From the NCBI GenBank assembly GCA_000934665.2, contig JYFJ02000564.1, forward strand, positions 1 to 64,000: a DNA stretch of 64,000 nucleotides. Reading direction: 5' to 3'. Below are positions 1 through 64,000 of the stretch, piece after piece. Position numbers and translations under genes: made by a program. The notes beneath the pieces were generated by a model. It did no database searches and was not told where the DNA came from. It saw only the letters and a list, made by a program, of their open reading frames with translations. Every line of letters starts with the position of its first letter. Position 1 is the first letter of the stretch. The DNA is from Catajapyx aquilonaris. Lineage: Eukaryota.

Positions 1-78
1 CCCCCCCCCCCAACGCTCGAACCTTATGGACTCTCCTTGTAGCTTCCTGTCTCTCCTGCGACGATTAGTGCCCCTCTG

Positions 79-236
79 CCATCATATGTAAGAAGACCGT
101 AACTCAAAAACTAGTAAGGGTGAAAGTCGCATGCATCAGATTGCATGCCCTGCACTAATCCCCTCTGAGCCAGGGGGGGATGTATACGACTTTCACCCTT
201 ACTAGTTTTTGAGTTACGGTCTTCTTACATCTGATG
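79..236. mobile_element. Short palindromic MITE-like element (about 58-bp arms)
   Basis: ccatcatatgtaagaagaccgtaactcaaaaactagtaagggtgaaagtcg (79-) is the near-perfect reverse complement of cgactttcacccttactagtttttgagttacggtcttcttacatctgatgg (-236); no clean target-site duplication seen. Confidence 0.75.
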
Positions 237-731
237 GGAGCTCTGGCGACAACCCCAACAAACTTGTTTATGTATGCAGCAGAGGAGAGCTAGGATTCGA
301 CATGTATAGGCATACGCTTCTGCATCCGTATGGCCTCAAAAATAGTTCAATCGAGACAGAAATTGCATCAAAATTTTTTAGACGATCTGACGCAGGGCAC
401 CTACATCGACTTTTTCTCCGTTTTCGGCCTAGAAGTGACCTTACCGGCTAGGCGAAGTGACAGGAAAACGAATTTCACGATTTTAATGCAATCGTGTCGA
501 ATATGGTACCCGGCCATAGTAAAGCCCAAACCTTTGCGCAGGGCACCTATATTGTGTTTTTCCGGATTAACGAAAAAAAAAAATCCCTCCGGAATACGTT
601 CTACTGTATTTTTGCTACTGCGCTCCCTGATTCGTACAAATTTTTCCACCAAATACTTGAAAATTATAGTGTATAATCGAGATATGTATTGGTGATCCAG
701 AATTAACAGCATGAATATTTCAGTCAAAATA

Positions 732-1234
732 CAGGGCGACTCTAAAGGCCATTTCACAAAAAAAAGTCGCTCGGCAAACGGCGCGACTTGCGGCAAATTT
801 TTTATTTATATTTATTATTGCCAACAATTGGCAACAATAAATATAAATAAAAAATTTGCCGCAAGTCGCGCTGTTTGCCGCGCGACATTTTTTTGTGAAA
901 TGGCCTTAAGGTCTGGATACATATTATGTACAGTACAATACATACACTGTATGTTGCAATTGGATTGCGTTGTTGGTTTCCAGTTATGCCAACTCTAACT
1001 GCGCCAAATCATCCTTAAAGGTGCGTTTACATGTGAGTGATTTTATTGTGCGATGTTACCACTGAACAATAACATCGCTGAGTAACCTGAGTTCCGATTG
1101 TTACCGTAATTGTTACTTTCGCTCCAAACAATTGGATTAATCGCTCTGCGGACATCGCGCAATCAAATCGCTCACATGTAAATGCACTACTGGAAACCCA
1201 ATTACCTATGTGTCCTGACTTTAGAGCCACCCTG
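732..1234. mobile_element. Tc1/mariner-type MITE (TA-CAGGG...CCCTG-TA) whose left TIR is interrupted by another MITE
   Basis: Removing 746-909 restores tacagggcgactctaaggtctggatacata, matching the reverse complement of the right end tatgtgtcctgactttagagccaccctgta; TA on both flanks. Confidence 0.75.
746..906. mobile_element. PIF/Harbinger-type palindromic MITE with TAA target-site duplication
   Basis: aggccatttcacaaaaaaaagtcgc...gcgacattttttttgtgaaatggcct forms an almost full-length hairpin; TAA at 743-745 and 907-909. Confidence 0.85.
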
Positions 1235-1337
1235 TATATGTACAGTACCCTACTAACTAGGATCTGAATTCCTGTAGGCTAATTTTGTCACATTGAGCCT
1301 CATTATGGCCAGATGAATCAGAAATAATACCTGCCGT

Positions 1338-1377
<40 letters not shown>
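1338..1377. repeat. (AAC)n microsatellite, probable 3' tail of the adjacent SINE-like element
   Basis: About 13 perfect AAC units read directly. Confidence 0.95.
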
Positions 1378-1642
1378 TGATGTAGACCTCCTGTGAGGTA
1401 TTGCGTGCTGACTATCCCTTTGTTTTGTTGCAGCACCTTGGCATGTGAGTGTGGGGGAGGTTCCCAAGGGAGGGTGCTCTGGAAAGCCATATCTTATTTT
1501 CTCTTGGCCTGGGGTGGATAAGGGAGTGCAATTCAGCCCAGACAAGACCTGACCAAGGGAAGGTGACAGGGACATGATTTTATCCCCAAATCTGCTTGGC
1601 TGGCTGGTACCATAACCACTAGAACTAGACCACCTTGCCCCC
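1338..1642 (-). mobile_element. Putative tRNA-derived SINE with (GTT)n tail
   Basis: Minus strand starts with a Pol III A-box-like GGTGGTCTAGTTCTAGTGGTTA and ends about 270 nt later in the (GTT)n tract; B box is not clearly preserved. Confidence 0.45.
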
Positions 1643-1774
1643 TTATTGGCTATATTATGATGCCACCAATTATGTTATAATATCTTGCTGTTTTAACAAA
1701 ATAATTACAGTACGTATTTATGATTGAGAATTTTATAATAAAATTAATGTGACAGTCATTTTAAAATTTGGATC

Positions 1775-2975
1775 TCCTTTCTAATAACTAATAAGATACT
1801 GGTATTACTAAAAACATGCAGCAAAATATGGGTATGATAATGATGTATAGATTAATGATTCAAGACCATATGGTTTTCACTCCCCTGTATTGCTCTTGTT
1901 ATCACAAAATTAACATTAAAAAGATCTTAAAAAATGGAGCAATACAAATACACCTCTTAGTTGTCACCTATAATACAAAAAATCATTTAGAGCCAGTTAT
2001 TTATGCATATCTCAATGATTCAGAGATAACTAACCTTCTAGGGTGAATCACAGGGAATCAGAGGAGCCCTTACTGTGTAGAGGCATCATTTGGGCTATGC
2101 ATTCTCAATCAATATTCATAAGTAGTTAATAAAAGTGTTCATTATATGGCGTCACCCATATGATAATGCTCAAGACACTTGCATTGCCCAGTAACTGCTG
2201 CTAAGCTCGCACCGAGACGGCAGTTTCGATTCAAATTGCATGATAACACATTTTATGTTAAAATATCAAGGGCATGTGTAGGGGTGCATACCTGCCAGGA
2301 TATTTTACACAGTTTTGAATGTGATTGAAGACCATTGTTGTAGTAATGACAAGGCAACACTGACCAATTATATGTAACACCTCTACATAACTTATAATCC
2401 ACTGATTCCCATAAGTTGCCCTAGAAGATTTTGTCTGAATAGCTATGCACACCCTACACAAACTATGCATACCATGCTCATTGTGCACAAACATTTGGGT
2501 TGACTACCAACATACAGTATACTTGGATGTTTACAGGAAAAATCAAACCGTAATCTGTGTGTACATAGTATGTAATGTCAGGATCAGTTCATCAATACAT
2601 AAAGGCACTTCTTGCAGGTGTGATGGACCAAAACAGGATCAATAATCACACCATCATTTTTGTTGCAATGCATGGGAAACTGCCTTGATGCGATATATGT
2701 TTCATCAACAAGAGATTGTTCAATCTGAATCATTGAGAAATGCATGAATAACTGGCTCTAAATGATTTCTTGTATTATACGTAACAACTAAGAGGTGTAT
2801 TTGTATTGCTCCATTTTTTAATATCCTTTTAATGTTAATTTGGTGACAACATTGATGAGCAATACAGGGCAGTGAAAACCATAATATTGTCTTGAATCAT
2901 TAAACTGTACATCATTATCGTACCCATATTTAGCTGTATGTTTTTATTAATACAGTATCTTATTAGAAGGGATAT
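1775..2975. mobile_element. Non-autonomous foldback/TIR element with about 240-bp inverted arms
   Basis: About 1789-2023 (taataagatact...aaaaatggagcaatacaaatacacctcttagttg...ctcaatgattcaga) is the diverged reverse complement of about 2724-2970; no transposase ORF between. Boundaries approximate. Confidence 0.75.
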
Positions 2976-3625
2976 CTTGAATCTCCAGAAGCAGGCTACT
3001 TAGTAGACACTTAGCAGGAGGGCAAAAACACACCCAAACTATCTGAATTTGAAAGAGTAAAAACAATTGCCCTCGCATGGTGCGCTTATTTAGTGCCTGG
3101 CTAATTTTGGGAGGCGACCTCTTGCATATTCAAGATAGAGTGATAAACTTAGAGTAGCCTATACATCACTGTGTCAGTTAGTCATTTAATTGCTGTTTGT
3201 ATGCACACACTTATACTACCTGCTGCACTCTGCTGCAGTGTTTCACAACGGACTCATCCCTCGACTCATATCCTCCTGGACGCAGTGTGCAGCTCCACAT
3301 GTCATTATGGCTGGCTGGTACAGCGCACTGCTGGAAATATGTGAATTACCAGTACATGTTCAAAACTACTGTAATGGGTAAAAGCTGTAACTTACTGTGC
3401 ATGGCTGTGTATACCAGTAATTAATAGACAAATAATGCCAACTGATGATTAAAAGGAAGCTGATTGACAGCAAGGATTGACAGTGTTAAAAATTCTAAAT
3501 CCTATAAAAACATAAATTTATTATGTCGATTTTATGTTAACCTTCTGCATCCAACCTTGAAACAAAAACAGTATAAAATGGTTTTTAAAACGCTTTTGTT
3601 TGTTGGAGTTGGAGAGGGCGCCAAA

Positions 3626-3974
3626 TGTCGATGCCCGACCCTTGGTGCCACCAGGCGGAGAACGACGCAACTCCCAAGGCTCTTCTTGCCGTGCCAGCGT
3701 TGGAAACACACCTCGTACGGTGCTCCGCCCATTGTGACGCACAGTGTGACGTATTTCCAACCCCTGGTGGAGGGGGATTCGTCCTCAGGTGGTGTCTCTG
3801 GTTGTTTGGAGCGCAGTTCAGTTTGGTCTCGGATGAAGGTTGGGCCAAGAAGTGCGTGCGGAGGGGCTCCTCGTGTCCTGTCTCCCGCCTGGCATCTGGA
3901 GACACCCACTCGGCACTGAGGGCGACAACCCCCTAAGCCACCCAGGGCCTCCACTCCAGGTCAGGACATTCGCA
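3626..3974 (-). repeat. 3' LTR of the Gypsy element
   Basis: TG...CA ends with short terminal inverted repeats (tgtcgatgcccgacc / ggtcaggacattcgca); on the minus strand it is directly preceded by a polypurine tract GAAAGAGAGA (3975-3984). Confidence 0.65.
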
Positions 3975-6900
3975 TCTCTCTTTCAGAACCTAAAAGTCGA
4001 GGAGCGGGCTGTCAAATGACACGTGCAGCAGATGTTGGTACGGGTTGACCTCGAGGCTAAATTAATGGACCGCATCAGGAGTTAGCAAGGCGAGGCAATT
4101 GCCTGACCAGGATCATTGGTCCATTTACCCCATCATTAGTTGCTAAACTACTTGCCAACTATAGTAGTGACAACGCACTTCCATAGGCAGCACCTGCAAC
4201 AAAAGTTCAGTCAGGTTGACATTTCCCTCTTGGTCGAGCTGTGATGAAAGATTGATATGTTAGTCCGCCCATAATAAAATGAGCGAAGACAGGAAGGGGT
4301 GCATTAGACTCCAGCAGTGTTCAAACCTCGGAGTACCGGGTAGTGTCCAGCCAAGTTCCTCATTAGGTCGGGCCTACGTTGACAATTAGACGAAGAAAGA
4401 GTCCATCGAGAAAGAAGCAATTTAATGCAAGTGTGTGGTAATGGGGCGTATTGCATCGTCTGACACAGTATCAGTGAAGGGCCTCCGTACAGTATATTCT
4501 GCTTTTGTGATGGTGACGAAAGCCACACGCCGCAACCACTTGCGAAACACAGATTTAGCTCTTGGGACCTGCGGATGAATTAGAAAGCGGCTGTCTATTT
4601 GACTTTCGTTATATCGTGTTACAAACGGCAGTGCCCAGCAATTTTTGGTGCCATTCAACGATAACCATAACAAAGGTGTCCAATGGAGAGATTGCGAAAA
4701 CTTCTCGTGCATCATTAATGACGCTACAGTGTTCGGAGCTAATGAAAAGATAGATAACATTCACCAATAGAGTCCCCCAAAAGATTTATCGACCTTCCAA
4801 GGATCAATTATACAATTGAGTGGGCAGGCTAATTAACCTGAGCATAGGAATCACAATTACTGACGAAAGTGTCATGCATTATCGGTGCGCCACTGCGGAT
4901 ATTACATTTACCCAGTCACTCTTTGACGTATAATAAACATGGCGTGCCATTTTTTTTGAATGCAGGTTGAGCTAATGGTCTAGTTATATAAGGAGGTGAG
5001 AAAAAACTAGGATGATGAAGAAGGCCAGTGGGGGATGGTCATATGATCGTGTGAGGTAGGCTCCCATGGCCCTCCCCATTGCATGTCAAATTTTCGCGTT
5101 TCCTCAGATTCTTTGAGACCACCTCTGATGTTACGACGATGCACACGCAAATAATACATCTCATTGTCGCACAAAATTTCAAGCACAGCATCCCAATGAA
5201 ACAAGAATAATATGTCGTGGAATGTGCGACACCCGACTACGATGTCCAGGAAAGTGCATCCTTACCTTGGAAACCAGATAAGCCGAAGCGCGTCAGTTAC
5301 CAAGGAGATGCTTGCGTCAAGCTTTTCAGCAAATTGTCCCTGTTATCGCGCGTTTTGCCGCCATGAATTATTTCGAGCGACAGAAACCTATGGGGATTGA
5401 AAGGAACGGAAGCGAGGCTCTTTTGACCATTGTTGCGTGTCAAAAGATGTGGCTGAGCCGCATTCCTGAGTCGTGTTGACGGCATAAGGTCAGCGGGGCC
5501 CCCAACCAAAAAATCCTCTCCCTAAAAATGGGTGCTGGCCATAGGATAATCAGACTGCATTCCAGGCACTTTTGCAGTTGGCTGGAGAGCAATTGAAGAG
5601 AGGAAGGGCATGGGAATGGAAATAGGTAGCGTCTTTGAACACGAGGCCGCTGCCGGATGGGAAGAAAAAGATGAAGGGAAAAAAATACAGGAAAATAGAC
5701 AAAAGAAGTGTGAATGGAGTTCCCCGTGAAGGAGGAGCCTGCGACCTTCCTGTTGGATGGCCCTTTCATCACACATCGATACAGGTTTCGTTCGGTGGTA
5801 CTTTGGAATGGACACCTTTGTTCAATTATGGAAACTTGGTCCTTTTGCCTGAGCACCGAGGTGACGTGACAGAGGACGTCGATTTTTATTATACTGTATA
5901 TGGATCTGATTGTTTGTCCTAGAAAAAATTGTGGACTTACCACATTAATCTTCACTTCAAATTCTGAATGCATGGCAGCATATCAGATGAGATGCCGTAA
6001 TAAGGAAACAGTTTCGGCAACTGCCTGCATTTAGGCTGACTGAATATTATGTAACAGGTGTCACTCTTCATGCGTGCACATAGTGCACGAAAAAGGCTCA
6101 GGGTGATGTGCAACACACCGGACATGCCTGAATATATAACCCTATCGATTTTGAGACGTATCAATAAGTGATGTGAGGAGCCCAAGCAGAAGAGGAGGAC
6201 AACGTGCTTTGGGAGAAGGATCCATCCGAAAGTAGTGACCATGATGGCGTCACATCCTGCCCCACGCCAATCAAAAAAGGTCGGCCAGGCAAATTCGATC
6301 CATATCGTGACGAGGTCAGCCCCTGGAGGGTGCTTTTCTGCCCCAGTGTCATCTTACAGCACGAAGCACGTGCCCTGCCAGTATTATTTCTCCTGGTGGC
6401 GTAAGCACATCGGTTTACTAAATGCCGCCCATCTGGATCGTACAACAAAAAATACGTAAGCTTAGTTCAAACAAACAGCATTGCGCAAATACAGGGTAAG
6501 ATATCCTCGTCATGTAATTGCGCTGCCGGCATGGGGTTCAATATAAATTGCGACGCCAGCAGACGATGCTGGTGAATTAGTAATGGCCGGTTGAATAAGT
6601 CATAACACCAGGATAGGAGAAGCAAGTATAGGCGAAAATTACGATCGAACGGTTTTATCTATTGGGTCGTATAGGGTGTGTGCATATACTATTTGTAGTG
6701 TGCAGACACTGTCTGGAAGGATTGGATGAATAATGCAGGAATTGTACCGTAATTATCAGGTGTCAATGCCTTGAGCCTGGGATGGTAGTCTCCCGGCACT
6801 TGAGGCGTTACTGGAAAACTTGGCGTAATTGATGGGTGTGCCCGATGGTGAAAGTTGTGCTCCGGAGGGTACGATGATTTTGTGCTCCCTGGAACAGTTT

Positions 6901-9900
6901 TGAGTGGAAATTACCGTACTCTGCGCCAATAATCGTTTGTGGATGGGCTCGATTCGATAGTTTGAAGCCTTCACCCGGTGACATTTGTATGCCACCCCTG
7001 GTTTTCCAGTCTCAATTGTTTCCAGCGTGTGCAACCAAGTAAAATGGGGCTGCTGGTATGTATCCAAGGTTAGTTTGGCGAAATTTGAAAACGTCAAATT
7101 AAAGGTAACAATCGCAGGTTGTCCTTGACGGCGGTTGTAAAAGGTCTTTCCACATACCTAGGTGCTATGCAAATGAATGCAAATGAGTTAGGAAATGTCA
7201 CATTTTCTTTCCATGGAATCAGCCCTGAATAATCTGAAATATAGATGTGACCTAGTAGCCTACTGGATAGGTGGGTGGGCCTGGAGCTTCCAGTGCTATA
7301 CGGTGGCCTTCCAAAAAGTGCTATAGGGCTTTTCCAGAGCATCGATCGGCCTCCATCCCGACTGCGTATATACCAGGGGCTTCCAGCTGCTGATGCTGGA
7401 CCAATCTGCACGACCTTGGGCTCCAGAGGCCAAGGTTTCTCCCGGAGACTGCAAAAGCTCAATATCTTCCTTTTTGGCCCCTCCTACTCACCTACTTTTC
7501 CAGGGCTCACAAACACCTCCAGGACAGAATTAGTCCATTGATTGGGCCATCTCAAAGGGGCAGACGAGTGACTTAATTGTTGTCATGCGATTAGGCGAAT
7601 AATGGAGGCGAGGTCATTTGTACCTAGGGGACATTGTATCCGGCGATTGGTTTCCGGAGAGCTCATTTACAGGTATTAATAAACGCTGATCGATGCAACC
7701 GGATTGTGATTTTAAATATCAGTTGGGTGCCTGGTTAATTGATTTGCGCTAACTAGGCGGGTCTTAATAATCCTTGGGGCCATTGTCGACAGGAAGATTA
7801 ATCACATTCTAGCTTTTTGAACACCAAATTTGGACCGTTCTAGGAATTCTTCAGGTAGCGGTATTGGCTGCACCGTTACTTTTTGAAGGAGAGATTTCCG
7901 ATACCAGCAGACTTGCCTTGAGAAGGCGACACCTGGACATGCCTTGATTCGACCCAAAAATTACGCCAACCCGGGACAATGTTTGAGCAGTACAGTAATA
8001 CGAACAATGCTTGTTTGTGGTGTCACACGGTCGAGCGACTGAAGCAACTCGACACCCATGGCCACCAGTGTGAGAACCTCGAAAAGCACTAAAACATTAC
8101 ACCACTCGAACTCTTGAAGTCTCGGAAGTCGTAAATAATTAGGGATGTTACCGGGCAAAAACACGGGTGGTTTTACACCACGTAACAAGTTGGTCGACCC
8201 GAAGTCACGTGCCTTTTAAGCCGCACGAGGTTTATTATTAGAGGAAAAGGAGCTGGACGGTGGTATATACAGATTAGTATCGTAGTAGTGCCGAGAGGGG
8301 TTTATTTTCTGTGGAGCAATTTCCTTCACACGCGAGAGCATTTTCCGCCCTTGACCGTGTTTTCAGTAGGTTGACATTGCAGATATGTCATCAAATTTCC
8401 GGCGACCGACATTTTGTCTCTGGGTGGACTGGATTCAAAAATTGATGGGTAAGAATTGATTGAGGGCAAGGAGCATCTTTTGCGTGGTAGAAGGCCATTA
8501 CGGGTCACCTAGTGCAATAAACTCGATTGGCAGCAGCCTTGGTTGCTTTTTTCAGGTACAGGTACCGTGATGAGTGGCACGCATCTCTGTGTATGTTTCT
8601 CACGGGACCTTACAGAACAAAGAGGGCTAATAATAATTTTAAGCGAATTATCCACGGAAGATGAGTAATCTGGGAGCTTGTTGGAATTAAGTGAGTAAAT
8701 GGACAGAATACGTAGACACTTGAAGGGCAAGAATTTCTAGAGGATATGACCATACGAGGACACCACTGGTTTCCCGTGTATTCTGCTGCACGTAAATCGT
8801 GGTTGCTGACTCACGGAGACCGGATGGTGAACGTGACCTTCCAAATAGGATTTCTCTAGTTCTGCTCCATTGGTATACCGCTTTTGATCTCGTGATTTTA
8901 GATTGAGACTCGAGTCTGTTGCCTTTCACCTGGTTGGGTGAACCGCCGTGGGAAAAATCAGGTAGCGTACCGGACAACTCATGTCTGGCATTGGTTAACC
9001 GCTTCACTGTTTTCCCCCCAAAAATGGTGGACCAAGTGTCTCGTGTCCCAGCTGAGATTTGCTATGAATACTCGAGGAGATAGATGGCGGCTGTATTAGA
9101 GACTCGATACGGCGGAGTTTTAATAAATAAAAAATTCGGGCGCAGGTCTTGAATGACAAAAATGTCCTTTATATCCGCTTTGATCTTTATGAATTACAGG
9201 CGGCCTGGATTACCTCCATGCTTTATGGGGAAACGTGCTTATATTCAGGTTATACTTTTAAGACTGGTCTTATTTTGCTGGTTACCTGGAAGCAGTCATA
9301 TATTTCGATGAATACCGCGGCATCCACCATTTAAAGGAATTCCAGCAAATTGTTACAAATTGCTGCATCGGAATGGTGATTTGGCACGAAAACGGAGAAA
9401 ATCGCGTGCCTGTATTTATAGGAATTGTTGAAGAGCTTTGGCTAAACAAAACGCTGTTTGGTAACGTTGATTTGAAAACTTTTAAAGACGTGCACTCGTG
9501 CATTGTGCAAAGTTATTAGAAAATTACGAGAAAGTTCCATTATTTCGGGCAATTAATAATTGGCTTTAATCTGAAACTGAACCATAAGTGAGCGCACAGT
9601 ATGCATAAGGATTTTCAGTCACGATTATTGAACACAACGTAGCAATTACAGACGAAGTGGGATGCACGTAAATGTTGGTTGCGCAGCATGAGACGAGGAC
9701 CCTAGTCTCTACGAGAAGTTTCACTTTTATAGCCAGATTGTTAGTAGTCTTAGCCAACCTCATCTTCACTTTCGGCACGTATTTTAAAGCCAGGTCCGTC
9801 AAAACAGAAAGGGAGGCTCTGTGCCATTTTAGTAATTGCACTTTTATGACGAAATTTTCTGAGAAAACAAAGAAGGCAAATTCCAGTAGTGGCCTAAAAA

Positions 9901-9979
9901 CCCGAAAGGAAAATCAGTCAACAAAGACGAAGGAAGCTGAACAAAGATTTTTTATACATTTTCCAGTCTGCGGGCAGAT

Positions 9980-10325
9980 ATACTATACTGTGTGCCGGCA
10001 GGCGGCAAGACACAATGCTCTACTTAGTACACCCTCGTAAAACGATGCTCCGTTACGCATAACCTGAAAATACAAGTGAAAGTGAACCCCCATGAAGGTC
10101 GCGGTGCTCTTGAATTGCGTTGTCTGCACAAGAAGCAGAAGAAAACCTTAGTTGTTGTGCAAGGTACACGATTGCTGCAGGGGGTGGGATGAGTTAGGTT
10201 GCATTTATTTGTAGGCGTTGTTGCCAGATGAGCCGTCGTGGTTTATTCCGGAGCGATTTCCTCCCAGTCTCGTCAATAAGTAATGGGAAGCAAGCGCACG
10301 CGATCAGATTCACGAAACTTCCGCA
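9980..10325 (-). repeat. Diverged candidate 5' LTR of the Gypsy element
   Basis: Patchy collinear similarity to 3626-3974 (gtgccggcaggcggcaagacacaa vs gtgccaccaggcggagaacgacgcaa; acaccctcgtaaaacgatgctccg vs acacacctcgtacggtgctccg; both end in cgca). Boundaries approximate. Confidence 0.45.
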
Positions 10326-12839
10326 TTCTCATGAGCTGTCGTTCTATGGAAGTCCCCCCCCCCCCCNCCCCCCCCCCCCACTCCTTCTATAGACTGCACA
10401 TAATATGGAACAGGCACAAAGCCATCAGTGGGATTGGTAAATCGCAGAGACTTCCTCACCAATTAGTGCTCATTATCGGGATGTTTCAGTCAGGAGGGCA
10501 ATTTTGGGCCAGCATGCACAAATATTGCGATTGAAATCTGGGGTTAGTGCTTTTTTGATATAAAAAGAGCAAGGGACTGGCGTATATTTGATGGGCATAT
10601 GAAATTAATCTATAGTAATGGGTGCAAAAAAAAGAACACGGAGTTATTTTTCAATTGTTGAATATTATGTATTCTGTGTATATGTACAATGTTGCGGATT
10701 GGAAAATGTAGTAAGGCCTACTAATAAATAAGGATTGCAGTCAAGCTACAGCAAATGGGCCGTACCTAATTTGTGAGCTCTATTAGTAAATTAGCAATTA
10801 TAATAGGGGAGACTATATATGCAAAGAGAAGTGGAGGGCGTATGCATTATGTGTATTCTTGTCATTTACGTGGGTTTAAATGAACTGCTTGCTTTCACGC
10901 AATAAAAATGGGTGCGATGTGCACTAATATGTCCCCGGGAGAAATTTAAAGGCAGCTATAACTTTGGCGCTACAAAGTTATGATTTGAGAATAGCGTGTG
11001 GCAAGTTTCGTGTGTGCAGTGTATATTTTGAGAGGTGTCGAAGGAAGTATCGTACTTGAACCACACACGTGTTATAAGAGCATTTTCTTAAGGATGTTGA
11101 CTGGGGAATGAGACATGCAATGTTTTCAAGGAATAAATAAAATGAATGAGTGCACTTACTAGGACGCAAAGGCGGAAAAATGCGGTAAATGTCGCCATAC
11201 TCGAATGCGCAAGTATTTAAAAATAGGAATCTTGGCTCTCTTTGGCAGGAAAAAAGTGTAGTTGGTCCATCAGCTGAGTCGAGGAAAATAAAAAGTTGGC
11301 ATATGCTTGCAGGAAAGTAAGCAAAAATATGGGCTTATCTTTTCCTGCATTATGCAGCATGTATTACTGAAAAACAAGAAAACTTACATCCTGGGTTACA
11401 CGACTGTATCATGTTGACATGCGCAAAATAAAACATGAAGCTTGTGACGAAAATGTTACTTCATATAAGTATGCATATGAAAGCTGCTATAAGGTTGCAC
11501 AAACATTCGGATTTTTTTTGTGGCTATAATGTTGAAAAATTTGATTTTGGTATTTCAGGCATATAACTAACGTAACATTAATTGATCATGTAATATACAA
11601 ATGACTTAAATTTTCAAGAAATCTGCACAGATGTTCTCTGAGGCCTTACATAATGCAAGAATAAATTTTGCGAACTCGCTGGCAAAACATCAATTTCCGG
11701 CTAGTAGCCATGTGGAGGGTTTTGTGTGCAGATCGTCGTCGAAAATTATCGATTTGCGAATGGCAGTGCGTGTGGAGCCTTTTATTTTCCATTTTTTTGT
11801 GGGGGTATAGGTGAAGGGGGTGGGGACACGCACGAAGAGGCTAACAGGTGCGTGCCGGGTTCTAAGCGCTATGGAAACCATGGCTGACCCCCCCNTTCAA
11901 TGCAGGCCCGCTGCTCTATGGCCTGATATACGCTGCCCAAGGACGGGCATTGACTTCGCTCACCAGAACACTTGCATATTGGCCGAGTGTCCGGTTGCGG
12001 TTTTGCCAGAAGTTTATCACGATGTGTCATTTCCGAACTTGTCACACCAGTACATAGTATGCACCATGACATTTAATAACCAGTACTGACATATCAGCAA
12101 TTTTGATAAAAATTAAATGACTCGTATGAGCGAACTTTTCACTGCGTGGAATAAACAGGTTAAAACTATTGTGTACTGGTACCTGGCGCTTACATCAGAG
12201 TGAGAAGGAAAAATGTATGGTTGTGTCAAAGCGAGCGTGACGTGAATCCCGGCCAGCCATAACTTAGATCCTAGATACAAGTTGCGTTTTCCTGAACAGC
12301 TTATTTGATTTTCTCAGATTTGCATTCGGCTGTCACCTCGCACTGCTGAATACAGGTGTTGAATAAGCTTCAGGTAAATGCTACCAAGGGTGGCATAACA
12401 ACAAGCAGGTCAGTGTTGCCATGGACCTATTTATTTCATTATTTTCAAACCGAAATAATTGCATTGGATGAATATTTTTTTGTGTGTGTGTAGCTTGCAC
12501 ATTTCCATGAGAAACTACAGCGAACTAACTCTAAAACCTGAACCACCATGTGTATGCAGACTGTCACTCACTGTTCCCCCAACCCCCGATAGAAAAAGAA
12601 AAAAAAAGTTGTTCCGAGGTTGAATGAGAGCGTGTCCCCACAGTGCGTTACAAATTTCCCCAAGTGTGACCTTCACGCGGAGTTAGATGTGCAAAATAGC
12701 GGGCGTGCCGGCTCCTGCAATGGGCCAGGCCAGTTTGGGACAGGATCCCCAACGAAGCACAATTTTTGGGGACAACCAAATGTGACAATCTTCTTCTTTC
12801 CCAGGTGTCTCCCGAGGTTGATCTTCCACCACAAGCACA

Positions 12840-15800
12840 ATGGCGTTGGACTTCGGTGCTTCGCTGGCCAAGTACCTGCTATGTCTCTTCAACTTCGTCT
12901 TTTTTGTGAGTATTTCTTTCAACACCCTATGTCACAATGGATGGGATGACCTTCGAGTGTCATCGGGGTCTTTCCGGCTAGAGGAGGGGGAAAAAATCAA
13001 GGACTTGTTGTGTACCTTGATTTGATATGGGCGTAATTGAGGAACTGCAGAGGATAATCTCCCACGATTTGTTTTGATGGGCTTGTTTTTGTTGACCGTC
13101 CCAGTAATTGGGTTTAGAACAGCTTTTGCCCCTGCCGGATATGCTTCTCTGCAGAAGCTCTTGGGTTACCTAACAGGTCAGGAAAGTAGAGGTCATTTTT
13201 ATCTAGAGTGCTTCTGGCGGCATACGCTAATTAATTTAATTGTTCTTGCTGGTAATGTGCGCGTTTCTATATGAAATACTTCCGGTTTGTATGATTCATG
13301 CCAATATTTTATGCGTCACCTTTGTTCAACACTGCAGAAATGGTGACTACCACTATGTACAATAATTGGGCACCCATTAGCTGAAGAGGATTTTTCGGAG
13401 GGGCCAAATGGCACAAAAGCGATGAGCACGCGAATTTTTCCTTGGTCACGCCCTGATTCGCGCGTAGAATCGCGCGCCAATCAGCACGTGGTAACTCGAG
13501 TGTGTGCTTGGGCACCGTACATCATATGACGCAAAAAGAAGGTAGCATAAAAGGAGAACATGGGGAGCTAGCTGTCATTATATGAAGGTCATTGCCCTCA
13601 GGACGCTATCGGGAAAATGGATTTTTGGCAGGTCGAACAGGTAAAGGGGGGTGGATTTACCTGCCCTTTTTTGCTGGGTTGATGGCTTGGAAGGGGGCGG
13701 GGGTGGTAAAGCGCGCGGTCTTGTCAACTGTGCCTCTAGGGTTACTATACGGATAGTTCACCTCTATTTGCATTGTCCCGGATGAAAGGGACATGATGTC
13801 ATGACAAAAACTTGGGAGGGGGGGGGGGGAAGGTTCTTAATCAATGTGATTGCTTCCGGATTTTCAAGTCCTGAGGGATTTTTGTTGGGGGTTTTCTGGA
13901 GGGATGGGATGTGATGAATTGGCCTATTTTGAGTGGATGGGGTTAGTGACATGTCGCTGGATGGCTACCCGTACTTGTTATCTTGATCACTCGGAGTCGC
14001 TGAACTGTACTGGCAGAAATAGGCCTTGGAATTATTTACAGGGGTCTATTGCGGTTGCAGCACTCGTGACAGGCAGAGACTCCGGAGAGTCTAAACTGTA
14101 GCCTACAGTGAAATATTTGGGTATCGGCCAGAGGATATCCCGAGCTTTCATTTTCTTTGTAATTTTTTTTCACTTTTGTTGGAAAACGCTGCCGTTAGCG
14201 CAGTTCCTTGTTAGTTGAATCTTTTGTTGAGCCATTATCTTGATTGTGTCCTCGAGGCCGAGACTGTACTGAGATAACGTGTGACACATCCGCTTCTCAT
14301 GTGCCGGCCAACTATTGGAAGCCCTTGCTGGTCAATAAGCCGCCCAAAAAAATATGCAAATCCAATCAATTCGTAATAACGTAACGATCTGGGTCAACGT
14401 TCCGTGACTCGTTTTTGATTACTTTTTCCGACTCTTTCTAGAACTTTTTTCTTTGTAACTTCAGCAACTTCAGCAATGTGGGTTAGCATGATATTAAGTT
14501 CTGACCACGCGTGGAATTTGGCAAAATATATTCCAGGGAGTGCCATTGATTATTTCCTAGCCGCGACCCATCAATCAAAAAATAGTAGCAGAATAGCGAT
14601 GAGCTTGAGGAGTGGTAGCACCAAGAAGATTGGATCAATGATGGTTCCTGGCACTGGAGGCTTACAACCACTTCTTGGGTCAATGCTTCTTCTTCTTCGC
14701 AACCCACAGAGAACCATATTTGGAGCTCCCATGCGTACACTCCTCGAGGCCAATTGGCCACACCATCAGCGAAAAACATGGGAAAAATGGCAAGTGTTCC
14801 GTGTTGTGATAGTCTCATTGAACGCGTATTTTTGTCTCGGGGGTAAGAAAGCAGCGTTAGGAAACTTGGGCTGTATTTCCCCCCCTCCAGTGAGGTCAGT
14901 GACACAATTGGACGTGTGACGTGTGAGATATTCCTGACCTTTTTCTTAGAAGGGAGGAAGTTCATGGGAGTGGTTTGGAAGTGTACGGCTTTTATTGAAC
15001 ACATTTTGCATCGGAATTAAATCGTGCTGGCAGGGCATTAGGTAACCCAAGAGAATGACGAAATCACTTGTCAGCGGGCAGTTCTTGGCACTTCATTGAA
15101 TTGTATGCCACCGGAACACATGTATTATGCGGGATTGCGTCCGTACAGTGTATGCGCATTAATGCGAGAATGTTCAGAGCACGTGAAGGAGAGTCATGTC
15201 GCGTGCGTACGTACTGTAATAAGAGATCAATGAATAGGGGCCAGTCATTTAGTTAAAATGTACCATGGAGACCTTTGTGAGGGTCTGGGTCGATTTGATG
15301 ACATGGTGTTGTATTTCAGTTGGGAGGCGCGGTGATGCTGAGCATAGGAGTATGGCTGGCTGTGGACAAGTCGTCCTTCATCATGCTGACCAAGATCAGC
15401 GAAGAGCAGAATCTTAAGTACTTGAGCCAGCCTTCGGTCATTGAGCAAGGGGCCTACATCCTCATTGCTGCTGGAGCCTTTGTATTCATCATCAGCTTCC
15501 TCGGATATTGTGGGGCTGTCAAGGAGTCGCGGTTTCTTCTCACTGCTGTACGTCATGTTCCATCACTTATATGACAAAATGTGTATATTTGATAAATGCA
15601 ATGTTCACTTTTTGACAGTATGGCATGTTCCTGGTGATAATCTTGGCTCTGGAGGTGGCTGCTGGTGTGCTGGCTGCAATGTACAAGGCGGAGGTCAGTG
15701 AGTCACCCATGCAGATGACTCTGTTTGTGAAACAGGCGATAAGGAGCAATTGCCTTCAATTGTGCATTTCCTTCCCTTCCAGGCGGAAAGGGAAACCAGG

Positions 15801-16933
15801 GAGTTCCTCAAGTACACGCTGAGAGAGTATTACACGGTGAAGGATCAGGCTGATGCTGTAACAATTGCTTGGGATTTGATGATGACAGAGGTTTGTTGAT
15901 TGCATTTTTGATGGATATGAACTATTTTACTCGAAGAATTTATACTCGCAAATCAGGATGTACCCGGTAGCATCTGTAACTTTCTAAATGTGTGCAAAAT
16001 TTAGCACTGTGGGTGGTTGTGAGCATGAAAATACGGACTAGCAAGTGCCATTTGTGGGCTCTCTTTTTTTTTGATCCCATTCTGTTCTTTTCCGCGGTTG
16101 ATTCTCTTCAATGGGAAACGACGCCTTTCCCGGTAACTAATGGCCCAGATTCGTTGGTGTGTGACTGCGCTTTTGGTGGAGTCCACAGAAACTGTATCAA
16201 ATTGTTAGAAAGTGTTGGGATGTGTTTAATTACCCATTGCATATGCTTTTATCCCGATTTAGCTCCGATGTTGCGGAGTGAACAACTTCACGGATTTTTA
16301 CACAGCCAAAAAGTGGATGGCAAGCCGGAAAGCAGAACCTTTTCCCCAGTCGTGCTGCAAACCCCAAACTGCCGATTACCTGAAGCTCACCAACTGCACC
16401 GATGCCCCAACTGACTACAATTCTAATCGTAACACGGTTCGTAAAGAAGTGGGGCAGAAATGGATCATTCTTACTAATCCGCTGCACTTGACCCTAACTC
16501 CCTTTCTGACAATGATTGGACTGGGGATGTCGCCAAAAAGAGAAGGAACCCAGAAATAATTTTTTTCCCCCCATCATTTTGCAACATTTAAAAATATTTT
16601 TTAGTTTGGTATTAACAAAATCATACTGAGGAAAATTATTGTGCAGGTTTGTGTCCCAAGTTCCTCCAGACATGAGGTATTTCTGTTTGCTTGTATTATT
16701 TTGCATGATTTGCAAATTCCTTGTGGAAGCCAAGGTGTGGGGAAAACTACTAGGGAATTAGTGTATGCTAAATTAATTGTTTTTTTCAGGGCTGTTACTC
16801 GAGCCTGCTGGAATGGGTGAGGAGACATGCCAACATTGTGATTGGAGTGGGCGTGGGAGTCGGTCTCCTGCAGCTGTTTGGGATCATCCTGGCCTTCTGT
16901 CTCTGTAAGGCAATTGATAGTGACATCAAGTAA
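12840..16933 (+). CDS. Tetraspanin family protein, 264 aa, 6 coding exons
   Basis: Exons 12840-12905, 15320-15547, 15619-15693, 15783-15890, 16263-16436, 16790-16933, all GT-AG, 795 nt. Motifs KYLLCLFNFVF, FLGYCGAVKES, CCG, PQSCC, GCY and four hydrophobic segments. AATAAA at 18241. Confidence 0.95.
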
Positions 16934-18598
16934 GATGCTCCCCCTTCCAATCCCCTGATTCTAATGTCTCTCCTGCCAATTTCCCCCACCAACACCTAAC
17001 AGGAACACTGAACATGGGATAAAAAAAGAAAAGGGGTGAAGACACAAAAGAGTCTTCGCATTTTGCCAATTGATGAAGACCTCAAATCCTGTCGTTACAA
17101 AAAGGCGAATTTTTTTGTGCTTTCTTTTGTGCCCATGTGTAAAGACAGAGTACAACGGAGGAGAGTTATAGGTAATGGTAGAATACGTGAGAAGTGTCGA
17201 GTAGCCAAAGCTCAGGGGTCACACTCTGTTTTTACTCATATTTTCAAATGGGGGATTTTTCTTTTTTGTCTTATTCAGACTCAAGACGTCCTGCTTTTAC
17301 TCAAGTGCAGGCAAAAATAACCAAAGGTTGCGTTTTCAAGTTGGCCAGAACTCGACCATTTGTCGCTGTTTTCCAATGTGTCCTATGTAGTTTTGTCGTT
17401 TGTGGCCATCCTTTTTTTTAGTGAGGGTAGCCAGTCAGCAGTGTTAGCTGTCAAGAGATAGTGAAGGTGGGAGAGTGGAAGATTGAATCTCTTTTATGCG
17501 TTTTTAAGCATCTTTTTATGTCGCATGGATTCAAGAATCTCCTTTATTGCCAACACATTTAATCCTCAAAGAAGGGCTTTGTTGAGATTAACATGATCCA
17601 GTAAGTGTGAACAACTAGTGTGGCGACTCATTTTGAGATGTCGCATGGAAATATGCTTTCGGATCAAGTCCACCCATATTTTCATATCGAAAGTCGTACC
17701 TTTCTGATCCCCTACTTTTTTGCCCTCGCATGAGCAGCTTTTTCTGCATCAAAACACAAAAGCAGATGTGACCAGAAGCCACAACTTTTTGGCTTCAGTC
17801 TGCTCTGAATGCCACCCATTTTCTTTGGCAATCAGATGACAAAAAGTATATACAACCCTTGTCCATACTGTACATAATGTACCTAATTGTACTGTGATTG
17901 TAGTCGCCATTTTAAGAGCAATGTTTTTATCTGTCTAAGGTGTAATAAGTTACATGATGTCCCACTCAATACAAGAATCAGTATTTGGTTTGCGGGCCAA
18001 AAGGTAAAAGAAACCAAGCCAATCAAATGGGAGGGGGATGGACTGGGAAGGAACTCCAATTTTTTTCAGTTCTCCCTACGTCAGTGTCTCAATGCGTTTT
18101 AAATGGACTTGGTGTTGTGACTTTGGTAAGTGGAACCCTCCCCCAAAAAAAAAGAAAAAAAAAAAGCACCCAAAAAATACCGATGTTCAGTGTAAATGAT
18201 GTGGTAAAGGTAGTCGAGGCAGTCTTTAGAGACTGCCACAAATAAATGTTTCGCTGGGCATTGAACTGTTTTAATTGACAACCCTCAGTGTTGCATTACA
18301 GTTGTCATACATCATCATCTTGAGAGAATCTCCAAACAACTTCGCTTGCTTAGGAAGTTTGTGATGAGAAGAGTGCTTGCTAGGTTTTGTCTCTTGAGAA
18401 GTCTGGTCACTATAACATAATTGACTTCCATTTCACTTGTAAAGCTGACTTAGTCAACATCACAGCAAAAGGCGCTGAGAAATTAAACAGTAATAACGTT
18501 GAAAATTAGGCAAGTACTTTTCTTTTCAGAGTAAGGGACACACCCAAAATATTTTGAAGTGGGCATTTCAAGTCTGTGATAATATATTACAACATACA

Positions 18599-19175
18599 CA
18601 GGGTAATCCAACTTTATTGCCCCAACAGTTATTGTAAAAATGGTGTAAGCTGCTACTTTTTAAGCAGCTACTTGCTAAGAGTTACTTTCTCAAGTATCCG
18701 GAATAGCACCTGCTGATATTAGGTCCAATGCCCATGTACCAATTAATTACCTATTCATTGACACAACCGGGTCTGTCTGGTTTGAAGGATTAGCCCTCTG
18801 ATTGGCAGCTAGTGACCTCATCTGAATCCCTCCAGCGAACACCAAAATGGGCTCTTTTGAAGGCCAACACATGAATCAGTTTGGAGATGAGGAAATAAAA
18901 GGGATGATGACAGGCACATGGGCACCTTTCCATTTCAGGGTCGCAACAGCTCGCATCCGACCTCATGCGATTAACCCATTTGGCCAGTCACAACCCCAGC
19001 GGCGCAGCAGACGACCTGTTTCCCACGGACGACCATTTTCTCTCTCATTAATTGGATAATATTAGGCATTGGACTAATCTCAGCAGGTGCTATTCCAGAT
19101 ACTTGACAAAGTAACTCTTAGCTGCTTATGCAATTTTTCCAATAACTGTTGGGGCGATAAAGTTGGATCACCCTG
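18599..19175. mobile_element. Tc1/mariner-type MITE with long TIRs (CAGGG...CCCTG)
   Basis: cagggtaatccaactttattgccccaacagttattg...gaatagcacctgctga matches the reverse complement of tcagcaggtgctattc...caataactgttggggcgataaagttggatcaccctg; TA on the right flank. Lies between the converging tetraspanin and ankyrin/SOCS genes. Confidence 0.85.
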
Positions 19176-19456
19176 TATATCAAATGAAACATTCAATTAT
19201 TTTTCAGTCGCATTAAAGGCAAGAGTGGACTTGGCTGAGTGACTCTCCACCCTCTTCACATGAGGCAAAAATACACTACAAGAATGATTATTATTGTATA
19301 ATATAACAACTGACACCCCAACACTAATAATTATGATTCAGCCATGATTGAAACCACCAAATAGCCCAATCCTTGGTGCCTTTCAACATTAACCATTGAA
19401 TAATCTCATTGATAACAGATGTTATATCACAACACAAGGGACGGGGGAAAAATAGG

Positions 19457-22400
19457 TTACCACTTGTAGCCTATAAACTCGACAACAATATTAGGAAGAT
19501 TGAGCTTCTGAGCTGCTCGAACAGTTTGCGTACCAAACCGTTGCCACATCGCCTTCCTGCATAATTCTTGTAATAGTGGCACCCTTCTCTGTCTGGCACT
19601 CTGGACAGCCTCCCTCGCTTCAACTTTCCCAACTTCTAGAAATTCATTTGGCAATTCCTTTGGGTTGCCCCCAGCAGACAACAAAACCCGCACAATGTCT
19701 CCACTTCCGCCACCCTTGATCAGTGTTGCCAATGGACTCAACCCTAACTCATCACGAGTGTCCACAGGGCATCCAGCTCGAACCAACATTCCCACTGAAC
19801 GCTCATCAGGCGGTGCCATGGTTGCTAGGTGCAGTGCTGTCTGTCCTAAAGGTGTAGTCCCTTCCACTTGGCAGCCTGCATCTAGAATTTCATCCAATGC
19901 AGCCCATTTTGACAGTGAGGCAGGGCGTCCAGCAAGGTAGTGTAATGCCTGGCGCCCTTGATGGTTGACGGCATCAAGTGTCGCCTGGCGGCCTTGAGTA
20001 GCTGCAACCATTTGACGAAATAGGGTTGCATCAAGATCTGAGGCAGCTGATGCATAGTGGAGGGCAGTGTTTCCAGAGGAGTCCACATGAGACACACATG
20101 CTGAATGGTCCAAAAGGTAGTGGGCCACCAGAGGATTCTTATAGCAGACACTGTGCATCAGGGGTGTTCGGAAAGAGTTGTCATGCAAGTTTACTGATGC
20201 ACCACTTTCAACCAGTAAACGGACCATTTCTAATGGACGAAAAACATGAACAAAATAACATTAGAAAAAACCTCATAATAAATCTCGTCTGCTTGATGTA
20301 AATGTAAAAATAAACATGTGGAGGAGGGTCGCCCAAGCGGCAGGTGCTGCAGGCCGACAAGTCTAAATAAAGCAAAAAACAAAAATTCTCGTCTGCCCTG
20401 CTGCTCAATCTACTGCCTCAGGAAAAATGTACATAGCCATGCTAAAGAATGGAGCTGAAAACTGCAACACAGCCTATTTACAGGATAACTGCAGAGCTTG
20501 GTGCATTCCATGGTAGTGACTGATGCTACGCATTTTGAGTACAGTACATGACAGTGCCATTCAGGGCAACCATTTTGGAATGAGTGAAATTTGTAACCAA
20601 TTTGACATGAACTTTGTTTCAGTCCATATAATATTATTTGGCCGCACTATTCAAAAATATCTCCATGAAACCACAACATGCGGGCGGGACCCCCCCCACC
20701 GCACCATCATCCTAAGAAGGCCCGAGCCTGACGCGCTTGGAGCTGTTGGATGCTGCATGCTGGACACTCGGAGATGGACAACACTGGAGCTTGCTTTCGA
20801 GTGTGGGACACGTCAGAGCACTATGACCGGAGCCATGTGTCATCCATATCCACAAACCGTTTGAAAAACGATTGCCCTCAATGCAATCGAGTTCCAAGGG
20901 AGGGCAAAATGGTGACTCTTCTGCACCTCAGAGAGATGGTGGAGGAACCAGTGAAGATGCCAACTTCCAGAGACCTTTCAGTTTTTTAGAGTCCTAAGCA
21001 TAGTGCTCTGACTTGTGCCACACTCGAAAGCAAGCCGATGGCTGATAATGGGGTATGAATGAATGAATTAACTCGGGCAGTGGGTTGCGCATGTTGTGGT
21101 TTCATGGAGAGCTCATATTTTTGAATAGTACGGCCAAATAATGTTATATGGACTGAAACAAAGTACCATGCGTCAATCATAAATGTATCTTTTGATCTAA
21201 AATCTGAGAGCCTCTTGGAACAGCTTTTGTACTTTTACCATAATTAATTACAGAATTTACAGAAAAGTCAAACCAAAAGTGAAACTACCTCAGGTCAGTC
21301 CATAAAAGAAAACCATGCATATTCCAGTTAACTCAAATAATAATTGATACATACTTCCAGTTTCTTTATGAACCAAACATCCATTATAATGGTTTCTTAC
21401 CTATAAGTGATAACTATAATATAAAACTCTCACAACAAGATGATTAGGTCATGGTCATATCCTGGCCATCCTGTCCTTGGACACCAGTAATTATTCAGAA
21501 GCTTTCCTCGCCATGACTAATTACCTGATAAGTAGCATCTGTACTGTACATCCCCAGACAAGGACATACACCACAACACTATGGTCTGTAATTGCTAGGT
21601 GGATCATCCCCATTGCATCTACCACTGCCTAATTGACTGCTATGCCTTTACAGACTTTACGTCATTTAGTATCAAATAGCATGTGAAATTCTCGTAAAAT
21701 GTTAAAAATAAATCAATGCTCATGAAAGAATATGTCTAGTGTGAGTGGGCCAGCTGGTACGTTTTCCACTGGTTTTTTTCTTCCTCTAATCAGTCTCATG
21801 TTTGGCTGAAATTAAGCATGAAAACATCAAGTAGTTTCTTCAAGCAGTGACAACCATCTCTTGTGCACTGCTACTGTACAGTACCACATATGAGTCTGTG
21901 AACCAAGAAACTTCATTCGGGTTGGTTGGAAGGAAGCAAATTATGCATAATAAGGGTGGTGGAATGCAGCTAATGCACACTTTCTGCATGGCACATTTGC
22001 CCAGCTTCCCTATCATGGATCCATGCTTTGCATTCCATTCCCAGTCCTCTGACCCTATCATTCCACAACACTTGCTGCCATGCTTCCTCCCACACAATGG
22101 ATGACAATTGAGAATAGTTGCCTGGAGAGAGAAGCCTGTCAGTTTCGCAGGCTGCTCAAATGTGGTAGAGTAAATGTCATTAAGCAGCACATGTGATTAT
22201 TATGATGGGTATTAAGGTCAGTCACAAATCAGTGTGCTGGCACAGAAGGGCTGCCTCATTGGAAAAAATTCAGCTGAAGGCAGTGCCTTCTCATATTTGT
22301 TTGCACAAAAGTGACAATGAACCATGCACATGCAGAACACTCAAATAGCCCCATGGCATGATTAACTCTCATCCCAAGTGACATTTCTGACCATTTTGGC

Positions 22401-23108
22401 ACATGTTTGGTGTCCTTGTTCACAAACTTAGCTACAGGAAGGTCTTCTCTGGATCAGCTTCATGGATGACATGAAGTACCCTCTCCTGTATGTATTCTTA
22501 ATCTGTTCAATTGAACTGTGACAGTCTGCATGATTGAAGCAGGCACTTGGCTTGGCAAGAATTCAAGGTGATGACACTCCAATAATAGATATAATTTATG
22601 ATGAGGCCTACTTAATTTTTGCAATTACATTTTTATGTAGTACTAGCATTTATTTAATATCTTCAAACCACAGGGGGGTAACTGAAATCGTGGATAAGGG
22701 AGGATAGTGTATTACACACAAGCTGCATATAATACCTAGTGATGTACGTTGTGCTGCAAGATGTAGAGGAGTCAATCCCTCTGAGTCATGTATGTCCACA
22801 TGCGCTCTCGCATGGAGCAGCATCCTGGCAATGCTGACATATCCATGGCTGGCAGCAATGTGGAGGGCAGTGCGTCCACTGACATCCACAGCCTGATTAA
22901 TGGAGCATCCCCAGTCCAGGAGGAGCTTTGCCATCTGGAGGTGGCCACACTCGACGCATATGCAAATTGATGGCTTCTTCATGCTGCCTATGCAGAAGCG
23001 AGAGTCACAGTCCACACCTGTTTGAAGCAGCAGTTTGGCCAGAGAGACATCATTGTTGCGGATTGCCAGCAAAAACTGAGCCAACTGGTTCCAGTAGGGG
23101 CCACCCAT
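19457..23108 (-). CDS. Ankyrin repeat and SOCS box protein (ASB-like), 381 aa, 2 coding exons
   Basis: Exons 23108-22736 and 20229-19457 join in phase 1 (RTSL-E-MVRLLV), 1146 nt. Repeated ankyrin motifs (GRTALHIAA, GLTPLHLAA, RTPLMHSV, GNTALHYAS, GQTALHLAT) and a C-terminal SOCS box VPLLQELCRKAM...LNLPNIVVEFI. Confidence 0.93.
20600..21177. mobile_element. MITE-like element with about 80-bp inverted ends in the ankyrin/SOCS gene intron
   Basis: actttgtttcagtccatataatattatttggccgcactattcaaaaatat...ccatgaaaccacaacatgcg is mirrored at about 21088-21165; outer boundaries approximate. Confidence 0.75.
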
Positions 23109-24129
23109 TCTTCAAGTATTAAGGCAACACCTGGAAGATACCTGGAGCATGAGTGTGTGTTTTCTGGCCTTCCTCATTCAGGAAAGTGAAGTTTAATAGA
23201 TGTAGGAAGTTGGAATAAAGCCAAGGCCAGTGCAGGGCAAGATGGGGCTAGTTGATATAAGGGATTGTATGGACATGCAAAATGATGGTCCACGATTGTA
23301 ATGGTGAGATGTACTTTTTTAATGTACAAAAACTGATTCTATTATCAATTAGTGATGCTCTCTCAAAGGATATTATGCAATTCTCTCATGGCCACATGTA
23401 ACCTTAATAAAAAGCACGTTTGCTTTCTTTGAGTACATTACATAATGACTGATCATTACTTGTGCTCAACATACCTGTAAGTTCCGCTCCAAGCAGTGTG
23501 GTAAAGAAGAAATGCTGAGAGGTGATGGTGGAGGAGACTACTAAGGTGGTGCATACAGTGAGCAGCAATAATATTCCCTGTTGTGGTTTCCTTTCCTCCT
23601 ATACTACCTCCCACATCTGCCCTCCCCCTCCCTTATTCCCCCTGGGCTCCCTCCTCCTGCCTGTCGCCTGCTGATGATGGGGCTCTCCTCCTGGTATCCC
23701 TCTCTCAACTGCTGATCCTCGTCATGCTGTTGACTAACTAGTTATCCTTGAACCAGACCTTGGATGGAGGGAGGGGTGCCAGTCCAGCTGCTACCACCAC
23801 ATATCGCCTCGGGTTAGGAGTAAGGGACACGAGGCCTGACGACAACAAGGGCGAGGGCGACGTGTGCTGCGTGTGTACATATCAGCTCTAGGTTGATTCC
23901 ATCACCACCACTGCAAGGAGTCACTCTTAATATAATGACAGATGAGACCGTGGCCCTGAGTCTCTCCTTTCTTCCCACTAGCCCGGTCAGAGGACCCGAG
24001 GCACCAACATGAAGGCCATACTGATTCGTCTCCGCAGTAACCATGAGATGAGTTCCAGCGTGCGATTGAATGAGAGGCGAGGGAGCATCAGCTGGCGGCG
24101 CTGCGGGAGCACTACCTGCTGCAGTCATG

Positions 24130-24620
24130 CATGCGCCCAGAGAGCGCGCGCTCTAGTCAATTATATTGTCCCCCTTGACCCGCAGCTGACGCAGTGCTGC
24201 TGACGACAGTCGCAGCTCAGGCCTTGGAGCACGCCACCAGAATCCTCCCTCCCTGAATCTGATTGTGCCATTTAATTCCGCGCTGTCCACTTGCCACATT
24301 CCTGCGTCACGCTCACGCTCATTCGACCACGAACGAAAATCGTACTGCATCAAACATGGCCGTCTTTCTTTCATGACCTTTTTTGCTCATCATGCTCACT
24401 ATCAATGGTCTATGGATTGCATTTTTCTTCTTGTAGATACTTGTAATTGCATCGAATTGAATATAAAATTGATGGTGCGAGGGTACCGAGCGTGCGTGAT
24501 TGTGTGGGTGCAGATTAGAAGCGAGGAGAGGGCAGAGAAGGTCAGGTCAATGTTCGGTCGGTGTCGCCACCTTCCGTGGAGTGGTGCAGTGACGTCACGT
24601 CCTGTGACCCGTGATTTTTA
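24130..24620. promoter_or_regulatory. Probable bidirectional promoter between the ankyrin/SOCS gene and STAM; CRE palindrome TGACGTCA at 24590-24597
   Basis: The genes are divergently oriented; GC/CpG-richer segments flank the interval; minus-strand donor sites at ~24115 and ~23475 suggest 5' UTR exons of the ankyrin gene reach this region. TSSs are inferred. Confidence 0.5.
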
Positions 24621-24992
24621 GTAAAGGGAGCGTACCACAGTGAGAGTGAGTACACTCATTGTGAGTAATTGAAGGACAGAAGGGGCAGCTAGGTCGAGTC
24701 AGTGGGGGCAGGCAGGAGGACTCGGGACTCACAGCGAGCGTTGCCCATAGCTCGACTGGCTGGTGCGGTGGACGACAAGGGACGGGGACCGCACCTCTGA
24801 GGAGACCAGACGGTGACCGCCTTTCTTGCACTTTCGGGAGGACAATAAAAAGAAGCATTGCGTGTGCGGACGGAGCAGAGAGACAGAAGCCAGCGACGGA
24901 GGGACTGCTGGGAACAACGTTGCCCGTCCTCCGAGACCACCCTCTTCAGTGACTCTGCCAGTTGGGCCCACAGCCCGTGGGCTCCCTTCGAC

Positions 24993-27900
24993 ATGGGGCT
25001 GTTCTCCAACTCTTCCCCTTTCGACGCTGACATCGGTACGTGAAGCTGCAGAGTGTTACACTGCGCCCCACTGCCTCAGGGTGTTGTAATATAGTTGTAG
25101 TACTTTTGTGTTGGCTATCACTCATGTTTTAATATCACAAAAGATGAAGCACCAGTGCGAGCAATAAAAGCATGTACAAGCTCATGAGTGTCACATGCGG
25201 TTATGGGATAGCATTGGCGTGAGAAAAAGGCAGAAGACACCTGTCCATTGGCCTCTCTCTCACAACCGAAATCTAAATGTCTGGAATTCACTTGACACCA
25301 CCAGTTCTCATGAGTTTGTCAACACCTTAATCTTTTGATTTCATGGTCAGAAGCATTATATCATGTATTCCTAAACTGTTGTTAGATAGGCTTTGACTCA
25401 AATTTCTGCACTCAAAGAATGGCACTGATGACACAAGCCTTTGACTGTGAATGACAATGTTGACATGGTTGAAAGTCATTGCTGCTAAGATGACATGAGT
25501 ACTATTCTTGCATTGCAGCAACTGGATAAGAGGACAGTTCATGTGCATAGTACACACATACATTTTTCAGTGTGCTTTCCAGTCAGTCTCTCTTATCAAC
25601 ATTGCTTGTGATAGTGTGTGGGTGACTTACTTTGCAGGCACTTACAATAGACCCCATGGGTAACCTTTTTTTCCCCATACTTTCAGATAAAGCAACAGAT
25701 GGAAGTCGGACATCAGAGGACTGGGGCCTGATCCTGGATATATGTGACAAAGTGGGGACATTGCCAAATGGCCCGAAGGACTGTATGCATTCAGTCATGA
25801 GGAGGCTCAATGACACCGACCCACATGTTGCCATGAACGCCATCACTGTTGAGTATTTCTCTTGCTGGGATTATGTGGGAGCAATACTGTTGACTCATTT
25901 TTGGGTTTACTTGTGATTACACTGAGATAGGAGCTCATGGGAAATGGAGTTGATAAGTCTGGTGTTGTGCAAGTTGGAGAGTAGGTTATGATGTATAGGG
26001 GTGTTGATAGGGTTACCTGATTAATTTACCCTCATTTTGTATGTGGCCACTGTAGGGGGGTAAGGTTGTCCAGGGCATTAGGTATGTATTGGGTGATGTT
26101 GATATTAGCAGCTGGTTTATTACTGAAAACTATACAGTAGGCAATTTGTTAGGTAGATAGTGTAATCTTCACCCATTTTCATGTGATACCCATCCACAAG
26201 CGCAGGATATTAGCATTTATGAATATGGGTAACTGGAATTTGAATGTGCTCCATGCCACTCCTAATGGGGTTATTGGGTGTGGCCTGAATGCAACTGCAT
26301 GTTAGAATGGAATCAGAGCATGCTGCATTTCAGGTGACTCAGGACTTGCCTCTCACTCTTCCCAATTTGCACCCATCCTTCTTCTCCTCTCCGTGTAGGT
26401 AAAGAAAATTTTTATAGTGACTTGGTAATAAAGCAAGAAAATCCTCAAATAATGGGTGTGAAATAGATATTACAGTAAAACTTCTATAAGTCGAACTTCC
26501 CTAAGTCAAAGAAAATTATGAGCTTGGTTGGTCACAATGTAAAATAATAGGAAATTAACTTCCTTAACTCGAATTTCTATAACGCAAAGTGCAGGTAGGG
26601 CCTTACGATGGGATATTGATGCATTTTCAGTTTCCCTAAGTCGAAGTTCATGTTGGCGAGTACGGAAAATGTTTTCATTTCTCTCCCAGCCAAATGGTCA
26701 AGAGTAGGCCACATGTACAGTCTTCTGCCTTCCTGCTTCCTGAACTCTTGTCTACCAGTAATGACTCATGCCATCCGCACCAGGTCCCATGGGCCCAGAT
26801 ATTCCCACCTTCATTTGATTTTCCCGTTTGACGCGGGATTTACACGGGGCGAGTAACTCGGCCAAGCAGGCAGGAGAGTAGCCTACTGCGCATGCGCAAA
26901 TGTCCATAACATAGTTTTTTTTTTTTACAACAAAACAATGAGGAACGTTGTACTGTGATAGTGACAGTTATTTTTAAGTTTTTAAACCTTTCGTCACTGG
27001 ATATAAAGGTAGGCTTCCTTATAGAGTTATGTGCTTAAAAAATTCCAAACTTCTGTAACTCAAATCTTCTATAACTCGAAGTATGTTTCTGGCCCCATCG
27101 ACATAGAAGTTTTACTGTATATGGTAATTTAGCAAAAGTTACATTATTTTATAGACTGTCTTCCTGACACCATTATGGTATTTTCCTGACCATGATCTTG
27201 CAGAGTTTATTTAGCTTCATATCTCTGGCTTCCAATCTGTCCATGCATAAAGATCTTTTAATCTTATTCCATGGTATATCTGCAAGATTTGGTACAAGTG
27301 GATGCATTGCGATAGTAACTTCCTGTTGGTGATATAACCAATCATAAAGAGGATTGTAATAAGTTCATATTGTGATGGCCAAGTTTCCACTGCTAGCTTG
27401 GTTAGGCAGAGGATCTGCATTAATTTTTACCCTTCTGGTGATGCATTATCAACATTGAAATATCAATAACATGGAGGTTCTGAGTCTATATTTTTGCTAA
27501 TGTCTTTGAACATGCATTGTGCCTTATGAATTCCTGTGTTTGGCTGCCAGGCCCACCAGATCTCATAGGCACAGGCATAACCTGCAGTCATGATGGATGG
27601 TGTCAACAACATACTGCTATAGCAAGACATATGGTAGCAGTTGAAATGCATGTAACTGCTTGATTTCGTCTGCCCTGTTTCTTTCCGTCTCGCTTGTTGT
27701 GTCACCCTGAGTCATTTCTCTCCAAACCTGTCACGTTATGTCATCTGTAATGCCAGCTCTCCCTCTCCAGAAATATGTAGAAGAAAAATTCACACGAAAA
27801 CGTGAAATTTGGGTTAAGAATGCTGGAACAATGGTATCAACTCATGGAATTAAAAAATTCTCATTTATTGAAAATCATGTAGGCTATGTAATGGGACATT

Positions 27901-30615
27901 TTTCTGATATACGTTGATGCAGCTGGGCTTCAATGTAATTGTAGATGAGTTGTCATGATGTCTGATAGGAGAGTGGTAGCTTATGCACCTGACTGAATCA
28001 CTGACAGTTCCTCAAGTCTCTCTTTGCATTCATCATGCATTATTTCTTCCCAGCTTCTTGATGCCTGTGTGAACAACTGCGGTAAAAACTTCCACCTGGA
28101 AATTGCATCCAGAGAGTTTGAAAGCGAGTACCGCAAACTGGTCACCAAGGCTCACCCAAAAGTTAGGGAGAAGCTGGGCCAGCTACTGAAGAAGTGGGCT
28201 GAGGGTGACTTCAAAAGTGATCCCCAACTCAATCTCATCCCTTCCCTTTACAACAAGCTCAGGCAGGAAGGCATGGACTTTTCTGCTCCTTCTGAAGTGG
28301 TATGTACTTTATATTCATTTATGGTTGCAAAATGTGTTCTTATTTGAAATTCACTTGCAGAAGAAAACAGCAGTCAGCAAGGATCCCAATGTTGTTTCTA
28401 GTGCCCAGGAAGAGGAAGATATTGCCAAAGGTAAATTCCATAAGCTTCATTTGATTGTTACCCCAAGTTGATAACATTGTTTTTATCCACTTCTGCAGCC
28501 ATTGAAATGTCTCTGAAGGAAACACAGTCTTCACCAAAAGTAAAGACATCTTTGTATCCAGTGGCAAGGGCACCTAGTCCTACAGGAGGGAGCCCAAAGA
28601 AGGATAGTCGCAAAGTGAGGGCCCTTTATGACTTTCAAGCAGTAGAAGACAATGAACTCACCTTTAAGGCAGGAGAAATAGGTAAGTGCAGTTATCTTAA
28701 TCACACACAGCCATCTTCAAGACCATGGTGTATAAGAGAATATTGTGATAGATATGCACTGTAATATATCGCTCAAAAAGATGGATGCAATTTTGGATTG
28801 AAACGAAATACAAAATCGTATCCATATTTTTGAGGGATACAGTACTTACCTGCACCATTCCAAAAAGTGTTTGGTCCAGAGGGTTTCAAATAAGAGATCA
28901 ACACCTGTATATTTGCTTTCTGGTTACAGTACTGGATGCAATTCTGGAAGCAATTTATTTCAGATGTCTTGTGTAAATGGGATACACAGTAGAATCAATT
29001 GCAGACAATTGTAATGCATGCTAAATGCTGTCAGATTGTGATAAGCAAACTTCAGAGAGCACGTTATTTGCTGCAAGGCTTATTCACATTTTTCTCTACT
29101 TATAGTTCATGTGACAGATGACTCTGACCCAAATTGGTGGAAGGGCAATAACCAACGTGGGGAAGGCCTCTTCCCAGCCAACTTTGTGACTTCTGATCTG
29201 ACTGCAGAACCAGAGCAGTTTAAAGTGGAGCAGCAGAAGAAGTCCGTCCAATTTAGTGAAGAGGTCCAGGTTAAGACGGTGGATGGTGAAGAAGAGGCAG
29301 AAGGGGAGAGCATTGGAGAAGTGACTGAGATAGATGCTGGAAAGCTAGACCGCCTTCTGCAGCTCCTCCATGAAGCTGATCCCACAGGGGAACGAAAGGA
29401 GACTGGTGAGCTGGTCTCACTGGAGGAGCAGTGCCAAGGGATGGCCCCATTGATTGATCAGGAGCTGGAGCAGATTGATCGGAGGCATGCTCAGCTCAGC
29501 AAGTTAGGTGGGGATCTCCAGGATGCTCTCAACATGTACCACACCCTCATGAGGGAGATGCCGCACCCTCCTCAGTTTATGCCCCCACAGCAGTTTGGGC
29601 CGGTTCCAAAGGGATTTCCACCACAGTTCATGCCTCCTCATCATCACATGGGGCCACAGTTTTCAGGAGGATTTCCACCACAGTTCATTCCACCCCAGCA
29701 GATGGATGGGGGGCCACCACCTCCACCACATATGGTGGGGATGCCCCCGCCACACTTCCAGGGGATGGGGATGCCACCTGGAATGGGGGGCCCTCCTTTA
29801 CAACACCAGGGGCCCACTCACCAGGGGCCACCACACCAAGGCCCTCTTCAGCAGCAGGGGCCTCCCCAGCAAGAACCTCCAACCACTTCTGGGGCTCCCC
29901 CTCCATTGATGCACCCACACCAGAATCCACAGATGCAACCAATGGTGTCAATGCCTCTCACTAGTGCCAGGTAATCAAACTTAACAAGTTTCCAAAGTTA
30001 TGAGTCCGAAGAGAAAGATCCTGTCATGCCACATATGAAAAGAGGGGTTGTTGCCTTCAGCGGCTTGGGCTCTGAAAAGCATTTAAAAATCACTGCTTCA
30101 TAACATATGTAGTTAGTTTTGTAACAAATGTAGCAAAAGCAGAGGTCAAGTGGGATAGAACTGGGTGCCCAGCTAAGTAAAGTACCAGTTATAAAACTAC
30201 ATATGTAGTACATATGTGACAATTATTGTCACTACAATTGAACATACCATTGCATTTAAGAAATACTCTATCACAAAAAAGCCCTATTTAAGCACTCCAA
30301 CTGGGCATTAATAATCCAGATGTGCACAGCAAGTGTAAAGATAAACTGCATTATGTTTCTGGTATTGACACTTGTAATATCATGTGGACACATTTTTAAT
30401 GAGTTTTTCTTCACGCTTAAAGCTTACCTGTGGGATATCCAACATTGAATACCTCAGGAGGCTACCCCCACCCACAGCAGCAGCATCATCCTCCTCCCCC
30501 ACCTCACCAAATCCCACAGAGCATGGTAGGAAGCATGCCCCCTCCGACTGCCTCGCAGATGTCGGCAGGAGTCACGTATAGTGTGGCCCCCATGCAGCAG
30601 CAGCCCCTCTTGTGA
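24993..30615 (+). CDS. STAM: Signal transducing adapter molecule (ESCRT-0 subunit STAM), 586 aa, 7 coding exons
   Basis: Exons 24993-25035, 25687-25847, 28054-28299, 28361-28430, 28499-28681, 29106-29970, 30423-30615 (1761 nt). VHS (SPFDADIDKAT...[11 protein letters not shown]...[11 protein letters not shown]), UIM ([15 protein letters not shown]), SH3 (VRALYDF...NELTFKAGE...NWWKG...GLFPANFV), GAT coiled coil and a P/Q-rich tail. AATAAA at 31611. Confidence 0.96.
26473..27117. mobile_element. Tc1/mariner-pogo type MITE, copy 1 (STAM intron 2)
   Basis: TA-cagtaaaacttcta...tagaagttttactg-TA; internal repeats of ttctataactcgaa; same family as 37114-37702. Confidence 0.9.
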
Positions 30616-32814
30616 GTCTTGCTGCCCAGGCCTATAATATTTTCAGGACAGAGCACGAGGAGCAGACTAGCTTCTTACCACTGTACCAAAGTCTCCTCTG
30701 CGTTTCCAAGTTTGTATTCATTGGTCATGGCCTAGTCAAGCACTCAAAGGCAGATTTATTACGTATTGCCACATTACTACATAATGTTGTTTTTTTCAAT
30801 GCCTGGAGATAATGGCAAGGTCGCAGATGGATTTTTAGTGGTTGCAAGGTGTAAGTGTGTAAGGTGCCATTTTATTTTGAATCATTTCCCATCAGTTTGT
30901 GTCTTGACACCATACCTTTCTCCTTTCAGACCTTTCTTGTTTTATCCTCAACCTCCTCAGTGATATCCTCAGTTTCTCATCCTCAACATTGTCCAATACC
31001 GAGCTAATTATGTGCAATTAACTAGATTTTGATGACTGCGTGAAATGTGAATATTTTAAATGTACATTTGGCTATGACAATACAAATATTCCGGTGGTTT
31101 TTTGTTGTTAAACCTTTTCAACTTTTTGGGCTGTCATTCCTCCTCTTTTGTGCTTCCCTTTCTGTATTATAATTTGAAAGGGTTTTGATTATTTGGAAGC
31201 CTATATTTCTGTATTGTACATAACCCATTAATTATTATTATTACTATTATTATTGAAATATAACTTGGTGTAAATGGCTTTATGCGAAGGAGCTTGAGAG
31301 AAAATATATCAGGTAACACATGAATGGCAGATGTGCATGCATGAATTTATATTGTAATATTATCTGTGCTGCAGTCAGAGACATGATGTGCGGACATGCC
31401 TGTTTGTATATAAACAATGAAGGCAAACCAACAATCAGGAACAATGGCAGCTGGCATTGACAATGTAGCTGGTTGTTTGTGTTGCTTCCCGCAGCAGTTT
31501 ACTACCACCCATTTAGCAGTCCACACTTCAGGTCATTGATTACACACCAATGCAATGATAATACAGTAATGTGTACATTTGACACTGGCATGATGCCACC
31601 ATGTAGGAGAAATAAAGTGCTTTAATCATTGCTTTGTCTTCGTGTCACTTATGATGCTCTGTGCATTCATGGATACACACAGCAGCAACCGCTGAGTTTA
31701 GCAACGCACTCGAAGTCTGTCAGCCACGTCAGCCCCTCTCACATTCTACCAAACTGAAACACCCCTCGGACTGTGCGACCCCATGTTAATGCCACTGTAA
31801 AAATGGGAAAATCTCTTCCCTCCTGTTTTAATCTCTCCTGTGGGTTGTATCCATTACGCTTATGTTACTGGACCCAGGATGTGTCAGCAATAAGACCCAG
31901 TAACACCCAGGCACCAGGCCTTCATTACTTCCAGTACTTACGTGAATCAGGTATGTTCAGAGGGTGAAATGTCATCATAAGGAATCTTGGGTGAATCACA
32001 TGGGTTTTTGTCAAAATGTCTTGACCCCTCATCAGACCAAGCTTAGGCGAGATATGATAATTCATTGGTGTCTTGTGATGGAAAATTATTGTCCTAATTT
32101 ATTATGTTTGGGTTGGGATATGAGGTGGGATAAAGAGTGTAAGATCATGGCTGGGCCTTTGACCTAATGAATGTGCAGATTTGAAGTGAACAGCTATAAA
32201 TATTTAAGATTTTACAGTCACCGATATTCCGACTGATATAATACAGTATATTGCATTGCAACCCAAATTTCTGATATTATTGACAAGTAATTTCCAGGAA
32301 TTGTAGTACATAACATGTGACCTACTTCATAAATTCATTTAAAAATTAATATGAAGCCTAAGAAGATTATATACGTACGGTCTTACATGGCAGTGTGAAG
32401 GCATTATTTTCCTAGAATTATTATTTTGGCAAACAGGATTATTTGGGCGAATAATACATGCATTTGTAATTTCATTTTAACGTTCATGATCTTGGCATTT
32501 GTCAGAGAATACGGAGCTATATAATATACGGAGTGCACGCAATTATTTTGACGGGGTGTAGGCCACTGTACTGTGCGGGACATGTTACCACTTGGATACC
32601 ACTCCCTGATGCCCTGATGATACGGCTGATACGGTATCCGACCGTATTCTTGCCTACGACAACCGCGTCCTACTACCCGTGGTAATATTGCGATGGCACA
32701 GGTAGTAGTCCATGTCCCCCATCCAGTGTAAGCGAGGGAGGGCGAGGGGAGAAGGAGGCAGAGAGCGGCGTGGTGTGTGGCAAGTTGAGGCAAGAGGCCA
32801 TCAGGCCACATGAC

Positions 32815-32820
32815 CACGTG
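32815..32820. promoter_or_regulatory. E-box CACGTG just upstream of the NMD3 start codon (candidate Myc/Max site)
   Basis: CACGTG about 130 nt before the ATG; ribosome-biogenesis genes are classical Myc targets with promoter-proximal E-boxes. A 6-mer can occur by chance. Confidence 0.35.
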
Positions 32821-32945
32821 AAAGGAGGGAACAATCCAAGGAACAGTAATTAGGCCGTCATATTCGGGAACGATCGGTGGGGCAGCACCGGGCTGAGAAG
32901 AAGACGAGTCGACTGGAGCCGCTCTCCATAAGGAAGGAGGCAGGG

Positions 32946-35900
32946 ATGGAGTACTTGCCGCAGGATCATGCCGTACAGGCCAGGATGTGAGTTACTTGAG
33001 TCGCTTGCGGATCCTACCGTTGCCTTGGGTCGTCAGATCATTCTCATGACGTGGATGGATCTTATACCATTCATTCTCACACCTTAATAAATATAATAAT
33101 GACCACCCAAAGAAGTAACTTGGGCTTCAAGTCTTGCATGGGCTACATTAATTTAGTTGCACATGTATTATGAGCTTTTTAAAATGTACAGTTATTTAAC
33201 AACAAGGACTTGACCATGATTGGTGGTAAGATGGCCCACAGGATGGGGAAAGTATCACAATGGCTCACCTCTGCACCACAGGGAATGTTTCTGGTTGTTG
33301 GACCACACTGCCAGTTTCATCACTCCATAATACACAGTAATATTGCAGCTATCACTGGTACTATCTTAACTACCACAATACACAATCACTACTGCTCTGC
33401 ACATGGCGTGATTGCACAACATAACTCTGGACCAGTTTATTTCTGTTTGTATGGGAGGTACAGTGCTGGACACATTATTAGCATTTTTTTTTCCGGCGGC
33501 TGCGGCGTTACCTGGCAACCCTGTCCGACGGGCCAATTCAAACATCAGCCCATGAAGAGCGCTTCCATTGTTGCCACTGTTTACAAATCGAGTGAGTGCG
33601 CAGGCAGAAGAGACCCGTCGCTGGGTCGTCCGCGTCACTCACTCGATTTGTAAACAGTGGCAACAATGGAAGCCCTCTCCATGGGCTGATGTTTGAATTG
33701 GCCCGCCGGACAGGGTTGCCAGGTAACGCCGCCGCCGGAAAAAAACATTCAGTGACGGCTAAAGGCCCATTCACACAGGCCGTCGACGGTTTTGGTTTTT
33801 GATCTCGTCGACGCCGCGGACCAATCAGAAAAGGACCCCACGTTACCAGGTTAAGAATTTACATCTCCATCTGGTATGAGAGGAGGGTCACATAGATGGC
33901 CTCAGGATCAAGCCTGGACACTAGATGATCTTATTCACCAGGGTATTTACGTCTCGTGCCCTAAGTGACAAAGCAAGCGAATTTTTTGCAGATCCTTGCA
34001 AAAACGCGAAAAACCACCCGGCTTATTAGGGTTAATTCACACCAGTACTATTCCAAGTAGTATGCTACTCGATTGAATGACAATATCTTATTTTTGCACT
34101 CTTATCACTTTTCCCGGCTTGAATATATTAGGCCCTCATACTGATGGGACATGCGTTTTCCAGGTGGCACTCATGGGTGGCTGTGCAGTACAACTTGTTT
34201 CAACAGTACAAGAATTGTGACATACAAAAACCAAGCTTATGACACTATACTACCTTTGGGACATGGATATTGATGATGGCTTCTCTTCTCTTGCAGTCTG
34301 TGCTGTGGATGTGGAGTCCCAATTGAGCCCAACCCATCCAACATGTGTGTTGGATGCATTCGAAGCAAAGTGGACATCACTGAAGGGATTCCAAAGCAAG
34401 GGTCACTGTATTTCTGCAAGGTGTGTGAGAGGTATGTTCAAAGAAAGTTTCCATTTGTTCATTGACGATGAGGAAAATATATGCCAATCTTTGATATCAC
34501 ACTTCAGGTACCTGCAGCCCCCAGCACAGTGGGTGAAATGCTCTTTGGAATCACGTGAACTCCTGGCCTTGTGTCTAAAAAAGCTGAAGGGGTTGGACAA
34601 GGTCCGTTTGGTGGATGCTGGATTTGTGTGGACTGAACCTCATTCTAAGAGGATCAAGGTTACTGTTTTATTATTTTATAAGATTTGGGTTTAACACACA
34701 CACATTCTGACCTGTCTTCACTAAGGTGTGGGGACGTGGAAACTGAACTTTTCGTAGCGAGTGTAAACTAAACTGACCTAACCTAACCTACCCTACCCTA
34801 CCCTACCTTAACCTACCCTACCCTACCTACCCTACCCTAACTAACCTAGGCTGAGAGAAATGGACTTTTCCAGGTGAAACCCTGCAAAACGGTGAGATTC
34901 TTGTGGGTCAAGCTGTGGGGACCAAAAATGTCCCCACAATTGGCTCCCCAGAGTTACAGTAACACACCTGTTTCCGTCCCCAGACCTTATTGAAGACAAG
35001 AACACCCACACACACACATTTATTCAACATTTACACATTTTCTTTCAGGTTAAACTGACTGTTCAAGCTGAAGTAGCAGGAGGAGCTATTTTGCAACAGG
35101 TTTTCATTGTGGAGTTTACTGTCTGCAATCAGATGTGTAGTGACTGCCATCGTCAGGAAGCTAAGGACTATTGGAGAGCTATCGTAATACCAATATAACC
35201 TTCTATTTTTTTGATGACTTTTTAAAACTAGGTTGATAAGGACTGAGTAGTGGTATCACAAGGGAAATAATTTGAACTGGAGAGAGAATTAGGAGACATA
35301 CTGATACCTGGAACCATGTAACAATCTCGAGAATTGATTTAGACTAGACTTTAGACGAGAGAGACTTTGTGGTGTTTACAGTCAATTTCCCATCAGTAAC
35401 AGGATAAATTCAGCATAATTATTTGTTCATGCAGCAATGAAGCTTCTTTAACTCCAAGCAAGCAGAAATGCATGGTTGGCACCTTGTCAGGGTTTTAGGT
35501 AGTGAAGCCTGGGTTTATTCTGTGTTACATACAACAGGAAAGGTATTTAATTCTAGACCTCCACTGATAGAAACAATTCTAGCAGACGTATGAGATGCAA
35601 GTTGTAGGAGACCTGCATTACTTTGTAGTAAAAGGTGTATAATAGTGTCAACAATATAAACATGAGATCTGATAAAATTGCAATCACGTCTGACCTAAGT
35701 TCTGCTTTGGCGGAAGGTAGGCATGTGCAAGCCAAGCAGGTGAGGAAGAGAAGCTTGTTGGCATGTGGGCCTCCGGGGTAAGGGCCAACCCAGAATAATC
35801 TGATGAACCCTGCTGTATGATAATAATTGCTAGATTTTCTGCAATGAAGCAAGATTTTGCTTCATACCTGTTAGTCCACTTATATGGGGCAGTTTAGTGA

Positions 35901-38900
35901 CACTTGTGTTGTGTTTATAAATCTGCACATTACTTTTGCAGGTTCAAGTGAGGCAACGTACACAAGATAAGCGTACGTTCTACTACCTAGAGCAACTCAT
36001 TCTCAAGTATAAGGCACATGAAAATGTTCTCGGCATCAAGCCAATACATGGTATACATGACATCCTTTCTCTAAGAGTCTAAGACAGAGGTTCCCAAACT
36101 TTTTGAGTCGCGGAGCACTTTTCAGGAGAGATATTCGTGACGGAGCACCAAGATTATCGAGCCGCGTAAGCAGAAAAAAATTCTGAGTTGGAGGGGGGAG
36201 GGGGAGCGCCAAATTAGTAAATTAGAATGGGAGGGGCGAAAGAGCGGCGCAGTCGAAAAATTTTGGGTTCAAGGTCACACAAGCTACTGGGAGATTTGAA
36301 TGGGTATAGCTTATTGAAGAATTCCTTTTTTTCCCAACCTCTTTGTGGAGCACAGTTTGGGAAACTCTGGTCTAAGACATGGTGGTGCACTGTGCTTTTC
36401 CCAGTCAAAGAGAAGAAATCGTGAATTGTTTAGCTCTGCAACCAGTTTTAAGGGAATCAGTCCATTGGAAGCAACAATATTGATCACAATGACTTGTTGA
36501 GTGTTGTTTCTCTTATAATTGGTTGCTGGCCAGAAGAATCCAGAATGTCTTCCCATGCACTGGTGACTCTGCAAAATGCCCTACCCAAGTGAAATGAAAA
36601 TACATGAAATAAATTCACTATTATTTCTTTCAGAGGGATTGGACTTCTTCTACACAACCGAGCAATCTGCCAGAAAATTGGTTGATTTCCTCCTTGGAAC
36701 GGTCCCCTGCAGGTACCAGCTGTCAAAGCGGCTCGTGTCACATGACATCCACAGCAACCTCTTCAACTACAAGCATTCTTTCAGGTCTGCATAACATTGA
36801 AATATTGTCCATCGCTAATAATAATCTAAGACTAGAAAAACCCTCACCATGCTTGAATTTTTCATGACCCAGGCGTAGAAAACCACTCGCTTTGCTTGCT
36901 TTTTTCTAGGCCTGCGGTCTGCAGTGCCCACCATATTTTTAATTGCTTCATACTTATAGCAAGTGATGATGCCCATCCCCCAATCATATGCATACACCCC
37001 ACCCCCACCCTTTGCTCCGTGCATTCACATATCCGTGATTCCCTACCCTGTGATCCATCTGAAATTCCACCTTTGCGTTGGCTGGGAAATATGCATTTGC
37101 CCACCTCAATATACAGTAAAACTTCTATAAGTCGAACTTCCCTAAGTCGAAGTTCTCTAGAAGTCGAATAAAATGACGAGCTTGGTTGGTCACAATGTAA
37201 AATAATAGGAAATAAACTTCCCTAACTCGAATTTCTATAACTCGAAGTTCTCCATAACTCGAAGTTCTGGAAGGGCCTTAGGGAAGGATATCAATGCATT
37301 TTCAGTCTCCCTAAGTCGAAGTTCATGTTGGCGAGTATGGAAAATTTTCTCATTTCCCAGCCGAAGGGTCGAAAGTAGGCCACATGTACAGAAAGGCTGA
37401 ATTTCCTGATCTCTGTCTACCAGACGTACCGAAAGAAGTGTTTGACTCGATTGTGACAATTGAATCCTTGAATCTAAGAGTAGGCAAATGTTTTTTTTTA
37501 CACCAAAACAATGAGGAACATTGTAAGAATGATAGTGACAGTTATTTTTTAAAGTTTTGAACACCTTTTGTCACTGGATATAAATGGTAGGCTTCCTTAT
37601 AGAGTTATGTGCTTAAAAAATTCCGAACTTCTCTAACTCGAATCTTCTATAACTCGAAGTTTTTCCCTGGTCCCATGGAGATTCGACTTAGAAGTTTTAC
37701 TGTACCAATACCTTTTGAATTTTTAGAAACCCCAATTATTGTATGAAGGGAAATTCACAACCTCTACAGCATCTACTCGCATGCACTCGCACATGTATCT
37801 AAATTATATGCTCACTTTCTGACCAGGTTTTTCTAACTGCTCATAACTCCCCTTTATTATAAACATCCATGGAACTCTGTAGTGTTTGTATTAGACTATT
37901 AGATGATCAAAAACTGGTTTCTTTTTTCCCGACCCTTTCTCTTGACATTCTCGACCTATCCCCGGGTCTCCTTGGGCCACCTTGGGCTCTCCTAGGCTCT
38001 CTCTTTTACTTCCTCCCGCCTCCGCTAAGCGGCTCCCCCACGGCCGCCAACCGCCGCTTTTCAGGGGAGCCAACATAAGGGAGGCGCGGACAATACAAGC
38101 ACGACCCCCCTGGGTGACCCGGAGGCCACCCAGCGGGGTCACCCGGAGGCCACCCAGCGGGGTCACCATGCCACAATGTTGAAAATTGCGTCCAATCATG
38201 CTTACGAACTCTCCCTGGGAGGTGCCAGTAACGACCTTGTTTTAATAAACTGAAATTATTTTACTTTGTTTATAAATGTCCATGGAGTTTGCACCACTGA
38301 CAAACAACATCCCAACCAGCCCCCCGCAACTCCCTATCTAGCCATGCGGGGAAGGGCATGAGCTTTGTTGTGCTCCCCCCCATGGTAGAATGTTCTATTT
38401 GGCGCTGGCATCGCTCCAGAGAGCACAAGAATTTGATGTCACGTTTGGGTCACGTTCGGGCTGACGCTTTTCTAAACCAACCTGAACTATTCTTTCCAAT
38501 GCAGCTGGGTCAGTGGGGAAAGTCGCAGAGCCAGCCACCCAAATCAAGGCCCAAGTAGTGCTCTGTGGAGGACGGCAGCACCAAGCCCGTGGGCAACTAA
38601 GCTCACCCATAGGGGGAGGGAGTTGCGAGACCTTATATTAGACCGTGATCCCAATCGTAGCTTCAGTTTGTTTACAACGTTCCATTCCACCCTCCTCTCC
38701 CCCTCCCCTGTTGTGAAGTCACCTTGACCACATGGGTGGAGGAGGATGGAAGGGTAGAGATGTGTCCTCGTTGACGTCCAGCAAGCGACTGTGTTCTTCT
38801 ACCCATTGCGCATGTTCAGAACGGGAGCCAATTGGAGGCGTCATGGTAACAATATTTCCAGGTAACAATTAATGGGGGCCAGTGGGGAAGATGGCGGCAA

Positions 38901-40931
38901 CAATAAACAGTGAACCAATCAGCGGGCTCAGTCAAACAACGCTGGCATTTTAATATTGCTTGGTCAGGTCTTTTTCCGATTTTCACCCAACATGTCAGGG
39001 CAGAATTTATTGTACTCTGCCCAGCGTCAAGAGAAAAGGTCTGGTATTTAGGAGGGTCAGAAATGACTACTTAAGAGTGCCCTCCCATGGGAATCTCTCT
39101 CTCTCTCTCTCTCTCTCCTCCCCCCCCTCCCCCCGCAAAAAAAACGAGGGCCCCGGCCCTATCACAGGGAATTACGTACAAACAAACAAACGTATGGAAA
39201 TCTGGCAACTGCTTTATAAGTGTCGCACTGTCTTATATTTCAGTGTTGAGATTGTGCCACTGAGTAAAGATAGCGTGGTTTGCCTGCCACCCAAGCTGGC
39301 CCACCAACTGGGAGGAATTGGACAGATATGTGTGATCTATCGAATTGCTAATACCATTCATCTGATTGATCCCACAACCACGCAGCGTAGGTATTATTTG
39401 TGGGACAGCTTATTTCACTTGTAACATTTTATTTGTAGTTGCAGAGATCAGCAGTAATGTGTACTGGAGACAGCCTGTAGGAGTCCTGTGCTATAGCAAA
39501 CAATTGACTGAGTTCACAGTAATTGATGTGGAGGTGATCCATGCAAATGATCGTGTCACCTTCTCTGGCCAAGGAGCACTTTCTAACAAGGTGAAGATGT
39601 TATTGTTTTGGTTATTTTTCTTTGGTAGTGCATGGTTAACCTGTCTGCAGTGGGCCCTTTGGGAGCAATATTTCCATTATGGACTTGTTGCTTGGTTCTA
39701 AGACGGGATTTTTAATTGATTGAATTGTCTGCATACCTGCAGTGTGTCTCATAGTTTAGATCATATCCACAACGGTGGAAATGGTGCAGGCACTCCTGTG
39801 TCAAGTTGGTACTCATGAGCCCAGGTGCACTTGGCAAATATGGTTCAGTGCAAAAAACTAAAGGCTCATTCCCCATGTGCTCACGGAGCTCAAGGAGCTA
39901 ACTAAGCCTTCTAAACATTTAAACCAGTAAATATATGCCTAAATTGACAAGTTCTATATTTTCCATTACAGCATGTTGCTGCTGATGTATGGGTGGTGCG
40001 TTCCGATGACCTGGGTAAGAATGAGGCCACAATCCATTGCCGGTCTCACCTTGGCCATCTGTTGAAGCCAGGAGACACAGTCCTTGGGTAAAGACACTGC
40101 ATTTATATCTGAGGAGAGCTTTAGAACAACTTGCTTTCAGTAACAAGAATGTATAGGTCTACTTTGGAAACAAGAGATTTACTTGCTAGGTTTCCAGATA
40201 AGACAAGAGACAAGAAAAATGTGATAAACGTAATACCTGTTACATTTTTAAAAATGTGATTTCAGCATTTTTATAACTTGCTGAAATATAATGACAAAAT
40301 TCGAATTTTCTACCCTTGATAAGTTGCTTAGTTTTGTGTGCAGAATAATGAGTTTTTCTGATGCATCCTTGAAATACTTTCATTATTTGCATTGACGTGG
40401 TCAGTGCAGTGCTGGATAACCATCATGGCATTTCCATCTGAAAGAGGTAGTCTGATGAAAGGCAGACATATGTCAGAGCATGACTTTCTGATTACGCAGG
40501 GTGAAAGAGTTGAAAAACATAACAGACTTAGCCGTCACTCTTGTTCTTTCAGAATTGATCTGGCCAACCGCAATGTGAATGACACTAATTTCGAGAAGAT
40601 GCGCAAGGAGCGCATCCCAGATGTGGTACTGGTGAAGAAAATATTTGGAGACAAATCTGCTCGCAACCGCTACCGTAAGTGGAAGCTGCGGCACCTGAAG
40701 CAGACTGAGCAAGACAAGGGAAGTGTCAACCAGGACTACATGGACTTCCTGGAGGATCTGGAGGAGGATCCAGTATACAGGAAAAATGTCAATATTTATA
40801 AAGATGAGGCCAAGGTGGCTGTCTCAATTGATGATGTGGATGGAGAGGAGATCCCAAGGATCACCCTGGAGGAGATGTTGGATGATCTGCATCTGGATGA
40901 GGAAGAGGAGGCGAAGGTTGACATGATGTAG
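32946..40931 (+). CDS. NMD3: 60S ribosomal export protein NMD3, 503 aa, 10 coding exons
   Basis: Exons 32946-32986, 34297-34431, 34508-34658, 35049-35183, 35942-36050, 36634-36784, 39244-39386, 39439-39590, 39972-40087, 40553-40931 (1512 nt). Motifs ILCCGCGVPIEPNPSNMCVGC, LVDAGFVWTEPHSKRIKVKL, VQVRQR...KRTFYYLEQLILK, FLEDLEED, and NES-like ITLEEMLDDLHL. Confidence 0.97.
33486..33745. mobile_element. GC-rich palindromic element (about 110-bp arms) in NMD3 intron 1
   Basis: tttttttccggcggc...tggcaaccctgtcc...tgtttacaaatcgagtgagtg is mirrored by cactcactcgatttgtaaaca...ggacagggttgcca...gccgccggaaaaaaa around a loop of about 38 nt. Confidence 0.85.
34705..35002. mobile_element. TIR element inserted in a (CA)n microsatellite, with internal (CCTAA/CCTAC)n
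   Basis: tgtcttcactaaggtgtggggacgtggaaac / gtttccgtccccagaccttattgaagaca inverted ends; (CA)n on both sides; pentamer array at about 34770-34848. Confidence 0.8.
36085..36369. mobile_element. hAT-type MITE with 8-bp target-site duplication
   Basis: TIRs cagaggttcccaaact / agtttgggaaactctg flanked by a perfect GTCTAAGA duplication (36077-36084 and 36370-36377). Confidence 0.92.
37114..37702. mobile_element. Tc1/mariner-pogo type MITE, copy 2 (NMD3 intron 6)
   Basis: TA-cagtaaaacttctataagtcgaa...ttcgacttagaagttttactg-TA; both arms closely match 26473-27117. Confidence 0.9.
38112..38167. repeat. 24-bp tandem repeat, about 2.3 copies
   Basis: Unit gggtcacccggaggccacccagcg read directly. Confidence 0.85.
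39789..39920 (+). ncRNA. Candidate intronic box H/ACA snoRNA in NMD3 intron 8
   Basis: Hairpin 1 (gcact...tgtcaagt...acttggca...agtgc), ANANNA-compatible AAAAAA hinge, hairpin 2 (aaggct...gctc/gagc...agcctt), ACA at 39915-39917; about 130 nt, ending about 50 nt before the acceptor, in a ribosome-biogenesis host gene. Confidence 0.45.
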
Positions 40932-42122
40932 TTCACAGATGTAGTTAAGGTGGAAATATAAATTTTGAAATTCCATGATATTAATTTTCTATGGTCACAC
41001 ACTCCTCATTTCTTTCTTATGGTTACTTTTTCGTTGGGAAGAGTGCCTGGTTCAGTGGAAACATTTGGGCACCAGGCTGAAAGGGTAGGCGACCTTCCAC
41101 CTTCCCCTATGTTACACACCCACTCCATTGCCCCTGCTGGGAAGGTTCCAAAAGGTAATGCCATGCCGTGCCGTGCCTTGCAAGTACCCTGCTGATTTGA
41201 GTTTCAGGTGCAATTTGAGCTACAGCTCAGATGTGTGTGTGTGTGTGTGTTTTAAAAATTCCTTACTAGCTGATAAGGTCGCCTCCGATTGTGTTGTAGT
41301 CTTGGTTGTAGTGCATGTTCCGAAGGCATGCGGTAGTGTCGTAAGCTTAGTCGTAACTTGAAACGTTGAAAGTGCCCGCGAGTATGATGGCGAAGCGCCT
41401 GTTGTGAGTGCAGCGCCCCCGCTGAGTGAGTTGGCAAACCCTGGGCCGCCCTGGGCAAACCCCCATGGCCTTTCCATCGGGCGCCTATCATTTGTGTATA
41501 AATTCGGACAGATGCTACTTTCACGGAAATTTTAAAGAAGAAAATGCGAGAGAAAATGAGACTTCCATCCAGATGGCTTCTTCTGGAATTCCGGAACTGT
41601 TTCGTTTCCATGCACCCGAACGCACCCGAAATCGCCTCCCCCCCCATCCTTACCCCCCTCCCTTCCCCACAGTTTGCCCCCCTCCCTCCCTCCCTCCCTC
41701 CCTCCATTCACAGCGTAGACCAGGCTTTTTTATCCAGTGTGTCAAAAAAGGGTGAGGAAAAAAACCCCGTGATTTGGTGACCCGACCCCATCGGTTGTGT
41801 GTGATCCCCTCTTCTGTCGGACAGCGATGTGAGGGAGGACCTGCGTGCAGCACCGAGGGGGTCCATCCGCGGGCCAGTTCGCGGCGGGTAGGGCGGGCGG
41901 GACAGGGTGTATATATCTGTCGGTGGGGGGAAGCAGCGGATCCGGGGTGGGCCTAGTGACACCGCCGCTCTCTAGCCCCTTCTCCAGCCGAAAAAACCAC
42001 TCGTTTTGGACCCCCTGTATCCTTGGCCAGCGGTCCCACCTCCGCCCCCTCCTTTCCCCTGTGAATGTGTGCGTGCCACCACCCGCCTCAGGAGGACAGC
42101 AGGAGAAGAGCAGGTGGTTTTC

Positions 42123-45100
42123 ATGTGGACTGCCATCTCCAGGTTCTTCAAATCCAACTCTTCCTCTTCCTCCTCCGCTGAAGAGGAGGAGGACTACAGG
42201 CAGGCAGAAGAAGCATCCTCCTCTGCCACCGCAAAGGGAGAGGAGGCTGCCTCATCACATGCCCAGCGCAGCAGCTGCAGGACCAGGAGGATGGAGGCTG
42301 CAGGGAACAACGGCAGCCAGGTGCTATGCGTGCCAGACATTGAGGGACCTGACTCATACGACACGCACAAGGTGGGTTGCTGGACCAGGCCTACTACCCA
42401 ATCGCATGCACTGCCCAGATCGCTTGCACTCAAATATCAGTCTAGGGCGGCTTTTATGGATGCTGGATTGATTATGTCAAGATGCAGTCACTGGATGGGG
42501 ATGCACTCCCCACAGTTGCCAGGTGCAGTTGGCTTGCCAGTCAAATGTGACACGTTCGCAACAGCTCAAACATCAATACGTATGGTAACCTCAGTGCAAT
42601 AATGATTATGTCGGGATATCTCATCTACCATCACGTGTATTAATTTATGTCAATACCATAATGAACAGGTGTAGATTTGTGTTATTATTTATTAGTTTCA
42701 TACATGATAGCATAACACACAAACGTATTATCTACCATGACACACAATTTGTCGTTCAATTTCGATCCTACAGCATGCCTTACATGCAGAGCTTTACCAT
42801 GGATGAATCATGACCCAAATATGTGACTCGCTTCATGATAATATTTCATGCAGCAGTGATAGGTGGTGATAACTGATCCTTTTCTCTTGCACAAAATGCT
42901 TGTCAATACAAGACATGGTCATTGTACTAGTGAATTCCACGAATGGAAGATATAGCTGCATGATAAAAATTGTGTCACAAATATATATGTGACCCATCGT
43001 GACTTTTATTACATTTACAATGTGAGGTTATTAGTAGACATGCTAGGACATGTGCGTTATATAATATGAACATGTTGATAGTAAAATCAATGGAATGTCA
43101 TTATTGTGAAACCTGTCAAAGGATTTTGTAAGATGTAATGATCACATAATGGCTTTGTAACTAGGAGTTGAAAATGATTTTTCAATAAGTTGGCAGGTTC
43201 AGGAAAGAGAGGATGTCTCAAATTACTTTATTAATTGTGAGCCTGCTTTTTAGGCTGCATATTTTATACCATAGGGGCATAGGCATTTAATATGTGGATG
43301 TTTATTTTATGGACATAAATTGTTTCTAAAAGATCAAGGCATGATTTGGAACCCTTAGGAAATTAATGATACAAATGCTGGCTAGAATGTATGTTTCTTT
43401 GATTGGGAAGGAACCAAACCGAGTAAAGCTATCTGGCTCTTAGAAGATACGTAGGTGAGACCGACAGATATAGGTGTATAGATGAGAAGACTGAAAACAG
43501 GAAAGTGATCAGAGAATCAAATGTCCACTACTACGACAAGGTGGAGACACCATTGGTGGCGGGTTAGGATGCAAACCTGCTTAGCTAGCATTAAAACTGG
43601 CTACACACAAATTTTGTGCGTGGATGTCATTCTTAATATTAGACCTGGTGATATCACTATTATATTACTCTGTCATCTGCACTTCCTGTGAAGGAACTAC
43701 TGTGGCGGTGTGACATAGTGCAAATAACTTAGTTTTAGCTTCTTTAGTTGTAATGGTGTTTGATTAACTAGATTTCACTTTTAAAACTGCAGTTGTATGG
43801 AGATGAGCCTCAGAGATGATAGCCTATTTAGTGTCCCATTGTAAACATTATACTCATTAATTTTTAAGTGGAATATGCTTTTATTACGAAAGTTTGTTTT
43901 AGAAGTTCAACTTCGTAATAATACTATTTTGTGGCACATGAAATAAGTTGTAGTAATGATGATAGGGAGTGACATGGTATGACATGGGGAAACAATGACT
44001 TGAAATACAACTGATGAAGATCAAAAGAGGTGCAAAAGTGTTGTTCCTCATAGGGAGTGTTTTTTTGGGGGAACTTCCTGCTGTAAATTTAACTTTGGAG
44101 GTGAGTGTGCATGGATGCTTCAGTTAATGATCCCTGGGGTGGGTGTGTGTGTGCCTGTGTACAGGAGGGGAATTGGGGCTGAGGTTAGGACTGAATAAGA
44201 GGGGTTTATAGGAGAGCTTGCAATGATGAGTATAGAGTGGATTGGCTTATTAAAATTTCTATATTAGATTTTGTGTGGTGTCATAATAAAATTACTTTTT
44301 TGCCCATGCAATGACATTTAAGCAGTGAAATGGATTGTAGACTTGTTATGTGTATTATCCAGCAATGTGTTGAAACAGCAGATAAGAGAGCACTATATGT
44401 GATTAATCCTACTACAAACAGGTGACACAGAAATGACATCATATAATGGAGTGGCTTTTGCACGTTGTTTTGGCAATCTGGCTTTTGAAGAGGACCTTTG
44501 CAAGTGCCTGCACTCTACTTTTAATGCAATAATTGTTACATGTACAGCAGTATATTATGGGAATATCTGATTTTTTGCGATGCAAACCTGAGGGCACTAC
44601 AGCATTTGAAATATTTTTAAAATATTTGCATAATTGCTAATTGAAAATATTACGTAAAGGATCATAATTTATGCACGGAAATGTACATTTTGGCTTTAAG
44701 TCGCCAATTACCGACCTGTTGCAATTTTACTGAAATACTGGGATAGTTCCGAAGGACAATTTTAGTCCAGGACAGATATGAACAATATATTAGAAATATT
44801 CTGCCTTACTCCAATGACGTGCTATATTGTAAAGTGGGCCTCTGAATGTAGCACCTGGAGTTTTAATAGCATGTAAGAATAAAATACGAATTGTAGGTAA
44901 ATAATGCATAGAGATAATGTTTGTCATTTGGGTCAGAGAGGAGTGGGCCGTGTGCAAACTTTCACCACCCAGTTCCATGTTCAGTAGTTGCTGAGTTTGC
45001 AAATATAGTTTTCATGTGATACTGCACTAGCCTATTACAGTGGCCTGAAGTATTGTCAAGGTTAGCTGCATAGTAGAGATTCATCCAATCGGCACACATT

Positions 45101-48100
45101 AATTAATCGAAAAAATGTGTTCAAGTGTGATAAGGTGGCAGCACAATGCTGCCAGTACCTATCCAGTGTTGTGTGGCCGATGTTAATATTAGCGCATCAT
45201 TTTCAACTTTGAAGCGCAGGTTTTCCTTAATGCTTCTCCGCTGAATCCAATGAAAATTTAAGCAGCCTGCATTAAAGTGTAATGGGTCATAAATGTTGGG
45301 GTGTTTGCACACATTAGACCATGTTTACCCAAGTGTGAATTCTCCACTCCCATTCGCGTTATTTTTAGAATTAGACAAACTCATTCATAGATTTCGTGCC
45401 TGACTCATCAAGCGAAGATAAGACACCTCCACTTGTCATGTCATCCGGTCAGTCTCACGTCAGGAAGACATTTTTTATGAGTCATTGCATTTGGCAGGGC
45501 CCCCAAAGTGGTGCAAGTCAGGCGGAGTTACGTTGCTAGATGGCAAATCCCCCTTTCAAAATTTTGTTAACGAGAGGAGGGCACCCTTGATACTTGGGTA
45601 TGCAGTCCCGACGCAGTGTACTTTGATCAGTCATGTAGGCAGAAGGGGCGGTGTAATTGGGACGGAAATTGAGGGTAGAGAAACAAGGTGTGATGGGTTA
45701 GTTAGACTGGTGCTGCCAACCAGCGGAGAGGGTCTGACTTTTGGGGGAGTAGAATCGGCAGGGGGGAGCTTTTGTGCACCCACTGCATATCCTCCCACTC
45801 ACCTAGGAAGAACATATATGGGTGTGGTGCCTCTCGCCAGCTGTCTGGTCGATGCCTTGCCAGGTTCACCACGCCCATTTGTATGTGGATGCCACGCGGT
45901 GACGTTTATGACCTTCATTTTCAAAAATGTATCCATATTTTTGTCGCCTAACGAGACACTTCTTTCCATTTGGATGATGGCACCGCACCTGCTGCTGAGA
46001 AGCTGGAGGACTTGGTCTTAGCGAGGCAGCTAAATAGCTTCGTGATGAGTTGGCAGTACAGCTTGGCATAATTGCAATGTGGGGAATATAGTAATAGTAA
46101 TAGCGCGTTAAATATTTTAATGGCAGTCATCAGAGTAATATCTCGAATATCCTTCGTGTTGGTATGATTATGAAATTTATTGTCATTTTTTTTTTGTACA
46201 TTCATACGTTGTACAACTACTGCGATTAAAGCAGGCGGTTTAAAGATTACGAGATGCTTTCAGTATTTTGAGGGCTAGGTCGTGTGCAACGGCACCAATT
46301 CATTGTCTCGACTCATGTTCAGTTACGGAGTTAACGCCTAAAAAATAAGGTCTTCACATTAATTATTACAAGAAGACAAGATAACTCTTATTATGGAGGT
46401 GCACCCATTTGCATTTGAAGTGAAATCCTGTAATCCCATCAGAAGTCGTGTTTTAATCTGGATGCTAAGAGGATTGGCACAAGATCAGATTATGGATTGG
46501 AGTTAAAGAACAAACGCCGACTTGGAGACGGAATTCGAGAACAGTGGGTGGCAGAAGTTACGGAACTGGTGCCCGTAGGGGCCAAGGGGAACCGGAGAAG
46601 TACAAGATAAACTTTTAGTATCATTTTCCAGGAGTCGGGTAAGACAGTAAAGAACTTCCAACCTTGGCTGAATGTCGGGATCGATGATTGCGGCAAAGGG
46701 GTCGCCGACTGATCCAATACGATATCCCCAAAATTCCTCATTCGCCCACAATGGCCCCCGACAAAATTAGGATGTCTCCAGCCACCCATTTTGGGGTAAC
46801 TGATGAGCAAGTAATGTACGACATCCTCTACTCGAATTGTTTCACAGCCAGTCGGAATTATTTAAATGTGGCGGAGGCATTTATGAAATAACTACATGTC
46901 TCTCCAAGGCCTGCAGGGATAGATAGGCGAGAGATGGAGGCAGATACGCATACAATTTCCAGCCGTTGCGGTTGCATTAGGAGCATGAATGCGCAGGGAG
47001 GCTCATTCATAATATATGAGTCGTGTCAAGAGGAAGCGCATTTTGTGACCGCTGGGACCAGCAATAACTGGCCTTTGGTGCCAAATACCGCACACTCTAT
47101 CAGTTGAAACTGGGGAAGGAGGGTGAAAAATAAATAAATGCAGGCTGCAGGGATGTTCTGTGGAAAGTTGGAGGGGAAGAGGTTCAAATCCCAGTAGTAG
47201 ATTTAATGCAGGTTGAAGAGGACTGTAAAAGTCTGCATGTTGTGATTCGGGCTCTCGTGGGATCCATTCCTACAACCTGGGAAGAAATATTTACTGCCTG
47301 GGCGGTTATTATTAAAAAATCGATCTTGCTTCACCTTTTGCTGCGACGTAAACGGAGGCGCCTTCACTGGTGGTCCAGAAGCGATACGAAATCAAGATTG
47401 ATGAGAACACCCAATGGCATGGTGCCGTCCATTGGTTGCGAAAGCTTTCAATTCAAGGACTTAATTTTTGGGGATGCGGTGGAATCGAAACTTGACGGCA
47501 AAAAAAAAAAAAGGAAGAAATTCGGTCGGGTGCGGCAGTTCCCTTATTGGCAAGTATGCTGCTTCGTTGGTGTGAAATGCGACTCCATTATTTAGCAAGG
47601 AAGCTCGTCACAGTATCAGCATACCGTATTGCTGTACAACCTGAATATTCTATTGGAACAAAATGGGTCAGCTCCTTCTCATACACCAGTATGCAAATTG
47701 CATTCTTGTTAGTCCTTGACCCTTGTACCAGACGCCACCCGGGGTGTCAGTATGAAAGATGGCTTGATTATTGCCATCTATAGAATATTTCCAGGTACTC
47801 GACCATTCGAGACGGATGCCCTCCTACAGGATGGACGGAGTGGATGGGATTGAGAGAAGGAGTGCATTGGCGAGATTTATCTCTCGTTGGTCGTCCTTTT
47901 TGTTCCGCTAACCAATAAACGGGCTCCTTTGCCAAGGGCATTGTCATGGCAAAAATGGATGGAAAGTTGCACTTTCTGCTTGGGCTGTTCTCTCGGAGCT
48001 CATTTAGACACGTCACGTCAGCACATTTCGATGGTAGATCACAACAGCTTCTTATGAACTGCGATATATCTGCGAGTAGTAAAGAGGCAGGAGATTGTTA

Positions 48101-51100
48101 TTTGCAAATAAACAAATAAATGCAGGTAAACTGACGATATAATTTAGCATCGGTGAGTAATATCATGATGCTATAAACAAGGACGAGCAGGATTGAATTT
48201 GATCAGGCATCAGCCAGAAATACTTTTCATTTGTTAGATGATAATGCCGTCCCTGGTTGGGTGGAAGGATGAAACGCATCCTATTGCTTAATTAAAACTT
48301 TTCATCTGAGCCACGTGACAATTAATTAAACCATGTTGCATTTCTTAACTGACATGCAACCTTGGTGCGTATAGGCAGAGAAAGTGAGGAAGCACGCACA
48401 AAATCGCATAGGGGGCATATCAATCAGTCTTCGGGGAGAGTCGCAAACATGGGCAAAAATGTGCTCTGAAGATCAGAGAAGTATCGGAGAAGATTTTTTA
48501 TTTTATTTTTTATTTACAAGTTGTGCTTGTTATAACAGAAGAGCTTCGCATAGATTGCTACTGTATTCGAAAATAATATAAAATGCATATACAGTAAATT
48601 GTCGCGGATTTTTAATGGGTGTGGTATTATTGAATGGAAGCTGATGCTGCATAATGAGCTTTTGAAAAATGGAGCAGTGGTTAATTTTTGCTGCGTACAC
48701 GTATATATGTTCGGATGTGAACATATTACTGGAACTTCTACAGGTTTAGTGTCATTTGTGCTATGAACATACGATTAATTTTTTCGTTACGAGGTATAAT
48801 AATTGGACATGATTTTAATACAGGAATACTAGTCTCATGCTGCATAATGAGTTAATTTGAGTTAATGAGATTTACGCCCGAGTAACTGATAATTGTACCC
48901 ATCTGCTGGCCATTGGACTAAGCGACCAAGCGCACATAATGGGCCTGCAAAAAAAATTAGAGTAGGAGTGCTTTTGCTTCGGTGTAGTGAACATCCAAAA
49001 ATCACTTTATGATGTTTCTCTACCCGAAGGCAAGTTATAATAAGAATCATCGGCGCGCAAAATCCACTGCGAAGTCGTCTTGGATCATTCCCATTTCCCG
49101 TGATTCGATCTAACGTAAGGACCTTTCCGGTGGCATTCACCTATTCACACACAAAAAAAATAGTGTGTTTGTAAGCGAAGGAATTCACTTTAGGCAATGC
49201 GATATTCTTTGGATTGAAAGTGTTCCTGAATACTTGTCAACCTAGAATTTTCGGACAATTTGGTAGTCCACTATAAAGTGGCGTAGCAGTTTTCCAATCA
49301 GATGGGAAAGTTGAAAGTTAACCGTACACAGTCTACGTATACCTTTATGGCAGAGATTGGACGAAATTAAGGAAATATTGGGTTAGGTTAACAGGCCGAG
49401 TCCCTCTGGCTAAAGCTCATTGGAGATTTGTTTTCGCTAATTTTCATCTCATTTACTTTTCCCGTAAAGAGAAATGGACTGTGGCTGTAATAGGCCTTAA
49501 TTGAGTGACATTTCCCCGCTGGAAACTGCGTGATGAAGAGCCAGAGGGCACTTCTTATGCGAGAATCGTGTTGAACAACTGCGAAGGGAAACTAAGCCCA
49601 GGGCTACCTGAGAGAAACCTCGACTAATGTGCACACTTTAGTATATGCTCAGGTGTGAAGGTGTGATCCCAGAGGTCTACTAGCCTCTTTTAATACTTTT
49701 TAATTATTTTATGCCAGACATATTTATTGATTTAGTTTCTTTCTTATACTCGTAGGTAATTTTTTTTGCGTTTTTGGTATTTTCTAATTAGTTATTCCTG
49801 TTTTCGCTTACGTATATTCTGGGCTGCCGTTCTGTGTAAATTAATAAGCCAATGAAGGCATGATAACCCTATTTTTTTCTTGAATTACTAAAAAAGTGGA
49901 CCGAACTATTTCTGCGAGTTTTCTCCCTTTCACCGGATAATTGGAAGAAAAACACTTCCGTTCATGAGAGGCCAATCCTTCCATTAAGTCCTTATTTCTA
50001 GTCGAGTTTTTTCTTTGTTTCTCTCAGTTTAGGCAGGGTGGAGCATTCTCCCTGAGGCTGTGCTAGAAAACTGTAATAAAAATTCAATGATATGTGGACG
50101 GTGGGTGTAATTTTCGGAAATATTTGCCTTAAATATTGTTTTATAGACCCACACTATGATATTTTTTCACTGTGCATACACAGTGTGATTGCAGTATGTA
50201 CATGAAACGTATGCTCTCCATGGCCATTAAGTCATAAATTAGGTGACACAAATAATGATATATGTTGAAGGATTTGCTTGCTCGGATTTTACACACAACT
50301 AACTCGAGACAGCTGCAGCAATGAGACGTAAATGCTGGATTACCATGGCACGGACTATGACTCCGGATGGAATATGGCGATAGACACGGATGGATCCAAG
50401 TGAGGTCACGGATGAGGAGCATATGGTATAGGGACGTCAGAGTGGTTCTTCAGCCAATGGAAAACTTCCCCTGGATTGGTAACAGGTGGTAATGCTGAAT
50501 GGATGCTGATGGGCATGTGTTTGTCCCCCATTCGGGTGGGAGTGACGGTGGAGTTCGGATGCTGATGGGAAAGGTGACGCGGTACAGTGCTTCAAATGAA
50601 GGGTGTCCCAGTGGACGAGGATCTGGCGGCCAAAAGGAGGCCTATGTCCAGGAAGAAGATGGTTCACAGGTTGACGTCTTTAGATGATCGACCAGGTGGG
50701 TCTCACGTTACTCGGGTGGATTTTTGCAAATTCGACCGGTGCGGGCATTGATATTTGCTAAAAATTGAGTATTTAATTATCTGGGCAGGTATTCAAGTCT
50801 GACCCACTTGAATATTATGTCGCGTGTGACTTTTTGACAGGCCTCTTTTTTTCGAGATCAGTGGCCCTGAAATTATATCCCCCCCGAAAAGCCTCCAAAA
50901 GAAAAGCCCTAATATGCGTGCAGGTCATAAAATATTGCGGAAAATCAGGAAGAGGAGTAGGAAGAAAAGTACTTCAATTCCCCTGCTGTGTGTCTAATTG
51001 AATTTTTTACACTTCTGCTCTTGGGTGGAATTGAAAATGTGACAATGAGGAAATGCACTTTCAGTGTGATACGCAACTCTGGACAGATCTCTTGTAACGT

Positions 51101-54100
51101 TATTGGGAAAATACATAAGCTGTGGATATGGTCGTGATTGTGGGATGTATGTGCATTTCGTAATTAGGGTTTACCTGTAAAATTATATAGTACAGAAGCA
51201 TGAAACTTAAAGCAAAGTAACGTAAGGAGGCAGTTTCATGAACATTTTATTGTTTGAAAATTATTTGTATCGGCTTTCTGTTCCCGTTTTGCTAATAGTG
51301 ACAGTGTACTGCACCATAATTATTCAAGTGAAATAATACCGGTAGAGAGTATAGTGGTAGAGTAAATTGCCAGAAAACTCGCAATGTGTAATTTCCTACT
51401 CGTGCCAGTAACATATTAGAGCGGTTTTTTTGGAGGATTTTTTTTTTCTTAAAGAAAAGAGCTCCTTTGTTTCTGATATTGGCTCGTGCCCTGGTATCCA
51501 ATTAGTTATTATCGATTCCCTTTGGATAGCTTCTGGAGACTCGTGGAGCGATCTCGAAGAAGAATTTGTTCGGCAATACGAGCCCGTGAAGAGAATAGCT
51601 GCCAAGGCAGTTTCCAGAAATCCTAGCATCGTCCGATTATCAGCTAACACCGTACAAGTTAGGGCAGTGATCCACCCTGTGCCATCTCGTCCTTCATGTG
51701 GAAGCAGCCACGAAGAAGAGTGTTCTGACTTCTCGGCCCCAGTGCGGCCAGAAAGGCGCAAGAAGGTGGACCGCAAGCTTTACGTGGGAGTCAAGAGAGA
51801 AGTGACCAGAAGAAGAATTTTGCCTAGAAGATGTAGTGGACTTAGGAGAAAACAAACGCGGAGTTTCAGATCTCGACGAACCGAGAGTAAGCAGTCGGAA
51901 GTGCCCACCGAACCCCACGAATTTCCATCAGATGTCAACCTGGGTTTCATATATGTTCCGTTTGAAAGTCCGTTGTCTGTGGAGGGCGAAGACACTAATT
52001 CGTTAAGCAGTCTGGAATCGTTTATATTCGAGCCGAGGACAGACCACCGACACGGAGAAAGTGCTGACGTTTCATCGCCACTGGACAGCTTGAATGATGC
52101 AACGCAGAGTGAATACCAGGACGAGGTCCAGCCTGACTTTGTGACCGCTTTTGCTCAAGAATATCGACAGAGCATTCGCCGACAACAGCAGGAAGCGACT
52201 AAAGGGACACTGGACGACAGTGGTGTATTGATGTCACCTTCGGTGGTGGATTCTTCCGAATGCATAGAAACATTGTACGATTTTTTGGGTAAGTCGTCGG
52301 AAGGAACTGTGGTGAGGCCCACCAGTTGGATGTATGTAAAAGGAGATGGATCTCCTGTTGTGAGTGTGCCTTTGGTGCCAATAACCAGCGCAAGCGGCAG
52401 TGCTGCAGTGACAACGAATAAAAACACCGCTTCAGAAAGAGTGTCTTCGGAATCAGACACTGCTGCTGGCGATGGGAGTGGACAAGAGAAGGATGCCAAG
52501 CCGTTATCAACCGAGACAAAAATATCAAGAGCAAAGGCCATTCCCTTGTTTGGGCCGGAGAAAAACGAACAAATGATTCGTGAGCTGAAGATGAAACTGC
52601 GACAGAGGTTTCAAGATGACCAACCAGAGAGCCCATCAGTTGAAAAGAAGATTCTGGTCAAATGCGAATCTGGGACATCAATTGCATCGCGAAGGGAACT
52701 GCTGACCAAAATGTTGGGAAGAAACCCAGCAAGCCAACCACCTTATTTACCGCCTCCGCCATCACCACCACAACCACCGCAGGCGCCTGAACCAGAAATT
52801 CTAGCAGAAATAGATGCCACCAACAGATCGGAATCGCCAGTGGTGACGGCGGCAGTGCCTCAGCAACAACCTGCAACTACTTTCACGACCGTCGAAGAAG
52901 ATCAAAGCTTGTCGACATTGACGGTGCCAACGCCGGATTATTCACTTGACCGACGCTCTCAAGACTCACCGGAATGTTCACTTGGCACGGTCAACGTGGC
53001 GGAATATGATCGTGTGGACATTTGGACGGAGCCTCATTACGCCAATTACTGCTGTGGATGGGCCTCAACTTGCCACCAATTGTGCCGAAATTGTCGCAAG
53101 CAGATGTGCGTTTATGAGAACCTAATGAACAATAACGCCGAGTGGTTCTGTCCCTGCTGTCCAGACCAGCTGACCCGCCGTAACGCGATCAATTCCTGGA
53201 GTGACATGGAGAGCTTAATTTTTGCTGACGAGGCTCGGGTTATGTCCGCTTCCGAAGACCTCATCAAGACCGGGTGTGGGCTGCCTGCTACCAGAATGGC
53301 ACCGTACCGTGATGATTGGTTGTTCTGGGAGCAGGTGTCAAAGAAAAAGAATTCGCACATGCCAGAGGAGCAGTTGCAATGGAAAGAAGACAAGACTAGG
53401 AGGATGCTTCTGTGGATCTTCCAGGGTCAAGGAGGGACGTATGGTCTCTACGATTTTCCTTGGTGGAAGGTAGGAACTTCTTGCACTATTTAAAAAATCA
53501 CGCGTATGAAACAAATAAGGGTAGGTTGTAAAATTGTTGCGGGATATCTGATCACACGCCATGAATCACTTGTGGTTCGCAACACTCAGCGAGCAATTTC
53601 TCCTTGGGAATGCGTGCGAGGTGACTCTGACGGCCTAATGGAAATCATATGTGACACATATTTGCGGGGAGGGGGGGCTACTATAGTTAATTAGAATTTA
53701 TGGGGTACTTCGACCATCAGGATGCCTGCGGGACGGGAGGAGCAATGACACATGCGATCATGCAAGTAATATCGAAGCCCGTTTATGCCAAGTAATGAAC
53801 TGCATTGACCTGGAAAAGAAAGGTGTTACTAAGGCGTGCACTGTTCCAGGTTAATATCAGGCCTCTTTCTTTACACTCCCTCCTTTGTTCATTATTTTTA
53901 CTGCCACGCTAACACGTCAACGTTGTCACCAAATATTGACAAGTTCAGCCGTGAAGGAGAAGTTGTGCATTTTTAACTTCCTGAAGGACAATATTATTCT
54001 ACATTACCATGATGTGAGACAAAGTTGGGGAGAAAATGGAAAAACTGTCTTCATTCCGTACCGCTTGTGAAGTTTCAGTTGCCTCTAATATTTTGCGTGT

Positions 54101-57100
54101 AAATTCCCCTCATTACATACCGCATTCACTTATTCGAGAGGAAATGATATTGACACACCACACACGTAGCCCGGCGGGGTTGTTGTCCTTCCTCTCGCAA
54201 ATACTGTCATCATGCCAATGAAGAGTACTGGAGTTTGTTAGCAAAGGTGGAGTAACGGGCAGGGTCCATGCCCGCATTCAAGTCTCCGGGCACCAACAAG
54301 TTTCATGAGCAGCAGTTGGGCGACCATGATTCTGCTGCTTCCAAAGTTTCTCGAGATCTGTTGCGGCTGGACGCTCACTTCCTCGTAATTACATCATAGT
54401 ACAGTATGTACACCAGGTGCAGAGCGACTGAGCAGTTCACCTGAGGGATTTTTCAGACCATATGCTAGCATTGCTTGAGGGACTAATGAAATACGGGATG
54501 TATAGGTTCTGCAGGCCTGGAATTCGAGGACTCGGTGGCTCCAGCAATGCAGCGGTTTGTTTGATTAGCGCAAAATAGAGAGATGGGTTGGAATAAGTGC
54601 ATTGGTTTGCATTTGCATACAGTTAGGTGGTGATAATGACCCTGCGTAGTTCCACTTGGTCTGGCAGATTTTTTTTATTGGCCCCGCGGCACGTGGGTTT
54701 GCCCTACTTGAAACCCTTGCGGACGATTACATTTTTATACGCCTTCACGCTTGTTGGTTTGTCTGGTTTTTCAGCACAGCCAGATATTATGACTGCATAC
54801 GATGTTGGTTGTACGTTCAAATTTACTTACATGCATTTTAAATGCGAATAGTGTTGGGTCGTATACAGATTTCGAACCCCATAGAACGGTGCAAATATGT
54901 GGAAGCACTAACAATAATTTGCATAGTATTGTTGCAACAGTCAATAATTTATTATAATGTGCTATTGTGCCTCTGATTCGGTTCAAATCCAGTTTGAATA
55001 GGTAACAGTACCTGCTGTGCGGGGGGTGCTTTATAGTCAGTACGTTTGAGTTTTGCTACATCCTGTTCTTAATGCGCATGAACTTAGCTTATTATTCGGT
55101 TGCACGAGGGATTTATTTGTTGGCTTTAATTAATTCCGGTGTCAGAGACTCAATAAGGGGGTCCAGCGCATAGGTCAAAATTTGCACAATATTGATCTGA
55201 AAGGCTATTATTTGGCATTAGTAAGTGGCCTCGTTACGGGTGTACTGTCCCATTAGGATGAGGAAGGGATTGATTACTGCTTCTTGTGTAAGGTTAATTG
55301 AGCTAATCGAGATGGATGACACGTGGGACCAATCAAGTGCGGCATACACTACTTCGCAGGAAGTGAGCATGACAGGTATTTCCAGGTCATTTGGTAGGGA
55401 CTCACTTCTGGGTGAGAACTGCGGAAGTCGAAGTCTAAGCATGCACTACGAATGCTGAACCGCAAAAGTTAATATTATTAGCGGAATGAGGAAATGACTG
55501 ATAAATGTTTACGGTACATGTTTGTCTTCATTGTCTTCTGCATGGGATTGCTGCAGGAATGGCGAGCTAATTAGATTATCATCGTGGCATTTTGATATGC
55601 ATCCATCCAGATATTAGCTTACAGGTTGGGAGATGGGAGAGTTGAGGAATTGGCCAAAAGATGGCGCGAGCTCGTGTGTTGTGTTTTGGCCTGCTCGGGT
55701 GTCAGTCATGCGTTCAATTCTCCAACCTTGACTGCGAAATCGGACATTTTATACCGATACAATAATCGATTCAAGCCTACCTTGTTCATCCGTAACTCAG
55801 CACAGTGGTGACTGAATATTTTCAGGCAGATTGAGTGACATCACTGCATGTCTGTTATGCGATTTTCTGAGGGGGGGGGGGGGGTAGCCAGTTGCATTTC
55901 ATGAAACTGTTGGTTTCTGGCTGATTCTGCTGAAACCGTCTTCAGGTGTTTTCCGGTCGGTTTCGGATGGTTTCTGCATGAAAGTGGACATCAGTTTCAC
56001 GAAGTGGCTGCTACCCATGATTTTCTGGTTAATTTGACTCATTGTGCGGTTTGTGGCGCGAAAGAATGGGTGACTCGTCAGAGTGACGTTGAGAAAGGTT
56101 ATGGTCAATAACCAGCACTTGCACGTCGAAGTACATTCGTGTGGACGAATTTCCCAACAGGCTTTCTAAAGGAGGAAGTTCCGGAGGGGACTGGAATTCC
56201 AAGCCGCTTATTCTTCCTCCACTTTTTTTTTGCGTTCCGAATTCTTTTACCTTTTTTTCATCATTTTTTACACTGTCCGTTACGTTGCTAAAATTGCAGG
56301 AGTCGTGAAAGTGTAGCGAGGTTGTGATTAGTTTCTCTTCAATTTTGTTTGTGTCGTCACGTGAATAGACATGCTCAATGGCTTCTGGGACTGTATGGTA
56401 TGCAACTATTATGCAATTAGTAAGAAGTAACCACTGATATATACTGGGAATGAGTGCAAAGTCCAAGGGGAAAGTTGAGGACTTTTATTGTCAGCCTGTC
56501 GCCTTGGCCAGTCGCGAAGGCTTGATTTCCATGTAAGGGGTCCAGAGCGTGCGTAATTTTGTAGTACACACGAGTAGATTTTGGGCAAGTCAGGGGCAGA
56601 GGGTGTGGGTGACGACCTCGGTTGGAATGTATTGAAGGCTGCGAACATGTCCTCACCTATCTTCAATGGGACCATCTCTACTCAGGAGCTACCACAGGCC
56701 TTGATGCGCTGCCCTGTCGGGTTATGTAACTTCTTGCAGGCATCAAAGAGGCACATAACTCTGTGTGCAGCCCTGACGTCATCATGGTGTCATGCCTTAT
56801 ATGTGCGACCTACACCGTCCCAGGACTGGATAAACGGGTTGGGTCTGCATCCTGGAGGAATTCGGCACGTCACGGACAGATAATAGTCTAATTTGGGAAC
56901 ATGTCTGTTGGCAACAGATTTCGATGATTGCTCAATTGATTCGATTGCCTTTGATTATTTTGACTTGGAAATCGCATGAAAAGGCCTTGAGTTGCGCACA
57001 TTGGATGACTTTGACAGGAGATTCAGACCAAACTCTGTAGCGCCGAAATTATTTGCCATATTTATTTGTAATATTTATATTGACATATGTTTTAATTCTG

Positions 57101-60100
57101 TAATTTAATTGTGTATATTTAGTGTGTGTAACTATTTAAATATTGTAATTTTAATTTTCAAGAATAGTTTGTGTGATAGAGGGTGGGGAGGGTGTTACGC
57201 GATACCTCTAGTGACATACACACTTTGCATTATTTTGTAATCATGAGCCTGTTAGGCACTTGACGCCCACCTTCCATTCGACATTATGATTGCTATATGC
57301 TGAACAACTACATAGGGCTAGATTTAACAGCCCAGTGTTGTTTTGCAAATGGGCGGCGTTCACTGGAGAGGAAGTAATATCTACGGTGGTGACTCAAAGA
57401 CACGACATGAAGAGGCGAAGTGACTTCTTCGCCCCCCCCGCATTTTCCATCCCACCCCCTACACACCACCCTTTTTTTTCCTCTTCTATGCCACCACCTT
57501 GATGGTTTTTTTTCTTTCTTTTTTAAACCTCCTCTCTTCCATATGCTCATTTCGGGGCACACCTTCTCCTCGGTACTCACCTGGCCTCTTTACCTTTTCA
57601 TTGTGCGCTTCGAGGAGGCAGCTGCTGGTTGCACTGTTCGTTTATATTGGACTTTGGTGGAGTATATTTTGGGCGGATCCAAAGAATATTGTCGCGTGTG
57701 ATACTGAGGTGATGTGTGCTCATGTGCGGTGTTGTGCTCGATAGAGGGAAGGAAAAAAGCGACATGGTGCAGCTCTCGGGGTTCTTTAACATCAGGGAGA
57801 GGGAGGAACATGAAGTCAAAGAGGTGAGTTCTAATGGGAGCCTTTGACGTGGCGATTTGCGATTTTACGGGTGTAAAATTATGATGTCAACCGTAGCTGT
57901 GTTTTTGTGTGCGTGTGTTGGAAGGAAAGTGCGTGTAATTACGAGCTTGCACGCACCCAAACTGCTTAAGAATGAGAGTTTTATGCAAAAACGTATTTGA
58001 TACAAGCATGCGCAGTTGTCATTTGTATTGAGGATGTATTGAGGATTGAATCGCCGTCCACGCAACTGCAGCGTAGTGCGAGATAGAAGAATATGCACTG
58101 AAATATTAATAATTGCTATTAGCATTCTGCTCTTACCAGCTTGTTATTTTTAGCGTATACTCTAGTTTATTGCATGCAGAGATCAGCATACACAAGTCAC
58201 GAGATTACACCTTCCACGAAAAATGTCTGAAAGAATGAAAAGAGGGTGCATAAAAAAAATAAATGCCTTCGCCTCTGAAAGTGCGAAACCAGTTGGGAGC
58301 CTTTTGTAGGTTAATTCATTACAATAGTGACGCCCTCTTTATAGCATCTCCACCCCTCTGAATGCCAACCTTATAGCGACACACGCATTTCTGAAGGCCA
58401 TTACGGGGGCTGCAATTGTGCGATGAACAACAACAGTCGGCTTCTGGTCACCCACGCTTCAGATATTTGTGGTTGTCCATATTCTGGACATGCACGTAAC
58501 AATGGCTGTGTAGAGATTAGCCGCCATCCTTTTTCCCCGGCGAATTTTTACCCGGCAGAAAACCGTTACCGCTTTTTTAGATAATTAACTTTTTGAAGTT
58601 GAGCGTTTCGGCACGAAGCTACAGTTACACAGGTTATGTTTATGACGCACGTACGTGTACCTAAGTCATAACCCGTGAACAGAATGCTTTCGGGTCATTC
58701 ACGGAGCCCCTGATCCGTGACCTGGTTGACAGACTTCTCTGAATTGCAAATCGGGTGTCTGGGCACGTGTAACCATTAACGATGCGGGTCTTGGGAGCGT
58801 GTGCGAACACAGCAGAAGTAGCAAAACATCGGAGGTTGGTAGCACCTAGGCTAGAATGTGCCGGAGTCAATGATATGGATCCCCCACCCACCGTGTGATT
58901 TTTACGTGGTTCGGTGCTTCTTTTGAGGCCCCGCGACCCGTGACCCCGACCGACGGGGCGTTACAGGAGACAGGTGAAACAGTAGATTTTTGTCACCAGA
59001 AGACACGGTCTTTTGCTTTTCTGTCTGGGAGAAGGGAAGGGTCACGTCCCCAAAGGTGGATGAAACGAGACAAATTTTTGCTAACCTCACTTCCCGGGGC
59101 ATTAGTCCCGTGTTATAGCCCTATAGACTGCCGGTATAACACAGGATGTATTCAGTCGCTTGCAGTGACCGACGACTATTTTATGCAACATATAATATAG
59201 AACCGGTATGGGACGACTTATGTTACTAATATTCTACTTACTGTACATCCTCCAGAACGGCGACCTGGACTCGGTTAAGCGTGAAGCCTATACGTTTCTG
59301 ACATTTTAGCTCACCCTGTAAATGGTCCGTGACATTGCACAGCATTGTGTTGGCAACGTGATCCCAAGTGAGTCAAGTGCAGCTACCTGCCCCAATTTTT
59401 GAGAGGAAGCCCACTTTATGATCGAGCCACCCCGTTCTCTCTTCGTCTCCAAAAGAGTATCGTCGGTAGGGCCTCCATGTGGGCCATTCACCCTCGCACG
59501 GTCATCTGTGTTTTCATGCGACCTCCTTCGGTTGCATCACCAGTCGACCCCCTTTTTGTATATACCGCGCTTGCACACGTTTCGCGCCGATGGGAAGACT
59601 CTCGCAGGACTCACGTAGGGAAAGTCCTTGGCAGAGGCTGAGAGATCTTTGGTTGGGACGAAACATTCCGATGCATCCGAAATAACAGCATCCCTAAGGG
59701 GAGGCTACGCCCCTGCACCATGGAAAGCGTAAAATGGCTCAAAAATGGATATAAAAGGTGGGCAGCCAAGGCTAGGTGACGTCCCCAGGAGCTGCCCACA
59801 TACCACAAAAGGCCGGCCTTCGTGCTTGGAAGATGGCCTCCAATATACGGGATTTGATGGACAGCCGGCGTAATTACAGGACAGGCACACTGTCTATTGG
59901 GTCACGTGACCGGGGGAGATGACGTTGGGGTGGTCATATATTGTGGAGGTGTATACTTAATTTTCGGGGGAGTGACCCCGACCCACATCAGGGGGTGGAA
60001 TTTCGTGATTTGAGCTTTAACAAGAAGGTGCGAATTTGCTGAAATACTGCGTTTGCCGACGTGGGGGGTGATTAAGAGTAATGGAGTTTTTGACGCAGCA

Positions 60101-63100
60101 ATTATGGGCTTGTCTGTGTGCAACAAAAAGAGGGAATGGGGGGGGGNGGGGGGGGGATCCTAGATAGCTCACTTCACCCATGCTAGACGTTTCCCACATA
60201 AATGTCACGCTCCTTTCTTGAGATCTCGAGTGTGCAATGCCGTCATTAACGTGACTCTTTTCAGTAAGAGTGACTTCCAGGAACTACCGGATTATGTGCT
60301 CAGGAATTTCTAATCCGCTCATCTAGTGCTATTTTTGGACTAGAATTGCATTTTGAATCAGGAAGACACGGCGAAGTTGATCATATCGGTTATGCATAGT
60401 CATGTCGACCATGATGCAGACTAAAATAAGGAAATATTGAGGATATTGTGTTGAACGAACGGGGCCATGGCCATTAATCATGCCACGAAAGTATTTGTCC
60501 CAATTGGAGGAGGCAGTACACATTGTTTGATGTCCGATTTGTTCTTTCCTTTTTGTCCCAATACTCACGCATCCATGGCATTGTAAAGAGGGGGCGGGTC
60601 AAATAGATAGGCTATAGCATAATGATAGTGAGCTAGGAATATCGTATTTGGCTGGGATAGGCGGGGTCGAGTTTCCTGGGACGCGCAGGCTATTCGTTGC
60701 AAATTAACGAGTGGAGTAGTCTTAATTACATAGATCACGCGCTGTAGACTGGGGAGCATTTCCCCGTTTGTGTCCCACCCATCTACTACTTTTTCCGCCA
60801 TGCCCAAGAGGAAGTAGGTTGCCTGCCTCCTCCTTCCCGAGTTGGAGTCGCCCATTCCTTCTCGCTGATTTATGACCAATTGCGCATATCGACTTTTTTT
60901 TTTGTTTAATGGAATTTGGCACAAACAAGCTATTTCTCGAGATGCCAATGTCCTCTACCGAATAGTGACTTCCCGCTCCCCTTGGGACCTTTTTATCGGA
61001 CTCGTATCGTCGACCTCGCTTTGGAAACAATAAGGTACCGAAGAAGAAGAATTAGAAGAGAAAGAAACCAGTTGTGGTGGGAACTTGTTCTGGCTTCCAC
61101 CAATGCCGCCGATGTATTTAAACCTTTCCTGCTTCCCCACACACAAGCTCACTTAGCGTTTTTTTTATATATTCTCACTCTGTTCTTTTGCTGCCACAAT
61201 CCGACCATTTACTGTGGCAGATACACACGCCGTTATGGTGCTTGTCGGGGAATGGAAAAAAAAGGTCCGGAAGTTGGCCATGGTTCGGAATCAAACATGT
61301 GAAACCACGCTCTTTCTCACCCTAAATATTGTTCTCACATTCCATCATGTGTGGAGTATGCCGGGTTTTTTTTCTGTTTTTTGCGGCGTGCATTGTGTGA
61401 GGGCCACTGTACTAATTGATTACGTCTGAATTTCCAAAGTCTTGAATATAAAAAACGCCCACGCCCCACTACGTTAAAACAATGATTTCTAATTTTGGAT
61501 ATTTAATTCAGGCAATTAGGAAGAGAGAGTGGACCGGACTGGTTGAAACAATTCTATCTACAAAGTCATTGCGAAGTCACATCGGCGCACCTGCTGTGTA
61601 GTGGTCAAAATGTAGGCGGGTTTAGAAATAACAGGTGTAGGCGCGGCCTGACACTAGTTCACCCACACACACCTACACTATGTAATAGATATCCTTGAGA
61701 ATTTCACCACTGTCAATCGCACCCTGTAAGCAACGGACACTTGAGATTTCTCTCGGATGACAAGATAACGATGCTGCGCGCAACGGTGTAGTAGTACTGT
61801 AGTGCTAACACAACTAGTAAACAGTGGGACATTTTTCAGAAATAATGACTTCAATTGTAATGTGAGAGAAAGTTGCAGGACCTGACACGTATGATGAATA
61901 TGAATTTGCAGGAAGAAAGCTATTTTACGAATAGCTTCTTCTTGAAGAGGTTTCTGCAGGAGACATGGGCGATAGTCGGCGGAACAAATGGAAGAAGGCG
62001 GTTGCTGTTTGGAGTGAGGGACCAAGCGAAGAGTAGCAAACTTCTTCAAGCAGAAAGAATTATGGGGCATGGGTGGGTGGGTGGGGGTGAAGGGGGAGAT
62101 TTGGCTTTGTGCCCTTTATGTCAGTACGTTTGACATGTTGGGGTAGTACTTTACCGATGGGCCACATTTAAGATCTCTGTTGTTGTACCGCTGGGAATGT
62201 GTGACGCCCTTTTCTTCCCTCGTATGCAAGTACAGCACAATGTGTCCAGTTGTCTAGGAAAGTTAGAAAACCATACAGTCCAACGTGAATACGGTATTAA
62301 TGTGAAATCCGAAGGTATCCCATCACAATTGTCGCTCAAGAGTCACGTCAAGTTCAGGGATGAAACTCGAAACTTTTTCAAGTGTACGGGTTGTAACATT
62401 GCATCTCGAGAAACGCGCTAGGGGGCGTGGCTTATCAGATCACATGACGGGCCTGCTGCCAACGGAAATCGCGCTTTCGGTGGAAGGACCACGTCCCACG
62501 TGGTTACCAGGCTCGGCAGGCTGTCATTTGACACTTTGGGCCATTCCCTTCGCGAAAGTTTTTTGCCGTCTCCCAGAAAATATGACAAAAATACACAAGA
62601 GTGGGAATTGGGGACATATGTAGTTTGTGGTGCTCTTAAGCTTGACGTGTATGGAATATTTTTGCATAATTTGAATTGACAAATATTCAGAGGTCTCGTT
62701 TACACTGCCTTGTTAAGGTAGCCCTTTAAATAATATGGTAGTTATGGTTTGTGTCTACATTACAATAGGCTTACTAGCAGCAAAAGCTAATAATATTAGC
62801 TCTTGCTAGCAGTCATAATTAAACTAGATATTCTTATACTTCATACTGCAAGAGTTGACACACTGACAGACACATAACTAGTCTGTCATTACAGCACCAT
62901 ACGGATGTCTGTTCCTAGGAATTAGCCAAGTGAGAATAGTGGTGGATCTTTTCACAGAGGTGTTGAGCTTCAGAAAGAGAAAAATCACATAGATTAGATA
63001 TCCAGCAGTTTACAGCCATTGACTTACTAAAAAATCTGGTATGTGTTGTTCTAATGCACAATTTGTCTTTGAAAATTAGGATTCATGCTGAAAGGTGTGG

Positions 63101-63370
63101 GATGTGTGGGAAATGTGGTGATCTTTGTCCCATGGATGGTAAATTAACTGTAATGATAGGCATAATTGCAATGGAAATGTGGGAATGAAAGAAATTCAAG
63201 TGTAGGGAGAAGTAAGCCATTGCATGAATCACCCCAAAATGGAAGATGCTGATGATATCTTTTATTTATTGCAGGCTAAGCAACGTGCCTCCATAAAGTG
63301 GCTTCTCAGCAAAGCATACAACAATAAAGTTCCAGAGGAGCTGAGGGACCCATTTTACAAGGATCATGAA
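42123..63370 (+). CDS. Patronin: Patronin / CAMSAP microtubule minus-end protein, 5' part (exons 42123-42371 and 63275-63370; continues beyond the window)
   Basis: A phase-0 join gives ...PDSYDTHK-AKQRASIKWLLSKAYNNKVPEELRDPFYKDHE, matching the conserved CAMSAP/Patronin N-terminus (YD..xAK..A...W...KAY...P..L.DPFY); donors aag|gtgggt and gaa|gtgagt, acceptor ttattgcag. Confidence 0.88.
50596..53493 (+). CDS. Uncharacterised protein of about 687 aa nested in Patronin intron 1 (predicted exons 50596-50695 and 51530-53493)
   Basis: A 2-kb stop-free frame (51430-53493) with no ATG near its start but an acceptor ttccctttggatag at 51529; the upstream exon MKGVPVDEDLAAKRRPMSRKKMVHRLTSLDDRP-G|gtgggt has the matching phase 1. 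S/E/P-rich body and Cys/Trp-rich C-terminus; no family recognised. The first exon is less certain than the long exon. Confidence 0.75.
57764..57823 (+). CDS. Candidate alternative first coding exon of Patronin (MVQLSGFFNIREREEHEVKE)
   Basis: ATG in good context (gacATGg), 20 codons, consensus donor gag|gtgagt, phase 0 compatible with the exon at 63275. Confidence 0.5.
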
Positions 63371-64000
63371 GTGAGTTTTGTTGTAGCATTTAAGCTATAT
63401 TTATTTTCTTGTTCACTTTCTATTCAAGTTGAGCACAGTTTTGAAGGTAAAGAGTGATTTTAAAAGGGGTATTTTGGAGGGTTTGAAAATGTCAAATAAG
63501 TTGATATTTTCTGGCCAAATGAAGAATGTTTTACATTGTCTGAAATTTTTTATTATTTGAAGAGTGCTGATAGTGACTCCTGACATATTGTGTAAGGTAA
63601 TCTTTGTTGAAGGCAAGCTGGAAGCCTGCAGACCTACTTTTATATTTTCCAGAGAAAGGATCACAGTGCTATCTTGTGGAAGCAACAGAAACAGTTGTTC
63701 CGTTATTGCTGCTAATGTTACATGGATACAAAAGTAACTGCTCAAAAATTATACACTTACTTCTAAAAAGCACTACTGATAAGGACATTTTAATTGGATC
63801 ACCTGTGTATATTTCTTGAATTATACAATATATTGAAATGGCCTTAATGGCTAACAATATTTTGGTATGAAGTGGCTTATTTTTAAGCAGTTACTTTGGA
63901 ATAGTTACTTTTAGGTATTAGGATCTCAGAGGTTTTAAGTGATTACATTCAGTTCAATGGAAAACATGTCGTGAGGCCTGTTCATGGTCTCAGGAAGTCT

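Follow-up and report, generated by a model that had tools for sequence, protein, structure and literature searches.

The Patronin/CAMSAP proteins bind microtubule minus ends and organise non-centrosomal microtubules, and how they come to be positioned within cells is not yet settled. Their domains are described by the Pfam families CH_CAMSAP2_N, CAMSAP_CH, CAMSAP_CC1 and CAMSAP_CKK. Mutually exclusive alternative first exons or promoters form a general category of gene organisation that changes the N-terminus of a protein. A further system to be considered is an unnamed arthropod family whose members are long and largely disordered; examples are P0022 ('hypothetical protein FJT64_000199 [Amphibalanus amphitrite]') and the first 1500 aa of P0004 ('Patronin [Chionoecetes opilio]'). 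The literature that we searched, which lay outside subscription journals and the FlyBase isoform tables and was available in part, yielded no description of such an N-terminal arm of Patronin/CAMSAP. In the parts of the listed texts available, the term 'N-terminal extension' was used for the CKK domain or for proteins other than these, and 'long isoform' referred to kat-60L1 (PMC7717695).

An open frame in a 64,000-nt stretch of the Catajapyx aquilonaris genome (contig JYFJ02000564.1, positions 1 to 64,000; hereafter the window) was compared with these systems. The module that it encodes lies on the same strand as Patronin, 9.8 kb upstream of the exon at which the CH_CAMSAP2_N match starts. 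It has no likeness to any CAMSAP domain or other Pfam family. The gene models of four other species have it as the N-terminus of CAMSAP. It has all eight collinear motifs of the unnamed family as well as the Trp-rich C-terminal domain. The Patronin locus has three candidate first exons, one of them supported by RNA, as in alternative-first-exon genes. However, one of the alternatives in the window would lengthen the protein by about 680 aa, a conserved folded element among them, instead of by a few residues, and it could also give a free protein if left unspliced. On balance, we lean towards the view that the frame extends Patronin at its N-terminus by about 680 aa, under an alternative promoter. 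This reading draws on four observations: the coding sequence is conserved, it ends at a splice donor of suitable phase, gene models of other species link it to CAMSAP, and the locus makes use of alternative first exons. In several arthropods the module lies just upstream of Patronin/CAMSAP, into which it probably splices to give a much lengthened protein. The features of the locus are given in Table 1.

Table 1. Features of the Patronin locus in the window (^ marks an exon boundary)
Feature	Position	Strand	Details
Putative canonical Patronin first coding exon	42291..42371	+	MEAAGNNGSQVLCVPDIEGPDSYDTHK^GTGGGT (AAG^GTGGGT), phase 0
Putative 5' coding exon of the module	50596..50695	+	MKGVPVDEDLAAKRRPMSRKKMVHRLTSLDDRP; ATG to phase-1 donor CAG^GTGGGT (50695/50696)
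Main coding exon	51530..53469	+	1940 nt, with 647 codons following the shared one; eight family motifs
Trp-rich C-terminal domain	53191..53469	+	SWSDMESLIFADE ... RM..Y.DDWLFWEQV ... KTRRMLLWI ... WWK
Splice donor GTAGGA	53470..53493	+	Phase 0; if unspliced, 7-codon tail VGTSCTI, then TAA
RNA-supported alternative first exon of Patronin	57681..57823	+	ATG 57764, codes MVQLSGFFNIREREEHEVKE, then phase-0 ^GTGAGT
First common Patronin/CAMSAP coding exon	63275..63370	+	AKQRASIKWLLSKAYNNKVPEELRDPFYKDHE; acceptor and donor both phase 0

The stop-to-stop frame spans 51412..53493 on the + strand (693 codons) and, as read off its translation, lacks an ATG over its first ~270 codons. The preliminary description had reported a 2-kb open frame with a phase-1 acceptor (51530) and an upstream ATG exon (50596), and each was found as described; the peptide motifs that it quoted are all in the translation. 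The acceptor at 51529/51530 was placed by sequence: the AG at 51528-51529 allows a phase-1 exon start, and an alternative phase-1 AG at 51453-51454 has a stronger T-tract. The family motifs of the main exon run from DSWSDLEEEF..YEP to ..WWK. The putative 5' exon codes for 33 aa plus 1 nt, in a frame that is open only from 50578. Together the two exons comprise 100 + 1940 = 2040 nt, or 680 codons, to which seven read-through codons would be added to give the 687 aa of the preliminary description. In a search of the 431 ORFs in the 42.4-51.6 kb interval with an HMM built on the 'Y.SRKL..R' stretch of the relatives, the putative 5' exon ranked first, with an E of 4.5 that is not significant. No further upstream exon was found in the 42.4-51.5 kb interval by tblastn of the 25 relatives described below against the window.

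Searching proteins by word index, with the entire frame as query, gave no match, and relatives were found only on exhaustive search. An exhaustive phmmer protein search returned 18 matches to the frame at E<=1e-3 (best 4e-18). Further searches, among them one with a profile of the Trp-rich tail that gave 14 matches, seven of them new, brought the family to 25 relatives (P0002-P0027 minus P0013). P0013, a protein of 466 aa, had been a candidate and was rejected: eight of its stretches match one 29-residue part of the query (82-110), and it was taken as repetitive, low-complexity sequence. The frame had been called an orphan and lineage-specific, a label that these relatives overturn. When the 25 relatives were compared with the window by tblastn, matches at E<=0.01 were confined to 51526-53520 and 63227-63370. 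Elsewhere there were just two chance-level matches (E 0.42). The relatives' blocks fell at 51526-51588, 51928-52050, 52519-52620 and 53176-53472, and eight motifs are common to the window and the relatives in the same order. On the evidence of this conservation, the frame is a real coding exon within a conserved, unnamed protein family.

Motif counts were made over 26 sequences, the window included. MIRELK.KLR was found in 19 of these, PTPDY (residue 506 of the frame) in 11, with a doubled copy in three, and WW[KQL] closes the Trp-rich tail in 24. MIRELK.KLR, PTPDY and the Trp-rich tail had been singled out beforehand, and all three are thus features of the family. PTPDY was unchanged in all 11 sequences of one alignment. 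The other conserved short motifs of the arm are DSW..E..F..YEP, NLG.IYVP, S.ES.IFEP and WSD.ES.IFADE. We agree with the preliminary description that the product is mostly low-complexity with short motifs, but its emphasis on a Cys cluster was not borne out. Across 11 aligned sequences the number of Cys residues in that interval varied from 0 to 10, and the Cys-rich insert is the window's own. A zinc-binding domain in the cluster found no backing in conserved ligands (11 aligned sequences), in Pfam or in PDB. The window's module is also much shorter than those of its relatives (~680 aa compared to 870-1820 aa), lacks their middle repeats and long N-terminal region and reads YVPF where they have YVPM. 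Identity to the relatives in the tail was 32-45%.

The Trp-rich tail is the best-conserved stretch of the family (phmmer query 594-688), with nine invariant columns in its alignment A1. Structure prediction of the tail, proposed in the preliminary description, was run on A1 with AlphaFold2. The tail is predicted to be helical, with helices at 12-33, 51-62 and 67-89, a mean pLDDT of 65 and values of 79-88 across residues 51-80. A Foldseek search of this model against the PDB, at that mean pLDDT, gave nothing usable (best E 5.1). Neither the PDB sequence search (one single match at E 0.51 and another at E 2.2) nor the ESM Atlas search gave a usable match. Rfam gave 0 matches in the whole window.

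The downstream Patronin exon (exon 2, 63275-63370) matches positions 15-47 of Pfam CH_CAMSAP2_N with an E of 1.3e-11, and the frame lies upstream of this verified CAMSAP exon on the same + strand. The preliminary description had placed the frame inside Patronin intron 1. This placement is likely: exon 2 is real, and the 42.3-kb exon, which has no Pfam match, may begin Patronin on the strength of a putative resemblance to the 'VP.I..D.YD...AK' N-termini of CAMSAPs. The statement that the frame cannot join the 42.3-kb exon holds, its acceptor being phase 1 and the donor of that exon phase 0. A 'YD' likeness of the frame's end to the 42.3-kb exon was considered and discarded, as the register differs and the relatives do not have it.

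RNA evidence came from X5, another run of this species, the kind of which is not on record; its contig is spliced. This 306-nt contig covers 57681-57821, skips 5451 nt (GT..AG, cut +2), enters exon 2 and runs beyond it into the next exon. It joins 57681-57823 to 63275-63370, and therefore alternative 5' exons are in use at the locus. An in-frame stop at 57710-57712 precedes the ATG. This contig, the only spliced one on the region, uses the 57.7-kb first exon and not the frame, and the absence of X5 contigs from the frame is uninformative on its expression. Each of the three candidate first coding exons (42.3, 50.6/51.5 and 57.7 kb) has a phase-0 end and precedes the same common exon. The preliminary description had missed both the 57.7-kb exon and the phase-0 donor at 53469/53470.

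Homology to the relatives stops in the window exactly at this donor, AAG^GTAGGA. Because the donor is phase 0, the frame is compatible with exon 2, the acceptor of which (63274/63275) is in frame with it; a phase match of this kind would arise by chance about one time in three. Four of the 25 relatives (P0004, P0005, P0008 and P0027, all predicted proteins) have the module fused to CAMSAP CH or CKK domains. The two named fused models, P0004 and P0027 (a CAMSAP CH-domain protein of Trinorchestia longiramus), are genome annotations. Three of the four join exactly at WW[K/L]^AKQRAS, in the same exon that starts at 63275 in the window, and two of the four, P0005 and P0008, align with 63275-63370. 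P0020 ends in ..QWWKVS-stop, whereas P0005 goes on as ..QWWK^AKQRASVAWIV; the two are near-identical as judged by eye from the sequences.

WW[KQL] is reached in 24 sequences, of which 19 are unspliced and the other five run into another exon. Val directly follows WW[K/Q] in 19 of 19 unspliced members. The codon of this Val is always GTN, and conservation of a C-terminal WW[KQ]V peptide would therefore look like conservation of a donor. Preliminary work had supposed that the frame would compete with Patronin splicing. That idea is better restated: given the conserved AG^GT in phase with exon 2 and the 4/25 relatives predicted as fusions, the frame seems to belong to the Patronin transcription unit and not to be an intruder there.

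The main competitor of the extension reading is an independent conserved gene on the same strand, nested in Patronin or just upstream of it, with a poly(A) site soon after 53493 and a free 687-aa product ending in WWKVGTSCTI. Same-strand nested genes are often merged by gene predictors, and the fused relatives may be artefacts of this sort. We regard this gene as unlikely, though a serious contender. It accords with the stand-alone predictions that make up 21 of the 25 relatives and with the phase-1 acceptor that rules out the 42.3-kb exon. Eight stand-alone relatives are on contigs of 4.1-7.2 kb; these are barely longer than the ORF and so look like transcripts reading on past WWK, as far as can be judged where contig type is not given. 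Tails of at most four residues after Val were seen in 11 of the 19 unspliced members, which would be fairly improbable in unselected intron sequence (about 0.2-0.3 of tails that short, by our own arithmetic), although close relatives make up much of the set. After WWKV, P0014 and P0019 have an FFDSL motif in common, which suggests that the tail is coding in that lineage. In most lineages, however, the tails beyond Val are unrelated in sequence and length. At least four further species have models in which the module, on the CAMSAP strand, adjoins the 5' end of that gene, and the point where homology stops is precisely an AG^GT whose phase suits the CAMSAP exon; both count against a separate gene. 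The 4.2 kb downstream of the frame (+ strand, 53470-57680) contain no canonical poly(A) signal (AATAAA/ATTAAA), compared to 2.2 expected; with P(0) = 0.10, this is weak evidence.

The donor might instead splice to a different short terminal exon, giving a stand-alone protein with another C-terminus. P0016 looks like such a case, continuing as ..WWQ^LLPPSTSV.. where the barnacle P0022, near-identical by eye, reads ..WWQVGAACC.. Just one of the 24 sequences extending as far as the motif behaves in this way, and exon 2 was the only conserved downstream exon that tblastn revealed in the window, which makes this outcome improbable. Harder still to credit is an origin of the frame as a viral or transposon ORF, as a decayed pseudogene or as an open frame arising by chance. 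The missing ATG over ~270 codons and the lack of any Pfam match at E<=1 would fit such an origin. Against it stand 693 stop-free codons, collinear homology to 25 proteins among which the only Pfam matches are to CAMSAP families, and the absence of terminal repeats in the 44-60 kb interval. Long direct repeats were also absent from 44000-60000, where only one weak inverted pair was found. DNA run X1 had an even depth of ~34.5 over the frame, equal to the flanks and not a repeat depth. The preliminary description's view of the frame as a coding unit and not a transposon therefore stands, with no Pfam family and no long direct or terminal repeats.

For the N-terminal extension, we infer a promoter near 50.5 kb, from which a transcript would carry the ATG exon 50596-50695 and the 1.94-kb exon. 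The conserved donor would then be spliced to the common exon at 63275. In the resulting protein, the arm of ~680 aa would replace short N-termini of 27 aa (42.3 kb) or 20 aa (57.7 kb); it would be mostly disordered, with a Trp-rich helical hairpin as its last element, immediately in front of the CAMSAP CH domain. If the donor were left unused, translation would run seven codons into the intron and give the free 687-aa protein, which may be a second real product. A doubtful elaboration is that the locus works as a switch, in which the transcript of the internal promoter either stops a few codons into the intron, giving a free adaptor of ~690 aa with the Trp-rich hairpin at its end, or splices at the conserved AG^GT into Patronin, so that the adaptor is joined to the CH domain. 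More speculatively than likely, the balance between splicing and termination would then set the share of Patronin tethered to the adaptor's partners.

The arm could serve for docking or localisation and bring the minus-end-binding protein to partners or sites. PTPDY is conserved and is a putative PxxDY SH3-ligand motif, which the preliminary description linked to EPS8/Nck. PTPDY, YEP and IFEP/IFADE hint at docking partners, those of SH3 or SH2 type among them. The EB-binding motif has the form LxxPTPh, and PTPDY was rejected as an instance of it, the flanking Leu and the hydrophobic position not being kept. If the extension reading is true, a conserved arm of 700-1400 aa, with docking motifs and a folded element at the CH domain, would be an unstudied route of localisation or regulation in arthropods. 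The 'orphan' label falls, and the specific junction on which the reading turns is 53469 to 63275. Species annotations disagree on the module: one calls it a 'hypothetical protein', another makes it part of 'Patronin', and at least one of these labels covers only part of the locus.

The stop-free frame at 51412-53493 (+ strand, 693 codons from stop to stop) had been described as an orphan gene, but phmmer and tail-profile searches identified 25 relatives. A fast word-index protein search with the frame gave no match. An exhaustive phmmer search against a database of 1.84 billion representatives gave 18 matches at E<=1e-3, of which six were at E<=1e-10. Searching with a profile built from an alignment of the Trp-rich tail (A1; the 100 C-terminal aa) yielded 14 proteins, of which 7 were new, and the final search added one further relative. 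One candidate, P0013, was dropped; its 8 matching stretches all fell on one 29-residue part of the query and were taken as a repetitive low-complexity match. All eight family motifs were present in the frame, in the same order as in the family, as seen in the table. When the 25 relatives were compared to the window with tblastn, every match at E<=0.01 lay within 51526-53520, the exception being Patronin exon 2, which was matched by the fused relatives; the only two matches elsewhere were at chance level (E 0.42). Three relatives carry names, 'Patronin [Chionoecetes opilio]', 'hypothetical protein FJT64_000199 [Amphibalanus amphitrite]' and a Trinorchestia longiramus CAMSAP CH-domain protein and, therefore, the family occurs at least in crustaceans. 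Longer relatives (P0004, P0006, P0008, P0020 and others) contain the motif DSW..E..(F/I)YEP two or three times, e.g. 'DSWSNGEFEKIYEP' and 'GTWSRSELETIYEP', and S.ES.IF recurs in relatives as IFEP, IFKG and IFADE versions. The encoded arm thus appears to be made of repeated short motifs.

Since the first ~270 codons of the frame contain no ATG when the translation is read by eye, the frame must represent either an internal or a terminal exon. The two-exon model put forward in the preliminary description was self-consistent: its exons (100 + 1940 nt) make 680 codons, and straight read-through past the second adds 7 codons and TAA to give 687 aa with the C-terminus ..WWKVGTSCTI. An alternative phase-1 acceptor AG at 51453-51454 has a longer T-tract; an acceptor near 51530 is consistent with the start of the first tblastn homology block, at 51526-51538. 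The earlier statement that transposon motifs are missing also stood. No Pfam family was found in the frame region and no terminal repeats within 44-60 kb, and the depth of a DNA run over the frame equaled that of its flanks, indicating that the frame is not a repeat-like element.

Table. Features of the window and family motifs of the frame
Feature	Position	Strand	Remarks
Ankyrin-repeat/SOCS-box gene	19457-23111	-	Pfam
STAM-like gene	27997-29974	+	Pfam; VHS and SH3 exons, then Pro/Gln-rich exon
NMD3 exons	34221-40931	+	Pfam; end ~1.4 kb before putative Patronin start
Previously proposed exon 1 of Patronin	42291-42371	+	phase-0 end
Putative 5' coding exon	50596-50695	+	ATG 50596 to CAG/GTGGGT, phase-1 donor
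Main exon	51530-53469	+	would start after AG 51528-51529, phase 1
Patronin first exon	57681-57823	+	spliced X5 contig to 63275; ATG 57764; 20 aa; phase-0 donor
Patronin exon 2	63275-63370	+	first common CAMSAP coding exon
DSW..E..F..YEP	frame residue 43		family motif
NLG.IYVP	frame residue 176		family motif
S.ES.IFEP	frame residue 200		family motif
MIRELK.KLR	frame residue 388		family motif
PTPDY	frame residue 506		family motif
WSD.ES.IF	frame residue 596		family motif
RM..Y	frame residue 628		family motif
WW[KQ]	frame residue 684		family motif

The relatives were examined for a link to Patronin (CAMSAP) with Pfam scans of 18 of the 25 (13 + 5) and with precomputed Pfam columns for others. CAMSAP domains begin directly after the module in four relatives, P0004, P0005, P0008 and P0027. 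The join reads ..WWK/AKQRAS.. in P0005 and P0027 and ..WWL/AKQRAS.. in P0008; in P0004, a later CAMSAP exon follows the module. In the window, AKQRAS... is encoded by the exon starting at 63275, which matches CH_CAMSAP2_N positions 15-47 (Pfam, E 1.3e-11). Homology in the window ends at ..WWK, coded to 53469, and the next bases are GTAGGA, giving an AAG/GT donor of phase 0 that is in frame with Patronin exon 2. Among 26 sequences (the relatives and the window), 24 extend to WW[KQL]. A Val (codon GT-) directly follows WW[KQ] in all 19 sequences unspliced at this point, and the residues beyond it are unrelated in length and sequence; the remaining 5 of the 24 run on into another exon. P0020 ends ..QWWKVS-stop whereas P0005 reads ..QWWK/AKQRAS... 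Since the two printed sequences, compared by eye, are otherwise near-identical, they appear to be one gene in both forms.

We lean toward the frame encoding a ~680-aa N-terminal extension of Patronin that is produced from an alternative promoter, with transcription predicted to start near 50.5 kb. Substantial evidence counts against this reading. No RNA was found over the frame or the 53469/63275 junction in X5, a second run of the same species, and fused gene models can result from errors of gene prediction. As every Val codon is GTN, conservation of WW[KQ]V as a C-terminus would mimic a conserved donor. Eight stand-alone relatives lie on contigs of 4.1-7.2 kb, scarcely longer than their ORFs; these contigs, whose type is not given, look like transcripts that read past WWK. 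Tails with <=4 residues after the Val made up 11 of the 19, shorter than we would expect of unselected intron, with many of the sequences being close relatives. Also, FFDSL is common to the tails of P0014 and P0019, 40-50 residues past WWKV, suggesting that in that lineage coding may extend beyond the putative donor. Because of this evidence, a free protein, alone or beside the fused form, is a serious possibility. We consider it less likely that the frame is a separate gene only, without fusion to Patronin.

No AATAAA/ATTAAA was found on the + strand in 53470-57680 (2.2 expected, P(0) = 0.10), which weakly supports transcription that would continue beyond the frame. These signals number 4 on the + strand and 19 on the - strand in 50076-64000, and 14 on the + strand in 43.5-48.4 kb. 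There may be selection against early polyadenylation downstream of ~50 kb, one segment having been tested.

Almost none of the frame's words were present in X5, the kind of which is not on record. When this run was mapped to 43600-63500, a 306-nt contig was obtained that covers 57681-57821, skips 5451 nt with GT..AG ends and enters Patronin exon 2, continuing into the next exon (GQEHLKPHIV). The GT..AG-bounded skip indicates spliced RNA in the run. The 57.7-kb exon, which was absent from the preliminary list, encodes MVQLSGFFNIREREEHEVKE and has an in-frame stop upstream of its ATG. The 42.3-kb exon had no Pfam support; its product presumably resembles CAMSAP N-termini. Since this exon, the frame and the 57.7-kb exon all have phase-0 ends, three candidate 5' coding exons feed one phase-0 acceptor.

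Motif comparison showed that the amphipathic segment, PTPDY and the Trp-rich tail, all pointed out previously, are family features. The Cys cluster is not, with 0 to 10 Cys in the interval among 11 aligned sequences, and no clear equivalent of the basic patch is seen in the relatives when printed sequences are compared by eye. AlphaFold2, run on the 14 sequences of A1, predicted that the terminal 102 aa contain three helices, with a helix-turn-helix at residues 51-89 of the tail model (block pLDDT 79-88; mean pLDDT 65, pTM 0.37). Foldseek with the tail model and a PDB profile search gave nothing meaningful. From its make-up of disordered sequence and conserved short motifs, we infer that the arm may serve docking or localisation.

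Our literature search, including passages of PMC7717695, found no description of such a Patronin/CAMSAP N-terminal arm. The module is already merged into Patronin/CAMSAP in two public annotations and, thus, the fusion is present in databases, without comment. Elsewhere in the window, a frame at 1318-1674 (- strand) has 13 Cys codons in a run, which is a trinucleotide repeat.
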